DNA from: Desulfobacterales bacterium | GTDB lineage: Bacteria > Desulfobacterota > Desulfobacteria > Desulfobacterales > UBA5852 | Direction of reading: 5' to 3' | Length of the DNA stretch: 64,000 nt | Assembly (NCBI GenBank): GCA_963674755.2 | Contig: CAXXVS010000001.1 | Coordinates: forward strand, 192,001-256,000 | Part shown: positions 1-64,000 of the stretch, in pieces | Numbering within the stretch: the stretch's first letter is position 1 | How the letters are laid out: every line of letters begins with the position of its first letter | Notes under the pieces: model-generated | Databases searched by the model: none | Told to the model about the DNA's origin: nothing | Seen by the model: the letters and a program-made list of their open reading frames with translations, nothing else | Position numbers and translations under genes: made by a program

Positions 1-2
1 TT

Positions 3-761
3 GGTCCTATCGCCCGCTGGGTCGAGGACCTGCAAATGATTTTGCCGATCATCGCCGGCCCTGACCTTATCGATCCTGGTATTGTTCCGATGGTATTCAA
101 GGACCCGAGCGAGGTGGACCTGAAAGGTCTCAGGGTTGCGTTCCATACGGACAATGGCATTATGGCGCCTTCCCCGGACATCGACCAAGTGGTGCGCCGG
201 GCGGTCACACGCCTTGCCGGCGAAGGCGCCATCGTGACTGAAGCGCGCCCGACAGGCATCGAACAAACCTATGATCTGATGATGGCACTGTTGTCAGCGG
301 ACGGCGGTACGTCGATCCGGCGCTTGCTGGCGGAAGCGGGGACGAAGGAACACACGCTTCCCTGGTTGGGACTTGCCGCGCCTCTCGATGCGGTTCGCTT
401 CGATGAGCTAATGGTGAAGTGGTTCCGCTTTCGAAGCACGCTGCTGTCCTTCTTCAAGAGTTATGATGTGATCCTCAGCCCTGTGAACGCCTTTCCTGCT
501 CTGCCGATAGGGGCTTTGGGCGCGCATTTGGAGGCCTTCAGCTATACGATGACGTACAACCTGACAGGGTGGCCGGTGACCGTCGTGCGCGGCGGCACCT
601 CATTGGATAAGCTTCCCATCGGCGTACAGATTGCTGCCCACCCTGGGCGTGAGGACGTCGCTCTGGCCGTGGCCGGATATCTCGAAAAAACCCTTGGAGG
701 ATTTCAAGCGCCTTCGCTAAGTGGATCGATCTGTCAGAAGGAAGATAAAAAGAAGTCCTGA
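3..761 (+). CDS. Amidase (amidase-signature family), C-terminal part; begins upstream of window
   Basis: Frame open from window start (GPIARWVEDL); C-terminal YT..YNLTGWP..V...LPIGVQI amidase motifs. Confidence 0.85.
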   Translation, partial: GPIARWVEDLQMILPIIAGPDLIDPGIVPMVFKDPSEVDLKGLRVAFHTDNGIMAPSPDIDQVVRRAVTRLAGEGAIVTEARPTGIEQTYDLMMALLSADGGTSIRRLLAEAGTKEHTLPWLGLAAPLDAVRFDELMVKWFRFRSTLLSFFKSYDVILSPVNAFPALPIGALGAHLEAFSYTMTYNLTGWPVTVVRGGTSLDKLPIGVQIAAHPGREDVALAVAGYLEKTLGGFQAPSLSGSICQKEDKKKS

Positions 762-802
762 GGATGATATCAACGCTTCGACTGCCAGCCTTACCGCACC
801 CG

Positions 803-823
803 TTGACACACAATTCAATGTGT
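803..823 (+). promoter_or_regulatory. TTGACA -35 overlapping an ACACA-N6-TGTGT inverted repeat; probable antitoxin operator
   Basis: ttgacacacaattcaatgtgt just upstream of the vapB RBS (aaggagg). Confidence 0.5.
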
Positions 824-839
824 AAAAAGGAGGCGCATA

Positions 840-1037
840 ATGGCTACCAATTTAGCAATCGATGATGAATTGTTACATGAAGCCTTGCAGATCAGCGGAT
901 TAAAAACAAAAAAGGACACGGTCAGCCTTGCCCTCAAGGAGTTTGTCGATAGGCGCAAACAGTTGGAGATTATAACTATATTCGGGAAAATGGACCCTGA
1001 TCCAGACTATGATTATAAACAGGGAAGAACGCATTGA
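840..1037 (+). CDS. vapB: VapB-family type II antitoxin (orphan)
   Basis: MATNLAIDDELL..A..ISGLKTKKDTV..AL.EF pattern; strong RBS; no PIN toxin follows. Confidence 0.8.
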   Translation: MATNLAIDDELLHEALQISGLKTKKDTVSLALKEFVDRRKQLEIITIFGKMDPDPDYDYKQGRTH

Positions 1038-1159
1038 AGGGACGGGCCGCCTTGGTTTTGCATATTTATGCTGTAAACGCTCATTTATGAGTTCCGTGCA
1101 TGGTCTCATCTGTGGTAGCGGGCATTCGGCACAAATTATCAGGAAAGCGTAATTACGGT

Positions 1160-1558
1160 ATGGAAAAATACGATACATCCTGGGATTTGTCTGAAAGCGA
1201 AAAAGGGAATTTACCCCACAACGAAGAAGCTTTCGACCGAAAATATCAAGAATGGCGACAACGGTCATGGGAAACGTGGCTGAATGAAATGCTCAATTTT
1301 CCATTCATAGTGAAAAGGATGGAAGATGACGATGATGCTTATTTCACGGATATCGCAGACCATCAACCATTCAGGCTTGGTCATGAAATGAAAGTGATCG
1401 GTATCGATCAAGAAGATGATTTATACGGTATTTTGATAAAAGTAAGAGAGGGGCGCAAGGTTGGCTATGTTCCCCTTTGTGATGTTGAAGTACGGAATCA
1501 GGACGATCCGAATTTTTGGCCTGTCCGTGAATACGTTGTTTGGTTTGCCAATAGATGA
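1160..1558 (+). CDS. Acidic hypothetical protein, CcbP/calcium-binding-protein-like
   Basis: FPF...VPLCDVEV...N...VREY.VWF pattern; AT-richer segment. Confidence 0.55.
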   Translation: MEKYDTSWDLSESEKGNLPHNEEAFDRKYQEWRQRSWETWLNEMLNFPFIVKRMEDDDDAYFTDIADHQPFRLGHEMKVIGIDQEDDLYGILIKVREGRKVGYVPLCDVEVRNQDDPNFWPVREYVVWFANR

Positions 1559-1599
1559 GAAAGTCTTGGCCGAACCTTTCATAGAACACAACCATGGAA

Positions 1600-3540
1600 T
1601 CAGTTCTGGGGCAGGCTTAGCGTGATGGTGCAGCCGGGGCCATTGTTGTTGGCGGCGGTGGCGCTGCCACCCATGGCCAGCATGAACTTCTTGACGAGGG
1701 ACAGACCGATGCCCGTGCCGCCCGTGGTGCGGGTGAGCGGATCTTCAACCCGGTAGAAATCGTCGAAAACCTTTTTCAAGGCATGCCGGGGGATGCCGGG
1801 GCCGGTGTCGGCAACCTCGATGTCCACGTGGGCATCCCGCCTCGCGACGCTGACCGTGATCCGGCGCGTCTCGGACCGACGGCCGAATTTGAGGCTGTTT
1901 TCGATCAGGTTGATCAGGATCTGCACCATGACTTCCCGGTCGTAGGCAAAGTCAAACCCGTCCACGGGCGCCATGGTCAATGCAAATCCTTCCTGACGTA
2001 CCTTCTCACCCATGACCTCCCGCACGTCATCGAGCACGTCCTGGAAATTCCCGGGGCGCATATCGAAGTGGCGCTGCTTCTTCTCCAGGCGGGACAATTC
2101 CAGCACGTTGTTGATCAGCCGCGACAGGCGGGCGCTCTCTGAACTGACGACCCGCAGGTAGTCCTGCTCCCGGGCCGTATCCTTGGCAATGCCCTGCTCC
2201 AGCATTTCGATATAGAGGCGGATGTTGGTGAGCGGGGTTTTCAGTTCGTGGGTCACCGAAGAGACGAAGCGCGTCCGCCGCTCGGAGAGGTCCACCATAG
2301 CGTGGGCGCTGCGGTAGATGGCGCCGAGCCCCAGGAGAAAGACGGCGGCCAGGATGGCCAGCATGATATTGAGGGTTCGCCGCGAGGCGACCGGTGGGAT
2401 GGTTTCGCTCACGATGCGGGCATAGAGAAAATTGAAAGGGGAGGGAAATTGGCGGTCGAGGGCAAAAGCATCCTGTCGGACAATGGCGCCGGTCTGAACG
2501 ATGGTGGCGGGGTGAAGCCTGTCGGATACTTCCAGGCGCAGCTGGCTGAAACGGCTCATGGGCTGAGAGGCGAAATACCGATCGGCCAGGTAATCGAGAA
2601 AGGCCGAGGTATCGAGAATGAAGCCCTGTCGATAGATGCGCTGGTCGATCACGATGCGGCGAAAGATGAAGATGTGTTCGGCATCGATGAAGACCGACTG
2701 AAGAGGGGCCACCTCCACCTGAAAGCGAGCGGGCGATGCCGCCTCCGGCGCTTCGGCGTCCGCGGCAACCGCTCCGCCGGTGTGAACAGAGGGAAATGAA
2801 GGGGCCGCCGGAGCGGTCGCTTGAGGACGGTAGACGGAATCCGAAAGGCTTTGTGAGCGGCTTGCGGCAGCGCTTGATTTTTCCTTTTCAGGTCTGGCGT
2901 CATCCCGGCGGGCCACATTAAGGGCCTGCTGGGCCGTGATTTCTTCGGTACGCTGGGTTTTGCGCCCCAGGTAATCCTCCGGCACGCGTTTGCGGCTCAA
3001 CAGGAACTTGCCGGCGAAAGACGGATTCTCTTCCTTCAGCTGTTCTTCAGGGGTGTCCGGCGCTTTGGGGAGTGCTTTTACGGGCGGCCCGGACGCCGTC
3101 ATAGGCGGAATAGCGGTTTTCCGGCGGTTGAAGCGGCGATTGATGTCGTCAAGCTGTTGAACGATCTTCTGAACGTCGGGCGAGGTTTTCCGACCGTCGC
3201 CCACGAGAGGGGTTTGAAAGGAACCGTCCGGATTGTTTTGCAGATAGCCCAAAATATAGGGTTCCGACGGAAGTGCGGCCAGGGGGGATAGCTGCGGACC
3301 TCCCTTTTGACCGACGGGTGGTGCTTCGGTGTAGTGGTAGGCATCCACCGGCCGGTTTTCTTCGATCTGCACGCGCTCGGCCAGGGCCGCTTCGATATCA
3401 TCGAAGAGCGTCTCGGCGAAAAAACGCATGCGCGCGGTTTCTTCCTGGGCGATGCCCTGGTAGGTCCGAAAGACGACATAGGCCATGGGCAGGGTCGTGG
3501 CCACGGCGAACAGGATGATAAACAGCTTGAGACGCTTCAT
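1600..3540 (-). CDS. Membrane sensor histidine kinase with a long extracytoplasmic domain
   Basis: Two TM helices; H-box THELKTPL; N-box NLIENSLKF; DTGPG and GGTGIGL boxes. Confidence 0.95.
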   Translation of the reverse strand: MKRLKLFIILFAVATTLPMAYVVFRTYQGIAQEETARMRFFAETLFDDIEAALAERVQIEENRPVDAYHYTEAPPVGQKGGPQLSPLAALPSEPYILGYLQNNPDGSFQTPLVGDGRKTSPDVQKIVQQLDDINRRFNRRKTAIPPMTASGPPVKALPKAPDTPEEQLKEENPSFAGKFLLSRKRVPEDYLGRKTQRTEEITAQQALNVARRDDARPEKEKSSAAASRSQSLSDSVYRPQATAPAAPSFPSVHTGGAVAADAEAPEAASPARFQVEVAPLQSVFIDAEHIFIFRRIVIDQRIYRQGFILDTSAFLDYLADRYFASQPMSRFSQLRLEVSDRLHPATIVQTGAIVRQDAFALDRQFPSPFNFLYARIVSETIPPVASRRTLNIMLAILAAVFLLGLGAIYRSAHAMVDLSERRTRFVSSVTHELKTPLTNIRLYIEMLEQGIAKDTAREQDYLRVVSSESARLSRLINNVLELSRLEKKQRHFDMRPGNFQDVLDDVREVMGEKVRQEGFALTMAPVDGFDFAYDREVMVQILINLIENSLKFGRRSETRRITVSVARRDAHVDIEVADTGPGIPRHALKKVFDDFYRVEDPLTRTTGGTGIGLSLVKKFMLAMGGSATAANNNGPGCTITLSLPQN

Positions 3541-3543
3541 AGC

Positions 3544-4242
3544 TCAACCGTCTTTCGCAAGGCGGTAGCCCTCGCCGCGCACGGTCAGGAGGAAGGGTTT
3601 CTCCCCGATCAACCGGGCAATTTTCTTGCGCAGCTTGAGCATATGGATATCCACGGTGCGCGTTTCGATGTCGGCATCGGCGTAGTGCCAGACCTCGGTC
3701 AGCAGCTCTTTCTTCGATACGATGCGGTCCTGGTGGCGATGGAGATAGGTGATGATATCCATTTCCCGGCGGGTGAGCGCCAGGGTTTCTTTGCCTGCCA
3801 CCGCTTCCAGGGTCTTGCCCTGGAAGTGAACGCCCTGATGGCGGATATCCGCCTCCTCCGTAAGCTTGCCGGCCCGCCGCAGCAGAGCTTCCACCCGGAC
3901 CAGCAGTTCCCGCAGGGAAAAGGGCTTGCAAACATAGTCGTCCGCACCGGCCTGGAAGCCGGTCACCACGTCGTCCTCGGCGCCCTTGGCGGTCAGCATG
4001 AGAATCGCCTGGCCCGGCATGTCTTTCCGCACCCGGCGGCAGATGGTGAAGCCGTCCATGGAAGGCAGCATAACGTCCAGGATGATCAAATCAAAGACCT
4101 GGGCGAGGGCCCGCTGCAAACCTTCCCCGCCATCGGCCACACCCTCCACCGCATAGCCGTTGAAGACCAGGACATCCTGGAGGCCGTTTAAGATGGCCGG
4201 ATCGTCTTCCACAACAAGGATGTGCGCCTTTCCGGGTGACAT
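3544..4242 (-). CDS. OmpR/PhoB-family response regulator
   Basis: VVEDD, LDVMLP, GADDY.CKPF; C-terminal TRTVDIH..KLRKK..TVRGEGY. Confidence 0.95.
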   Translation of the reverse strand: MSPGKAHILVVEDDPAILNGLQDVLVFNGYAVEGVADGGEGLQRALAQVFDLIILDVMLPSMDGFTICRRVRKDMPGQAILMLTAKGAEDDVVTGFQAGADDYVCKPFSLRELLVRVEALLRRAGKLTEEADIRHQGVHFQGKTLEAVAGKETLALTRREMDIITYLHRHQDRIVSKKELLTEVWHYADADIETRTVDIHMLKLRKKIARLIGEKPFLLTVRGEGYRLAKDG

Positions 4243-4446
4243 GGGCTTGGGCTCCTCCTTCGGGTTCAGCGGGTTTTTTATACCTATAGGACCAATCTAC
4301 CTTATCACCGCTGAAATCCAAAGCAAAACTTATGTAAAAAAGACGGGTTTTCTTTTTGCTTTTGTTTGAATTGTCTTCATCGGAAGTCTTGTTAGGATGG
4401 CCTCTATCGAAGAACTTTCTGCCACGAAAAGCAAAGGAGGTCCATC

Positions 4447-5883
4447 ATGAAGAAGATCAATCGCAGTTCCTTGTTGGCCATCGTCGGCCTGATGCTGCTG
4501 ACCGGGGTGGCCATGGGCATTGCCGCCCATTTCGAAAAGGACGGCAGCGCGCTGCCGGCTGCGGGACAGCAGGTGGTGAAGCTTCCGGACGGCTCGATCG
4601 CGGTGGAAGCGCATCTGGTCCAGGACAAGGTGCTCCTCGGCTCGGACGGCCAGGCCACCCTGGCCCTGACGCTCCGGGCATCGGACGCTGGTGGGGCGGA
4701 GCGCGTGGCGCGGCCGGCCGTGGATCTGGTGGTGGTTTTGGACCGCAGCGGTTCCATGAACGGCCGCAAGATCCGGGATGCCCGCCAGGCCGTGCTGGCC
4801 CTGATCGATACCCTGTCCCCCGAGGATCGCCTGGGCATCGTCACCTACAGCAATTTCGCGGATCCGTTGAGCGACCTGGGCCCCATGACGGCCGCCCGCC
4901 GTCGCGAGCTGGCAACCCTCGTCCGGGAGATCCGGCCGGGGGGCGGCACCAACCTGGGCGGCGGACTCGAAGCGGGGCTGGGGCTCTTTGCTGCAAGCCC
5001 CGCTGATGACCATCACCGCAAGCTGGTACTGATCTCGGACGGTCTGGCCAATCACGGCATAACCGATCCCCATGTGCTGGGCCGCATGGCTGCCACCGGC
5101 CTGTCCCGGGATTGGGTGGTGAGCACGGTAGGGGTCGGGAATGATTTCAACGAGCACCTGATGACGACCCTGGCCGATTATGGCGGCGGCACCTACACCT
5201 ACATGGAAGACCCGGCGACCTTCGCGGCCGTGTTTCAACAGGAATACCGCCATGCCGCCGCAACGGCCGCCTCGGGACTGACGGTAAACGTTCCGTTGTC
5301 CCATGGCCTCCAGCTGATCGATGCCGGCGGCTACCCCATTGAGGCCAGGGACGGTCTGGCCCGCTTCAACCCGGGCAGCCTGCGTTTCGGCCAGACCCGC
5401 ACCCTCTATCTCACCTTCCAGGTTCCCACCGACGCCCCGGGGATGGCGCAGATCCAGGGCCTGCAACTGGGGTTTCAAAATCGCGACGGCCGCGAAACCA
5501 TTGGATTGGCAGACGTTTTTACCATCGCCTGCGTTGAAAACCCCGCCGATGTGACGGCTTCCATCCATCGGGACAGCTGGGCCGCCCAGGTTGTCCAGGA
5601 GGATTTCGGACGCCTCAAGGCCGCCGTGGCCGACGCGATTCGGGAAGGGGACGGGGAACAGGCCCGGGCGCACATCGAGGCCTATCGGAAGGAAAAGGAG
5701 GCCATCAACCAGGTGGTGGCCTCGCCCAAAGTATCCGCGAATCTCAGCAAGGATGTGGAGGCGTTAGGCGCCATGGTGCAGGACACCTTCACAGGTCGGC
5801 CTGAAGAGGTGATGTCCAAGCAGAAGAAAAATGCGAAAGTATTGCAGTATGAATCCTATCGGAAACGAAGGGATAAAAAATAG
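4447..5883 (+). CDS. Exported von Willebrand factor A (vWA) domain protein
   Basis: N-terminal signal/anchor; MIDAS DRSGS; GGTN; LISDGLAN. Confidence 0.9.
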   Translation: MKKINRSSLLAIVGLMLLTGVAMGIAAHFEKDGSALPAAGQQVVKLPDGSIAVEAHLVQDKVLLGSDGQATLALTLRASDAGGAERVARPAVDLVVVLDRSGSMNGRKIRDARQAVLALIDTLSPEDRLGIVTYSNFADPLSDLGPMTAARRRELATLVREIRPGGGTNLGGGLEAGLGLFAASPADDHHRKLVLISDGLANHGITDPHVLGRMAATGLSRDWVVSTVGVGNDFNEHLMTTLADYGGGTYTYMEDPATFAAVFQQEYRHAAATAASGLTVNVPLSHGLQLIDAGGYPIEARDGLARFNPGSLRFGQTRTLYLTFQVPTDAPGMAQIQGLQLGFQNRDGRETIGLADVFTIACVENPADVTASIHRDSWAAQVVQEDFGRLKAAVADAIREGDGEQARAHIEAYRKEKEAINQVVASPKVSANLSKDVEALGAMVQDTFTGRPEEVMSKQKKNAKVLQYESYRKRRDKK

Positions 5884-6016
5884 TTCCAACCCAATACGGG
5901 GTGAGTTTACGCATTATTCCTTTTCAAATCCCTCTCGAGGGTACCACCTGAGATCTTTTGCTCCACTGGAGGGGACTTTGATAGTGTTTGAATCACGACA
6001 AGCAACGGAGGTTACT

Positions 6017-6577
6017 ATGGGAATCCTGTCACGGGCAGTGCGGTTGTGCAAAGCAGATTTGCACGGTGTGATGGATCAGATGGAAGACAAGGATTTGCTG
6101 CTCAGGCAGCACCTGCGTGAGATGCAGGCCGCCATGACGGAAAGGCAGGTCCGCATCGACCGGCTCGAAGAAACCCTGAGGACCGGAAAGCGGAACCGGT
6201 CGCAGGCGGCCCAACAGCTTCAGAACCTGGAGGAGGATTTGGACCGGGCCGTGGCCCGGGGCCGGGACGATATCGCCCGTATGTTGATCCGCAAGGTGTT
6301 CCCCATGCGGAAAAGCGTGGCGCAGATGGACCAGCGCTTGGAGGAGACGGCCCAGTGTCTGGACGAGGAGCAGGATCGCCTGGGCGTTCAACGCCTGGCC
6401 TACGATGAGACCCGCCAGCGGGTGGCCGCCGCCCGGGAACGTGTCCGAAATGCGGCTCTGATGCCGGACATGGAGCCGGCGGAAGCGGGGGGACCATCAT
6501 GGGCGCCCAGCGAGGAGGAGATCGAATGGGAACTTTTGCAGCGCAAGGAAGCCGCGGGCTCCGGGAGGACGACATGA
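6017..6577 (+). CDS. PspA/IM30 (ESCRT-III-like) family protein
   Basis: MGILSR..RL.KADLHGVMDQMED..LLL.Q.LREM, coiled coil, A..G.DDIAR; RBS ggagg. Confidence 0.85.
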   Translation: MGILSRAVRLCKADLHGVMDQMEDKDLLLRQHLREMQAAMTERQVRIDRLEETLRTGKRNRSQAAQQLQNLEEDLDRAVARGRDDIARMLIRKVFPMRKSVAQMDQRLEETAQCLDEEQDRLGVQRLAYDETRQRVAAARERVRNAALMPDMEPAEAGGPSWAPSEEEIEWELLQRKEAAGSGRTT

Positions 6578-7119
6578 ATACGCCGCACCGGCCCATAAGA
6601 ACAACGATCATCCTGGGCGGCCTGGGAGGGCTGGCCTTTCTGCTGACGAGCCTGCCTGGCATTCCCATGGGGTTTCGCCCGTGGCTGTCCTTCGGCCTCG
6701 TCTGGGGTCTGACAGCGGTCTATGCCCTGATGTTGGCGCGCTGGAGCGGCCACGGTCTTGCGGACATCATCTTTCCCCTGCTGGTGTTGGGCGGGCTTGG
6801 TGCGGCCCTGCCCCGGGCCGGGGTGGTGTTCGGCCTGGCCCTGGCGATTTTAAGCTGGATCCGCAGCGGCATCTGTTATTCGCGCTCCGGTTTCCAGGCT
6901 CTTTTCAGGGAGGGGTTCCTGTGCGGCGGCGGGGGGCTGGTCCTGGCCCTCTGGGGGCTGTCGGCCCCGTTGTCCTGGGCGCTGGGGATCTGGCTGTTCA
7001 GTCTGGTCCAGGCCCTGTTTTTTGTGCTTTTCGAACCCGGGCCGCGATTGCCAGCGGGCCCGCCGGCCGACCCCTTCGAGCAGGCCCGGCGCCGCATCGA
7101 AGAACTCCTGGAAGGGTAG
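6574..7119 (+). CDS. Integral membrane hypothetical protein
   Basis: Several hydrophobic helices; ATGA overlap with the PspA gene; C-terminal DPFEQARRR.EELL. Confidence 0.75.
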   Translation: MNTPHRPIRTTIILGGLGGLAFLLTSLPGIPMGFRPWLSFGLVWGLTAVYALMLARWSGHGLADIIFPLLVLGGLGAALPRAGVVFGLALAILSWIRSGICYSRSGFQALFREGFLCGGGGLVLALWGLSAPLSWALGIWLFSLVQALFFVLFEPGPRLPAGPPADPFEQARRRIEELLEG

Positions 7120-7218
7120 GCCGACCCTGACGTCCTAAAGTCGGTTGCCATGAGGCGGTGGCGGCCCCATTTTAAGGGCTACAACAGGCTAAAACCAGGG
7201 TCGGGAAAGGAGGCCGCC

Positions 7219-7521
7219 ATGGCAAAATGGCCGTTGATTGGCAGGCCGGACGCTGTTCAGGGGCATGGGCTGCATCGTCATCGTAAAGGCCTGCCCCTGT
7301 TTTACATGAACGATTATTCCCGTCTGGGGCTGCAGGTGGCTTCCTGCGAGGACGCCCGACGGGTCTTGGCGGAAAACCGCTTCGGGGTCGTTGAAGACGA
7401 TGACGGCCGCCATGTGGTCCTGGCCGACGCGGCCGAGGTGCAGGCCGCCGTGGCCCTGCTGAACCGACGGGGGGTGGCCTGCAATATCACGGACCTGGCC
7501 GATCAGATCTACCAGGGGTGA
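7219..7521 (+). CDS. Small hypothetical protein
   Basis: RBS aaggagg; ends D.ADQIYQG; co-oriented in the operon. Confidence 0.7.
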   Translation: MAKWPLIGRPDAVQGHGLHRHRKGLPLFYMNDYSRLGLQVASCEDARRVLAENRFGVVEDDDGRHVVLADAAEVQAAVALLNRRGVACNITDLADQIYQG

Positions 7522-7649
7522 TGATGCGGTTCCTGCCGGTCCGGCAGGGGGATACCGGCGCGAGGCTTGACGGGCAATGCGGGTTGTGAAAAAGATGGCC
7601 ATCTTTTGGGAATGAAATTCCAACCATTTTACACAGGAGCTCGACCATC

Positions 7650-8249
7650 ATGCGCCGCAGTCAATGCGAGGTTACCGATCCAGCGGAGATCAACCGCATC
7701 CTGTCCGCCGCCACCATCGGCCGTCTGGCCACGGTGGGGGCGGACGGCTTTCCTTATGTAACGCCTGTCAACTACGTTTTCACCAACGACGGCATCTACT
7801 TCCACTGCGCCCTCAAAGGGGAGAAGCTGGACAACATCGCCCGGGACGACCGGGTCTGCTTCCAGGTGGACATCCCCCTGGCCTACCTCGATCTGGGCTA
7901 CAATCCCGCCGGGAGCAGCTGCAACGTGCACCAGTTTTACCACTGCGTGATCATCCGGGGCCGGGCCCGGGTGGTGCCGGACGGCGAACTCAAGACCATG
8001 GCCCTCAATGCCCTGGTGGCGGCCCATGAGCCGGACCGGAACCCGGCGCCCGTGCAGGAAGATATGCCGAATTACAAGGCCTGCGCCGTGGTCGAGGTCC
8101 GGCCGGAGACGATTTCCGCCAAGAGTGATCTGGCCCAGAAGAAAGCGCCCGAGGTGCGCGAAGGCCTGGCCCGTTACCTGGAAAAACGGGGGCGCCCCGG
8201 CGATCGGGAAACGGCGGCCGCCATGGGGTTTGGAAGCGGAGAAGAATAG
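7650..8249 (+). CDS. Pyridoxamine 5'-phosphate oxidase-like flavin-binding protein (NimA-like)
   Basis: MRR..E; GRLAT; PYVTPVNY; IYFHCA..GEKLDNI; VCFQVD. Confidence 0.9.
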   Translation: MRRSQCEVTDPAEINRILSAATIGRLATVGADGFPYVTPVNYVFTNDGIYFHCALKGEKLDNIARDDRVCFQVDIPLAYLDLGYNPAGSSCNVHQFYHCVIIRGRARVVPDGELKTMALNALVAAHEPDRNPAPVQEDMPNYKACAVVEVRPETISAKSDLAQKKAPEVREGLARYLEKRGRPGDRETAAAMGFGSGEE

Positions 8250-8318
8250 GGCGGCTTAATTGCGCTCGTCCCCTAACCCCATCTGTGGGCGATTATTTTC
8301 TTCGTAAACTTTATGCGC

Positions 8319-8350
8319 GTTACTTTTCTTCCGCGTGGCAGAAAAGTAAC
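8319..8350. repeat. 11-bp inverted repeat between convergent genes (REP-like or bidirectional terminator)
   Basis: GTTACTTTTCT-N10-AGAAAAGTAAC. Confidence 0.6.
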
Positions 8351-8424
8351 GGAGCGCGAAGGGGGCGCACACGCGTACGCCGCGGTGACGAGGAACGAAA
8401 CACAACGCCGCGGGATCATCCGAT

Positions 8425-9300
8425 TTACCCCCGGTAGCGTATCAGCCCCTCCTGGCCCACCGTGGCCACAAGCTTGCCGTCCTGGGTAAAGATTCGTCCG
8501 ATGGCCAGCCCCCGGGCCTTGCAGGCATTGGGGCTTTGCATGGCATAGAGCAGCCATTCGTCCATGCGGAAGTCCCGGTGGATCCACATGGCGTGATCCA
8601 GGCTGGCCACCTGCATGACCGGCTGCCAGAAGGTACGCCCATGGGGGTAGAGGGTGGTGCTCATCAGATTGAAGTCGCTGGCATAGGCCAGCAAATATTG
8701 GTGGGCGGCCGGGTCGTCGGGCATCTTGTCGATGGCCCTGAACCAGACGTATTTGACAGGGGGCTTTTTGTCCGGATGGAAAGGATCCACAGGGTTGACG
8801 TGACGGATCTCGATGGGTTTGCGGCACAAGATCATTTCCCGCAGACCGAGCGGTAGCCGGTCGGAAAGGCGCCGGGCGGCTTCCAACTCGTTTTCCAACC
8901 CTTCTGGGCCGGCCACTTGCGGGGCTTCATCCTGATGATCGAAACCGGGTTCGTCGATTTGGAAAGAGGCCGCCATGTTGAAAATGGCCCGACCCTTTTG
9001 GATGGCCACCACGTTCCGGGTGGTGAAACTACGGCCGTCCCGCAGGCAGTCGACATTATAGACGATGGGTTTGGTGGCATCCCCCGGCCGCATAAAGTAG
9101 GCATGCAAACTGTGGGCGCGCCGTTCGGCCGGCACGGTCTGGCTGGCGGCGGACAGGGCCTGGCCCAACACCTGGCCGCCGAAGACGTTGCCGAAGCCCA
9201 GGTCCTGGCTTTGGCCCCGGAAGATATTCTCTTCGATTTTTTCCAGTTTTAAAAGCTTCAGCAGTTCTTCTAGAACATTGCCATCGACGCATGTTCCCAT
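8425..9300 (-). CDS. tesB: Acyl-CoA thioesterase II
   Basis: VFGGQVLGQAL; HSLHAYF; RDGRSF; YASD; ASLDHAMW.H; QEGLIR. Confidence 0.95.
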   Translation of the reverse strand: MGTCVDGNVLEELLKLLKLEKIEENIFRGQSQDLGFGNVFGGQVLGQALSAASQTVPAERRAHSLHAYFMRPGDATKPIVYNVDCLRDGRSFTTRNVVAIQKGRAIFNMAASFQIDEPGFDHQDEAPQVAGPEGLENELEAARRLSDRLPLGLREMILCRKPIEIRHVNPVDPFHPDKKPPVKYVWFRAIDKMPDDPAAHQYLLAYASDFNLMSTTLYPHGRTFWQPVMQVASLDHAMWIHRDFRMDEWLLYAMQSPNACKARGLAIGRIFTQDGKLVATVGQEGLIRYRG

Positions 9301-9368
9301 GGTGTTGGATTCCTTTTTGATATGCTGTGGGCCGGCTTTTTATGTCATGGGCGCCGCCGGCGATCGTT

Positions 9369-9695
9369 TCACAATTGGTCAAGCAGGTTGTAATATTCCC
9401 TGATTATACGCAGAGATTCCACGGTCATCTGGAACAAGAGCCAACTGAGCACCAGGATGCCGATGGTGAGTACGATCTTCCAGGTCCGGCTCGTTTCCGG
9501 GCGCCACCAGATCAGGGGCAATGCCAAGGGGCCGATGCATGCAACCGCGAAAACAATAAAGGAAGTCCGGAAATACCATGGTATCCTGTCTTTTTCCAGG
9601 CGCGGGGGGGCGACGGCGGAAAGAAATTCGCCGCAGTGTTTACACTTGACGGCCCTGTCCTGAATGTCTTCCGCGCAAAATGGGCATTTTTTCAT
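9369..9695 (-). CDS. Zinc-ribbon membrane protein
   Basis: [21 protein letters not shown] followed by two TM helices. Confidence 0.85.
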
Positions 9696-10159
9696 TCTTA
9701 TCCCGGGCGGCCATAACGCCTTGCCAAGAGGTGGGATCGTGTTGCACGAAGTTGCCTTTTCAAATGAAAGTTATGTCATTTTGCCCTCTATATCAATGCT
9801 TTATCAGGTTTTCCGCTAAATGGCGTCGATCCGTGTAACTTTTCAGGCAATCCCGGCGAATTCGGGTTTAAGCGCGCGTCCCTGGCTCCCTGAGGCGGGG
9901 CTTGCAACCCCCCCCGCTTGAAAATTTTTGATCGGGAGGCCACAATGACGGATCTGATTCGATCTGAAGGATATTCTGACGCCGGAGCAGATCGCGCCGT
10001 TGCAGGCGCGACGTCAAGTGGCCATGACACGCCGATCCCAACATGGGCGTTTCCGGCAGGACATGGTGACGACCTGGCGGCAAATGCCGATGGACGGAAC
10101 GGCGGCGGTCCCTGAGCCGGGCCGGTAACCGCAAGCCAACCCGAGGGGGGGGTACGCTT

Positions 10160-10510
10160 TTGCGAATGCCCGAAGCGATGGCCAGGCGCGCTGATGGTGA
10201 TGACGACGATCGGCGGATCGTTCAAAGAATTCTGGCCGGCGAAGTGGATGCCTTCGCCATCCTGATGACACGCTACCAGAATTACGTGCTGGCCATCGTA
10301 AAACGGCACGCCCCCCACGACCAGGTCGAGGAGCTGACCCAGGAGGTATTCCTCAAAGCCTTTCAATCCCTGGCCGGTTGGCGGGGCACGGGGCGTTTTC
10401 AGTCCTGGCTGTCGGCCATTGCCGTGCGAACCTGCTACGACTTCTGGCGCCAACGCAAAGAGCGCAGCAAACACTTTCACGGACCCTGGCGGCCTGCGGA
10501 TGATAGCTGA
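10160..10510 (+). pseudogene. Truncated ECF sigma-70 factor (region 2 only; region 4 missing)
   Basis: GE..AF..L..RY...EELTQEVFLKAF..L..W.G...F.SWL..IA...CYD.WR, then loses resemblance and stops at 116 aa. Confidence 0.75.
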
Positions 10511-10549
10511 ATATCACCCCGGGAATCCCCGGGGCTCATAAAATGCTAA

Positions 10550-10927
10550 CCATTCATCCCGGTGGTGCATTGTTTTCTGTCCGACGGCACGCGGCGGGTG
10601 GACCTCACGGAAGGCAACCGTAACGGCAAGAACGGCCCCATCGACACCCTTCTGTTTACCGCCCGGGTTTCTCCGGACATCTCCGAGAAAGAAGAATACC
10701 GGCTCTATCGCCAGGCACTTACAAGCCATGGCCTGCGCCGGAACGACATGGCCGGTATCGACCTCAAAACCATCCTGAAGGCCCGCGAAGGGGCGCTTGC
10801 CCTGCTCAAGGTCAATATGGAGCGAGCAGCAGGCCGAAACCATCTGATCGGTTTTCCCGGCGCTAGGGGGCATGCCGGACCGGCCGTGCAACGGGGCTTT
10901 ATCAGGAGGGGGCTACGGCCGACTTAA
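10550..10927 (+). pseudogene. 3' remnant of a hypothetical protein gene
   Basis: Protein-like PFIPVVHCFL..RVDLTEGN.NGKN frame, preceded by an in-frame stop with no RBS; 3' end overlaps the rSAM gene. Confidence 0.45.
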
Positions 10928-12317
10928 CCTCCGTTACGAGTTCGCTAAAATTTAGGGCGATGTCGCGCTCCCGCTCCAGCCGTTTCATGTAGTAGTAAAC
11001 CGCCAGGCTTTCGTCCGGATGGGATTTCCAGGGATGGCAGTGCAGGCGGCCGGTCTGATGATAGAGGTAGGGGCAGCCGCCCATGCAGGTCGGCAGCAGT
11101 CGGCAGTCCGCGCATTCCAACCGGAAAATGTCGCGCGGGCGCCAGTTTTTCGCATTTCGGCGCATGCGGTTGTCTTCGGCCTGGATCAGGTGCCCCACGG
11201 CGGCTGACGCATCGGAGGCCTCGTTCCAGCATTTGAGAAGCCGGCCGTGCGGCGTGACCACAAAGGCATTGGCCTTTTCGGCCATGCAGTAAGTACTGAT
11301 GGCCCGGGGAGCGCGGTAGGCTGGGAACCCCTGATCGATAAATTTAAGCGTTGTTTCCAGTTCGAGCAGGGAGAAGTCCGCATCCGCCAGGCAATCGCCG
11401 GCCACGTCCAGGCAGACGCCGGTGTACGGGTAGGTCCGTCCGAGGTACGGGTGCACCGCACCGGTCAATCCCTTGTGCGCCACTTGCTGGAGAATGTCGG
11501 GGATGGCCTCGCGGTTGGTCTGGTCCACATTGATGCGCAGGTTGATGGGCACCAGGGGCGCGGCGGCTTCCATATTGGCCAGGATGGCATCGAAGGTGCC
11601 GCTTCCATCGGCCAAGGGCCGCCGTTGGTCGTGAACGGCCGGCGGACCGTCGAGGGTGACCTGGGCATGGTTGACCCGACAGGCCTTGAGCCGCTCGGCC
11701 ATGGGACGATCCAGCAGGTATCCGTTGGTGATGATGTGGGATGCATAGCGGGCCTTGTGTTGATCACATATCCGCCGAAAGGCGGCGGTGAGCCATTCGA
11801 TACGGTTGATCTGCAGCAACGGTTCACCGCCGAACCAGGTGACGGAGAGGGTACCGCCTTCGCCCAACCGTTTTTCGATAAAATGCAGCAGGGCGTCCTC
11901 GACCGCGGGACCTATGGTGGCGGACTGATGCTCCTGGTAGCAGTAGCGACAGCGGAAATTGCAGGCCAGGGTCGGGATAATGGTCAGGCTGAGATGACGG
12001 TTGGCTTGCCGGGCCCGGGTTTGCCCGTTTCGCAGGTAGTCTTTTTCTTGCACCCCGACAGGAATCAGAAACCCCTTTTCCAGGAGTTGTTGATGGAGTC
12101 CATGGAATCGGGGGACAATTGCTATGGCAGGGGCATCCAGCAGCGCTGCGGCCTGCCGTGCTTCGGATGCATCCAGGGCCATCAGGTTCAGGGTAAAGAA
12201 GTTGAAGAAGAGAACCGTGCCATCCGGCAGGGCGGTGCGAAAATTATAGGCCGATGGTTTCAGATGACGGCCGGCGTTTGTTTCGGGCGGCGCTTCGATG
12301 GTGGACCTCCCCCCCAA
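10902..12317 (-). CDS. Radical SAM/SPASM-domain peptide/protein maturase with putative N-terminal RRE
   Basis: CNFRCRYC (CX3CX2C); WFGGEPLL; ITNGYLL; QVTLDG; SPASM Cys C..KCW..CADCRLLPTCMGGCP..C; ~90 aa N-terminal extension (KPSAYN...L.EKGFLI). Confidence 0.92.
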   Translation of the reverse strand: MGGRSTIEAPPETNAGRHLKPSAYNFRTALPDGTVLFFNFFTLNLMALDASEARQAAALLDAPAIAIVPRFHGLHQQLLEKGFLIPVGVQEKDYLRNGQTRARQANRHLSLTIIPTLACNFRCRYCYQEHQSATIGPAVEDALLHFIEKRLGEGGTLSVTWFGGEPLLQINRIEWLTAAFRRICDQHKARYASHIITNGYLLDRPMAERLKACRVNHAQVTLDGPPAVHDQRRPLADGSGTFDAILANMEAAAPLVPINLRINVDQTNREAIPDILQQVAHKGLTGAVHPYLGRTYPYTGVCLDVAGDCLADADFSLLELETTLKFIDQGFPAYRAPRAISTYCMAEKANAFVVTPHGRLLKCWNEASDASAAVGHLIQAEDNRMRRNAKNWRPRDIFRLECADCRLLPTCMGGCPYLYHQTGRLHCHPWKSHPDESLAVYYYMKRLERERDIALNFSELVTEVKSAVAPS

Positions 12318-12341
12318 AGAATTTCCGGGTTGGGGGCCCGA

Positions 12342-13103
12342 TCAATTGGTTTTAGGTTGTACATTGAGCGTCTTCGGCTGGACGGGCTTCCCGCCCATTA
12401 CCTGCTGGGGGGTGATGAAGCGTTTCTGGCGGAGCATGTTCTGCACCTGGAGACCCAATTGCTGGGTGTTGGTGGTGTGGAAATGCTCCATCAGGCCCTG
12501 GACATAGGGGTCGTTGCGGAATTGATTCAACAGGCCGGTTATGTCCGCCTTATTTTTGGCGCAGCCGCTGAGTTCCGGGCATGATTGCGACGTGCACTCA
12601 TTGTCACCGCAGGTATCAAGATTGCCGCATTCCTGACCGTTGCAGTCGTTCGTGCGGCATTCTCCGCCGGTCGTCCCCCCTTCGTCACCATAATCCTGCC
12701 CACTGCAAACATTGGTGGCGCAGGTATCCAAGGCCGGGCACGAATCACCGCCAAAGGCGCCGCAAATGGAAAATTGAGGACAACTGCTGGCGGCATTCGC
12801 ACCGGTGACGCCGCCCAGGGAATGGACGGCGCAACCCATACCCCGGGTGGCACCGGGTATCCCCATGCGGGCGGCCGGCTTCAAAGGGGTAATCCGTCCG
12901 AATTGGCTTTGAAAGACCTTGAGGTCGAAGCCGGACAACTGGACCTTGAGCATTTTTAATTTTGTTTGAGCGCTTTTGGGCAGGGTCCCGGCCTCGGCCG
13001 AGAGCAGGCGCCGGAGATCCAATACGCTGATGCCTGCGGCCAGGGCCACAGTTTTTAAAATATGGTTCAGGGCTTTGCGGCGGTCCATATTCTCGGTGAG
13101 CAT
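12342..13103 (-). CDS. Tat-signal, Cys-rich repeat protein; putative rSAM substrate
   Basis: MDRRKAL twin-Arg signal ending SAEA; 13 Cys in residues 91-181; directly upstream of the rSAM/SPASM gene. Confidence 0.8.
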   Translation of the reverse strand: MLTENMDRRKALNHILKTVALAAGISVLDLRRLLSAEAGTLPKSAQTKLKMLKVQLSGFDLKVFQSQFGRITPLKPAARMGIPGATRGMGCAVHSLGGVTGANAASSCPQFSICGAFGGDSCPALDTCATNVCSGQDYGDEGGTTGGECRTNDCNGQECGNLDTCGDNECTSQSCPELSGCAKNKADITGLLNQFRNDPYVQGLMEHFHTTNTQQLGLQVQNMLRQKRFITPQQVMGGKPVQPKTLNVQPKTN

Positions 13104-13196
13104 TGGTCATTTCCTTTCTTTTGTGCGGCAAGAATGATGATAGTCAGGTGCTTACCGTCAAGACATCCTTTCGATCTATTTCCCAAGAGCCATGGC

Positions 13197-14969
13197 CTAT
13201 TTGCGAAGCCTTGTGGCACTGAAAATTCCCAGCATGATGAAGATGGCAGAAAAAATATACGGCACGATAGTGAACCCGGTCCCGCCCGGGACCAGCACGG
13301 CCTGTTTGGGTCTGTCGGGATTGTAGTAGACTTGGACGGGTTTGCCTTTCGGGTAGCGGGCAACGATCTGTTGGGCATTGCCGGAGGATGACGAAAATGA
13401 AATTCGGGTATTTTTGTGGCTTTGCCCTCCAACCTGGTATTGATAGGCGATTTTGGGGTATTGCACCGCCTCGGTTTTTTTGCTGCCGTCACTGCCGGCC
13501 GTGCTATCGTGCGCCTCGATTTCTGATCGAACAATGACGCCCTCAGCCGTCGGCCACGTTTTGCTTTCCATGCGGGTTGCATAGGCGTTGTAGCTGAACA
13601 GGGCGATAACGATGCCGATGGCCGGGAAGATGACAGCCCCGGCAAGTTTTTCAGTGGCGGGGGCCATAAACCCGCCGATCAGGAAGAAAACCCCGAACCC
13701 CAGAATGATCAGGCCTGCCAGAACCGCATCCATAAGCAAAGTCACCACACAAATCAGTATGAGTAAAACTCCGGCAATCCGTTTCAACCACCGCTTGGCC
13801 GTTTGGATTTTGGGCGCCATGGCGCCGTCGGCTTTACTGACGAATTCTTTGAAAAGCGCCTTTGTCTCGTCTTCCGAGTAACGCTTCGGCCTTGCGGGAT
13901 CGGAGAAAGTCGGGGGGGCGGCTTCCTTGTTGGGTGTGGAATCGGCCAAAGCGGCATTGGCCGCCGCTACGCTTCCGGGTGCCGACGGACTTGGTTGGGT
14001 CCAGATCCGGGTGTTCATATTCAAATCGTCAACGAGGTCTATGGCCAGCTTCAGGTCGTTGTAATATTCCTGGACGTGGGCGATGTTGAGCAGGCTCTCC
14101 ATGATTTTGGGTTCGAACAACTCTTTTTCGAACGGAATGGCCACATGCAGTTTGGACGCGGAAAAGGAAAGCCGCATGTCTTTGCGGCTGCGGGTGCGAA
14201 ATTCAACGATGCGGCGCATCAGGCTGGTGGAAAGAATATAGCGGGCTTCCACCTGATCCTCGCCGTAGACCACAAATAATTTTTCGAATTCCGGGTCCTC
14301 CATTTTGACCAGTTGGCCGTTCGGAACGTTGAGGGCCTGAAGGGCCTGTCCTAAATCGCCGAACAGTTTCTGGGCCGTGTCCGGCAGGACAATGGTCGTC
14401 CCCTTGAAGGCTTTGTTGAAATCCGCCACAAAAAAGAGGCCTCTGAAAATGGGCGTGTATCTTTTTTTGGTTCGGTGGGTGTTGCTGGCACTTGAACTTT
14501 GCCGGATGATGTCCACCCGCTTGGCGTGAATCTCCGAGAATTGGACGGCGGTCTCTCCCAAGGTGCCGCTTACCAGGTCGTCCCCCCCATACTCACCGGG
14601 GCGGTCCTTGAACAAATGGCTGGCAATGAAATCTTCTTTGGGCACCCTCCCGGCCTTGTCGTATCGTAAGCGCTGATCGACAAAGGCGACGATCCTGGGG
14701 ATAATGGTTTCCTTGAAGCCGGCATGATAGTCCCGGTAATATTTAATGTGCCACGGGAAAAACGTAAAAATGGCGGAGACAATCAGAAACATGAGCAGGA
14801 AGATGGCATTGAGGCCGAATTGGCCGGCAATGAACAGAAAGACCAGATTGACACCCACCAGAAGACATATCGCCTGAATCAATTTTTTCTTTACGGTTAG
14901 CCGCTGGGCCTCCAGCTTCTCCAAATCCGGCAACAGATCGGATTGATAAAATGTTTCCAGCGATTTCAT
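13197..14969 (-). CDS. Membrane protein, DUF3137-like domain fused to a DUF3592-like domain
   Basis: F.GLF..ADFNK.F.G.T; EDPEFEK.F.VY..DQVEARYILS; C-terminal W.T..G.I...YQY.V.G...V.VYYNP..P..AVL. Confidence 0.8.
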   Translation of the reverse strand: MKSLETFYQSDLLPDLEKLEAQRLTVKKKLIQAICLLVGVNLVFLFIAGQFGLNAIFLLMFLIVSAIFTFFPWHIKYYRDYHAGFKETIIPRIVAFVDQRLRYDKAGRVPKEDFIASHLFKDRPGEYGGDDLVSGTLGETAVQFSEIHAKRVDIIRQSSSASNTHRTKKRYTPIFRGLFFVADFNKAFKGTTIVLPDTAQKLFGDLGQALQALNVPNGQLVKMEDPEFEKLFVVYGEDQVEARYILSTSLMRRIVEFRTRSRKDMRLSFSASKLHVAIPFEKELFEPKIMESLLNIAHVQEYYNDLKLAIDLVDDLNMNTRIWTQPSPSAPGSVAAANAALADSTPNKEAAPPTFSDPARPKRYSEDETKALFKEFVSKADGAMAPKIQTAKRWLKRIAGVLLILICVVTLLMDAVLAGLIILGFGVFFLIGGFMAPATEKLAGAVIFPAIGIVIALFSYNAYATRMESKTWPTAEGVIVRSEIEAHDSTAGSDGSKKTEAVQYPKIAYQYQVGGQSHKNTRISFSSSSGNAQQIVARYPKGKPVQVYYNPDRPKQAVLVPGGTGFTIVPYIFSAIFIMLGIFSATRLRK

Positions 14970-15028
14970 GATTACTCCCTTTCCGGACGCCATGCTTTCC
15001 AAGACAGGTTGAGATGGGGTTTTCCTAT

Positions 15029-15586
15029 TCAGGTCTCAAAGAGTCGGCCGACATCGACGGGTTGTCCCTCCCGGGCGTCAATTTCGAAAAACACCTTTTG
15101 CTGGTATCGCATCAGACCGGCCACCAGATTGCTGGGAAACATTTCCAGCGCATTGTTGTAGTCTTTCACGGAAGCGTTGTAGGCTCGGCGGGCCGCTGAA
15201 ATTTGTTCCTCCACTTCGTTCAGGGAAGCCTGCAGGTTCAGAAAGTTTTCGCTGGCCTTGAGATCCGGGTAGTTTTCCACGGCCACCATGATCCGGCCCA
15301 GGGCGCTGGATACGGTTTTATCCAGTGCCACGGTTTCGGCCTCGCTCATCTGACCGGAGGTCGCCTTGGTGCGCATGTCGGTCACCTGGGTGAGGACATC
15401 CGCTTCGTGCTTCATGTAGCGCTTCACCATTGCGGTCAGGTTCGGTATGAGATCGAAGCGCTTCTTGAGCAGCACATCTATGCTGGAAAAGGCGTTGGCC
15501 ACCTGGTTTTTCTTGCCCACCAGATTGTTGTAGAGCAAAACAAGAACGAGTACGATCACACAGGCAATGACGATGGCGATAATCAC
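15029..15586 (-). CDS. lemA: LemA family protein
   Basis: YN.LV..KN.V.NA.S.IDV.LKKR.DLIPNL; ENYPDLKA..NF..LQ; ISAARR.YN; FPSN. Confidence 0.95.
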   Translation of the reverse strand: MIIAIVIACVIVLVLVLLYNNLVGKKNQVANAFSSIDVLLKKRFDLIPNLTAMVKRYMKHEADVLTQVTDMRTKATSGQMSEAETVALDKTVSSALGRIMVAVENYPDLKASENFLNLQASLNEVEEQISAARRAYNASVKDYNNALEMFPSNLVAGLMRYQQKVFFEIDAREGQPVDVGRLFET

Positions 15587-15598
15587 AGTTTTCCTCCT

Positions 15599-16201
15599 CT
15601 ATTTAAAAATATCGTTGAAGAGGCTGCGCACGCCCTTGCGGACTTCCTGGATGGTGCTGTCCTTGGCTTCCTCCCGGGCGGCCTGGCCCACATCCTTAGC
15701 GTCATCGGTAACCGCTTCTCCAACCGCCGAGGGCTCCGTTTGCTTCTGGGGCGAGTTGGATGACGATGATGCGCTGGCCTGGCCACTGCAATTGCCGATC
15801 CGCCCGCCGGTGATGTGATTGGTGACCTGCATGTTGCTGCCTGCGATCGCCATGTGCATGGAACCTTCCATGGAATCACCATGATAGGTCACCTCGCCGG
15901 TACCCTCCATCTGACCGCCCTTGCCGCCGCAGACGATTTTCCATGAGATCGTGTCGCCGTTGGTGACAATGTCCGACACCTGGCATTCCTGAGAGGCGCC
16001 TTGACTCATGGGAACCAGATCGTCATTGGTGATGCACTGGGTATGGGTTTCGGGCGGTATCTGCATGTTGGCGGCACCCTGCATTTCAGTTTCGGTGGTA
16101 AATTCCCATTGGCCAGGATTGAGATTTGGTCCGGCCGTGGCAGTGCCGATCGCAAGGAGAATTGACAGCAGCAAAGCGTTCATAAGGTAGCATGTTTTCA
16201 T
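15599..16201 (-). CDS. Secreted DUF3617-like protein
   Basis: Signal peptide; PG.WE.T; TQCIT; C...D....GDTISW...C; G.RIG.C. Confidence 0.8.
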   Translation of the reverse strand: MKTCYLMNALLLSILLAIGTATAGPNLNPGQWEFTTETEMQGAANMQIPPETHTQCITNDDLVPMSQGASQECQVSDIVTNGDTISWKIVCGGKGGQMEGTGEVTYHGDSMEGSMHMAIAGSNMQVTNHITGGRIGNCSGQASASSSSNSPQKQTEPSAVGEAVTDDAKDVGQAAREEAKDSTIQEVRKGVRSLFNDIFK

Positions 16202-16226
16202 AGGGACCTCCTTCTGTAGTGAAGAA

Positions 16227-16598
16227 TTATTTACAGACATCCAGTTTGCAGGTTCTTTTGATGTCCTGCTTTTTTATGCGATCGCACAGTTTGCAATCTT
16301 TTTGCAGGAGGGCCAGCCGGTAATAGCACCATCCGTGGACGCCGTCGGCCTTGGGCCAGTAGGTGAGAATATTTTCGCACAGGTCCGGATCGCCGATTTT
16401 TTCAACTTCCTCCTGGTAACACCACGGTCCTGGTCTGTCCGTCTGGGATTGACACATGGCATAAATCGGGTCCTCTTCGGCATGAAATGTCGTTGCCGCC
16501 GCGAGAACCACTAGTATGGCAAGCGCCAGACAGATCCAGCCTGTTCTTCCGAGATTTGAAAACCCATTATGCACTTTTTGTTTAGGCATTTTCCCCAC
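16227..16598 (-). CDS. Small exported protein with 8 mature-region Cys and a tandem WCY repeat
   Basis: Signal/anchor helix; WCY-x9-D-x2-LC-x2-I occurs twice; GTG start after GGAG. Confidence 0.7.
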   Translation of the reverse strand: MGKMPKQKVHNGFSNLGRTGWICLALAILVVLAAATTFHAEEDPIYAMCQSQTDRPGPWCYQEEVEKIGDPDLCENILTYWPKADGVHGWCYYRLALLQKDCKLCDRIKKQDIKRTCKLDVCK

Positions 16599-16693
16599 AT
16601 TGCTCCTTTTTTTTTTGGTTTTCCCCCGGTGTACCACCCCGCGTGGTCATCCCGGCGGCGGCCGGAAGTTTCACAAAAAGTTCAGCTTGTCTC

Positions 16694-17191
16694 CTAATAC
16701 TTCCCACTTGGCGTATTGCTGGCCGGCTTGGGAGTAATTGGGTCCATGGGCTTGGGGTAAGCCGGGTCCAAGGGCTTGGGGGTCTGCTGGGTTGTGGGCG
16801 TGAGCAAGCGTTTCAAGGTATCGGTATCGTTCCGATCGGGCCGCCCGCTGCTGTCGGTAAAGCGGGTGTGCGTTTTCACCACAAGCGCGTTGCCGGACAG
16901 GCTGATGGTGAGATCGCGCACACAGGAACTATTTTTATAGCAGGTCGCGAGGTGGCCATCCGTATAGGTGCTGGCCGGTTCCCATCCCCAGTCGTAATCC
17001 TTTTTGGGGCGAAGTGGACCCCAGGCATGGACGTGGGCTTTGGAATCAACGACACTGATCTCGATTTTGGTGATGGCTTGGGGGACGGAAGCGAGGTTGA
17101 TCCAGTTGCCGTTGTACAGGTTAAAGTTGGCGGCGAAAAGGGGGCCCGCCATCACGAATAGAATTGTTGCGGTGCTTACGAGATGCCTCAT
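16694..17191 (-). CDS. Secreted hypothetical protein
   Basis: Signal peptide (LFA|A); G.W.N...ITK.EI...VHAWG...DWG beta-rich domain; Pro-rich tail. Confidence 0.75.
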   Translation of the reverse strand: MRHLVSTATILFVMAGPLFAANFNLYNGNWINLASVPQAITKIEISVVDSKAHVHAWGPLRPKKDYDWGWEPASTYTDGHLATCYKNSSCVRDLTISLSGNALVVKTHTRFTDSSGRPDRNDTDTLKRLLTPTTQQTPKPLDPAYPKPMDPITPKPASNTPSGKY

Positions 17192-17243
17192 GCTTTTCTC
17201 CCTTCTCGCTGAATTTTAAACTATTGTCGGATTACACGTACGG

Positions 17244-17903
17244 TTACCATGAAGCGACACAGCGATTGTTCCCGCGGTGACGATTGGCTTCATGGAAGGT
17301 GTTATCGGGATCGACATCAACGATGAGTTTGACGTATTGAATCGTGCCGACTTTAAGGCCGTACTCCATTCGTGGAGACAAAACGACCCAATGGCGCTGG
17401 TCAATAGCGGTGCCATCGTTTTTGGCTGATATGACTTCTTGTTCAATCAGGGTGTTATTTTCCCTGTTGACCAACTCGATTCTGATAGGGATTTGTTTGC
17501 CTGGTTCAATGGGTTTTGTGCCGTTGTTTTTCAATGCAACGTTGAAGGAGAGTATCGTGAGCGTGTGCTTACCGACCGTTGTGATGGTGCGGTTGACAAC
17601 CTTTGTATCGTGCAGCTTTGCGGCGAGATCATATTCAGGTATATCCAATTTTTTGACGGGCGGTTTATCGACCTGCTGGTATTCCTTCGCGGGCGCCCCC
17701 GATGGCAAGGGCACGGTCTTGGTTGTTTCCCCTGGGAGAACTTTTCCCGCGGGGACAGTGGTTGTTTTCCCAGAGATGGGTTTGTCTGTGACGGTTTGGC
17801 TTGCCGCCAGGGCGGAGGAGACGATTACGCCGTTCAACAGGAAAAGCAACCCCGCCAGCGCGACCACGGGAAAATACTGCTTGATTAAAGATGGGTTGGA
17901 CAT
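17244..17903 (-). CDS. Secreted protein with C-terminal CARDB/Ig-like domain
   Basis: Signal peptide; DL...V.LKN.G...VD.DN...E.N..NN. Confidence 0.7.
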   Translation of the reverse strand: MSNPSLIKQYFPVVALAGLLFLLNGVIVSSALAASQTVTDKPISGKTTTVPAGKVLPGETTKTVPLPSGAPAKEYQQVDKPPVKKLDIPEYDLAAKLHDTKVVNRTITTVGKHTLTILSFNVALKNNGTKPIEPGKQIPIRIELVNRENNTLIEQEVISAKNDGTAIDQRHWVVLSPRMEYGLKVGTIQYVKLIVDVDPDNTFHEANRHRGNNRCVASW

Positions 17904-17915
17904 GGTTTCCTCCTA

Positions 17916-20099
17916 TCATTGACAATCCTCATCAAGGTCTTTCAAAAGACCGTCCATTTCTGTCCGGTAGGCCTCCAACTCCCAATCACCTAGCATGTCC
18001 ATGGTCTTCAATTCCCCCTGCACCTTGGTGTACTGCCGCACATGAACCCTTTCATGGCGGAGGGCATTGTCCAGCAAGGAGCGGCCGGCCCATTTGCCAT
18101 CGCAAGCTTCCCACTCCGATAGAATGGCATCGGGATCCACGCTTTGGGTCAATTTGCCGTTTGCGTCATATTTTTCCAATACGATGTCTTTACCGCCGAT
18201 CTGCGCGTGGATTTCCGTTCCCAGAAAGTGCTCGCTCTGCTTATCAAAAACCGGGCATGTCTGGAGCAACGTTTTGACCCTTTCATCTTTGAGGGTGGCG
18301 TCGGTTAGAGTGGTTTGGTCGGCGGGCATGGTTGTGGCGCTATCGACGATCTCATCAAGGGTGCCGGCTACGTCCGCCCTCGTAGCTTCTGCAACCATGT
18401 CGATTTTTTCCTGAATGGAAAGATCCGTGTTGTCAGCGGCGTCCGGCACCAGTGCTTCGATTACCTGTTGGTAAGCGTATTGGCGGCCGTTTTCATTCGT
18501 AACAAAATCTTTAACAGCATCCCGAATGGTCTGATTGCCGTAAGCGGCCCGGACAATTTGGATATAATTGACCCGGTTTTGCATGTTGGCGCAGTCCCGC
18601 TCCTTGTTTTCAACGGTTAGGAAATCTTCCTGGGGTTGGGATGTTGGATCGTTTTCCGATAGCTGCCAACTCACCGTATAGGTCACATTCATGTTGCCGC
18701 CGGCCGGCGGTTTCAATGGTTTTTGATTTTGAGTTGCGGCAATATCGAAGATAGAGATGCCCAATGAAGGCGGGCATAGCCCCTGATCGTCCGCCTGCCA
18801 GGTGCGGGACCCAATAAGACGTCCGGAAGCCTGTGGTTCGGCCCGGATGCCGATGCGGCATCCGGGAAAACCCCGATCCACCGTTGTGTAGGCGCACGCC
18901 GTTTTTCCCGCATCTTTTTTTCGGCCACGAATCCGCTTTCGATCCCCTCCCGGTCCTAGTACCAATTCATAGTAGTCCGGCAGCGCCATGGCGCCTTTAA
19001 GAGCGGATAAAAATTTTTGCTTGTCTGCCGACAGGTTTTGCAGATAGGGCGCGGCTGAAGCGGAATAACGATGAACTTTAAACAAACTTTCCTCGGATAG
19101 TGGTATACTGCTCCCGCCATGATATTCGACAATCAAAGGGTCCTGGCAGTGGCCGGATGGTATGGGCTTCAGGCTCGTTCGTTGTTCGTTGTAAACATAG
19201 GACACGGTGCCACCTTCGACCCTGTAGGTCGTTGCGGGTTGAACGGCGCCGTAGGCGCCTTGAATGGTGGGGCTGGCCTCTTCCCAAATTTTCATTTGTC
19301 CTAATAGGTGCAGGCTAATCGATCCGGTATACGCATATTCGTCCGGCTCGGTCACCCTCCAGCGGACGGTGGCCTGGATAAAAGCATAAAGCCTGTCCGG
19401 CAGATCGTCGTGGATATCAAAGGCGCTTTCAGACGGAAAAGCGTCGTCCGAGGACGGGTCTTCAGTGTTCGGATCGTCATCCTTGGGCGGCGGGGAAGGA
19501 TCATCCGGCAGGTTGCCGCCGTCTTTTTTCTCCATGACGGAGCCCTGGCGATGCGGGAATTGGTAGCGACGAATCAAGTCGCCTTTGCCGATGGGCGTCC
19601 CCTCGATGGTGACGCTGCTATTGGCGGAGAGCTTTTTCTCCTTTGGGGCCGCGACAGGTTTCGTGGAATTTTGATAGCGCTGGGCCGTTTGCGGATCCAA
19701 GGATTTCTCGATAGACGACTTCAGGATCACGGCAAGGGTGACATATGTTCGGTCACCTTTGTCTTCCGCTTTGATCGTAAATGTGTTCCCCTGATGCCGC
19801 AGCATTACGGCACAGATTTTGCCGGCGGACATGATCTGGCCAGCCGGCCATCCTTTGGCCTGCATGGCCTGATGGTAGAATTCGACGGCCTCGGCAGGCG
19901 TGATATCCACCTCGAATTCGAAGCGCCCGGAGCCCTCGAATTGCTTTTCCTTTATAATTCGGGCCCCCTCGATCAGGGGGATATCGGTGCCCGCAAGGGT
20001 GGCGGCCTGACCTATGACCGGCAGGCCTGTTAACACGATGGCCAGGATTGCAGCGGCCTGAAAGAAGAGACTGATTCGCTTTTCAAAAGAATACGTCAT
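17916..20099 (-). CDS. Large secreted multidomain protein with C-terminal HExxH metallopeptidase-like motif
   Basis: Signal peptide; acidic Pro-rich linker; HERVHVRQY...ELEAY; alternative start at 20183. Confidence 0.7.
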   Translation of the reverse strand: MTYSFEKRISLFFQAAAILAIVLTGLPVIGQAATLAGTDIPLIEGARIIKEKQFEGSGRFEFEVDITPAEAVEFYHQAMQAKGWPAGQIMSAGKICAVMLRHQGNTFTIKAEDKGDRTYVTLAVILKSSIEKSLDPQTAQRYQNSTKPVAAPKEKKLSANSSVTIEGTPIGKGDLIRRYQFPHRQGSVMEKKDGGNLPDDPSPPPKDDDPNTEDPSSDDAFPSESAFDIHDDLPDRLYAFIQATVRWRVTEPDEYAYTGSISLHLLGQMKIWEEASPTIQGAYGAVQPATTYRVEGGTVSYVYNEQRTSLKPIPSGHCQDPLIVEYHGGSSIPLSEESLFKVHRYSASAAPYLQNLSADKQKFLSALKGAMALPDYYELVLGPGGDRKRIRGRKKDAGKTACAYTTVDRGFPGCRIGIRAEPQASGRLIGSRTWQADDQGLCPPSLGISIFDIAATQNQKPLKPPAGGNMNVTYTVSWQLSENDPTSQPQEDFLTVENKERDCANMQNRVNYIQIVRAAYGNQTIRDAVKDFVTNENGRQYAYQQVIEALVPDAADNTDLSIQEKIDMVAEATRADVAGTLDEIVDSATTMPADQTTLTDATLKDERVKTLLQTCPVFDKQSEHFLGTEIHAQIGGKDIVLEKYDANGKLTQSVDPDAILSEWEACDGKWAGRSLLDNALRHERVHVRQYTKVQGELKTMDMLGDWELEAYRTEMDGLLKDLDEDCQ

Positions 20100-20187
20100 T
20101 CGCTTGCGGCCTTTCGTCCTCTGGAAAAACACTATCGAAGTCACTGAGCATAGTTGACAAGTCAGACGAGCGTCTCCTTTCATATGA

Positions 20188-21699
20188 TTATTCCGCTAAG
20201 GGAAATGCCGCGCTAATGGTCTCGCTCTCTCCCGCGCTTATCGTAACCGCCTCGAATGTCAGAATCTGTTTCGTGTCACGGATATTGGTAATTTGCACCT
20301 GGTAAGTCCCTTCCGGCAGTTCGACGACGCGGGTACCATTCTTGGGCCAGTTGCTCCAGTTATCGAAAACCTTATTGCCGGCCGCGTCCTCGATTTTAAT
20401 CGGGGTCGCAAAGGGTTCCCCGTCGTGGGTCGCGACAATCGTCAGTTCGCCGGCCAGAAATTCGACGGTTTTTTCAACAGAACCGCCGGACGGGATTTCC
20501 ACATCTTCCATGACAACTTTGGGCTGACCGGCGATTCCACTGCCCCACACCTCGAAACGATAGATGCCGGGTACCAACCGCCTGTTCAACTTCCCCGTAG
20601 AAGAATTGGTATTTTCGTTGTGGAAGTGCTTTTTATCGCCCTGGTGATAATAGAAAACGTTCCCACTGAAAGGCTTACCGTTGAGCAGGGTGGTGATAAA
20701 AAAGGTGCCGTCCGAAAAATCAGCCGTGCGCTCCACCGTTTCGCCGGCCACGATGACAATCTCTTTAAAACGCACCGTCGGGGTCTGGCCGCCGCTGACA
20801 CCCGTGTCCTTAAGTTCCGCCGTATAGGTGCCGGGTTCCAGTCGTATCGCCACCCTTCCGGTTTCCCCGGATGTACTGTCCTTCGCCCATTGCTTGCCGC
20901 TTGCCGGATCGGTCAGGGTGATAAACGTACGGAAGGGCTTGCCGTTCTTGGTGGCGGTAACCTGGAGGATCCCGTAGGGCGGGGTGGCCTTTTGCACCAC
21001 CTCCTGAGCCGCCGCCAGGAATTCGCCGGCATTGCCGGCCGTGTAATATTGCCCGCCGCCTTCCCGGGCCATGCATTCCAATTGCTCCCGCTCTTCTTCG
21101 GTGACATCGAACCCGATGACATGCATGACAAACTGGATGCCGGCCGCCTTCAAGTCTTTCACCAGGCCGCAGGGATCCGGATCGCAGGTTTCCTTGCCGT
21201 CGGACACCAGAATGATGGTGGTCGTATCCTCCAGGTGTTTGATGCGCTCGGCGGTGAGCCGCACCGACCGGCTGATGGGGGTCTTGCCCTTGGGGCTCAG
21301 GGCCTGGATCCGGCCCACCATCTTCTCCTTGTCCAGCGGTCCCAGGGGGATCAGTTCCTCCACGTCGTCGCAGTCACCCTTGCGGCGGTGGCCGTAGGCC
21401 ACCAGCCCCACCACGGCATCGTCCGGCAGCTCTGTCACCAGACCGGTGAGCACTTCCTTGGCAATGGCGATTTTGGCCTGATCTTCCACCTGGCCCCACA
21501 TGGAGCCCGATGCGTCCAGGATGAAAACGATGTTCCCGGCCGTTGCGGCGGCCGCCCTGTTTTCGGAGCCGATGGCCTGGTCCTGGGCACTGGCGGCCGT
21601 ATCGGCTACCACCGTGCTTCCCGCTGCTGCAGAAGCGAGAGAGAACAGCAACGCGAACATTGCCGCGAACCCGGTCAGGATCATATGGCGTGTCAGCAT
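20188..21699 (-). CDS. Secreted vWA domain protein with repeated C-terminal beta-sandwich domains
   Basis: ILDASGSMWG; AYGHR..GDC.D; P.G.TPI; VSDG.ETC..DPC; three G.PF...L.PG.Y repeats. Confidence 0.9.
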   Translation of the reverse strand: MLTRHMILTGFAAMFALLFSLASAAAGSTVVADTAASAQDQAIGSENRAAAATAGNIVFILDASGSMWGQVEDQAKIAIAKEVLTGLVTELPDDAVVGLVAYGHRRKGDCDDVEELIPLGPLDKEKMVGRIQALSPKGKTPISRSVRLTAERIKHLEDTTTIILVSDGKETCDPDPCGLVKDLKAAGIQFVMHVIGFDVTEEEREQLECMAREGGGQYYTAGNAGEFLAAAQEVVQKATPPYGILQVTATKNGKPFRTFITLTDPASGKQWAKDSTSGETGRVAIRLEPGTYTAELKDTGVSGGQTPTVRFKEIVIVAGETVERTADFSDGTFFITTLLNGKPFSGNVFYYHQGDKKHFHNENTNSSTGKLNRRLVPGIYRFEVWGSGIAGQPKVVMEDVEIPSGGSVEKTVEFLAGELTIVATHDGEPFATPIKIEDAAGNKVFDNWSNWPKNGTRVVELPEGTYQVQITNIRDTKQILTFEAVTISAGESETISAAFPLAE

Positions 21700-21736
21700 A
21701 ACGGTCTCCTTAGTATGGGGTTCCAGTTGCCGGTCC

Positions 21737-23803
21737 CTAACGCGTGTTTAAAGATTCCAGCATCTCGACGATGGCTTGGCGGTTTTTCTGTTCAAAAGGT
21801 TTCTCGCCGCGCTGCGGCGCCCGGGCCCAATCCAGGGCGGTCTGGCCGCTGCCATCCCGGGCGTCGATGTCGGCGCCGTGGTCCAGGTAGAATTTCAGCG
21901 GCTCAAGCCACGCTTTTTGGGCGGCGTGCATCAAAAGGGTTGTGCCGCTTTTGCTGATGGGCTTGTTGACATCCGCTCCTTTTGAAAAAAGGATTGCGAG
22001 GGTTTCCCGGACACCGGGTTCGAACATGCCATTCTTGGTTTTAAAGGCCAATTTCCAGACAGCGGTTTCCTCGTTGACCGGGGCGCCCGCCTCCACCAGC
22101 ACCGCGATCACCGCCTGCCAGTGTTTGCGGTTGCTCTGGGCCTGGGAAAGGGCGTCGTTGCCGGAACGGTCCCGGTAGGCCAGATCGCCGCCCCGGGCGA
22201 TGATCATTTTGACCATGTCGGCCGTGCTCAGATTGGCCGCTTTTTGCAGCAGGGGGGCGCCGTAGACCCGGGCATTGGGGTCCATCCCGTTGTCGATCTG
22301 TTCCCGGACGGTGGCGATGTCGCCATCGTTAAAGGCCTGGATAATGATTTTTGTTGCGGCCTTGTCGAGGCCGGCCGCGTTTGATCCCGGCGTGGTTTTC
22401 GAAGCGCGGCCGACGGAGGCGTTTGGCTGGGTGCGAACGATCTTCGGCGCTGAAGGCGGTTTGGCGGCCGCCGGGGGATCGTTTGCCGCACGTGCTTCTT
22501 TGGGGGCTGCGGCCGGCTGTTCGGCGCGATATGCGACCCCGTCGTTTTCTCCGGCAACACTGATTTCGCATGTCCGAATCTGCTGCTCTGCCGCAAACGG
22601 GAAGGTTTCGCTGACGCCATTAGCAATGCGGCACTTTTTTTCGAAGACCTGGTCCTGATAGTCGCGCCGAAAGCATTTGAGGGTCACCACGGACGCCGGT
22701 GCATCCTGGCTGTCGCCGGTTACCGTGATGGTCGTGGGCCGGGCGGGGTCGAGGCTGATCCCTGTGGCGCCCAGGATGCTCAGATGCAGATAGCCTTCTT
22801 GGATTTTTCGGCCCCTATCGAACGCGAACGGATCGGCTTCGTTGGTCACGGTGGCATAAACGAGCCCCTCTTCGACCTGAACGGACACCCAGGCGGTTTT
22901 TTTCGCCTTTTCGATCTCCAAACGTTTGGTTTGTCCTTTTTTGACGAGGTCCACTGGGTGGGGTGGGGCGGCATCCCAAGCGCCGTCTTCGGGGATGATG
23001 CGGTAGCGGCATATTGATCGATCGGTAAGGTTTTTAAGAACAAGTTTGAGCGGCCTGTGAGGGTCGACGGCCACCTGAATTTCTCCTCCCTTACCGATAC
23101 GGCGCCCCCAGGGTGCGGTGCCTTTGACGGTTCGGGTAATGGCCGGTTTGTCCTTCCTGGCCGGGGTCGGCCGTTCTTCCTTGGCGTATTCTTCGGGAAT
23201 TGCAAAAACCGATGCGTCGATCGATCCCGCCTCAATGTTGCTCAGTTCCAGGGTCACATCCCGGATATTGGTTTTGACCTCGAAGGCGCCATCTTTACGA
23301 CCGCTGATGATATGGGCTTTGACCGGGAAAGCGCCCAGCTCTCCGGCGAACCACACATCCGCCAGTTTGGCGTCCTGGTCGTAAAACCCATCGTGATCGC
23401 AGGCATAGCCCGCGATCGTGTCCGTGCCGATCCTCCGCCGGGTGACATTTTCCTGCAGGTAGGTGATGGCTTGAAAGGGATCTATCAAGTAGGCGCGCGG
23501 AGAGAAGTTTTCAAACGTGTCATAGGTGCGGTTATTGGGGTTGAGAAGCAGCGTTTCCCCTTTGGTGCGATCCACGAGCACGACGGGTCCTTTGGCAACG
23601 CTGTCACCCGCGACGGTCAAATCCATCAGGTAGCGACCATCGGTTGCGTAAATTTTGCCTGTCACATCGCTGTCGAAAATCCGTGCCGTAATGTCGGCCG
23701 TAAAATCCTTTCCCCAGGTGGATCGGCCGGCCAGCAAGATCCCTAAAAAGAAGAGAAAAAAACGACAACCGATTCGTATTCCCCCAGGTTTCGTTCGCGT
23801 CAT
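21737..23803 (-). CDS. Secreted DUF4412-like plus ankyrin-repeat protein
   Basis: F.AD...G.DTI.GY.C; S.F.IP.EY; ankyrin G.TLLM.AA...GADI.ARD..GQTALDWA. Confidence 0.8.
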   Translation of the reverse strand: MTRTKPGGIRIGCRFFLFFLGILLAGRSTWGKDFTADITARIFDSDVTGKIYATDGRYLMDLTVAGDSVAKGPVVLVDRTKGETLLLNPNNRTYDTFENFSPRAYLIDPFQAITYLQENVTRRRIGTDTIAGYACDHDGFYDQDAKLADVWFAGELGAFPVKAHIISGRKDGAFEVKTNIRDVTLELSNIEAGSIDASVFAIPEEYAKEERPTPARKDKPAITRTVKGTAPWGRRIGKGGEIQVAVDPHRPLKLVLKNLTDRSICRYRIIPEDGAWDAAPPHPVDLVKKGQTKRLEIEKAKKTAWVSVQVEEGLVYATVTNEADPFAFDRGRKIQEGYLHLSILGATGISLDPARPTTITVTGDSQDAPASVVTLKCFRRDYQDQVFEKKCRIANGVSETFPFAAEQQIRTCEISVAGENDGVAYRAEQPAAAPKEARAANDPPAAAKPPSAPKIVRTQPNASVGRASKTTPGSNAAGLDKAATKIIIQAFNDGDIATVREQIDNGMDPNARVYGAPLLQKAANLSTADMVKMIIARGGDLAYRDRSGNDALSQAQSNRKHWQAVIAVLVEAGAPVNEETAVWKLAFKTKNGMFEPGVRETLAILFSKGADVNKPISKSGTTLLMHAAQKAWLEPLKFYLDHGADIDARDGSGQTALDWARAPQRGEKPFEQKNRQAIVEMLESLNTR

Positions 23804-24015
23804 CAGGCGCCCTTTCCTGGCTTCTTCGGCCTGTTAGATTTGACCTTTCCCGGCGGGTCCTTTCTATTTGGACCCGTTGCCGAAACCGCCTGACACATCC
23901 CGGCCAGGCTGTTGAACGAATGCTGTTGGCCGGTATCGATATTCTCGACGATACCCACAAGGTTTTCCGGCTCATCCGGGCTACGTCGATAGATGCGAAT
24001 GAGGTAACTGTCCAT
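23803..24015 (-). CDS. Small hypothetical protein; first gene of the cluster
   Basis: MDSYLIRIYRR...LVGIVE...G..HSF; TGATG coupling to the next gene. Confidence 0.7.
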   Translation of the reverse strand: MDSYLIRIYRRSPDEPENLVGIVENIDTGQQHSFNSLAGMCQAVSATGPNRKDPPGKVKSNRPKKPGKGA

Positions 24016-24090
24016 GGACTTGAAGACTTGCTAAATTTTTAAAATTGACCGAGTATCGATCCGATACCTTCATAGGGTATCTGCCGCCTA

Positions 24091-24128
24091 TCACGGCCGG
24101 GGTCACGGATCGGTCACCGATGGCACGG
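24091..24128. promoter_or_regulatory. Direct repeats (GGTCAC x2 at 11-bp spacing plus degenerate copies); putative site for the BTAD regulator
   Basis: tcacgg 24091, ggtcac 24101 and 24112, ggcacgg 24122 in the divergent intergenic region. Confidence 0.5.
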
Positions 24129-24249
24129 GTTTGCGTTCTTTTTCGAAAGAATGGAACAGATTGACAATTGGCGTTACACTGAATGACGGGAGGCCATAGG
24201 AAGCATACGCTGGTTTCGTATCATAACTAAATCGAGGTAAAACCTGATC

Positions 24250-27200
24250 ATGGGAATGACGCGACCGCTCATCAGCAAGATCGCTCCCCCTGAACTGCCC
24301 GCAGTCGTTCGGCGGCAAGCGCTGTTTGAGGTGTTGGACCGGAAGGCCCACTATTCAGCGACCTGGATTTCCGGGGCCGCAGGGGCCGGAAAGACAACCC
24401 TTGTGGCCAGTTTTCTGGCGCGCCAAAAGCTTCCCTTTGTCTGGTATCGGGTCGATGCCGGTGACGGCGACCTGCCCACCTTCTTTTATTACCTCGGCCA
24501 GGCCGTCAAAAGGGTTTCCCCCCGAAAACGAAAACCCCTGCCGCTTCTCACGCCCGAGTATCTACCGGGCGCCGCTGTTTTTGCCATCCGGTTTTTTGAG
24601 AACGTGAGTACCCGGCTTGACCAGCCGCTTTACATGGTATTCGACGATTTCCAGAACGTGGAGCCCTTCCCCATTTTTCAGGAAGTCTTTAAAACCGGGC
24701 TGCTGAAGCTTGCCGCGAACATTCACGTGTTGATCATGAGCCGTTCAGACCCGCCCCTGGGTTTGGTTCCCCTGCTGGCCAATAACCGGATGCGCAAAAT
24801 CAATGCCGCCATGCTGCGGTTCAGTCTCAAGGAAACCGGTGCAATCCTCCGCCTGGAAACCGGCTGCTCCGTGACTTCCGGGATTACCCGCCAGTTGTAT
24901 GAAAAAACCAGGGGTTGGGCGGCGGGGATTGTTCTGATGGCCAAGAGCTTGCCGGACAGGCAATGGTCATCGGCCAGCCTGGCACCCGTTATACCATCCA
25001 CCATCTTCGACTACTTTTCCAGCGAACTGTTTGGTAAGTTGGAGGCGTCGGTCAGGGATTTTTTGCTGAAAACCTCCTTTTTGCCCTGGATGACCGCTGC
25101 CATGGCAAATGCCTTTACCGGAAATGCGGATGCCGACCGCATTTTAGCCTGCCTGCAGCGTAAGAACCTCTTTACGGAAAAGTCTTCCGACGATCCCCCC
25201 ACCTATCGGTACCATGCGCTTTTTCATCGCTTTTTGATCGCCCAAGCCGCGGATACGCTGGGGGCGGAGACCGGGGCGGAATTGAAACGCCGCGCCGCGC
25301 GGGTGTTGCAGGACGCTGGCCTGGTGGAAGAGGCGGCCTTACGGTTGGTCGATGTGGGCGACATCCCCGGTTTGGCCCGATTACTCCACGCGCACGCCTT
25401 GATGCTGTTCGATCAGGGGCGCCACAAGCCTATTGCCGACTGGCTGGGTCAAATTCCCGACCCTGTTATCGACGAGCATCCCTGGCTGCTCTATTGGCGG
25501 GGGACCGCCCGGCAGTATGCGGACGCGGTACGCGCACGAAAGGATTTGGTCGGTGCATTTGAGCGGTTCGAGCAGGGCCGTGACGAACGCGGGCTTTTAC
25601 TCGCCTGGGCCGGCATCGTGCAATGCATCATCAACGAATGGAACGACTTTCACGATATCGATCCATGGCTTGATTGGCTGGAACGCTGGATCCGGGTCGC
25701 CGGCGCTTATCCCTCCCCGCAGATTGAGGCGCAAATTGTGTACGCCAGGGCCGTGGCCGAATTGATCCGGCGCCCCACGTCGGAGACCATCCAACCGGGC
25801 TTCCAGAAAGCCCTGTCTCTGGCCCGCAAGTCCGGCGACGCTGGTCTTGAATTGCAGGTCATCGGCTGGGCCATGACCTATCAGGCGTGGATGGGCCGTT
25901 TTGACGAAGTCGAGGTCATCCGCAAGACGTCCAAAATGTTGGCTAAAAGGCGTCAGTCCCAGCCGGCCCAGGTGATTCAGTGGAAATGGATCGATATCGC
26001 CACCCGGCTTTACACGATGCGCGGCCGGGAATCCATCCTGGATGAGCTCGCCGAGGCGATCAATCTGGTCCGTAAGACCGGTCTTTATACGTGGGAGCAC
26101 AAATTTTTCATGCCGGGCATCTTTGCCGCCCTGCTGCTGTCCGATTTCAAAACCGCGGACAGGTTTTTAAAACGTTTCGAGGCGGTTCTCAATCCGGCCC
26201 ACTACCATGCCTATACGATCTATCACCACTTTGCCGGCTTGTATGAGCTGCTGACCGGCAATACGGCTCAGGCCCGAACCCATGCCGAAACCGCCCTTCG
26301 GATTGCCGACGAAACAGGATACAAGCTGGCATGTGTGATCTGCCGAATCCAATTGGCCTATATCCGCCATTTGCACGGAGACAGCGACCAGGCGCTGGAG
26401 ACGCTTGACGCGGCGGGTGACATGATGCGGCAGAGCCAAAGCGCGGTGTTCGTATTCATGGAAATGATTGTGCGGGCCCAAATGGCGTTTGATCGGGAGG
26501 ATGAGCGGGGGGGCCTTACGTATCTAGAACGTGCTTTCGGACTGGGACGCCGGCATCAATTCCTGACCATGGTCTGGTGGTGGCATCCCGGGCTGATAGC
26601 GTATTTGTGCGGACAGGCCCTCGTCCATGGCATCGAAACCGATTATGTTAAAACGCTCATCCAAACCCACCGGCTGGCGCCGGATCCACAGTTTGAAGGC
26701 CTTGTGGACTGGCCGTGGGCCCTTCAGGTGCGGACGTTCGGCAGCTTTCAATTGCGGCGCGACGGAAAGCCGCTGCCCTTCAGCGGCAAAGTCCAGAAGC
26801 GTCCCCTTGAATTGCTTAAATTTTTAAGCGCCAGGGGAGGGCAGGGGGTGCCCCTCGACAGCATTACGGATACCCTCTGGCCGGATGCCGACGGGGATAT
26901 GGCAGCCAGCGCGTTTTCATCGGCACTGAGCCGGCTGCGCAAATTGATCGGTGTCAAAGAGGCCATCACCCTGACCAACGGCCAGGTCTTTTTCAATCCC
27001 CGTTACCTGTGGGTCGACGTTAATGTTTTCGAAACGGCCATTCGCCGGGGACGACGTTTGAAGGGCCGCGCCAAGGGACGGGAGAGCCTTGAGTGGTTCG
27101 AAAGCGCGATTGACGCCTATCGCGGCCCTTTTTTGAACGATGAAAGTGGCGCCCCCTGGGTCATCGCCGCCCGCGAACGACTGAAAAACATGTTCCTGGA

Positions 27201-27474
27201 TGTATTAAAGGAGGCGGGCCGATCGCGTGAAGCGGCCGATGAATACGACCAGGCGATTGTGTGGTATCAAAAAGGCTTGGTCACCGATCCGCTGGAGGAG
27301 TATTTTTACCAACGGCTGATGACCTGCTATTATCGCCAGGGATGCTATGCGGAAGCGGCCCGCGTTTACGAACGCTGCCGGGTGGTGCTGAAAACCCATT
27401 TCGACGTCCCGCCGGCAAGGGCGACCTTGGATCTTTACCAACGCATACGGAACAGGGATCCCGTGCGTGCCTGA
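24250..27474 (+). CDS. MalT-like STAND ATPase transcriptional regulator with C-terminal winged-helix and BTAD (SARP-type) domains
   Basis: SKI.PP; Walker A GAAGAGKTT; FDDFQ; T.GW.AG; TYRYH.LF; V.TFG.F; LWPD.DGD; WVD...F; DPL.E..YQRLM. Confidence 0.9.
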   Translation: MGMTRPLISKIAPPELPAVVRRQALFEVLDRKAHYSATWISGAAGAGKTTLVASFLARQKLPFVWYRVDAGDGDLPTFFYYLGQAVKRVSPRKRKPLPLLTPEYLPGAAVFAIRFFENVSTRLDQPLYMVFDDFQNVEPFPIFQEVFKTGLLKLAANIHVLIMSRSDPPLGLVPLLANNRMRKINAAMLRFSLKETGAILRLETGCSVTSGITRQLYEKTRGWAAGIVLMAKSLPDRQWSSASLAPVIPSTIFDYFSSELFGKLEASVRDFLLKTSFLPWMTAAMANAFTGNADADRILACLQRKNLFTEKSSDDPPTYRYHALFHRFLIAQAADTLGAETGAELKRRAARVLQDAGLVEEAALRLVDVGDIPGLARLLHAHALMLFDQGRHKPIADWLGQIPDPVIDEHPWLLYWRGTARQYADAVRARKDLVGAFERFEQGRDERGLLLAWAGIVQCIINEWNDFHDIDPWLDWLERWIRVAGAYPSPQIEAQIVYARAVAELIRRPTSETIQPGFQKALSLARKSGDAGLELQVIGWAMTYQAWMGRFDEVEVIRKTSKMLAKRRQSQPAQVIQWKWIDIATRLYTMRGRESILDELAEAINLVRKTGLYTWEHKFFMPGIFAALLLSDFKTADRFLKRFEAVLNPAHYHAYTIYHHFAGLYELLTGNTAQARTHAETALRIADETGYKLACVICRIQLAYIRHLHGDSDQALETLDAAGDMMRQSQSAVFVFMEMIVRAQMAFDREDERGGLTYLERAFGLGRRHQFLTMVWWWHPGLIAYLCGQALVHGIETDYVKTLIQTHRLAPDPQFEGLVDWPWALQVRTFGSFQLRRDGKPLPFSGKVQKRPLELLKFLSARGGQGVPLDSITDTLWPDADGDMAASAFSSALSRLRKLIGVKEAITLTNGQVFFNPRYLWVDVNVFETAIRRGRRLKGRAKGRESLEWFESAIDAYRGPFLNDESGAPWVIAARERLKNMFLDVLKEAGRSREAADEYDQAIVWYQKGLVTDPLEEYFYQRLMTCYYRQGCYAEAARVYERCRVVLKTHFDVPPARATLDLYQRIRNRDPVRA

Positions 27475-27484
27475 AGGAGAAACG

Positions 27485-27808
27485 ATGTTTAAAGCGCAAG
27501 AGGATACCGGTTATCGGAAGGTGATCGAGGGCATCCGCATGAAAACGCTGGTTTACGGGGCCAAAACCCTGATGGCGGAGTTCCGCCTGTCCCAAGGCGC
27601 CGACCTGCCGGCTCACCAGCACCCCCACGAACAGACCGGCTATCTCGTGAGCGGCCGGATCGACCTCACCATCGACGGCAGCGTGCATGCGGTGCGCCCC
27701 GGGGACAGCTGGTGCATCCCCGGCGGTGTGACCCATTCGGCCAAGGTGCATGAGGACGCCGTGGCGGTGGAGGTTTTCGCCCCGGTTCGTGAGGACTATC
27801 TTCCCTGA
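27485..27808 (+). CDS. Cupin domain protein
   Basis: PAHQHPHEQ.GY; PGDSW.IP.GV.H; VF.PVREDY. Confidence 0.9.
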   Translation: MFKAQEDTGYRKVIEGIRMKTLVYGAKTLMAEFRLSQGADLPAHQHPHEQTGYLVSGRIDLTIDGSVHAVRPGDSWCIPGGVTHSAKVHEDAVAVEVFAPVREDYLP

Positions 27809-28052
27809 AATAACCGAACGACGGCGGCCTTTCCCGATCACGACGGCGGCGCCCGCCCCGGTCCCTGCGGCCAGTTGCGTCGGGCGGCGTTACCGTACCA
27901 TGGATGCGTGCCGTGGCGGCCGCTTGGGCCAGGGACCGCATCGGCGGCGGGTGGCCCGGCCCACAAAAAAAGGTTCCCCTGGGCAGCACTTTCTGATATC
28001 GACACCCCTTCAAACCGACACAATCCGACCATCTTTCCGTCAGGAGTTCCGG

Positions 28053-28694
28053 ATGCCTTGCCCCGTTGATCCTGCAAATAACGATATTCTGCGCACGGTT
28101 CTGGATGCGATGCCATCGGCGGTTTTCGTGGTTGACGGCGACGTGCGCATCATTGACGTCAACCGGGCGGCGCGTGATTTGATCCGCTTGACCCGCCATA
28201 CGGCCCGGACCCCCGTGCGGGCCGGTGACGCCCTGCACTGCCTGAATGCCATCGATCATCCCGAGGGCTGCGGCCGGTCGGCCGACTGCGGCGACTGCGT
28301 CATCCGGGGGGCCGTGCAGGATGCCCTGACGGGCCAGCAAAGCTTCCGGCGGCGCACCCGCCTGCAGCTGCACCTGGAAGACCGGATCCAGGATGCTTAT
28401 TATCAGGTGACGGTTTCCGGCTTCCATTATCAGGGGCGCGATCTGGTGCTGCTGGTTCTGGAAGATATCAGTGAGTTTGCGGAATTGCGCAAGATCGTTC
28501 CCATTTGCGCCCAGTGTAAACGGATTCGTCAGGACGAGGACTATTGGCAATCAGTGGAAAGCTATGTCGGCCGCTTCATGGATCTGTCCTTCTCCCATTC
28601 CTACTGCCCGAGCTGTAAACAGGAGCTTCTGCGTTCCATCGATGCCGCCCATGGTGTTGCGCGACCCGATCCGATGGCGAGCCACGGCCGGTGA
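28053..28694 (+). CDS. PAS domain protein with C-terminal Cys-ribbon domain
   Basis: LDAMP..VFVVD; GDAL.C.N...GCG....C..C; PICAQCKRIR...YW..VE.Y...FSHSYCP.C. Confidence 0.85.
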   Translation: MPCPVDPANNDILRTVLDAMPSAVFVVDGDVRIIDVNRAARDLIRLTRHTARTPVRAGDALHCLNAIDHPEGCGRSADCGDCVIRGAVQDALTGQQSFRRRTRLQLHLEDRIQDAYYQVTVSGFHYQGRDLVLLVLEDISEFAELRKIVPICAQCKRIRQDEDYWQSVESYVGRFMDLSFSHSYCPSCKQELLRSIDAAHGVARPDPMASHGR

Positions 28695-28766
28695 TGCACC
28701 CCGACGGGATGATCCGCGGCATCCAGGGGTGATCCCATTTGCGCCGCGGGAATAGCAGGGGAGCCC

Positions 28767-29681
28767 ATGATTACACTTCTAGCGTGCCCACAAATGGCGG
28801 CCATGGCGGAGCGCATCACGGCCGCCCATCCGGAGATCCATCAGGGACGGATCCGGTGGGATCGGTTCGACGACGGTTATCCGGACATGCTGATTGAAGA
28901 TATCGAGGTGATTCGCCATCACGATCTGGCCTTTTTGGCGTCCCTCGAATCCCCCGCCGACATTTTTCCGCAATTGTCCGCCTTCTACGAGATCCCCCGC
29001 TATGCCGTAAAATCCTTCAAGATCGTGCTGCCCTATTATCCCACCGGCACCATGGAACGGGTGGATCGCGACGGCCAGATCGCCACGGCGGCCACCTTGG
29101 CCAAGATGCTCTCGAACATCCCCATGACGCTTTCCGGGCCGGCCCAGATCATCATTTTCGATATCCACGCCTTGCAGGAGCGGTTTTATTTTTCCGATCA
29201 GGTGATCCCCCGGCTGGAATCCGCCGTTCACCTGGTGCGGGACCAGCTGCGCCGTCTGGACCGACCGGCCGTGGCGTTTCCGGATGAGGGCGCCCTGAAA
29301 CGCTTCCGCCGGTGGTTTGAAGAATTCCCGCTGATCGTGTGCCATAAAACCCGCGACGGGCGTCAGCGCAACGTCCGCATCCAGGAGGGGCATCCCCGGG
29401 ACCGGCATGTGGTCATCGTCGACGATCTTGCCATGAGCGGCGGCACCTTGCTGGAGTGTCGCCGGTGCCTGTCGGCGGCCGGTGCCCGGGAGGTCAGCGC
29501 CTATGTGACCCATGCCGTGTTTCCCCGGGAGGCCTGGCGCAAATTCACCGCGGCCGGATTCCAACGCTTCTGGGTGACGGATTCGGTTCCCGGACAGGCA
29601 AAGGCCCTGGCGGAGCAGCCCCCGTTTGAAGTCCTGTCCCTGGATGAAACCATTTCCGGCCTGCTGATGCGGTCGGTATAA
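28767..29681 (+). CDS. prs: Ribose-phosphate pyrophosphokinase, class II (plant-like)
   Basis: PTGTMERV...GQIATA.TLA.MLSNIP; DIHALQERFYF; AFPDEGA.KRF; VIVDDL..SGGTL; YVTHAVFP. Confidence 0.85.
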   Translation: MITLLACPQMAAMAERITAAHPEIHQGRIRWDRFDDGYPDMLIEDIEVIRHHDLAFLASLESPADIFPQLSAFYEIPRYAVKSFKIVLPYYPTGTMERVDRDGQIATAATLAKMLSNIPMTLSGPAQIIIFDIHALQERFYFSDQVIPRLESAVHLVRDQLRRLDRPAVAFPDEGALKRFRRWFEEFPLIVCHKTRDGRQRNVRIQEGHPRDRHVVIVDDLAMSGGTLLECRRCLSAAGAREVSAYVTHAVFPREAWRKFTAAGFQRFWVTDSVPGQAKALAEQPPFEVLSLDETISGLLMRSV

Positions 29682-29748
29682 TGCCAGATGTGCCCGGCCT
29701 AATTTTTTAGAGCGTGAGGACTTCAGCGCCAACGAAAAGAGCAGCCTG

Positions 29749-32346
29749 ATGCCAGTTTTGACATGGATGCGAAACGCCCGCGAGCGGTTCCTTCAGGGAA
29801 CCTACGATCATTACAGCTGGCAGCTTCCGGCGCAGCTGGGGCCCATCCGGCGCTTCCTGCTGAAATTGCTCTTCGCCCACGTTTCCATCGAAGAAGACCA
29901 GCTGGAGCTCATCCGCAACCTGCCGGAAAATGCCGCCATCGTCTATGTCACCAAACACAAAAGCCGGCTGGAGCGGCTTTTCTTCCACTATTACATGCAG
30001 CGGCACGGGCTGTCCTGTCCGGAAATCGGTTTGTACTACCGCAGTTATATGTGGCAGCCCTTCCGGCGCCTGATGCGCATCGCGGTGGCCCGTCTGTCCT
30101 ATTTCCGGCGCCACTTCAAGCGTCCGAATCCGTTTGCGAGCGGCTACATCGCCCGTCAGATGGCCGCCGGCCAGCCGATCATGCTCTCCCTGGTGGAGAG
30201 CAACGAGTTTTACCGGCGCTACGTCCGGTCCCAGACCGATCCCCTGCGTTTTCTCGTGGAGCTGGAGAAGACCTTGGAGCGGCCCGTCTGGCTGGTTCCG
30301 CTGCTGATGTTCTTCCGCACCCGGCCGGTCTCGGCCCTTTCGGCACCCCTGGTGGGATCGGACCCCCGGGCGAGCCTGGCCCGCAAGTTGTGGAAACTGA
30401 TCCTCAATCCCGAAAAAGTGCTGGTGGAAGTCTCCGAACCCATCAATTTGCAGCGTTTTCTGATCAAGACCGGCCGCGAGGATAAATCCGCCGGGGCCCA
30501 GGCCATGGTTCTGCGGCACCGGCTCCTTGGCCAGATCACCCGGCACCGCCAGAGCATTACCGGACCCATCCTCAAGCCGGCCGAGGAAATCAAACAGCAC
30601 CTCCTGACCAACGAACGGCTGCGGGCCTTCATGGTGTCCTGGGCACGGCGTCGCAGCATGTCCATTCCCAAGGTTCAGCACGAGGCGCTCCAGTATGTGG
30701 AGGAGATTGCGGCGCGCCCCAATCCGTTGATGGTGAAGCTCGGCATGGGGGCGGTGCGCTGGATGCTGGACAACATGTTCGAAGGCCTGGATTTCAATCA
30801 GGACGGTTTCAACGCCGTGCGCCGGGCCTCCCGCAACGGCCCGCTGATCCTGATCCCCTGCCACAAAAGCCATGTGGACTACCTGGTGATTTCCTATCTG
30901 ATGCAGCGCAACAATCTGCCCTGCCCCCATACCTTCGCGGGCGCCAATCTCGCCTTCTGGCCCATGGGCCCCATCTTCCGGCGGGTGGGGGCCTTCTTCG
31001 TGCGCCGCTCGTTCAGCGGGGCTGTTTTCTACGCCAAAGTGTTTTCGGAATACATCCACATGCTTCTGGAACAGGGCTTCAACATCGAGGTCTTTATCGA
31101 GGGCACCCGCAGCCGCAACGGAAAGCTGCTGCTCCCCAAACTGGGGATGCTGTCGATTCTGCTCAACGCCATCCAGAACGGGGCCTGCCGCCATGTGACC
31201 TTCGTGCCGATCTATATCGGCTACGACCGGGTGCCCGAGATTGGCGCTTATGTCCAGGAGGTGGAAGGGGGCAGCAAGGAGCCGGAGAGTTTCTGGCAGA
31301 TGATCCGGGCCCGCAATATGCTTAAAAAGCGTTTTGGCAAGATTTACATCAAATTTTGCGACCCCATCGCCCTGCGGGACCTGGAAAACGAATACGGCTC
31401 CCCGGTGGTCGACATGCGGGCCAAGGATATCCGCACCCTGACCCGCGATTTGGGCGACCGGGTGCTGCGGGCCATCGACCGCCATACCGTCGTGACCCCC
31501 CAGGCCCTCGTGTCGGCAGCCCTGCTGAACAGTGCCCACAAGGTGGTCACGCGCGAGCAGATCGATTTCTGCGTGGACACCTACATGCGCTACCTGGAGA
31601 CCATGCAGATCGCCTGCGCAGAGACCCTGCTGTGGGATACCGGGCGGGCCGTTAGCCACATCTTAAACGGGTACATCCAGCAGAAGCTGCTGCGCCCGGT
31701 TTCCAAAAAGGACGACCCGGAAGGCCGCGAGACCCATTTCCATCTGGCTGTCGGCAAACGGCCGGACCTGGATTATTATAAAAACAGCGGCATCGGGCCT
31801 TTCGTGCCGGCCGCCATGACCGCCCTGGCAATTCTCTCACTGGATGCGTTTCAGTTCGCCTCCGACAATCTCCATGACCACTATCGGTTTCTGCGGCATC
31901 TTTTCCAAAACGAATTCTCTTCCGGTGGCGAAGCCGTCGATACCCGCGTCCGCAAGACGCTCAAGGGCTTTATGGCCGATGCCATCCTGGTGCCCCATCC
32001 CCGCCTGCCGGATACCTACAATCTGACCTCGGAAGGATTCCGCAAGCTGAAATGCTTCGCCGGTTTTCTGGCGACCTTTCTGGAGTCCTATCTGATCGTG
32101 CTGACATTTTTTGAAGCCACGGACGATCCCCCGGAAGACGGCGCCGCGCGTTTGAAACAGATCCAGTATTTCGGCGCCAAGCTTTTCAAGCGCCAGGAAG
32201 TTGTCCGCAAAGAGGCCCTCTCCAAGATCAACTATCTCAACGCCGTTGATTTCTACCTGAAAAGCGGGATCCACAAGCATGCCAACGGCGACTTGACGGC
32301 AACGCTTGCGACGATTCGCCGCTGTATGAAGCATCTGCCCCTCTAA
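29749..32346 (+). CDS. plsB: Glycerol-3-phosphate acyltransferase (PlsB-type)
   Basis: PCHKSHVDYL (HX4D); AG.NL.FWP.G; GAFFVRRSF; FIEGTRSR.GK. Confidence 0.88.
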   Translation: MPVLTWMRNARERFLQGTYDHYSWQLPAQLGPIRRFLLKLLFAHVSIEEDQLELIRNLPENAAIVYVTKHKSRLERLFFHYYMQRHGLSCPEIGLYYRSYMWQPFRRLMRIAVARLSYFRRHFKRPNPFASGYIARQMAAGQPIMLSLVESNEFYRRYVRSQTDPLRFLVELEKTLERPVWLVPLLMFFRTRPVSALSAPLVGSDPRASLARKLWKLILNPEKVLVEVSEPINLQRFLIKTGREDKSAGAQAMVLRHRLLGQITRHRQSITGPILKPAEEIKQHLLTNERLRAFMVSWARRRSMSIPKVQHEALQYVEEIAARPNPLMVKLGMGAVRWMLDNMFEGLDFNQDGFNAVRRASRNGPLILIPCHKSHVDYLVISYLMQRNNLPCPHTFAGANLAFWPMGPIFRRVGAFFVRRSFSGAVFYAKVFSEYIHMLLEQGFNIEVFIEGTRSRNGKLLLPKLGMLSILLNAIQNGACRHVTFVPIYIGYDRVPEIGAYVQEVEGGSKEPESFWQMIRARNMLKKRFGKIYIKFCDPIALRDLENEYGSPVVDMRAKDIRTLTRDLGDRVLRAIDRHTVVTPQALVSAALLNSAHKVVTREQIDFCVDTYMRYLETMQIACAETLLWDTGRAVSHILNGYIQQKLLRPVSKKDDPEGRETHFHLAVGKRPDLDYYKNSGIGPFVPAAMTALAILSLDAFQFASDNLHDHYRFLRHLFQNEFSSGGEAVDTRVRKTLKGFMADAILVPHPRLPDTYNLTSEGFRKLKCFAGFLATFLESYLIVLTFFEATDDPPEDGAARLKQIQYFGAKLFKRQEVVRKEALSKINYLNAVDFYLKSGIHKHANGDLTATLATIRRCMKHLPL

Positions 32347-32714
32347 CAGGCCGTGGATAAACGGCGCATCGGGCCGGGGCTTGCTTTTGGCCCCGATACG
32401 TGCTTGTCCACGACCTGCTTATCCTGATCCTGTTGCCCCGGCCCGAGCCCCTTCATAACACCATCGCTTTTATGAACCGGGCCACTGAAGCCGGGCGGTT
32501 TTTTTTTGATACCATTGTTGTCCTGTGATACAGACCATCGAAGGCAGCGGCAATACATTCAATCCGTTTCAAGGGCCATCGGGAGCGCCGACGGCCGTAC
32601 GATCACCTTCACCAACACGGTGGGCCGCCTGAACTGCGCCCATCCGTTCCGCAACGCATACGGCATGCCGATTACCGAAGCGATTGACCACCCGAACGCA
32701 AGGATCTGCGCACC

Positions 32715-34046
32715 ATGAAGTCATCTCCGCCTGCTCCATCGCGACCGCCTTCCCCCATAGAAATCTTGCAGCACCTGATTCGTTTCGACACCTCCAATCC
32801 CCCCGGCAATGAGACGCCCTGCATTCATTATATCCGTGATCTGCTGGCGGCCTTCGGCATCGAAGCCCGTATCCTGGCCAAAGTCGCTGAACGGGCCAAT
32901 CTGGTGGCCCGCATCAAGGGGCGGGGCGCCGCCCCGGGGCTGATGTTGTATGGTCACGCGGACGTGGTCACCACCGCCCATCAGGCGTGGACCCACCCGC
33001 CCTTTGCGGGGCGCCTGGCGGACGGCTATGTGTGGGGCCGCGGGGCCCTGGACATGAAGGGCGGGCTGGCCATGATGCTTTCCGCCGTTTTGGACCTGGC
33101 GGTGCATCACTACCAGCCGGCCGGCGATATTCTATTGGTCATCCTGAGTGACGAGGAAAATGGCGGCCGCCTGGGGGCCGGCTTCCTGGTGGAAGACCAT
33201 CCGGAGCTTTTCCGCGATACGCGTTATGCGGTCGGGGAATTCGGCGGGCATACGAACTACATCGGTTCCCAGCGGTTTTATCCGATCCAGATCGCCGAGA
33301 AGCAATTGTGCTGGATGAAGGCCACCTTGCGCGGTCCCGGCGGACACGGGGCACGCCCCATGCGCAACGGCGCCATGGCCGGCCTGGGGCGCATGCTGAG
33401 CGCCCTGAACCGCCGGCGCCTGCCAGTGCATGTCACACCGCCGGCCCGGCAGATGGTGGAGGCCGTGGCGGCGTCTCTGCCGGGTCTGCGGGGTGCGGTG
33501 CTGCGTCAGCTCTGCACGCCGCGGCTCACCGATCCCCTGCTGAAATTGATGGGGGAGAACGGGAAAAGCTTCGAACCCCTCTTCCGCAACACGGTGAATG
33601 CCACCATCGTCAGGGGCGGGGAGAAGATCAACGTCGTCCCCAGTGAAATCGAGGTGGAGCTGGACGGGCGCTTGCTGCCAGGCTTCGGGCCGGAAGACCT
33701 TATGGCCGAACTGCGCGCGATCATCGGCGCGCAGGCCGAACTGTCCGTCACCCTATTCGAACCCGGCCCCGCCACGCCGGACATGCACCTGTTCGATTTC
33801 CTGGCCGGGGTCCTGAAAGACATCGACCCGGAGGGCACACCGATCCCCCTGCTCATGCCGGCTTTTACCGATGCCCGCTATTTTGCCCGCCTCGACATTC
33901 AGAGCTACGGCTTCACACCCATGAAGCTGCCGCCGGAGTTCAATTTCTTCGCGACCATCCACGGTGCGGATGAACGCATTCCCGTGGACGCCCTGGAATT
34001 CGGCGCCCGGGCGATGCGCGAAGTCCTGCAGCGTTACCCGGGCTGA
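32715..34046 (+). CDS. M20 family metallopeptidase/deacylase
   Basis: DTSNPPGNE; GH.DVV; GRGALDMKG; DEE; HG.DERI. Confidence 0.92.
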   Translation: MKSSPPAPSRPPSPIEILQHLIRFDTSNPPGNETPCIHYIRDLLAAFGIEARILAKVAERANLVARIKGRGAAPGLMLYGHADVVTTAHQAWTHPPFAGRLADGYVWGRGALDMKGGLAMMLSAVLDLAVHHYQPAGDILLVILSDEENGGRLGAGFLVEDHPELFRDTRYAVGEFGGHTNYIGSQRFYPIQIAEKQLCWMKATLRGPGGHGARPMRNGAMAGLGRMLSALNRRRLPVHVTPPARQMVEAVAASLPGLRGAVLRQLCTPRLTDPLLKLMGENGKSFEPLFRNTVNATIVRGGEKINVVPSEIEVELDGRLLPGFGPEDLMAELRAIIGAQAELSVTLFEPGPATPDMHLFDFLAGVLKDIDPEGTPIPLLMPAFTDARYFARLDIQSYGFTPMKLPPEFNFFATIHGADERIPVDALEFGARAMREVLQRYPG

Positions 34047-34195
34047 GCGGTGCGGCCCGGGATGCGCAATGCCTTATCGGTGCTCCGGACAACGATCAAT
34101 GGCTGTAAGCGGCCGGCACCGGATCCTGTGTCCACGGCGTGGAGGTTAGATCCCTGAAACCGGCCGAGCATACCTTTCAGGCAGCACCGCACAAA

Positions 34196-34528
34196 ACCCT
34201 GGTGCCGTTGAGCGCCCGCCCGCTGTTTTTCCCGGCCTGGCGCGCGGCGATCCTCGTGCAGCCGGCCAATGCCCTGGCCTTTGCCAGCGACGGCATCAAC
34301 TGGGACAGCAGCGACTTCCGCTACCTGCGCAACGTCATGATCGCGGTAAGCCTGCTGAGCGGTGTGGCCATCCTCCGTCTCGACCTGACCCCACCGGGGG
34401 CCCTGGTCTGGATCTGGGGGATCACGGGCGGCTGGGTTGCGGGCCGGGCCGCCTTGGGTGTGCTGCGGATTTGGCCCGGAATAGGCCAAAGTCCGTTTGC
34501 GCCGGGGGCCAATCTCTGGCATAACTGA
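34196..34528 (+). pseudogene. C-terminal remnant of a MATE/DinF-like transporter
   Basis: QP.NALAFASDGI.W...DFRYLRN.M...W.W......R...G.LR resembles the last MATE helices; no credible 5' part. Confidence 0.5.
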
Positions 34529-34586
34529 TCCGCACGGCTCGCAGGGAGCCGGAACCGGATTAGAAATTTTATCAAAGGACACACCC

Positions 34587-35486
34587 ATGCTGGCAGTCGA
34601 CCTTCACGGGCGCCGGGCCCTGGTGGCAGGCGTCTCCGATGATAAGGGCTATGGTTTTGCCATCGCCAAGGCGTTGGCCGAGGCCGGGGCTTCGGTCTCG
34701 GTGGGGACTTGGCCGCCGACCTGGAACATCTTTGCCAAACTGATCGAACGGGGCAAAATGGACCGCGCCCGCACGATGCGCGACGGCCGCCTGCTGGAAT
34801 TCGAACGCATCTACCCGTTGGACGCGGCCTTCGATACCCTGGACGATGTGCCGGACGATATCCGGGCAAACAAGCGCTACCAGAATGTGGGCGATTACTC
34901 CATTGCCGGACTGGTCTCCCGCTGGCGGGAGGATTTTGGCGAAGCCGCGTTGGATATCGTCGTCCATTCCCTGGCCAACGGCCCCGAGGTGCGCTATCCG
35001 CTGATCGACACCAGCCGCAACGGTTATCTCACCGCCCTGAGCGTGAGCGCCTATTCGTTGGTGGCCATGGTGCGGCAGATGGCGCCCCTGATGACCTCCG
35101 ACGGCGCCTTGCTGGCCCTGACCTATCTGGCCAGTCAGCGGGTCATACCGGGTTATGGCGGCGGCATGAGTTCCGCCAAGGCGGCCCTGGAGAGCGATGT
35201 CCGGGTGCTGGCCCATGAGGCCGGACGCCGCCACGGCCTGCGTGTCAACTGTATTTCCGCCGGGCCCCTGGCTTCCCGGGCGGCGTCCGCCATCGGCGCG
35301 ATCGATCGCATGGTGGCCTATGTGGCCGAGAATGCGCCCTTGACCGAGCCCCTGCGGGCCGAAGAGGTCGGGCAGGCCGCGGCTTTTCTTTGCAGCCCGC
35401 TGGCCAGCGGCATCACCGGCACGGTGGTCTACGTGGACAAGGGCTACCATGCCATGGGGATGCCGGTTGACCAGCAGTTGCTTTGA
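34587..35486 (+). CDS. fabI: Enoyl-ACP reductase, plant/chlamydial-type FabI
   Basis: AGV.DD.GYG..IAK; VGTWPP; YPLDA.FD; VHSLANGPEV; PGYGGGMSSAKAALESD; ISAGPL.SRAA. Confidence 0.92.
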   Translation: MLAVDLHGRRALVAGVSDDKGYGFAIAKALAEAGASVSVGTWPPTWNIFAKLIERGKMDRARTMRDGRLLEFERIYPLDAAFDTLDDVPDDIRANKRYQNVGDYSIAGLVSRWREDFGEAALDIVVHSLANGPEVRYPLIDTSRNGYLTALSVSAYSLVAMVRQMAPLMTSDGALLALTYLASQRVIPGYGGGMSSAKAALESDVRVLAHEAGRRHGLRVNCISAGPLASRAASAIGAIDRMVAYVAENAPLTEPLRAEEVGQAAAFLCSPLASGITGTVVYVDKGYHAMGMPVDQQLL

Positions 35487-35520
35487 TTCGATAACCTTTG
35501 GTTAACATGAGGATGGGATC

Positions 35521-35940
35521 ATGAAAACGGTGTTGCGTTTTAAGCGTAGCGGGGTCGTCGGGGGGCTTGTCCTTCTGCTGCTGGCCGGTATTCCGACGGT
35601 GGCCCCATGTCAGTCAACCGCCTTTACCGTGGCGCGGCTGGTAACCTGTGAAGCTGTTCGGGACCGCACTCCCGTCAATGTGACGGAAGTCTTCCCGGCA
35701 GGAACGGAAACCGTATACTGTTTTCTCGAAGCACGCGATATCGCCCAGCCCACCGACGTCAAAATGGTCTGGTACCATGGCGACCAGGAAGTGGCCCAGG
35801 TCCCCTTGGCCATCGGCCAGGGCCTGCGCTGGCGCACTTACGCCAGCAAAGAAATGATGGGCATGAAAGGCAATTGGAAGGTTTATCTCGTGGATGCGGC
35901 CGACAATACCTTGGCTTCGGTTCAGTTCGTTCTGGAATGA
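35521..35940 (+). CDS. Secreted DUF2914-like protein
   Basis: Signal peptide; V.DR.P; YCF; VWY; RWRTYASK; G.WKV. Confidence 0.8.
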   Translation: MKTVLRFKRSGVVGGLVLLLLAGIPTVAPCQSTAFTVARLVTCEAVRDRTPVNVTEVFPAGTETVYCFLEARDIAQPTDVKMVWYHGDQEVAQVPLAIGQGLRWRTYASKEMMGMKGNWKVYLVDAADNTLASVQFVLE

Positions 35941-36016
35941 GGGGCTCCGCTCGATCGGGAACCGCTCCTGATACCAGCGGTCCATCCGACAAAATGGGAA
36001 GGGCAGCCCTTTGATC

Positions 36017-36856
36017 ATGCGTGATGTCGCAAGGGGACAAGGCAAGGCCGCCATCCTGGCCATCGGTCTGGCATCGGCCCTGGTGGTGGGGGTCCTGGAC
36101 TACCTGGCGGGCCGCCAGTTCCCGTTGACGGCCGTCTATCTGCTGCCGATCTGTTTTGTGGCCTGGCAGGCCGGCGAAGGGGCCGGCCTCCTGCTGGCCT
36201 TCTTGTGTGCCGCGATCTGGTTCGCCGCCGGCCACTATGCCGGCCGCCTCTTTTCTTCCTCGCTGGCGATGCTCTGGCAGTTACTTTCCATGACCGTCAT
36301 GGCCGCGGCCTTTGCGGTTCTTTCGGCACGTCTGCGCAAGGCCCGGTCGCGCACCCAGGCCCTGTCGCTGGTTGATTTCTTAACCGGCGCCCTGAACAGT
36401 CGCGCCTTCTACAACATCATCGAGAACGAACACCGCAAGAGCACGCGCTACGAACGTCCCATGACGCTGGTCTATATCGGGCTGGATCATTTCAAGCGCG
36501 TCAACGACCGCTTCGGCCATACCACCGGCGATACGGTGCTGCTCAAGGTGGCGCGTACCATGATGAAGGCCTTGCGCGCCACCGACCATGTGGCCCGCCT
36601 GGGCGGCGATGAATATATCGTCCTGTTGCCGGAAACCGACCGCGAGGCCGCCAGAAACGTTGTCCCCAAGATTGGCGAGCGCCTGACGGTTGAAATGGAA
36701 GACAACGGCTGGCCGATCACCATGAGCGTGGCCGTGGTCACCTTTGTGCGGATGCCGCCTACGGCGCATGAAATGATCCAGATGGCGGAGAAATTGATGC
36801 GGGTTGTCAAAAAGGGCGGCAAAAATGCGGTCCGCTACGCATCCTACAAGGGATAG
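36017..36856 (+). CDS. Membrane GGDEF-domain protein, partly degenerate
   Basis: ~4 TM helices; D.LTG..N.R; FK.VND.FGH..GD; RATD I-site; GGDEY. Confidence 0.88.
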   Translation: MRDVARGQGKAAILAIGLASALVVGVLDYLAGRQFPLTAVYLLPICFVAWQAGEGAGLLLAFLCAAIWFAAGHYAGRLFSSSLAMLWQLLSMTVMAAAFAVLSARLRKARSRTQALSLVDFLTGALNSRAFYNIIENEHRKSTRYERPMTLVYIGLDHFKRVNDRFGHTTGDTVLLKVARTMMKALRATDHVARLGGDEYIVLLPETDREAARNVVPKIGERLTVEMEDNGWPITMSVAVVTFVRMPPTAHEMIQMAEKLMRVVKKGGKNAVRYASYKG

Positions 36857-36905
36857 AAGGGGCTATCGCGTTTGCCGCGGCACCGGCCGCCCCCTATCCT
36901 TCCAC

Positions 36906-37155
36906 TATAAGTTATCTCAAAAAAGTCTTTTGGCCCGATCCGCCAGAAGCGGACAAGTCCTCTGAAGGCGGATAAATCTCGGCGTTGGACGCTCGTTTCA
37001 TGTCATTGAAATACCGACGTATTCCTGCGGATGCGCCCACCGCAAAGAATTCATCGGATGGGAAGTCCCGTCTATCGGGATAATATCCAGCGAAGCTGGA
37101 AAACGCGTGTCCGCCTTGATCTGGAACCAAAATCCTGATTTTGAGATGGCTTCTA
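36906..37155. mobile_element. MITE-like element, copy 1
   Basis: Terminal IRs TATAAGTTATCTCAAA...TTTGAGATGGCTTCTA with TA ends; homologous (inverted) to 44762-44954. Confidence 0.75.
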
Positions 37156-37177
37156 ATGAAGCCTCGGAGGTTCCCCC

Positions 37178-38257
37178 ATGGCCAGAATCGTGTACGGTGT
37201 TTCCGGCGAAGGCTCCGGCCATTCTTCACGGGCACGGGTTGTCGCAGCCCATCTCGAGGCCCGGGGGCACCGTGTCACGATTGTCAGCTATGGCCGCGGT
37301 TACGAAAATCTCCACGATCGTTTCGATGTTTTCCAGACCGAAGGCTTGCATATTGCCACCCGTGACAACGAAGTTTCCAAAAGACGAACCTTCCTGGACA
37401 ACCTTCAGCGGCTGCCCCAGGGCCACCGCAAGCTGAACGCCATCAAAAAAGACCTGTTCCAGGATGATCCGCCTGAAGTAGTTCTCACGGATTTCGAGCC
37501 CATGACGGCCTATCTGGCCCATCACTACGACCGGCCCCTGGTGACCATCGACAACCAGCACCGCCTGCGCTACATGACTTATCCCTGTCCGGCCGACCTG
37601 AAGGCCGATCAACTGCTGACGGAAAACATCATCCGCGCCATGGTGCCGCGTCCGGATGTCTCGCTGGTGACCACCTTTTACTTCGGTGAAACGCGCAATG
37701 ACCGTACCTTTCTCTTCCCCCCACTTTTACGGGACGAGGTGATGGACCTCGTCCCGGCGGAAGAGGGCCATGTGCTGGTCTATTTGACAAGTGGTTTCAG
37801 CTCATTTCTGGATTCGCTCAGAACCTTCAAGCGCGAGCGGTTTGTCGTTTACGGTTGCGGCCCGGACCGCGAAGAAGGCCATTTGCATTTCAAGGCCCCC
37901 AGCCGGGAAGGATTTCTGCAGGATCTGGCCGGCTGCAAGGCGGTCATGGCCACGGCGGGCTATACCCTCATCACCGAAGCACTTCATCTGCACAAGCCCT
38001 ATCTGGCCCTGCCTATGCGCGGCCAATTCGAGCAGGAGATCAACGCCTTTTTCCTGGAACAGTCGGGCTATGGCCGCAACCTGCGGCAGGCAACGCCGGA
38101 AGGCATCGGCGATTTTCTCTATGGTCTTCCCGAATACAAGGCCCGGCTGTCCGAGTATCCCGGATCAGACAACACGGCCCTGCTAGGCATGCTGGATCAG
38201 TTGCTGGAAAACGAGGGCGAACTGGCCCGCGCCTTTCATCAACGGCGCACCGCTTAG
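37178..38257 (+). CDS. MJ1255/VC2487-like GT-B glycosyltransferase
   Basis: I.YGV.GEG.GH.SR; TDFEP; IDNQH; G.TLI.EAL.L.KP; GQFEQ..NA. Confidence 0.88.
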   Translation: MARIVYGVSGEGSGHSSRARVVAAHLEARGHRVTIVSYGRGYENLHDRFDVFQTEGLHIATRDNEVSKRRTFLDNLQRLPQGHRKLNAIKKDLFQDDPPEVVLTDFEPMTAYLAHHYDRPLVTIDNQHRLRYMTYPCPADLKADQLLTENIIRAMVPRPDVSLVTTFYFGETRNDRTFLFPPLLRDEVMDLVPAEEGHVLVYLTSGFSSFLDSLRTFKRERFVVYGCGPDREEGHLHFKAPSREGFLQDLAGCKAVMATAGYTLITEALHLHKPYLALPMRGQFEQEINAFFLEQSGYGRNLRQATPEGIGDFLYGLPEYKARLSEYPGSDNTALLGMLDQLLENEGELARAFHQRRTA

Positions 38258-40005
38258 CCGGACGGTATTGACTGGAACAAGCGGGCGTAGCGTCCTCCGG
38301 CGGCCAGCAGCGCATGGTGCGGGCCGTCTTCCACGATGCGCCCACCCTCCAGAAATACGATGCGGTCCAACTGATGCAGGGCCACGGGCCGGTGGGTGAT
38401 GAGCAGCAGGGTGCGCCCGGCACTCAATTCCAGCAAGGTGTCCATGAGAAGCTGTTCATTGGTATGATCCAGACCCTCGGTGGGCTCGTCCAGCAGCCAA
38501 ATGGGTGCATTGCGCAGAACCGCCTGGGCCACCGCCAGGCGGCGTGCTTCCCCGCCTGAAAGACCGTGACCGGACGCCCCGATCCAGGTTTCCAGACCTT
38601 CCGGGAGAGCACTTGCGAAGCCGTCCAGGCGAGCGGCGTGCAGGGCATCCCAGAGCGCACCGTCGTCCGCTCCGGGGCAGGCCAGACGGAGATTGTCCCC
38701 TATCGTGGCATTGAACAGGTGGGATTGCTGGGAAACGACGGCCATGCGACTGCGCAGATGGTCTTCACTCAGGGTGCACAGAGGCCGGCCCCCGATCCGG
38801 ATGCAGCCTTCATCCGGGTCCCAGAAGCGCGCCAGCAGGTGCATGAGGGTCGATTTGCCGGCCCCGGTGGCCCCCATGATCGCCACCCGTTCCCCCTGGC
38901 CGACGTTCAGGCAGAAATCCCGGAGCACATCCGGTTCCTGCGATGCGTAGCGGAAGGTAACGTTTTCGAAAGCGATGGCGTTGCCTTCCGGGGGAGGCGA
39001 CGTATTCGGGAATTGCACGGCGGGGGCTTGTTCGACGATTTCCATCAGGCGCCGTGAGGCCTCCCGGGTGCGGCTGAGATATTGAAAGGCGGCCGGCAGC
39101 GGCCAGACCACCTCGAAGGCGGCCAGGGTACCGAAGGCCAGCATGGCCAGCACGGCGCCGTCCAGTCGACCGGTCTCCACCTGGCCGGCCCCGCCATACA
39201 ACACCAGCCCCACCGTTGCACCGGAGAGCAGGGTCAACCCGGCGGAGGTGGCGCCGCTGATGTGGCTCATGCGCGCCTGGGTCCGGATCAGGCTGTCCTG
39301 GCAGCGGACGATGGTCTGTTGATGGCGGTGGGCAGCATCGAAAATCAGCAGTTCGGCCAGGCCCTGCACGCTTTCGACCATGTGGATCCGCATGGCGGCG
39401 GAATGCCGGGCCAGGGCTTGTCCCAGGCGGCGGCCGGCCCGGTCGGCCGCCATGGGCAGGGCCAGCCCGGCGGCGCCCATACCGATCAGCAGGGTCAGCG
39501 CGGCGCCCTGGTCGAAGCGCCGGAAAACCGCCGCGGCGGTCAGGGTCACGACAAACGCGACGATCAGGGGCGACAATACCCGGATGTAGAGGTTGTCGAG
39601 GGCGTCGATGTCGGCCACGATGCGGTTGAGAATATCCCCGGAGCGATAATCGCGCAGCCGCGCCGGTGCAAGGGGCTCCAAGCGCCGATAAAACCAGACC
39701 CGCAGATTTTCCAGGATGCGGAAGGTGATGTCGTGATTGACGATTCGTTCGCCATAGCGGGCCAGCGTGCGGGTAATGGCAAAGATCCGGATGCCGACGC
39801 TGGGATGGAACAAGTTGAAGAGATGGGCGGTCAGGGGGGTGAGGCCGGCCAGGGCGGCCGCCGAAATAAACCAGCCCGCAAGCGCCAGGAGACCGATGCC
39901 GGCCCCGCCGGCCAGGCACGCCAGCAGCAGGCCGAGCAGCATCCCGCGGCCATGGGGGACCAGCAGGCGCAGGAAGGGGCGCAGGGAACCTGTGGGCTCA
40001 GACAT
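38254..40005 (-). CDS. cydC: Thiol reductant/heme ABC exporter subunit CydC
   Basis: IGLLALAGWFI; RYGERIV.HD.TF..L..LR; GATGAGKST; LSGGEARR; LLDEPTEGLD. Confidence 0.93.
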   Translation of the reverse strand: MSEPTGSLRPFLRLLVPHGRGMLLGLLLACLAGGAGIGLLALAGWFISAAALAGLTPLTAHLFNLFHPSVGIRIFAITRTLARYGERIVNHDITFRILENLRVWFYRRLEPLAPARLRDYRSGDILNRIVADIDALDNLYIRVLSPLIVAFVVTLTAAAVFRRFDQGAALTLLIGMGAAGLALPMAADRAGRRLGQALARHSAAMRIHMVESVQGLAELLIFDAAHRHQQTIVRCQDSLIRTQARMSHISGATSAGLTLLSGATVGLVLYGGAGQVETGRLDGAVLAMLAFGTLAAFEVVWPLPAAFQYLSRTREASRRLMEIVEQAPAVQFPNTSPPPEGNAIAFENVTFRYASQEPDVLRDFCLNVGQGERVAIMGATGAGKSTLMHLLARFWDPDEGCIRIGGRPLCTLSEDHLRSRMAVVSQQSHLFNATIGDNLRLACPGADDGALWDALHAARLDGFASALPEGLETWIGASGHGLSGGEARRLAVAQAVLRNAPIWLLDEPTEGLDHTNEQLLMDTLLELSAGRTLLLITHRPVALHQLDRIVFLEGGRIVEDGPHHALLAAGGRYARLFQSIPSG

Positions 40006-41788
40006 GATGGCCGACTTTCCGCGGCGGCTGCAGCAAGCGGAAGAGGGGGCCCCGGGCTGCCATCAGGTCCCGGTAGGGCCCGTCTTCGACGATGGTGCCC
40101 CCCTGCATCGTAAGGACGCGCTCCGTGTCCCGGACATGGGCCATGCGATGGGTGACCATGATAATCGTGCGCCCCCGGCCGACAGCGTCGATGGCTGCGA
40201 TTACCAACCGTTCATTGAGACTGTCCAGACCGGCCGTGGGCTCGTCTAAAAGCAGCACAGGGGGATCGGCCAGGAAGGCGCGTGCCAGGGCCACGCGCTG
40301 GGCCTGGCCGCGGGAAAGCCGATGGCCTTTTTCGCCCACCGGGGTGTCGAGGCCGTGGGGCATGCGATCGGCAAATCCGAGGACTTTGGCGGCCTGGGCT
40401 GCAGCCTGGATGGCGCCCTCGTCGGCTTTCGGGCGGCCCAGGCGGATATTGTCCCGCAGGGAACCATGAAAAAGAACGGGCTGCTGGGCGACCCAGGCCA
40501 ACTGCCGGCGCCAGTGCCGGAGGGATAGCGTTTCCAGCGGGCGGCCGTTGATTTTGATGGTGCCGCCGGTGGGGCGGTAAAACCCCATCAGCAGGTTTAG
40601 CAGCGTGGATTTGCCCTCACCGCTGGCGCCGGCCAGTGTGATTTTTTCGCCCGGACGGACCCTGAAACTCACCTCCCGCAGCACCCCCGGCGAGCCGTCC
40701 TCAAAGGCGAAGCGTACCTGCTCGAAGGCGATGTCGATGGGGGGGGCGGGGGTTGCGTCCACGTCCGCGACGGGGGGCATTGCCGCGGGCGTCCGGAGCA
40801 CCTGCATGATTTCTTCCGCCGCCCCGGCGGCTTCCGCCCGGGCATGATAGTGGGTCCCCAATTCCCGCAGCGGCAGGTAAAAATCGGGCGCCAGCACCAG
40901 AATGAAGAGACCGGCCGCGAGCGTGAGGGGGCTGCCGTAAGTGCCGAAGTGGATATAGCCCAGAAAGCGGGTCCCCAAATAGACGGCCACCAGGGCGATC
41001 GAAATCGAGCTGAAGAATTCCAGCACGGCGGAGGAAAGAAAGGCGATGCGCAGTACTTTCATGGTCCGCTGGCGGTATTCCCGGGAGACTTCGGCCACGC
41101 GCTGGGCCGCCCCCTGGCTGCGCTGGAAAAGCTTGAGCGTCGGCAGGCCCTGCAGGATGTCCAGGAAATGGGCACTCATGCGGGACAGGGCCTGGAACTG
41201 GCGCTGGCTGACGGATTCGGCGCCCATCCCCACGATCACCATGAACAAGGGAATCAGGGGCGCGGTGGCCGCCAGAATGATGCCGGCGGTCCAGCTGACC
41301 GGAAAGACCACTGCCAAAATGCTGAGGGGGATGAGGACGGCCAGAGCCAGCTGGGGCAGGTAGCGGGCGAAAAAATTGTGCAGGGCTTCCACCTGTTCCA
41401 CAAGGATGCTGGCCAGTGCGCCGGCCTCGTGCCGGTCGGTGAGCGCCGGCCCGGCGGCGGTCAGGTGGTCGAGAAGCTGTCGGCGAACTTCGGTGCGTAC
41501 ACGGGCACCGGCCTTGAAGCCGGCTATTTCCCGCGCCCAAGCCAGGACTGCCCGGCCGATAACGACCAGGGCGAAAAAGATGAAAAACGACATCAGTTCG
41601 GCGCGCGGCCGCTGCTCGATAAAAACGCCATGGATGATACGGGCTGTCAGGGAGGCCTGGACGATAAGCAGCAGGCCGCTGCCGAAGCCCAGACCGACGG
41701 TCAGGAGGATCCACAGCCGTGCCGTTCGGGCGTGCCGCAACAGCCAGTTCAGGGCCGGTTTGGATGTATGGGTAGGTGAAGGATTCAT
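39998..41788 (-). CDS. cydD: Thiol reductant/heme ABC exporter subunit CydD
   Basis: YLPQ; TAPLIPLFM; TMKVLRIAFLSSAVLEFF; APDFY.PLRELG..YHA; ABC motifs. Confidence 0.95.
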   Translation of the reverse strand: MNPSPTHTSKPALNWLLRHARTARLWILLTVGLGFGSGLLLIVQASLTARIIHGVFIEQRPRAELMSFFIFFALVVIGRAVLAWAREIAGFKAGARVRTEVRRQLLDHLTAAGPALTDRHEAGALASILVEQVEALHNFFARYLPQLALAVLIPLSILAVVFPVSWTAGIILAATAPLIPLFMVIVGMGAESVSQRQFQALSRMSAHFLDILQGLPTLKLFQRSQGAAQRVAEVSREYRQRTMKVLRIAFLSSAVLEFFSSISIALVAVYLGTRFLGYIHFGTYGSPLTLAAGLFILVLAPDFYLPLRELGTHYHARAEAAGAAEEIMQVLRTPAAMPPVADVDATPAPPIDIAFEQVRFAFEDGSPGVLREVSFRVRPGEKITLAGASGEGKSTLLNLLMGFYRPTGGTIKINGRPLETLSLRHWRRQLAWVAQQPVLFHGSLRDNIRLGRPKADEGAIQAAAQAAKVLGFADRMPHGLDTPVGEKGHRLSRGQAQRVALARAFLADPPVLLLDEPTAGLDSLNERLVIAAIDAVGRGRTIIMVTHRMAHVRDTERVLTMQGGTIVEDGPYRDLMAARGPLFRLLQPPRKVGHHV

Positions 41789-41807
41789 CGGAAACTATTT
41801 GACAGCT

Positions 41808-41836
41808 ATTATTGGGGTATAATAGGAAATTTGCAA
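41808..41836 (-). promoter_or_regulatory. Putative sigma-70 promoter for cydDC
   Basis: Minus-strand TTGCAA-N17-AATAAT, ~20 nt upstream of the cydD ATG. Confidence 0.4.
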
Positions 41837-42021
41837 ACAAAAGGCATCATCCGTCCGGAGAGGCACGTACGCCAGGCGGGCAACCTGTCCGGACGCGGTG
41901 GCCGCCCCCCGGAAGATTCTCGACCTGCCGCCCGGACCCTTACAGCGCATGACCGGCACCCCGGCCTGATCCGGTACCATACCGACCGAGAGCTGTCTAT
42001 TTAATTTCAAGGAGTCGCTTC

Positions 42022-43584
42022 ATGATACCGACCGATGGATTGGTGGAATTGTCCCGCTGGCAGTTCGCCCTGACCGCCATGTACCATTTCCTATTCGTTC
42101 CCCTGACCCTGGGGCTTTCCTGGATTCTTTTCATCATGGAGTCGGTCTACGTCATGACCGGGAAGGTCATCTATCGGGATATGACGCGTTTTTGGGGCAA
42201 GCTGTTCGCCATCAATTTCGCCCTTGGCGTCACCACGGGCCTGACCATGGAATTCCAGTTCGGCACCAACTGGTCCTATTATTCCCACTATGTGGGCGAT
42301 ATATTCGGAGCTCCTCTGGCCATCGAGGGTCTGATGGCTTTTTTTCTGGAATCCACCTTCGTCGGACTGTTTTTTTTCGGTTGGGACAAGCTGAGCAGAC
42401 GCGCCCATCTGGTGACCACCTTCATGGTGGCCCTAGGGTCCAACCTTTCCGCGCTCTGGATTCTGGTGGCCAACGGCTGGATGAACAATCCGGCCGGCTC
42501 CCATTTCAATGTGGACACCATGCGCATGGAGCTGACCAGTTTCGGCGAGCTTTTTTTCAATCCGGTGGCCCAGGTGAAATTCGTCCATACCGTGGGCGCC
42601 GGCTATGTCACAGCCACCATGTTCGTTCTGGCCATCAGCGCCTACTACCTTCTCCGGGGGCGCGACCTGGCGTTTGCCCGCCGGTCGTTTGCGGTGGCCT
42701 CGGGTTTCGGGCTGGCTTCCATCCTGTCGGTCATCGTCCTGGGGGATCAAAGCGGCTACGTGACCGGACAGGTGCAGAAGGTCAAACTGGCGGCCATGGA
42801 GGCCCATTGGGAGACGGGCACGGCCCCCAGTCCATTGACCCTGGTAGGGTTTCCCGATCAGGAAAAGCAGAAAACCGATGCGGCCATCGAGCTGCCCTGG
42901 GTGGGGGGGCTTCTCATCACCCGTTCCATCGACACCCCGGTGCCGGGCATCAAGCAGCTCGTGGCGGAAAATGAAAACAAGATTCGCAGCGGCATGGCGG
43001 CCTACGCCCTGCTGGAAAAATTGCGCCAGGGGGATCGCTCTGAAGCGGTCCAGGCCGCCTTCCGGGAGCGGGAACCCGATCTGGGCTACGGGTTGCTGCT
43101 GAAGCGCTTTACGCCCCGGGTGGTGGACGCCACCGAGGCCCAGATCAAACAAGCCGCTCTGGATACGATTCCCCGGGTGGCGCCCATGTTCTGGGCTTTT
43201 CGCCTCATGGTGGGGCTGGGCTTTTGGATGCTGGCCCTGATCGCGTTGGCTTTTTACTATTGCATCACCCGGGTGTTCGATCAGAAAAAATGGCTCCTCA
43301 AGTTGCTGCTCCTTTCCCTCCCGGCTCCCTGGATAGCCGTCGAACTGGGATGGTTCGTGGCGGAGTTCGGCCGGCAGCCCTGGGCCATCGGCGACATCCT
43401 GCCCACCCACCTGGCGGTCTCCTCCCTGACGGCGGGGGATCTAATCGGCAGTATCGCCGGTTTGGTGGCGCTTTACTCCGGGCTGTTGATTGCCGAGGTC
43501 TATCTGATGCAGAAATTTATCCGCCGAGGCCCCAGCAGCCTGCATACCGGACGCTATCATTTTGAACAGGAAGCCGCGGCCTGA
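42022..43584 (+). CDS. cydA: Cytochrome bd ubiquinol oxidase subunit I (long Q-loop type)
   Basis: [38 protein letters not shown]-terminal GRYHFEQ; 520 aa. Confidence 0.97.
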
Positions 43585-43621
43585 GCGGATGCAGGCCTTT
43601 TGATCAAAGGAGATCCGCACC

Positions 43622-44764
43622 ATGCTTATCGATTATGAGATTTTGAAACTGATATGGTGGCTCTTTGTGGGAGTGTTGCTCATCGGGTTCGCTGTGCTGG
43701 ACGGTTTTGACCTGGGGGTCGGCACCCTGCTGCCGTTTGTGGGCCGCACGGATGAAGAGCGCCGGGTGATCCTGAATGCCATCGGGCCCACCTGGGAGGG
43801 CAACCAGGTATGGTTCATCACCGCCGGGGGGGCGCTCTTTGCCGCCTGGCCGATGGTCTATGCCACGGCCTTCTCCGGGTTTTACTGGGCCATGCTGCTG
43901 GTGCTGTTTGCGCTTTTTTTCCGGCCGGTGGGGTTCGAATACCGCAGCAAGGTGGAAGATGTCCGTTGGCGCAGCCTCTGGGACTGGGGCCTGTTCGCCG
44001 GCGGCGCCGTTCCGGCCCTGGTGTTCGGTGTGGCCTTCGGCAACCTTTTGCAAGGGGTGCCCTTTTACTTCGATGAATTCCTGCGGCCTTACTACACGGG
44101 AAGTTTCTGGGGGCTTCTCAATCCCTTTGCGCTGCTGGCGGGGGTGGTGAGCCTGTCCATGCTGGTCTGCCACGGCGCCGTTTATCTGCAGATGCGCACC
44201 GAGGGCGATGTCCAGACCCGGGCCCGGCAGGCGGCCACCTGGTTCGGCCTGTTGTTTCTGGCCGCCTTCGCCCTGGCCGGGGTTTGGCAGGCCTATGGCA
44301 TCGAGGGCTTCCGGATCGTAACCATGCCGGACCCGGGATCGGTCATGACGCCGCTGGACAAAACCGTGGAAATGGCACCCGGGGCATGGCTGACCAATTT
44401 CAGCCGCTACCCCTGGATGATGGCCGCCCCGGCCACCGTTTTCCTGGGCGGCGCCCTGGCGATCGTGTTGAGCCGGGCCGGCCGGCCCGGATGGGGGTTC
44501 ATCTTCAGCGGCACGGCCGTGGCCGGGGTTATCCTGACCGCGGGCTTTGCCATGTTCCCGTTCGTCATGCCGTCGATCACCCATCCCGGCCAAAGCCTGA
44601 CCGCCTTCGATGCCACCTCCAGCCATCGCACCCTGATGCTGATGTTCGGCGCGGTGGTGATTTTTCTGCCCATCGTGCTGCTGTACACCAGCTGGGTGTA
44701 CCGGGTGCTGCGGGGCAAATCGACGGCGGAAAAAGTGCGGGATAACGCGCATGCCGTCTACTAG
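43622..44764 (+). CDS. cydB: Cytochrome bd ubiquinol oxidase subunit II
   Basis: DGFDLGVG; P.WEGNQVW; RPVGFEYRSK; FPFVMPS. Confidence 0.97.
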   Translation: MLIDYEILKLIWWLFVGVLLIGFAVLDGFDLGVGTLLPFVGRTDEERRVILNAIGPTWEGNQVWFITAGGALFAAWPMVYATAFSGFYWAMLLVLFALFFRPVGFEYRSKVEDVRWRSLWDWGLFAGGAVPALVFGVAFGNLLQGVPFYFDEFLRPYYTGSFWGLLNPFALLAGVVSLSMLVCHGAVYLQMRTEGDVQTRARQAATWFGLLFLAAFALAGVWQAYGIEGFRIVTMPDPGSVMTPLDKTVEMAPGAWLTNFSRYPWMMAAPATVFLGGALAIVLSRAGRPGWGFIFSGTAVAGVILTAGFAMFPFVMPSITHPGQSLTAFDATSSHRTLMLMFGAVVIFLPIVLLYTSWVYRVLRGKSTAEKVRDNAHAVY

Positions 44765-44954
44765 AAGCTATCTCAAAGTTAGGATTTTTGTTCGAGATCA
44801 AGGTGAAACCGATACGCAATCCCGCAGAGCGGGACTTCCCAGCGTATCGATTCTTCAACGGTGGGTGCCCGCAGACATACTGCTGTATGTCGAGGATTTG
44901 AGTGCGGTTTCAACGCCGATATCGGGCAAAAGGACCTTTTTGAGATAGCGTCGA
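44762..44954. mobile_element. MITE-like element, copy 2, inserted at the cydB stop codon
   Basis: TAGAAGCTATCTCAAA...TTTGAGATAGCGTCGA; internal segments match 36906-37155 in reverse orientation. Confidence 0.75.
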
Positions 44955-45017
44955 ATAATGCGGTTACCGTCTGGATGTCGTCACCAACCTGTCAACTTCA
45001 GGAGATTGGTAGATAAC

Positions 45018-45131
45018 ATGTGGTATTTTTCATGGATACTGGGCGTCTTGTTGGCTTGTGCCTTCGGCATTATCAATGTGATGTGGATGGAGACCGAAGA
45101 AATCCTGGGGACGGAAGAAGAGCAGCCCTGA
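45018..45131 (+). CDS. cydX: Cytochrome bd small subunit CydX (37 aa; not in the ORF track)
   Basis: MWYFSWILGVLLACAFGIINVMWMETEEILGTEEEQP; classic MWYF.WILG motif; aggag upstream. Confidence 0.93.
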   Translation: MWYFSWILGVLLACAFGIINVMWMETEEILGTEEEQP

Positions 45132-45229
45132 AGGAGGCGCCGCGACCCCCAGCCTTGCCGGCCATGTGTTTTTCGGGGGGCTGTGGTCCGGAGGCCGGAC
45201 AAGGGCGGCGGCCCGGGGAATCCATCCAT

Positions 45230-45973
45230 ATGAGACCTTCCGACGACCAGCGCGTCCCCTTGGTGATCGTTACCGATGCCCATATCAGCCGGCAGCACGG
45301 CAATAGCGACGCTTTTTTCGAAATGCTGGCCGCGTTGGAGCAGGGTGCCGGCGACGTGGTTTTTCTGGGCGACATTTTCGATCTCTGGATCGCCCTGACC
45401 CGCTATGAAGATGCCTTGCACCACCGGTTTCTGTCCTGGTGCCGGCGGCAGAAAACCCGCCGCCGGGTCGCTTTCATCGAGGGCAATCATGAATTTTTTC
45501 TTGCCCGGCAGCATGCCGATGCCTTTACCTGGTGCATCCCGCAAGCCTGGTGGCGGGATGCCGAGGGCAATCTGTTTTGCCATGGCGACCGCATCAACCG
45601 CTTCGACCGCCGCTACCTGGCCTTCCGCAAATTGATCAAAAACCCCATCGCCCGAGCCCTCATCTACGGCTTGCCGCTGGGACCCCGTCTGGTGCAGCAT
45701 GTCAAGGAACAGATGAAAGGCACCAACCGGGCCTTCCGCAAATCTCTGCCCCAAGAACAGATCCGCCAATTCGCTGAAAACCGCTTCCGGGAGGGCGCGG
45801 TCCGGATATTCCTGGGACATTTTCATCAGGCCTTTCATTATCGGCCGGCCCGCGGGAGGGACCTCTATACCCTGCCGGACTGGCATTCCGAAGGCTGGAT
45901 CAGCGTACTGCCCGGAGGCCGCGGCGATCTGCGGCAGGGCCCCTGGCGGGAGCTCCTGCCGGTCCAGCCCTGA
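45230..45973 (+). CDS. LpxH-like metallophosphoesterase (UDP-2,3-diacylglucosamine hydrolase family)
   Basis: DAH; LGDIFDLW; EGNHE; HGD; GHFH. Confidence 0.8.
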   Translation: MRPSDDQRVPLVIVTDAHISRQHGNSDAFFEMLAALEQGAGDVVFLGDIFDLWIALTRYEDALHHRFLSWCRRQKTRRRVAFIEGNHEFFLARQHADAFTWCIPQAWWRDAEGNLFCHGDRINRFDRRYLAFRKLIKNPIARALIYGLPLGPRLVQHVKEQMKGTNRAFRKSLPQEQIRQFAENRFREGAVRIFLGHFHQAFHYRPARGRDLYTLPDWHSEGWISVLPGGRGDLRQGPWRELLPVQP

Positions 45974-46108
45974 GGCCCGCTCTCCCCGCCAGCCGTTCCG
46001 GCCCTGCCGCCTTGACTCCTGTCCGACCTCATAATAGACTTTATATTCACGATAGCCACTTTGCTGCGGTGGACCGGGCCCGCCGGATCACCCCAAGGGA
46101 GGAACGAC

Positions 46109-47266
46109 ATGCAGAGAAGACGTGAGCGCCACCATTCGTTGCAATGCCAGCGCGCGGGCTTCGGCTTGAAAGGCCGGCTCCCACGGGTAGGACGATTGGC
46201 TGCGCTGCTTGTATTCATCGCCGTCCTATTCTTTCTGATCGGTCCCGGCACAGCCGGTGTCTACCGGTACAAGGATAAAAACGGTGTCTGGCATTTTACC
46301 GACACACCGGATGAAGGTACTTACGAGGCTGCAGAGCAGTATATCAAGGACCGCAAAGCGGCCGGCGATGATACCGCCATGGCAACCCCCGCGCCGGTCG
46401 GGAAGGACCTGCAGGCCCATTTCCGGAAGAACCTGACGCCGGCCAACAAGATTGAAGAGGCGCGCAATGCCACCGTTTCTATCGAGATGGCCCTGGGATC
46501 GGGATCCGGGTTTTTCATATCGGACCAGGGGTATATCGTCACCAACCGCCATGTGATCGACTCCTCCTACGGCCAGACGGAAGATATGGAAGACCAGATC
46601 GAAAATGCCAAAAACCAGGTCGAATATCAGGCCCGGGTTTTGGACGAGGAAGAGCGCCAGCTTCGCAAACAATGGGCCCAGTTGCACCGGCAGCGCAGCC
46701 AGATGCACCCCGAGGAGTACCGACATTGGAAAGATCAGCTTGACCGCCGGGAAGGCATATTGCGCCAGCGGCGCTATCAGTATGAAGAGCAGCGGCGCAA
46801 GTTCGAGGAGGCCTACGACAAATATCAGCAGCGCCGCATCAGCGACCTGTCCCAAAGCGGTTATACTATTGTCCTGGCCGACAAAACCGAGCTCCGGGCG
46901 GAAAAAGTCATCATCAGCGAACACTACGACCTCGCCCTGCTGCGCCTCAAGGGGTATAAAACACCGTTCATCCCGCCGGGCAATGCCAACGGGCTGCATC
47001 ACGGCCAACCCCTTTACGCCATCGGCAATTCCCTGGATATGGGCCATACCGTGACCTCCGGTATTTTTTCAGGACGACGTGAAGACCTGCTGCAAACCAA
47101 CGCCCAGATCAACCCGGGCAACAGCGGCGGCCCCCTGATTACCGAAAACGGTCAGGTGATTGGCGTGAACACCTCCAAGGTTGTTGGTATGGGTGTGGAA
47201 GGCATGGGTTTCGCCATCCCGATTCATGTCGTGATGGCGGAGTTCGGCGCTTACATCGGCCGATAA
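46109..47266 (+). CDS. Trypsin-like serine protease with DUF4124-like N-terminus and coiled-coil insertion
   Basis: YRYKDKNGVWHFTD.P; GSGFF; TNRHV; DLALL; NPGNSGGPL. Confidence 0.88.
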   Translation: MQRRRERHHSLQCQRAGFGLKGRLPRVGRLAALLVFIAVLFFLIGPGTAGVYRYKDKNGVWHFTDTPDEGTYEAAEQYIKDRKAAGDDTAMATPAPVGKDLQAHFRKNLTPANKIEEARNATVSIEMALGSGSGFFISDQGYIVTNRHVIDSSYGQTEDMEDQIENAKNQVEYQARVLDEEERQLRKQWAQLHRQRSQMHPEEYRHWKDQLDRREGILRQRRYQYEEQRRKFEEAYDKYQQRRISDLSQSGYTIVLADKTELRAEKVIISEHYDLALLRLKGYKTPFIPPGNANGLHHGQPLYAIGNSLDMGHTVTSGIFSGRREDLLQTNAQINPGNSGGPLITENGQVIGVNTSKVVGMGVEGMGFAIPIHVVMAEFGAYIGR

Positions 47267-47280
47267 GCAAGGAGAACGCC

Positions 47281-48306
47281 ATGCGGTATAAGTTGTTGGG
47301 CAACAGCGGGTTGCGGGTTTCCGAGCTTTGCCTCGGTACGATGACCTTCGGGGACGACTGGGGCTGGGGGGCATCCCCCAAGGAGAGCCGACGCATTTTC
47401 GAGGCTTACGCCGAGGCGGGCGGCAACTTTATCGATACGGCCGATCTCTACACCAACGGGAGCAGTGAAAAGCTGGTGGGCGAACTGGTGGCCGGGGACC
47501 GGGAGCGGTTCGTTCTGGCGACCAAATACACGAACAGCATGCCGGGCAGCGATCCCAATGCAGCCGGGAATCATCGCAAAAACATGCTCCAGTCCCTGGA
47601 GGCCAGCCTCAAGCGTCTAAAGGTCGACTATGTGGATATTTTCTGGCTGCATGCCTGGGATTTCACCACACCGGTGGAGGAGGTTATGCGGGCCTTCGAC
47701 GATATGGTTCGCGCGGGCAAGGTGCTCTACATCGGTGTTTCCGACACCCCGGCCTGGATTGTGGCCCGGGCCAACACCCTGGCCGAGCTGCGTGGATGGA
47801 GCCGCTTTATCGCCCTGCAAGTGGAATACAGCCTCGTGGAGCGGACTTCCGAACGGGAGCTGATCCCCATGGCCCGGGCCATGAATCTGGGGGTCACTGC
47901 CTGGTCGCCTCTGGGGAGCGGCTTGCTGACCGGCAAATACACCCGCTCCGCGGGGCCGGGGATCAAGCGGCGTCTCGATACGGTCGCTTTCAAGGAAATT
48001 GACGACAACACCTATTCCATCGCCCGGGAAGTCGACCGTGTGGCCGGTGAAATCGGCAGACACCCCGCCCAAGTGGCCCTCAACTGGGTTCGCCAGCAGC
48101 CGAGGATCATCCCTATCATCGGCGCCCGAACGGTGGAGCAGGTCAAACAGAATCTGGACTGCCTGGCCTTCGCCCTGGATGTCGATCAATTGGAGCGCCT
48201 CGATAAGATCAGTCAGGTGGGAATGGGATTTCCCCATGACTTTCTGAGCAGCGAGGTGCCGCGCGGCTTTCTCTATGGCGGGATGGTCGATCAGATCGAC
48301 TTCTGA
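47281..48306 (+). CDS. Aldo/keto reductase
   Basis: LG.SGLRVSELCLGTMTFG; DTADLY; SLKRL..DYVD; GKV.YIG.S; WSPLG.G. Confidence 0.95.
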   Translation: MRYKLLGNSGLRVSELCLGTMTFGDDWGWGASPKESRRIFEAYAEAGGNFIDTADLYTNGSSEKLVGELVAGDRERFVLATKYTNSMPGSDPNAAGNHRKNMLQSLEASLKRLKVDYVDIFWLHAWDFTTPVEEVMRAFDDMVRAGKVLYIGVSDTPAWIVARANTLAELRGWSRFIALQVEYSLVERTSERELIPMARAMNLGVTAWSPLGSGLLTGKYTRSAGPGIKRRLDTVAFKEIDDNTYSIAREVDRVAGEIGRHPAQVALNWVRQQPRIIPIIGARTVEQVKQNLDCLAFALDVDQLERLDKISQVGMGFPHDFLSSEVPRGFLYGGMVDQIDF

Positions 48307-48411
48307 TCGCCATCCATTAAATCGCATCTTTCCGCCCCGGCCGGCCGCGCATTGGAAACCCTCGCCCTGACCGGGATAAGCCTGTGGTTTCACCCCCCCC
48401 CCAATGGGATT

Positions 48412-48442
48412 GAATCCGATGGGAAGTCCCGCCGTGCGGGAC
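48412..48442. repeat. Partial copy of the MITE internal hairpin module
   Basis: ccgatgggaagtcccgccgtgcgggac matches gatgggaagtcccgtctatcgggat (~37058) and the reverse complement near 44819-44841. Confidence 0.55.
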
Positions 48443-48498
48443 AAATCGCGGCGGCCTCGGCCGGAACCCAAATCGACCATCTCCGGATGGACACTGCT

Positions 48499-48843
48499 TT
48501 AGCGATTGATTTTCATGGTGCGGGCAAAATCGGAGCTGACGTCCTTTTTTTCCGGCAGGCGGACATCCAGAGTGTGTTTGCCGATGGTGATTTCCTGGCG
48601 TCCCGCCAGGCCGAGGCGGGTGATTTTGCGCCCGTCCACGAAGGTTCCGTTGGTGCTCCCGAGGTCTTCCACAAAATAACCGGTTTTATCCCGCACGATG
48701 CGGGCATGCCGGTCGGAAACCGCCAGGTTGTCGATGGTGATATCATTGGCGCTGTTCCGGCCGATGGTGATTTCGTCCTTGTCCATCTTGAAGGTGTCCA
48801 GGATGGTGTCCTTAAGTTCCAGCGTTATTTCCAGCATCTCCAT
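48499..48843 (-). CDS. Stand-alone FHA domain protein
   Basis: ITIGR...NDI.IDN..VS..HA; VEDLGSTNGTFV. Confidence 0.93.
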   Translation of the reverse strand: MEMLEITLELKDTILDTFKMDKDEITIGRNSANDITIDNLAVSDRHARIVRDKTGYFVEDLGSTNGTFVDGRKITRLGLAGRQEITIGKHTLDVRLPEKKDVSSDFARTMKINR

Positions 48844-48864
48844 TCTCCTTGCAAAGAAGTTGGG

Positions 48865-51420
48865 TTAAGCGAGCCCGCTGCGGCATTGGCGGATAGCCTC
48901 CAGGGCCACTTCCGCGGATTTATAGCGTCGCGTCACGCCTTTGTTCAATAGTTTGTTGACGATGGACACACAGCCCGAGGGTATATCCGGAACGATTTCC
49001 GGCAACGGCCGGAAGGGCGCCTTGGCGATGGCATACATCAGGGCGGCCAGGGTCTCCCCCTCGAAGGGCTTGCGTCCCGTTAGCATCTCATAGAACACGA
49101 TCCCCAGTGAAAACAGGTCCGAACGGCCATCGAGCTTCTTGCCGCCGACCTGCTCCGGCGACATGTAGGAGGGGGTTCCCATGACGATGCCGGTACGGGT
49201 TTTGGCGCTGTCGCGCACCTTGGCAATCCCGAAATCGGTGACCTTGACGCGCCCGTCCTTCAACCGCATGATGTTGGCCGGTTTGATATCCCGATGAATC
49301 ACCCCCATTTGATGGGCATACCCCAGAGCATCCGTCACCGCGGCCATGATATCGAGCACTTCCGGCACGGGTTTAAGCCGGTCGTCGCGGCAAAAGGCCG
49401 TGAGATCCTTCCCCTCCAGCAGCTCCATGGCCATATAGGCCGTATCGTGCTCTTCCCCCACATCATAGATGGTCACGATATTGGGATGGGACAACTTGCC
49501 GGCGGCTTCGGCTTCGCGCAGAAAGCGGGATTTGACTTCCTCCAACTCTTCGGCCGGTACACTGCTGTAGCCCAGGGTTTTGATGGCTACCTGGCGGTTG
49601 ATCCTGGGATCTTGGCCGAGATAGACGGTGCCCATGGCACCCTGGCCGATTTCTTCCACGATCTCATAGCGGCCGAAGGTGGGGCGGGTTTCCGTATCGG
49701 CCAGTTTCAGCGTCGCGACGGTGACCGGGCCTTCCGGGCCGGAGGCCAGGGTGGCCGGCGGCGGGAGGGTTTTCAGTTTGCGCACCCGCCGTTTGGCATC
49801 CCGATATCCCCCGCCCCCCTGGATATGCTCATAGATGGTCAGGGCCTTGTCCGGCATGCGTTTGCGTTCGAAATCCAGGCCGAGGTTATAGAGCAGGCGC
49901 CGCACCGTCTTATCCTCCACCGGGCATTGCATGAATTTCTCCAGGGCCATGTCCAGCATGCCCTGGGCTTGAAAGGAGAGTCCCAGAGAGCGATACAATT
50001 CCGCATTTTCAGCGCGCAGGCGGCGGGCGATCTGGCGGAAAGCGATCAGGGCGAAGCCCAGCACGCACAGCACAAGGCTCGGGACAAGACGGAACCAGTA
50101 GCCGGCCTGCAGGAAGGCGGCCGCGGCCGCCCCCCAGCAGGTGGCCAGGAAGACCGTCAGGATCAACGCGCCGACATTCAACCTGACCCGTGGTATGACC
50201 AGGAGCAGAAACAGGGTGAAATACAGCAGGACCGCACCCTCCGCCAGCGGGGCCCAGGGCGGCCGGCTGATATGGTCGTTGCGCAGGATGGTATCGACGG
50301 CGGCTGCCATGATTTCCGGGGCGCTGGCATCGGTGCCCATGGGGGTGCGGTAGCGGGGGGCTGCGCCCGTGGCCGTTACACCGCAAATCACCACCTGGTC
50401 TTTCAGGATGGCCGGGTCCACCCGGCCGGCGAGGAGGTCGGCCAGGGGAATCCGGTTCAAATGTACCGGCGGCCGGTGAAAGGCGATCCGCAGGCGGTAG
50501 TCGGCATCCGTCAGGATATGCTGGGGGCCGATGCAAAGACCATAAGGGGGGCATCCTTTGGGCTGCAAGGTGGCCTCGCGCAGGGGATACCCCATCGCTT
50601 TGAAGGCCACCTGCAACGGCAGGGCGGGCAGATAGCGCCCCTGATAAGGCCAGAGCAGGCGTATTTGCCGGACAATGCCGTCCGGATCGGCTGTGAGGTT
50701 GACGGCCCCCAGGGCGGCGGCCTTGCCGGCCAGATCCCGGTAGGTTTCCACGACATACGGCAGGGCGGGAGGTCCGGGAATGATCCGTCCCAAGGCAGAC
50801 TGGGCATAAGCAGGCCAGGCCAAGACAGGTTCCCCGGCCTGTTCCGGCACGGTCAAAGAGTTGATGCGCAGCAGACCGCTCAGGGACACAGGGTCGTCTG
50901 TATCGGCCGGGGCTGCCTCCGTGAAGCGAAAGGGCAGTACGATATTGTGCCCGTTGTGCACCGCGGCGGTTAACTGCCGGTCTTCGTCCAGCTGCCGTTT
51001 CACGTCCCGCAGGGTGCGCAAGGCTTGGTGGTAGGCGTTCCTTGGGCGGACCGTGGCGGCGGATCGCAACTGCTTTTGCAGCGCTTCGAGTTCCGCCTGG
51101 GCCGGATTTTCCGACGGTGTCGGAAACAGGGTTGTCAAGGCGACCGCTTTGGCGCCGTAGTCATCCAGCCGCCTCAGGCCCTCGGCCAGCTTCGAACGCG
51201 TCCAGGGTCCCATCCCCAGTTCCCGCAGGCTGGCATCATCGATGGCGATGACCACCACCGGACCCGGGGCCTGGCCCTGGCGCCATTGCAGCAGTTGGTC
51301 GTAAAGCGCATTTTCCGGCCGCTGAAGAGGCCCCCATTCCATGAAAAGGCTTGCAATCAGCAATGCAGCGGCCAGGCTGATGATGAAGCCGGGTGACAAC
51401 AGGATTCGTTTCAGTTTCAT
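48865..51420 (-). CDS. CHASE2-domain membrane Ser/Thr protein kinase (Hanks type)
   Basis: CHASE2 (VIAIDD.SL..LG..PW.R; D.DGIVR); 3 TM; TPR-like segment; GQGAMG.VY, VAIK, HRDIKPAN, DFG, GTPSYMSPEQ; start set at MKLKR because the upstream ORF extension is riboswitch. Confidence 0.93.
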   Translation of the reverse strand: MKLKRILLSPGFIISLAAALLIASLFMEWGPLQRPENALYDQLLQWRQGQAPGPVVVIAIDDASLRELGMGPWTRSKLAEGLRRLDDYGAKAVALTTLFPTPSENPAQAELEALQKQLRSAATVRPRNAYHQALRTLRDVKRQLDEDRQLTAAVHNGHNIVLPFRFTEAAPADTDDPVSLSGLLRINSLTVPEQAGEPVLAWPAYAQSALGRIIPGPPALPYVVETYRDLAGKAAALGAVNLTADPDGIVRQIRLLWPYQGRYLPALPLQVAFKAMGYPLREATLQPKGCPPYGLCIGPQHILTDADYRLRIAFHRPPVHLNRIPLADLLAGRVDPAILKDQVVICGVTATGAAPRYRTPMGTDASAPEIMAAAVDTILRNDHISRPPWAPLAEGAVLLYFTLFLLLVIPRVRLNVGALILTVFLATCWGAAAAAFLQAGYWFRLVPSLVLCVLGFALIAFRQIARRLRAENAELYRSLGLSFQAQGMLDMALEKFMQCPVEDKTVRRLLYNLGLDFERKRMPDKALTIYEHIQGGGGYRDAKRRVRKLKTLPPPATLASGPEGPVTVATLKLADTETRPTFGRYEIVEEIGQGAMGTVYLGQDPRINRQVAIKTLGYSSVPAEELEEVKSRFLREAEAAGKLSHPNIVTIYDVGEEHDTAYMAMELLEGKDLTAFCRDDRLKPVPEVLDIMAAVTDALGYAHQMGVIHRDIKPANIMRLKDGRVKVTDFGIAKVRDSAKTRTGIVMGTPSYMSPEQVGGKKLDGRSDLFSLGIVFYEMLTGRKPFEGETLAALMYAIAKAPFRPLPEIVPDIPSGCVSIVNKLLNKGVTRRYKSAEVALEAIRQCRSGLA

Positions 51421-51468
51421 GGCAGTCTTCCAACCAGCGGGCGTGCATGCGCCTGGCGCACCGGGCAT

Positions 51469-51509
51469 AAAAAAGGCCGAATCGTCTAACTGTCTGATGC
51501 GATTCGGCC
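51469..51509 (-). terminator. Intrinsic terminator; expression platform of riboswitch 1
   Basis: GGCCGAATCG-N15-CGATTCGGCC-TTTTTT on the minus strand. Confidence 0.8.
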
Positions 51510-51516
51510 GTCTACA

Positions 51517-51611
51517 ATCATCGGCGGCCCGGCTGTCTCGCGCAAGACCCGTGGCTTTCCGTCCCTGCCTCACGGCAGGTTTGGCGTTCTCCGTCAACGG
51601 AGAGCAATGAT
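51517..51611 (-). ncRNA. c-di-GMP-I (GEMM-I) riboswitch
   Basis: GCCAAACCTGCCGTGAGGCAGGGACGGAAAGCCACGGGTCTTGCGCGAGACAGCCGGGCCGCCG; P1 ATCATTG/CGATGAT. Confidence 0.9.
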
Positions 51612-51831
51612 GGTTATGTCAACTCTTTTATTTCTATGTGAAAAAGCCTGGCATGTCAAAAAGAAATGCGCTCTTCGCCGGTGGAACTGATATAGAGGCT
51701 TCCCTTTGCGCCCCGGCGGCTTATCGACGTTGGTGAACATTTTTACATGCAAGTATTCGGAAATACCTGCTCTGAAAGAAGCTAACCTGACGGAGGGGCT
51801 TGCGGCGAGGAAATCGAGTCTGCGGAAGCGG

Positions 51832-52344
51832 CTAGACCCCTTTAATATGTTCAAGCTCTGCGCGGAGGTCATTCACATCTTTGTAATGTAACCCCGCCAC
51901 CATCTTCAGTTCGTGGGCAACGAACCCCTTTGTTGATAGCACTTTGAATTTTTTCCCCCTGGCGCGCAGCAATCGTAACGGCCTTTCAAAATCCCCGTCC
52001 CCGCTTACCAATACGGCCATATCGTAATTGTCAATGGTATTGAACATATCCAATACGATCTCGATATCCAGATTGGCCTTCTTTTTGATCTCCCCTGATA
52101 CATCATCGAAAATTTCTTTGATATCCTTTGTTTCCACCGCATACCCTATATCGACAAGTCGATTCAGGAAGGCCTGCTGGCGGGCTTCGGACGGTACCCC
52201 CACGCCCACATAATAGATGGCATCCACGACCTCGCCAAAGGTGGCGCAATGGGCCAGCAGCTTCTCCGCATCGATCCACCAATGCAGACCATCTCTTTGC
52301 ATGAAAAAGTAATTGGCGCCATCGATAAAAATTGAGATTCTCAT
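51832..52344 (-). CDS. NYN domain (LabA-like) protein
   Basis: IFIDGAN; KANLDIEIVLDM; SGDGDF; LR.RGK. Confidence 0.9.
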   Translation of the reverse strand: MRISIFIDGANYFFMQRDGLHWWIDAEKLLAHCATFGEVVDAIYYVGVGVPSEARQQAFLNRLVDIGYAVETKDIKEIFDDVSGEIKKKANLDIEIVLDMFNTIDNYDMAVLVSGDGDFERPLRLLRARGKKFKVLSTKGFVAHELKMVAGLHYKDVNDLRAELEHIKGV

Positions 52345-52507
52345 ATCCTATTCCATCAAATAAGGTGTTTGTTTTGTTGAAGTTTGCCCTTTCCCATAAT
52401 CGGTGGGGCGATCGTGCCGCCCAAGGTGGTGCCGACCCGATGTGCGCGCCACACACCGTTCCAACCTCGGCCGAGGGGGGCCGGACGATTTCGCCCAGCT
52501 TGTCTGT

Positions 52508-52845
52508 CTATAGCGCTATCGTCATAAATACGCTATGGCTGTTTTTTGTGTAGCCGGCAAGCGGCTCGCAGTAGGTGAAGCCGAATTTTTCGTAAAGGTT
52601 CCTCGCGGGAATGAAAGGCTCATACGAGCCGGTTTCCAAAATGACACGACGATCGTGGCGTTTTTTCGCTTCATCAAGCATAAATTGGGGCAGATGCCAT
52701 GCAACGCCCTTTCCCTGGCGGGTCGCCGCGGTTCGCATGGATTTGATTTCAGTGTGAAGGGGATCAAGCTGCTGCAATGCGCCGCAGCCGCGTAGTGTCG
52801 AATCTTCCCATAGGCTCCAGAGCGTAATTTCCGGCTTTTTCACGA
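52508..52845 (-). pseudogene. 5'-truncated GNAT acetyltransferase (YedL-like)
   Basis: PEIT.WS.W....L.GCGAL..L....EIKSMRT; LETGS...F.PA..LY.KFGF; expected N-terminus absent. Confidence 0.7.
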
Positions 52846-52858
52846 AAGGGGCATACGG

Positions 52859-53023
52859 CCCTTTTGCTCTTTCTCTAAAAAAATTCGCAACGATGCCGGC
52901 TACTGGGAGCAGGTCGACCACGACCTAAAAAAGCATACCGATGCCGATATCAGCCATGGCATCTGCCCGGACTGCCGCCGAAAACACTATCCCGAGGAAT
53001 ACTGGAAGGATCTTGATCCCTAA
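52859..53023 (+). pseudogene. Remnant of a C-terminal Cys-ribbon domain, same type as in 28053-28694
   Basis: PFCSFSKKIRNDAGYWEQVD...HTDADISHGICPDCRRKHYP*; no start; second Cys replaced by Ser. Confidence 0.75.
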
Positions 53024-53157
53024 ATGCGAAAGAAGGCCTCCAAGCATTCACACACCCTGCCCCTTTTTGGGTTTAATGGGCTAGCGAAATTTGAGGCCGC
53101 TGAAAGGGTTGACCGCTTTTTGGATAACCGCTTGACTGATCAGGGAAAATATGAGCG

Positions 53158-53186
53158 TTGACAATAGTTCGATATCGGACTATTTC
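53158..53186 (+). promoter_or_regulatory. Promoter (TTGACA-N17-TATTTC) with a MarR operator palindrome in the spacer
   Basis: ATAGTTCGATATCGGACTAT at 53164-53183. Confidence 0.7.
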
Positions 53187-53192
53187 CATGCC

Positions 53193-53621
53193 ATGGATCA
53201 TGAAACCGATTTCATCATCTCGCTGATGTCACGGATCAGAGAAAAGGCCAACCGGCTGATCACGGCGGAACTTTCCGCCCGTGGGCTTCACGGCCTCAAG
53301 CCCATCCACGGCGATCTTCTCCTGGCCCTGTTTACCAGCGACCGACCCACCATGAAAGAACTTGCCGACCGGGTGGACCGGAAAAAATCCACGGTCACCA
53401 CCCTGGTGGACAAGCTGGTCCAACTCGGGTTTGCGACTAAGACCATGGACAAATTGGATTCAAGGGTCTTCAGGGTCTCCCTGACCCCGGAAGGGAAGGC
53501 CCTGAAACCTCAGTTGATCGATATCAGCCGCACGCTGATCGCGCGGGTCTATAAGGATATGCCGAGAGAGGAAAGAAAGCAGGTGGTCCGACTGCTAACG
53601 CATATTAACGACAACTGGTAA
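53193..53621 (+). CDS. MarR family transcriptional regulator
   Basis: HGD.L..L; TMKELA; KSTVT.LVDKL...G; DSRV..V.LT..G. Confidence 0.92.
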   Translation: MDHETDFIISLMSRIREKANRLITAELSARGLHGLKPIHGDLLLALFTSDRPTMKELADRVDRKKSTVTTLVDKLVQLGFATKTMDKLDSRVFRVSLTPEGKALKPQLIDISRTLIARVYKDMPREERKQVVRLLTHINDNW

Positions 53622-53636
53622 AAAATTTTTGAGCTA

Positions 53637-53656
53637 ATTGTTCGATATCGAACTAT
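53637..53656 (+). promoter_or_regulatory. Second MarR operator palindrome
   Basis: ATTGTTCGATATCGAACTAT, near-identical to 53164-53183. Confidence 0.7.
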
Positions 53657-53681
53657 TTGGCGATTTCAAAAGGAGAATGCC

Positions 53682-54203
53682 ATGACTCTGATGGGAACCC
53701 TGACCCGTCGTGAGATCAAGGAACTGCTGTGTAAATGCTGGATGACCCATGATGCCATGTGGTTTGCCAACGCACTTTTTACCCACGGCATAGATGAAGC
53801 CAACCGGTTGAACAGGGCTGCCATCAAATCCATGGTGGATATCGAGCTGGGGCGATTTCTCCGGGCTATGAACCTGGCGCCGGATCAGGTAAGGCGCTTT
53901 GAGGGATTCACGGCCTTTTTCCAAAGTGTTCAGGAATTGCTGATACCGGATTTCATGAATGTGAGCATTGCTTTCAAGGCGCCGGACACCTTGTCATGGC
54001 AGTTCAATGAAAAGGGATGTTTTGCCTACAATGGGGTAAAACGCCTGAAGGTGGAAAACGGCTACCAATGCGGCGTGCTCTACCGGATTCAATGCTGGTT
54101 GACCTATCTCGACATCCCCTTCGAAATGAGCCCCGCACCCCGGACGTGCCTTATGGCTGAACAAGGCCGTTGCCGGGGCCGCTTCAGATGTGACTTCGTC
54201 TGA
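53682..54203 (+). CDS. DUF6125-like hypothetical protein
   Basis: KCWMTHDAMWF; C.AY.G; YQCGV..RI..W. Confidence 0.7.
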   Translation: MTLMGTLTRREIKELLCKCWMTHDAMWFANALFTHGIDEANRLNRAAIKSMVDIELGRFLRAMNLAPDQVRRFEGFTAFFQSVQELLIPDFMNVSIAFKAPDTLSWQFNEKGCFAYNGVKRLKVENGYQCGVLYRIQCWLTYLDIPFEMSPAPRTCLMAEQGRCRGRFRCDFV

Positions 54204-54386
54204 GTAAATGCGATTTGCACTTGAAGGAGGATTGGGGATTTAAAGCGGATCGATAGCGTTGGAATCGCCACCTTCCCGTATTATTCCATTTTCCCTGTCT
54301 GTTCTAAGCGCTTGCCCCAATCGCTCTTCACGGCGCGATCCGAACGATTCGGCAACATCGTCGGCGAAGCAGTTGACCACCTCAAA

Positions 54387-56648
54387 TTACCCGGCATCGA
54401 TGGCTTTACGCACCTTCCGTGCAAGCTTGTCGATTTGAAAGGGTTTCGCGATGAAGTGCACGTCCTTGTCCAGCGCTCCGTGGTGGACAATAACGCTGGT
54501 CGTATAGCCCGACATAAACAGCGCTTTAAGCCCAGGACGCACAAGTTTCAGTTTGTCGTGAAGCTCCTTGCCGTTCATTTTCGGCATGACCATATCCGTT
54601 AGAAGCAAGTCGATTGCTGAACGCTCCTTTTCAAAAATAGAGAGCGCCTCCTCGGGATCGACGGTAGAGACGACCTTGTAGCCGAGGTTTTCAAGAAGTA
54701 CTTTGGTTACGGTCCTCACCATATCGTCGTCCTCGACCAATAAAATGGTTTCGGATCCGGTTTCGAGTCGGTTGTCATCCGGCGGTGCCGCCGGCTCGAC
54801 GTCACCCTCGGCCCTCAAGATGTAGATCTTGAACGTCGTACCCAGGCCCGGTTCACTGTAAACATTGATAAAGCCTCCGGCCTGTTTCACAATGCCATAA
54901 ACGGTGGACAACCCCAGGCCGGTGCCCTTGCCGACTTCCTTGGTGGTAAAAAAAGGGTCGAAGATCCGGCTTGCAATTTCAGACCGCATGCCTTCCCCGT
55001 TGTCGCTAACCGATAGGCGCACGAAATCACCGGGAAGGGATTCGGCGTGATCCCTGCAGTAGGCCTCATCCAAAACAACATGGGCCGTCTCCAAGGTTAG
55101 CTTCCCGCCGCCGGGCATGGCGTCGCGGGCATTGACCGCAAGGTTTAAAACAATCTGTTCAAACTGAACGGGATCGAATTCGATTTTAATTTCATCGCTG
55201 CAAGGAAAGAAAACGAGCTCAATATCCTCGCCAATCATACTCGCAAGCGTCCGCTCCAGGCCCCGAATGAGGTGATTGACATCCAAAATTTTGGGCTCGA
55301 AGATCTGCTTGCGGGAAAAGGCCAACAGCTGCTGGGTTATGTGCTTGGAGCGCGTGGCCGCCTGATCGATCAGATCCAAGTCCCTTAAGAGGGGATCGTT
55401 CGGAGCGAGCTTTGTTTTAATGAGTTCATAGCTTCCGAGTATAACGCTGAGCATGTTATTGAAATCGTGCGCCACGCCGCCGGCCAAACGCCCGATGGAT
55501 TCCAGCTTCTGGGATTGCAGCAACTGAGCTTGAAGTTTTTCGCGCTCCTTCTCCGCCTTTTGGCGCTCCGAGATATCACGCACAAATGCCAGGTGCCGCT
55601 CTTTATCGCCGAAAGGCATGCGGTAGGCCATGACTTCTATGGGGAAGGTCGATCCGTCCCTGCGGCGGTGAGCCGTTTCGATCAGACGCGATTGGATGGT
55701 GCGCATTTCCTTCCAGTGGGCGCTCCATCGCTCGGGTGTAAAGTCGGGATCGATGTCCCATAAATGCATCTTCAGCAACTCGTCCCGGCGGTACCCAAGG
55801 GAACGGCAGGCCTGATCGTTCACATAAGTGAAACCGCCATCTTGAGGCATCACAAAAAAACCGTCGGGAGAAGTGTCCATGGCATGTTTAAAAAAACGAA
55901 GGGCGTTATATGCTTTTTTCCGTTCGGTAATATTACGGACATAGGCAACATGGTGCTTTTGCCGGTTGAGGAGAATCTGGCGGGACGTAATCTCCACGGG
56001 GAACAGGGTGCCGTCCTTCCGCTTGTGCCGCCGCTCAAGTCGCGCCCCGCCGGCTTCGCCAACCGCCTGCCAATGTGACTCCCATTGCTCCTTTTTAAAA
56101 ACCGCGTCGATATCCCACAGGTGCAACCGCATCAGTTCATCTGGGCTATATCCCAGCGATTGGCAGGCCTGTGCGTTTACATAGAGGAAGCGCCCCTCCG
56201 CGTTGATCCAGTACACGGCGTCGGGAGAGGATTCCACCGAATGCTGAAACCGCCGCAGGTTTTCCTGCCTATCGATGCGCTGGCTGATATCCCGAACGAT
56301 GGCCCACATGCCGATCGGTTTGTCGTCGGAGTCCCTGCTAAGGGTCACTCTCAGTTCCACGGGCACGATGCTGCCGTCTTTTCGTCGGTACTCTTTTTGA
56401 AATACATCGGAGTAGCCACGCACCATGACCTGTTCGCCGATAATTTGATGTTGGAGGGGATGCCATTTGTCAGGGGTGAGATCGAATAGGCTCATTCCGA
56501 GCAATTCTTCCCTCTTGTAGCCGACAAGATCCAGAAACGCCTGGTTGGCCCCACGGATGCGGCCTTCCAAATCCACAGCCCCGAAGGCGTCCGCCATCAT
56601 ATCGCAGAGTAGCCGACAGTTGGAATCCATCATTTTCTGGGCTTCCAT
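54387..56648 (-). CDS. Cytoplasmic hybrid histidine kinase (3 PAS, HisKA, HATPase, receiver)
   Basis: Three [43 protein letters not shown]-terminal REC. Confidence 0.95.
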
Positions 56649-56761
56649 CTATCTTTTTCCTCCTTCAGCAAGATAGTCCTCTGAGTCGTCATCTCTCGTT
56701 CGGTCATAGGCCGGCGGCGCTATGGCACAGCTGCAGGTTGCGATGCCGCCGCACAAAAGGG

Positions 56762-57136
56762 CTAACATTCGGCAATCGGTTCGCGAAACCAGGCCATGGC
56801 TTCCTTGATATCCACGAAAACCTGGATGGAAAGGAAGGAAAATTCGGCATTCACGCAAATTGTGCGACACTTGGTATAGGTAGCGACATCTTGCTCCACT
56901 ACCATCGCGATTTTTTTGAATAGAGGACTCCGTCTCCAGTAGCAGATAAGCTTATCGAGGTCGTGGCCGGGAAGATCAAGTTGCGTTTGGCGAAGATCGA
57001 CCAACAGGTCTATGGGGGGCTGAAAGGAACGATCCGACATGATGCGTTTCCACGATCTGAAGAAATCACCGAACGTTGCTGCCTCCCGGATTTTGAGTAT
57101 CAGAAGATCGGTTGAGAAGAGATAGTGAATCGGCAT
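56762..57136 (-). CDS. STAS/SpoIIAA-like small protein
   Basis: L.DLR; KIAMV; C-terminal VF.D..EA..W. Confidence 0.6.
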   Translation of the reverse strand: MPIHYLFSTDLLILKIREAATFGDFFRSWKRIMSDRSFQPPIDLLVDLRQTQLDLPGHDLDKLICYWRRSPLFKKIAMVVEQDVATYTKCRTICVNAEFSFLSIQVFVDIKEAMAWFREPIAEC

Positions 57137-57615
57137 GGGAAAGGCGCTCCTGTCAACGGTGATGACGCTTCAGCCGGTGGCGCTTTAAAATGACTGAAAA
57201 ACAACCCTATCAATGGGCGCAGTCCCTAAGGGGTTGGGAAGGCAAACCTAAACGGGTCCGTCTGCCTGTTTGGAAATATAACGGCAATAGCGAACCCCGA
57301 GAGCTGATAGTCCCTTGGTGTCGGATATCACATGGGTGCCCTATGAAAACCGGGCTGGAAACGAATTTGCCTATGCGCGCCCATTTAAAGTTATCTGTCT
57401 AAGAATGAAGCGCCGGCCCCTGTGAACCCGCTGAGTTTCAATCCTTTATCTTGAAGCCTTGAGGCAAGCAGCGCTCCATCCGGCATCCATGCCGTCTGAA
57501 CGGGAAGCGGGCGATTCATCGGCGCTATCTTATGGCCCTCGCCAACGGCATAAACCTTTTGACGCCGTCGGCGGGGCATATCTTGATAGGTATAGAGAGA
57601 AACCGTGCGGAGGGA

Positions 57616-57665
57616 CGAAAGAAAAGAGGCCGATTCACCGTTTTATAACATGAGCGCGTCGGCCC
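57616..57665 (-). terminator. Probable terminator downstream of riboswitch 2
   Basis: GGCCGA...TCGGCC followed by TCTTTTCTTT on the minus strand. Confidence 0.55.
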
Positions 57666-57677
57666 TGACTGGCTCGA

Positions 57678-57757
57678 CCCACAGGCAACCCGGCTGACTG
57701 ATAAAGTCCCGTGGCTTTCCGTCCCTGTCTCGCAACAGGTTTGGCTTTTTCTATAGG
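57678..57757 (-). ncRNA. c-di-GMP-I (GEMM-I) riboswitch
   Basis: GCCAAACCTGTTGCGAGACAGGGACGGAAAGCCACGGGACTTTATCAGTCAGCCGGGTTGCC; P1 CCTATAG/CTGTGGG. Confidence 0.9.
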
Positions 57758-57889
57758 CAAAATGAGATTTAAGTATTTGCTACCATGGAAAAATTCCGCT
57801 TGTCAACAAGGAATTGGCACGTGAAAGACGCTGCACCCATGGGCAATACGGACCGGTGAATCCCGGGTAATCAAAACTGTCCAAAATCC

Positions 57890-58096
57890 CTTTTGGATTT
57901 TCCAGATGTCGTCATGCCGGTCAGGGGAAAATAGCTCAGCGGGTTTGCCCACTGCGATCCAGCCAATAGGCACAACCGTTCCGGGTTCAAGGTGGGATTT
58001 AAGGTGCACCACGCCGTTGATTCTCACTTGAGAGCCTCTTCCCAAACAAGCACTGTGAAAAATGGCGGCGCCGGTGGCAATGAAAACCTCGTCCTC
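57890..58096 (-). pseudogene. Internal fragment of a gamma-carbonic-anhydrase/hexapeptide-repeat protein
   Basis: EDEVFIATGAAIFH.A.LG.GS.VRINGVVHL....PGT.VPIGWIAVGKPA. Confidence 0.7.
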
Positions 58097-58437
58097 ATAT
58101 GGGCTTTGAACAGATAAAAGGCGGGTAGGGGAAGCCCTTACCTATACCGTTGAGCCCATGTTTCAATCTCGGATTCAGGGAAACGGAGCTTCATGTCGCA
58201 AGCATAAACCTATGATTAAACATGCTTGGTCGAATGCTCTTTCGGCCCGGGTCTGCAACCGGAAAGGCTGTTGGCTATGAGAGAAGGCGTTGGCTTGTCA
58301 TTGAGATGGAAGATTATCAGATATAGCTGATAATGCAAAGTTATTCCGCCATACTGATGGCCTGATGGGCCAACTTGCTAACAAATCAGGGGCTTTTGAA
58401 TTATGGATCCCTGGAAAGCTCCCGTCAACAGGAATTT

Positions 58438-58509
58438 ACCACGAAGGACACGAAGAAATACGCACGGGAAGGAGAAGAATCCCTTCGTGTTCTTCGCGAT
58501 CTTCGTGGT
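58438..58509. repeat. REP-like palindromic element
   Basis: ACCACGAAGGACACGAAG...CTTCGTGTTCTTCGCGATCTTCGTGGT. Confidence 0.6.
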
Positions 58510-58652
58510 GGTTCTTTTTCATTGTAACCAACTTGTGCAATCCAGATAATCGCTTTTGAATTTCTACCCCCAATATACGCGTTTGCATGTCGGTCAATCC
58601 GATTTAGGGTGTTTGCGGGGATGAAAAACGAAGGGTCTGAAGATGCGAAAAG

Positions 58653-59192
58653 TCAGGTTGCGGATGTTTGATGTTGAAGCTTTTCCTGTATTTTCTTCAT
58701 TAGATTGCGCGCCACGTCGCTCACATTTTCGTTTACGGACGCGCCGGAAATCGCATCGAAATCATGCCCGCCTTTATCGGGAAGCCAGGAGCCTTCGCCT
58801 GAAGTAGTCAGCAGGATGATGTTGCCGGTCGTCTTCTGGCGATCAAGGAAGGCACTGACCTCATGGTCAAGGCCCCACGCCAGACATGTGTTGATAACCA
58901 CAACAGCCGCATAATCCGTTGCGTCTACCTGGCCCAATTGCGTGATGCCAATTATCTTGTGTGAAATATGGGCCGCGGAGAGCTCTTCGCGAAGTTCCGC
59001 CACGAGCTCAGTTTTGTACGCACTGGCACGTGATGCGACAAGAACCGTGGGTTTTCCGGGTCTTGTTTCTATATCAGACGCCGTGATGTCCTCTTGGGGC
59101 CAAAAATGTTGCGGTACTGCGCATCCTGCCAGCAACAAAACCCCAAATATTAATAATCCGTAAAAATGGTTTCGCTCTGATTTCAAGTTCAT
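58653..59192 (-). CDS. Lipoprotein, flavodoxin-like fold possible
   Basis: Lipobox LLAGC; VLVAS..S.YK; LLTTSG.G.W; DAISGAS. Confidence 0.75.
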   Translation of the reverse strand: MNLKSERNHFYGLLIFGVLLLAGCAVPQHFWPQEDITASDIETRPGKPTVLVASRASAYKTELVAELREELSAAHISHKIIGITQLGQVDATDYAAVVVINTCLAWGLDHEVSAFLDRQKTTGNIILLTTSGEGSWLPDKGGHDFDAISGASVNENVSDVARNLMKKIQEKLQHQTSAT

Positions 59193-60008
59193 ATTTTAGT
59201 ATGGCATAGGATTTGGCAAAAAATTAACAATTAAAGTGCGACCCTCTTGGAATTCCTATATGTTTTTCATTTGCCATAAACAGAGACCTATCAGTTATGG
59301 GAGATGAACTTATTTATATAACTGATAATGATGCTTCGAGAACCGGTTTTCGGGCGTATCCTTCAGCTTGTTTTTCCTGATGTCGTCTATCAGCTTGTCA
59401 ACTATCTCATCCTCGATACCGTTCATGTCATCTGTTGTGGCAACGAAATCAGACAGGCCATGGTCTTCATAGTCCTTTCTGAATCACCAAGACGCCTACT
59501 CTTGACATTGGAACTTCCTATCACGGACGAACGCCATCAAGGTGTTGGCTGGATAGAAGATCACCCCTTGGTCGGTTTGATTTTTTTGTGCCGGCTCGGG
59601 GAGGGAAATGGTGGTGCTGCCTACGCAAATCTTTTAGAACTTATGCTGCTTTAATGATCCTATACTGCGCGGTTCGGTTTTAGTCAATTGGCCGATGGTT
59701 GAATTGTCTCAACATATCTAAGACAAGCAATGCCTGCCCAGCCGGATCGGCCGGTGGAGAAAAGGGACATTTTGTGTTAACAGACTTAAGACGATCGGCG
59801 CCTTGGGCCGAAATGCGGTGTTCCAGCCCGCGCAAAATCGCTTAAAGCCCTGATGGTCGATGCGCATTCCACTTCGGCCTGCGCCTTGCCTTTCGCCACG
59901 ATGTTTGTTTATCCTAAGTCTGTTCTTTTGGTGGCAGGATCGACTTCGATCGTTCGATGCGGGCCCTGCCGATCCGCTCCCCCCAAACCGATGACCAAGG
60001 AGTCGTGG

Positions 60009-60212
60009 ATGGATTGTATCAAGGAAAAGAACCTCGCCCGGTGCAACTGCACTTACGAACCCTGCTCCCGCAAGGGCAATTGCTGCGAATGCATCCGGTA
60101 CCATGCCGGCATGCGCCAGCTCCCGGCCTGCGTTTTTCCGGACGATGCCGAGCGGACCTACGACCGCTCCTTCGAGCACTTTGCCCGCCTGGTTAGCGAA
60201 GGACGTATTTAG
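60009..60212 (+). CDS. Small Cys-rich protein (DUF6485-like)
   Basis: [18 protein letters not shown]....QLPAC.FP...E.TYDRS; RBS aaggag. Confidence 0.8.
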
Positions 60213-60588
60213 GTGCCGTCCGGTGTCGCCCCTACAAATTTGCCGGCTATGGCATTGGCCGGTTTGGACATTTTGTCCGTGAACTGCTATGCTCAGGACG
60301 AGCCGCCGGTGGAAATTGAGCAGACCCTTACCCGGCCATCCGCCGGCAGGCCGGTCGTGCCGAAACCTTGTCGGATTTCCTCACCCTCGAACGCAGACCC
60401 TCATTTTGAAATGCGTCTTATGACAGACAACGGCAATGCTTGACCGGCGCGCATAATCGCTTATTTTAATGGGATAGGTTAATTTACGCAGCGCGTTTTT
60501 TGCGATGTCTCGCCACCGGCCGTATCCCGGCCACTTGTTTCAGCTCATCACTTGCCGCAAGGTGCAATTTCTACGAGGAGGACTATCC

Positions 60589-61407
60589 ATGGAAGATCTG
60601 ATTCAGAAAGGCTACGTGTTGTTAGCGACCTATGGCCTCAAGGTCGTGTTTGCCATCGTCATCCTGATCGTCGGTCGTTGGGTGTCAAAGCTTTTTAGCA
60701 AGCTGGCCAAACGGGTGATGGAAAAGCGGGCGATCGATGAAACCCTGCGTGTGTTTACCGGCAGCCTTATCTACTATGCCCTCCTGACCTTCGTGGTCCT
60801 GGCGGCCTTGAGCCAGCTCGGTATCCAGACCACGTCGTTCATCGCCGTTATCGGTGCCGCCGGCCTGGCCATCGGCCTGGCCCTCCAGGGCTCCCTGGCG
60901 AACTTTGCCTCCGGTTTTCTGATGATCATGTTCCGGCCTTTCAAGGTCGGGGATTTTATCGAGGGCGCCGGGGTGGCCGGGACGGTCGAAAGCCTCCATA
61001 TTTTCACGACCCACCTGCGCACCCCGGACAATAAAAAAATCATCATTCCCAATTCGAGCCTGACCGGGGGCAACATCGTCAACTGGTCGGCTACCGGCAC
61101 GCGCCGGGTCGATATGGTGTTCGGCATCGGCTACGACGACGACATCGACAAGGCCAAGCAGGTGATCGGCGAGATCCTGGCGGCGGACGAGCGCATTTTG
61201 AAGGATCCGGCACCCTTTGTGGCGCTGTCCGAACTGGCGGACAGCAGCGTCAATTTCGTGGCCCGTCCCTGGGTCAAGACCGGGGATTATTGGGGGGTCC
61301 TTTTCGATACCACCGAAGCGGTCAAGAAACGGTTCGATGCCGAGGGCATCAGCATCCCGTATCCCCAGCGCGATGTGCATGTCCACCAGCAGGCCGCCCA
61401 AGCCTGA
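60589..61407 (+). CDS. mscS: Small-conductance mechanosensitive channel
   Basis: TTSFIAVIGAAGLAIGLALQGSLANFA; RPFKVGD; IPN; IPYPQRDVH. Confidence 0.95.
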   Translation: MEDLIQKGYVLLATYGLKVVFAIVILIVGRWVSKLFSKLAKRVMEKRAIDETLRVFTGSLIYYALLTFVVLAALSQLGIQTTSFIAVIGAAGLAIGLALQGSLANFASGFLMIMFRPFKVGDFIEGAGVAGTVESLHIFTTHLRTPDNKKIIIPNSSLTGGNIVNWSATGTRRVDMVFGIGYDDDIDKAKQVIGEILAADERILKDPAPFVALSELADSSVNFVARPWVKTGDYWGVLFDTTEAVKKRFDAEGISIPYPQRDVHVHQQAAQA

Positions 61408-61479
61408 CCGCAGTCGGAAGGGGGGGCTGCGGGATTGGCGGCGGTGATGGTGGTGCGCTAATCTTGCGAGGCCAAATAG

Positions 61480-61513
61480 AAGCGGGCCGTTCTTATAAAA
61501 AGGCGGCCCGCTT
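61480..61513. terminator. Hairpin between convergent mscS and FHA genes
   Basis: AAGCGGGCCG...CGGCCCGCTT. Confidence 0.65.
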
Positions 61514-61555
61514 TGTGGTTATCAAAAGGGGGAGACGACTGGCGCACCGGGGCCT

Positions 61556-61933
61556 CTATTTGGTGTAATAGACGCCGGGGATCCAGCTTTTTTTGATTTT
61601 GGCGGTTTTGACGTATTCGGCACTGTTCTCATCAATAAACTTGAAGGTTTTCAGCCCCACGCGGATCACGTCTTCGTGGGACAGCCGCTGGCGCTCGATC
61701 CGATCGATGTTGACATAGGTGCCATTGGTGCTGCCCAGGTCGCGGAGGTAGTATTCCGCGGGGCCCTCCCCGCCCTCCGGCGTGACGGTCTCGATCAGGC
61801 AGTGGCGGGTGCTGACCGAGGCATCGTCGATATAGACATCGCTTTGCGGCGCGCGCCCGATATGGAATTCGGGCTTGTCGATTTCAAACTGAGCAGTGGC
61901 AATGCCATCCAACAGCTGGACAATGCGGGCCAT
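61556..61933 (-). CDS. Stand-alone FHA domain protein
   Basis: IGR...DV.IDD..VS..H; LRDLGSTNGTYVN. Confidence 0.92.
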   Translation of the reverse strand: MARIVQLLDGIATAQFEIDKPEFHIGRAPQSDVYIDDASVSTRHCLIETVTPEGGEGPAEYYLRDLGSTNGTYVNIDRIERQRLSHEDVIRVGLKTFKFIDENSAEYVKTAKIKKSWIPGVYYTK

Positions 61934-62239
61934 GGTCGGATCTCCCAAAAGGGTTGGCACAAAGTAAGCCGAATAAAATCAAGGATAGGCGATTACGGAG
62001 GGCACGTCAATATGGGACCGTTCCGCAAGGTCCGAGCACCGGCTCGTAAGGGCGGTAAAGGCCCGGTCCGGCAGCGGCCGGGAGGCGGTTGAACCCCAGC
62101 GGTGGGCATGCTATGGCGGCTAGGCAGGTGACCCGTCGCCGTTTCGGCGGCACGCCGAGCAAACAGCGAACAAACCTGTGCGATTTCCAATTGCCAATGG
62201 CCATCGCATCTTGGATGCGGGCCTGGGAGGAGATTTGCC

Positions 62240-62824
62240 ATGGAACAACGAAACCGTTTGAAGGTCGTGGCCGGAAGTTTGCTCTGCGTGAGCCTTTTTC
62301 TTTTAGGGGGCTGCGCCAGTTCGATGATGCAGCCGGTGTCCCGCCTGGAGCCGCCGACCTCATCCGGTGCCCTGGTAACCTTTCTCCGCCCGTCCTACTT
62401 CGGCGGTGCGATCCAGTTCGGCGTGTGGGACAGCGATCAATTCGTCGGCATCCTCGAGCCGGGAAGCTATATCCAGGTACTCCTGCCGCCGGGGGAGCAT
62501 GTTTTCCTGGCGCGTGCCGAAAACTGGTCCTATGTACACGCCGACCTCGAAGCCGGGCGCCAGTATTTCATCCTGGCCAAAGTTTTTCCCGGCATATGGA
62601 AGGCGCGCGTGGCCTATGATCCGATCCGCCGGGACGATCCTCAAACCGATGAAGAGATTGCCCAGTGGCTGAAGGAATTGAAGCCCCTTGGCGTCATCGA
62701 CGCCAAGGTCGATGCCTACACCGCCCCCCGGGTGGAACAGGTGCGCCAGGCGGTGGCGGATTTTCGTGCCGGCAAGGTGCAAAGCGAGCAGATGGAAGCG
62801 GTGGATTACCGCGCGATTCACTGA
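62240..62824 (+). CDS. Lipoprotein (DUF2846-like)
   Basis: Lipobox LGGC; V.F.RPS; L.PG.Y; PGEH; EAG..Y. Confidence 0.75.
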   Translation: MEQRNRLKVVAGSLLCVSLFLLGGCASSMMQPVSRLEPPTSSGALVTFLRPSYFGGAIQFGVWDSDQFVGILEPGSYIQVLLPPGEHVFLARAENWSYVHADLEAGRQYFILAKVFPGIWKARVAYDPIRRDDPQTDEEIAQWLKELKPLGVIDAKVDAYTAPRVEQVRQAVADFRAGKVQSEQMEAVDYRAIH

Positions 62825-62855
62825 TTTTCCCTGCGGCGGCCGGCCACATCATCCC

Positions 62856-63425
62856 ATGCGAACCAGACGTTTTTCCAATGTTATCGGGTTTGACGATGCC
62901 CCCTTTCCCCCTGAGCATCGCGGCCCGGTAAAGATTGTGGGGGCCGTGTTCGCCCGGCACCGGCTGGACGGCGTCCTGGTGGGTGAGATCGAAAAGGACG
63001 GCAACGATGCCACCGACCAACTGGCGCATCTGGTCCGCCACTCCAAATTCTATCAGCACGCCCGCCTGATCATGCTGCAGGGGATTACCATGGGCGGGTT
63101 CAATGTCGTCGACATCATCGGCCTCCACCGGCAATTGGATCTGCCGGTTCTGGTGGTGGCCCGCCGGCAGCCGGACCGGGAGGCGATCCGCCGGGCCCTG
63201 CTGGAGCACCTGCCGGGGGGGCGGGAGAAATGGGCGCTCATCGAGGCTGCCGGGGCCATGGAACCGGCCGGCGATGTGTTCGTCCAGCGGGTCGGGCTGA
63301 ACCTGACCCAAGCCATTGCGACGACCGATCAGTGGTCGCTCCACAGCCGGATCCCGGAACCCCTGCGCTGTGCCCATCTAATCGCCGGCGCGATTGCTAC
63401 CGGCCAGAGCCGCAACCGGCCGTAA
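62856..63425 (+). CDS. DUF99 (endonuclease V-like) protein
   Basis: IGFDDAPF; DG.DAT; LQGIT.GGFNVVD; IPEPLR.AHLIA. Confidence 0.88.
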   Translation: MRTRRFSNVIGFDDAPFPPEHRGPVKIVGAVFARHRLDGVLVGEIEKDGNDATDQLAHLVRHSKFYQHARLIMLQGITMGGFNVVDIIGLHRQLDLPVLVVARRQPDREAIRRALLEHLPGGREKWALIEAAGAMEPAGDVFVQRVGLNLTQAIATTDQWSLHSRIPEPLRCAHLIAGAIATGQSRNRP

Positions 63426-63470
63426 ACCTGCGCGGACCGGACCGTACTTGTAAAAAGGAGAAGTTTATCT

Positions 63471-63920
63471 ATGGAACCAACGGGTCCGGTCAGTTGTGGC
63501 ATTGAAATCTCAGGCCGCCAGGCGATTTTTGTCTTCCTGTCTCTCCAGGGCAAGGCGATCCTGGACGTTACGGGCAAACAAACCAAGATCACCCTTAAGA
63601 ACGAAGACGACCCCGGGGAAATCCGGCGCTTTCATCGAGCGGGGCAAGCGCTCTTTGAGCAGATCCAGCCTGATCGCATCGCCATTATCCAGCGCAAGAA
63701 GCGCGGCCATTTCGCTTCCGGCGGCACCACGTTCAAGCTGGAGGGGCTGCTGCAGCTTTACTCCCGGACCGATGTGACCATCGTCCCGACAGCCGCCCTG
63801 CGCCAGTTTGCAAAAGACCGACGTCCGGTCCTGGCGCCCCGTTTCAGCTATCAGAAAAACGCCTATCTGGCGGCGTGCTACCTGTTGGAGGAATTTTGGG
63901 AAGGGGAGGCCAAAGATTAA
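63471..63920 (+). CDS. DUF3010-like RNase H-fold protein
   Basis: CGIEI.G..A; I.I..R.K.G.FA.G..TFK.EG..QL; YQ..AY. Confidence 0.75.
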   Translation: MEPTGPVSCGIEISGRQAIFVFLSLQGKAILDVTGKQTKITLKNEDDPGEIRRFHRAGQALFEQIQPDRIAIIQRKKRGHFASGGTTFKLEGLLQLYSRTDVTIVPTAALRQFAKDRRPVLAPRFSYQKNAYLAACYLLEEFWEGEAKD

Positions 63921-64000
63921 GCCGACCGGTGCTGCACGCTATCACTATCGCTTCGATTCGTGCTATGAAGGTCCATCGGCCCCGTTATATCGTTTCGGGC

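Follow-up and report, generated by a model that had tools for sequence, protein, structure and literature searches.

We describe a two-gene cassette, found in a 64,000-nucleotide stretch of DNA from a Desulfobacterales bacterium (the window; GenBank assembly GCA_963674755.2, contig CAXXVS010000001.1), that fairly probably encodes a thioether-stapled protein and works like the Crp system of Methanococcus voltae. The precursor-enzyme pair is most likely an unnamed cousin of that protein-stapling system, which was first described in 2026. The most likely role of the enzyme is to staple Cys residues to close neighbors (+3) in a protein whose frame is made of conserved helices (Table 1). The first-pass annotation had read the locus as a new ranthipeptide-like system, in which a Tat-exported protein with six CX3[D/E] motifs is cross-linked by an adjacent radical SAM/SPASM maturase. 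Both open reading frames, the six motifs and four Ser residues at +4 are real, residue for residue, and the enzyme does belong to a thioether-forming neighborhood; the PapB-style motif, as shown below, did not hold.

Table 1. Features of the precursor-enzyme cassette in window coordinates
Feature	Position	Strand	Remarks
Precursor gene	12342..13103	-	twin-Arg signal-like helix, conserved helical leader, Cys-repeat core, conserved helical C-terminal domain
Twin-arginine signal-like segment	12990..13103	-	aa 1-38; RR at aa 8-9, A-x-A at 36-38
Conserved leader-like helices	12885..12977	-	aa 43-73; K-x-L-K-V-x-L ... V-F-x-x-E-F-G-R
Cys-rich core	12552..12833	-	aa 91-184; tight repeat C-x2-N-x-C-x2-Q-x-C-x2-L-x2 starting at aa 128
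Conserved Cys-free helical follower domain	12396..12542	-	aa 188-236; D-P-Y-V-Q-x-L ... F-N-V-T-T
Shine-Dalgarno GGAGG and probable non-canonical ATC start of enzyme	12297..12310	-	inferred from alignment
RRE-radical SAM-SPASM maturase, unnamed subfamily	10902..12299	-	about 465 aa
RRE-like winged-helix domain	12060..12263	-	aa 19-86 of TTG frame
Extra conserved Cys pair C302-x6-C309	11391..11414	-	between barrel and SPASM domain
SPASM domain	11037..11288	-	seven Cys (344, 363, 415 / 402, 405, 411, 427); W364-N365 after AuxI Cys

Genomics shows that the precursor and enzyme are inherited, gained and lost as one unit. The enzyme gene lies directly downstream of the precursor gene in 20 of 25 loci, several of which are near-duplicates, and in the other five the contig ends 0-240 bases past the precursor. 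The genome behind L004 carries the 51% ortholog at a contig end, and this end and that of L004 have a repeat in common. The precursor and a 74-76% identical enzyme are both present in 3 of 61 related genomes, the same three in each case, in agreement with the substrate-enzyme pairing proposed by the annotation, and a distant member of 205 aa with eight Cys also has the enzyme downstream. The congeneric genome G002 has kept both flanks, 221 bases apart, without the two-gene unit. Among 12 window neighbors scanned there is no exporter or peptidase, as the annotation had stated, and 30 chosen neighbor ORFs from other loci include one ABC ATPase, one MacB/FtsX permease and one Peptidase_MA_2 protein, each on the opposite strand and each in a different locus. 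The unit is a two-gene cassette without a recurring dedicated exporter or peptidase. The two genes travel together in sediment bacteria; no relative was found in the viral contigs or the plasmids searched.

The precursor (253 aa) has 13 Cys within aa 91-181 and none past 181, as annotated, and matches no Pfam or NCBIfam family. It has 20 close homologs and 88 representatives at 50% identity, and differs from the L002 homolog at 88 synonymous and 40 non-synonymous codons with 13/13 Cys codons kept. In an alignment of 72 near-full-length members (A2; fragments and a sister family omitted), the leader is the most conserved region (mean top-residue frequency 0.58 versus 0.44 in the core), with helices modeled at 43-56 and 61-68. 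The follower domain is conserved as well (D198 in 70/72, L204 in 71/72 and L216 in 69/72 rows), reaches a pLDDT of about 88-91 at 191-220 in a precursor model of pLDDT 60 whose core part is of low confidence, and is common to the sister family (HHalign probability 99.7), while it has no Atlas match. A Nif11-like origin of these C-terminal helices was dropped, there being no such Pfam match among the 72 members. Fold searches with the precursor returned nothing at E 0.001 or better (Foldseek) or at Z of at least 5 (VIA, with weak solenoid matches over aa 107-187 at Z 3.3 or less); its top Atlas matches (0.86) are CXXX-repeat radical SAM targets, which serve as leads only. The predicted precursor-enzyme complex scored 0.00, uninformative in either direction. 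The sister-family alignment (A5) searched over 301 genomes gave matches in 11, among which only the L004 gene is real, and 12 other loci were rejected as low-complexity repeats without the enzyme.

Export of the precursor through Tat is plausible on its sequence, with an atypical signal. R8/R9 are present in 65/66 rows and G24 in 70/71, the RR pattern occurs in 69/79 proteins, and RRKAL of the query conforms to the minimal Tat motif R-R-x-hydrophobic-hydrophobic (PMC10924467). Searched against the PDB, the family profile matches the NapA Tat signal peptide best, albeit weakly (E=0.27), and TatC is present in the own genome and in 5/5 other carriers, as also in 11/14 control genomes. We consider it slightly on the probable side that the stapled, folded protein, in which leader and follower helices form a single packed cap domain, exits via the housekeeping Tat pathway, and that signal peptidase then sets free a periplasmic or extracellular protein of roughly 22 kDa, not a short peptide. 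The annotation's protein-sized substrate is supported. Possible, though doubtful, is a reading independent of the acceptor question, in which stapling occurs but the twin-Arg segment, derived from a Tat signal, serves as a recognition leader; the product would then stay intracellular, or host proteases would free its core from leader and follower as a peptide. The consensus Phe position holds Ala in 51/69 sequences, the short h-region ends in D/E in 44/69 (in the query an uncharged run of 11 aa is followed by Asp), and an uncharged run of at least 13 is seen in 32/69 members versus 9/10 controls of the same genome picked by their RRxF motif. TIGR01409 leaves the query unmatched and matches 3/72 members weakly. 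The segment is also about as conserved as the core (0.51 versus 0.44), which is odd for a disposable signal; several sister-family members lack it, and the extreme N-terminus of CrpA is the RRE site (PMC13692751). Against this stand the near-invariant R8-R9, the A-x-A/Q cleavage-like ends, the canonical Tat signals of sister members (P0080 passes TIGR01409 with 22.4 against a cut-off of 16.7), the lack of a recurring peptidase or exporter in the loci scanned, and the strong conservation of the follower domain.

The enzyme ORF was called at 10902-12317 on the minus strand, with an in-frame TTG start (12317) that is probably wrong because GGAG and CCATCGAA are kept in 5/5 close sequences aligned, the TTG is not, and residues 1-6 of the TTG frame are unstructured in the AF2 model. 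The ATC at 12299 is the probable start. A CX3CX2C motif lies at 119-126, the SPASM model TIGR04085 is passed (46.9 bits; cut-off 27), and the AF2 model (pLDDT 92) gives three strands and three helices (beta3-alpha3) at 19-86, in accordance with the RRE-sized extension noted earlier. The closest PDB entry is CteB, aligned over 1-448 from its first residue (Z 27.3, rmsd 4.2, 388 aligned), with anSME nearly tied (Z 26.8). Each SPASM Cys is kept in 119-120 of 120 orthologs, W364 in 119, N365 in 114, C302 in all 120 and C309 in 119; the invariant extra C309 might occupy the AuxI site and so alter the chemistry. None of the 31 orthologs tested among the 120 passes any named equivalog cut-off. The best NCBIfam match of the query is TIGR04463 (251 bits against a cut-off of 525), on which the 31 score 239-327, while most orthologs score best on TIGR04334 (Clo7bot; best of the 31, 388.7; cut-off 600).

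In active-site residues and SPASM Cys, the best match is CrpC (TIGR04463). As given in PMC13692751, CrpC of M. voltae puts ranthionine links into the 29-kDa C-x2-Q/D protein CrpA, whose Cys recur in a 5-5-7 pattern with C-x2-Q/D and whose modified motifs, 4-5 residues long, begin at or near Cys; acceptors were narrowed only to four-residue motifs and metal binding is only proposed. Both enzymes are RRE-radical SAM-SPASM proteins with seven SPASM Cys in the same spacing (C333/352/403 and C390/393/399 in CrpC). Their six catalytic-proximity residues, as defined in PMC10288494, are Y-F-I/V-T-W-N here and F-F-V-T-W-E in CrpC (three identical, three conservative, by eye). Next to each lies a substrate of 25-30 kDa that has a three-Cys repeat and C-x2-Q, and neither system has a dedicated transporter. 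However, the present enzyme falls below the TIGR04463 cut-off and has C309 in addition, CrpC having only the C302 equivalent (by eye); the twin-Arg segment, the unrelated leader and the helical C-terminal domain are absent from CrpA, to whose N-terminal domain the precursor bears no likeness (by eye); position +3 holds N/Q/L here and Q/D in CrpA; and there is no CrpB-like gene. Neither "Desulfo" nor a signal peptide is mentioned in the available portions of the text and supplements of PMC13692751.

Other relatives are more distant. Clo7bot (TIGR04334, 248 bits; cut-off 600), CefA/CefB (NF038108/NF038107, enzyme 178 bits; cut-off 600) and geopeptide (TIGR04280, 182 bits, below cut-off) share the enzyme neighborhood and are known by their HMM names, literature searches for them giving no papers. 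The Cys-every-fifth spacing of CefA is shared, but its 65-aa model matches the core only, weakly in 14/72 members (11-17 bits among the matches listed; cut-off 30) and not in the query. QhpD and CteB are likewise thioether-forming RRE/SPASM enzymes (PMC10288494; PMC13692751, where QhpC is a cross-linked protein subunit), but the enzyme scores 59 and 65 bits against their cut-offs of 453 and 425, their catalytic-proximity residues differ (F-F-T-S-H-Q in CteB), and no amine dehydrogenase genes occur among the neighbors scanned. The freyrasin pair PapA/PapB (NF047865; PMC10739248, PMC9413430) shares the RRE/SPASM maturase, and the six CX3[D/E] motifs with the query protein alone; here these motifs are unconserved, the His-Arg pair is absent and the substrate is protein-sized.

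The conserved unit of the family is C-x2-N-x-C-x2-Q-x-C-x2-L, which is found in 62/82 members (82 of the 88 representatives were counted, six with fewer than six Cys being excluded). Over their 753 Cys, N/Q at +3 occurs 355 times versus 139 when shuffled (highest shuffle 169), and the query has N/Q/L/F/H at +3 of 13/13 Cys. Among 21 close homologs, Q is found in 21/21 at C154 and C170, N in 21/21 at C165 and L in 21/21 at C159. Gln is tied to the preceding Cys (55 versus 11). For Asn, ties to the Cys after it are no less frequent than ties to the Cys before it (64 versus 49), and thus its register is ambiguous. At +4 the query has D at C122, C133, C149 and C159, E at C154 and C165, and Ser at C91, C108, C170 and C175, and its six D/E are more than shuffling within the core yields (mean 1.9, p=0.0035; 12 offsets were tested, this being one). 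With most of its Cys five apart, the +4 residue of one is in many cases also the -1 residue of the Cys that follows. Across the 82 members +4 D/E is only slightly enriched (132 versus 112 shuffled, p=0.016), and CX3[D/E] is absent from 21 and present at most once in 50. In the close homologs +4 D/E is retained in 20/21 at C133, 17/21 at C149 and 20/21 at C165, but in only 9 at C159, 12 at C154 and 14 at C122, and in the wider alignment in 15-29 of 47-72 rows at C133, C149, C154, C159 and C165. The conservation of these acids that the annotation's PapB-type register implied is thus not seen, an outcome that the annotation itself had listed as refuting its proposal.

We hypothesize a scheme that begins with the shared inheritance, gain and loss of the two genes. 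The RRE/SPASM enzyme then likely binds the conserved N-terminal region, and a 5'-deoxyadenosyl radical together with a Cys thiol that the three-Cys AuxI cluster keeps in place would form several core Cys-to-side-chain links of the ranthionine type, each at a cost of 2 Da. Acceptors would lie at most three residues downstream, marginally probably at +3 Asn/Gln/Leu for the most part and not at +4 Asp/Glu, and some of the Cys may remain unlinked. A beta-solenoid would likewise conserve N/Q/C ladders, and it is conceivable, though unlikely, that the core is such a solenoid held by disulfides or metal/Fe-S thiolates, in which N, Q, L and Cys form the structural ladders, with an enzyme of fully ligated AuxI performing other chemistry (C-C linkage, epimerization or oxidation). 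The 16-residue repeat with its weak solenoid matches, N-x-C anchoring at six-residue spacings (56/186), the extra C302/C309 pair and the near tie of anSME with CteB speak for it. Yet Cys counts are odd in 34/70 members with no pairing bias, the core model is of low confidence, and, in PMC13692751, CrpA is also predicted as a beta-helix and received thioethers, while CrpC carries the C302 equivalent and still makes them. Less likely again is PapB-like Cys-to-Asp/Glu chemistry at CX3[D/E], for which the six query motifs, the acids kept at C133, C149 and C165 and the small family-wide excess could be cited, given the 50/82 members with 0 or 1 motif, the placement of most D/E simply between two Cys, the score on the PapB model NF047865 (108.6; cut-off 340), and W364/N365 at the positions, by inferred mapping, where PapB is modeled to hold the carboxylate with H377/R378 (PMC10739248).

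Returning to the Crp-like reading, the annotation's claim of a new system has to be toned down, because radical SAM stapling of a 29-kDa Cys-rich protein was already published in 2026 (PMC13692751). Literature searches, which left subscription journals mostly uncovered, gave no paper on this precursor-enzyme system and only the Crp paper as related. Whole-protein radical SAM thioether links are documented in very few cases, viz., QhpC and CrpA (2026), to which this locus adds an unnamed family (88 clusters at 50% identity) whose strict architecture of two genes is small enough for cloning in one piece. The cassette would address two questions, namely whether amide and aliphatic side chains can serve as acceptors for such enzymes, and whether a RiPP-type modification can be linked to Tat export when no transporter or peptidase is dedicated to the task. 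We tentatively suggest a class of cytoplasmically stapled, Tat-exported proteins, in which radical SAM enzymes of an unnamed subfamily, equipped with one more ligand Cys, place serial Cys-to-Asn/Gln/Leu thioethers along a 16-residue repeat, while the helices of leader and follower fold into a single clamp domain, which presents the core to the enzyme and is retained in the exported product. If true, such a class gives anaerobes a disulfide-free means to rigidify secreted proteins. As to function, a protease- and redox-resistant envelope protein or a metal-binding protein is our guess.

Trypsin is computed to split the precursor core into two readable Cys peptides, aa 89-150 and aa 151-183, which would ease the mapping that limited the CrpA study. 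Sequencing run X1, which may be the source sample, contains a joint that skips 10794-13196, based on 34 letters and a hint only, and one contig without a single difference (0) from the window over 10761-13370.

The precursor and enzyme genes form one unit. Two adjacent minus-strand ORFs encode, as the first-pass annotation described, a 253-aa Cys-repeat protein and a radical SAM protein, and among 25 loci retrieved using the precursor alignment the enzyme gene (42-76% identity) lies directly downstream of the precursor in 20, the remaining five stopping 0, 1, 56, 219 and 240 bases past it. Several of these loci are near-duplicates, and the independent cases are therefore fewer. Co-occurrence of the two genes is also borne out among 61 related genomes, where the precursor and close enzyme are confined to one set of three; in a fourth the only enzymes are at 30-35% and belong to another cluster. 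Among 400 genomes of the phylum one more carries a distant precursor member, of 205 aa, again with the enzyme downstream. The congeneric genome G002 lacks both genes and keeps the two flanks, 221 bases apart. Titled carriers are Desulfobacteraceae, Deltaproteobacteria, Myxococcota and Bacteriovoracaceae MAGs, and relatives of the window point to a host of this kind. In the genome of the Myxococcota locus L004, a 51% enzyme ortholog begins at a contig end sharing a repeat with the L004 end; what is presumably a DnaB-like gene precedes the L004 precursor. No exporter or peptidase recurs near the cassette among the neighbor ORFs scanned in the window and other loci, in agreement with the earlier annotation.

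Features of the window and of loci elsewhere
Sequence	Feature	Coordinates	Strand	Remark
Window	Precursor ORF, 253 aa	12342-13103	minus	13 Cys within residues 91-181
Window	Radical SAM ORF	10902-12317	minus	adjoins precursor ORF
Window	ECF sigma ORF, 116 aa	10160-10510	plus	region 2 only; L002 counterpart 214 aa incl. region 4
Window	Truncated remnant of 234-aa gene	10514-10891	minus	adjoins ECF sigma ORF
Window	Co-directional run upstream of cassette	13197-23803	minus	predicted envelope/secreted genes
Window	136-aa protein	16227-16637	minus	Cys-rich, signal-like N-terminus
Window	755-aa protein	17916-20183	minus	
L004	Palindromic REP-like repeat	7860-8059		also at L026 end; between precursor and enzyme contig ends
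L017	Two tandem precursor paralogs, one common enzyme gene	1016-2620		about 50% to window precursor
L016	Enzyme gene split over two frames	1420-2417		frameshift or assembly error

The precursor has no Pfam or NCBIfam family match. Compared with its L002 homolog it shows 88 synonymous and 40 non-synonymous codon differences with 13/13 Cys kept, which indicates purifying selection. The +4 residue is D/E at six Cys and Ser at four, as counted earlier, and the six exceed what shuffling within the core gives (mean 1.9, p=0.0035). The CX3[D/E] motif noted in this protein is, however, not conserved across the family. Profile searching recovered 88 clusters at 50% identity, and motif counts covered the 82 that have at least six Cys: over 753 core Cys, D/E at +4 occurs 132 times vs 112 in shuffles (p=0.016), and CX3[D/E] is absent from 21 proteins and single in 29. 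The conserved Cys motif lies at +3, not +4, with N/Q at +3 of 355 Cys against 139 for shuffled sequences (no more than 169 in any of 500), and the conserved unit is C-x2-N-x-C-x2-Q-x-C-x2-L-x2. Across 21 close sequences +3 is invariant at four Cys (Q at C154, L at C159, N at C165, Q at C170), whereas +4 D/E is kept in 14, 20, 17, 12, 9 and 20 at the six sites. Gln is tied to the preceding rather than the following Cys (55 vs 11), as is Leu (81 vs 12); Asn is ambiguous (49 vs 64), which counts against a simple single register.

The enzyme carries an RRE-like domain, a SAM cluster motif and a seven-Cys SPASM domain, in line with the RRE-sized extension and SPASM Cys first noted. Its start is probably the conserved ATC at 12299 behind GGAG, rather than TTG 12317. 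Neither it nor any ortholog in a tested set of 31 (of 120 listed) passes a named family cut-off (bits/cut-off for the window enzyme: TIGR04463 251/525, Clo7bot 248/600, geopeptide 182/400, CefB 178/600, PapB 109/340). PMC13692751 (2026) shows that CrpC, a TIGR04463 enzyme, installs ranthionine-type links in the 28.8-kDa protein CrpA, whose Cys repeat is 17 residues long and whose motif is C-x-x-Q/D; modified motifs span four to five residues, Cys ahead of the acceptor, and acceptors are not narrowed to one residue. At six catalytic-proximity positions that PMC10288494 defines on CteB (F-F-T-S-H-Q in that enzyme), orthologs of the window enzyme have Y-F-I/V-T-W-N and CrpC, by eye, F-F-V-T-W-E. 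An extra C302/C309 pair is invariant in the orthologs; CrpC has the C302 counterpart but lacks that of C309, and precursor architecture differs from CrpA. The CrpA homolog table of PMC13692751 contains no precursor-family member by organism name or by eye. The cassette is judged to work like Crp with an enzyme outside TIGR04463; the literature searched yielded no paper on it.

We consider it likely that the enzyme staples the precursor core by thioethers, with acceptors at +3 marginally favored. PapB-type chemistry, an unlikely rival, would place them at +4, where the window precursor is enriched in D/E; in PMC10739248, PapB H377/R378 are modeled to bind the acceptor carboxylate, and at positions that we take as equivalent the enzyme has Trp-Asn. 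Less probable than stapling is a disulfide- or metal-held solenoid core, with the enzyme doing other chemistry.

Whether the whole stapled protein would leave by Tat is close to an even call, the competing reading being a product that is retained or proteolysed. R8-R9 is kept in 65/66 precursor-family rows, the precursor carries the minimal Tat motif (as given in PMC10924467), TatC occurs in 6/6 carrier genomes checked, and the family profile's top PDB match, a weak one, is the NapA Tat signal (E 0.27). Tat export is weakened because Ala replaces the usual Phe in 51/69 family proteins, the window precursor's uncharged stretch spans 11 residues before an Asp (shorter than in 9/10 RRxF controls from the same genome), and the twin-Arg segment is conserved as strongly as the core. 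Conservation peaks outside the core, in a leader (43-73) and a follower (188-236), both helical, which several structural alignments, all weak, take as one discontinuous unit. A sister family has the core and follower in common and a different leader; some members have canonical Tat signals and others none, P0075, P0085, P0090, P0101 and P0103 carrying the same core and follower domain without the twin-Arg segment.

About 530 bases of G002 are missing from the window at the ECF sigma/remnant site. The upstream run (DUF3137+DUF3592, LemA, DUF3617, vWA, DUF4412+ankyrin and several without family) is kept in members of the genus that lack the cassette as well, and L003 has part of it next to the cassette. 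Its 755-aa and 136-aa proteins match no Pfam or NCBIfam family and are both kept in L001, L002 and L006. On another genome's contig, G024:C194 (L035-L037), four tandem rSAM/SPASM genes (30-35% to the window enzyme), a 45-aa Cys-rich peptide ORF upstream of them and a transglutaminase-like gene constitute a separate candidate RiPP-like cluster.
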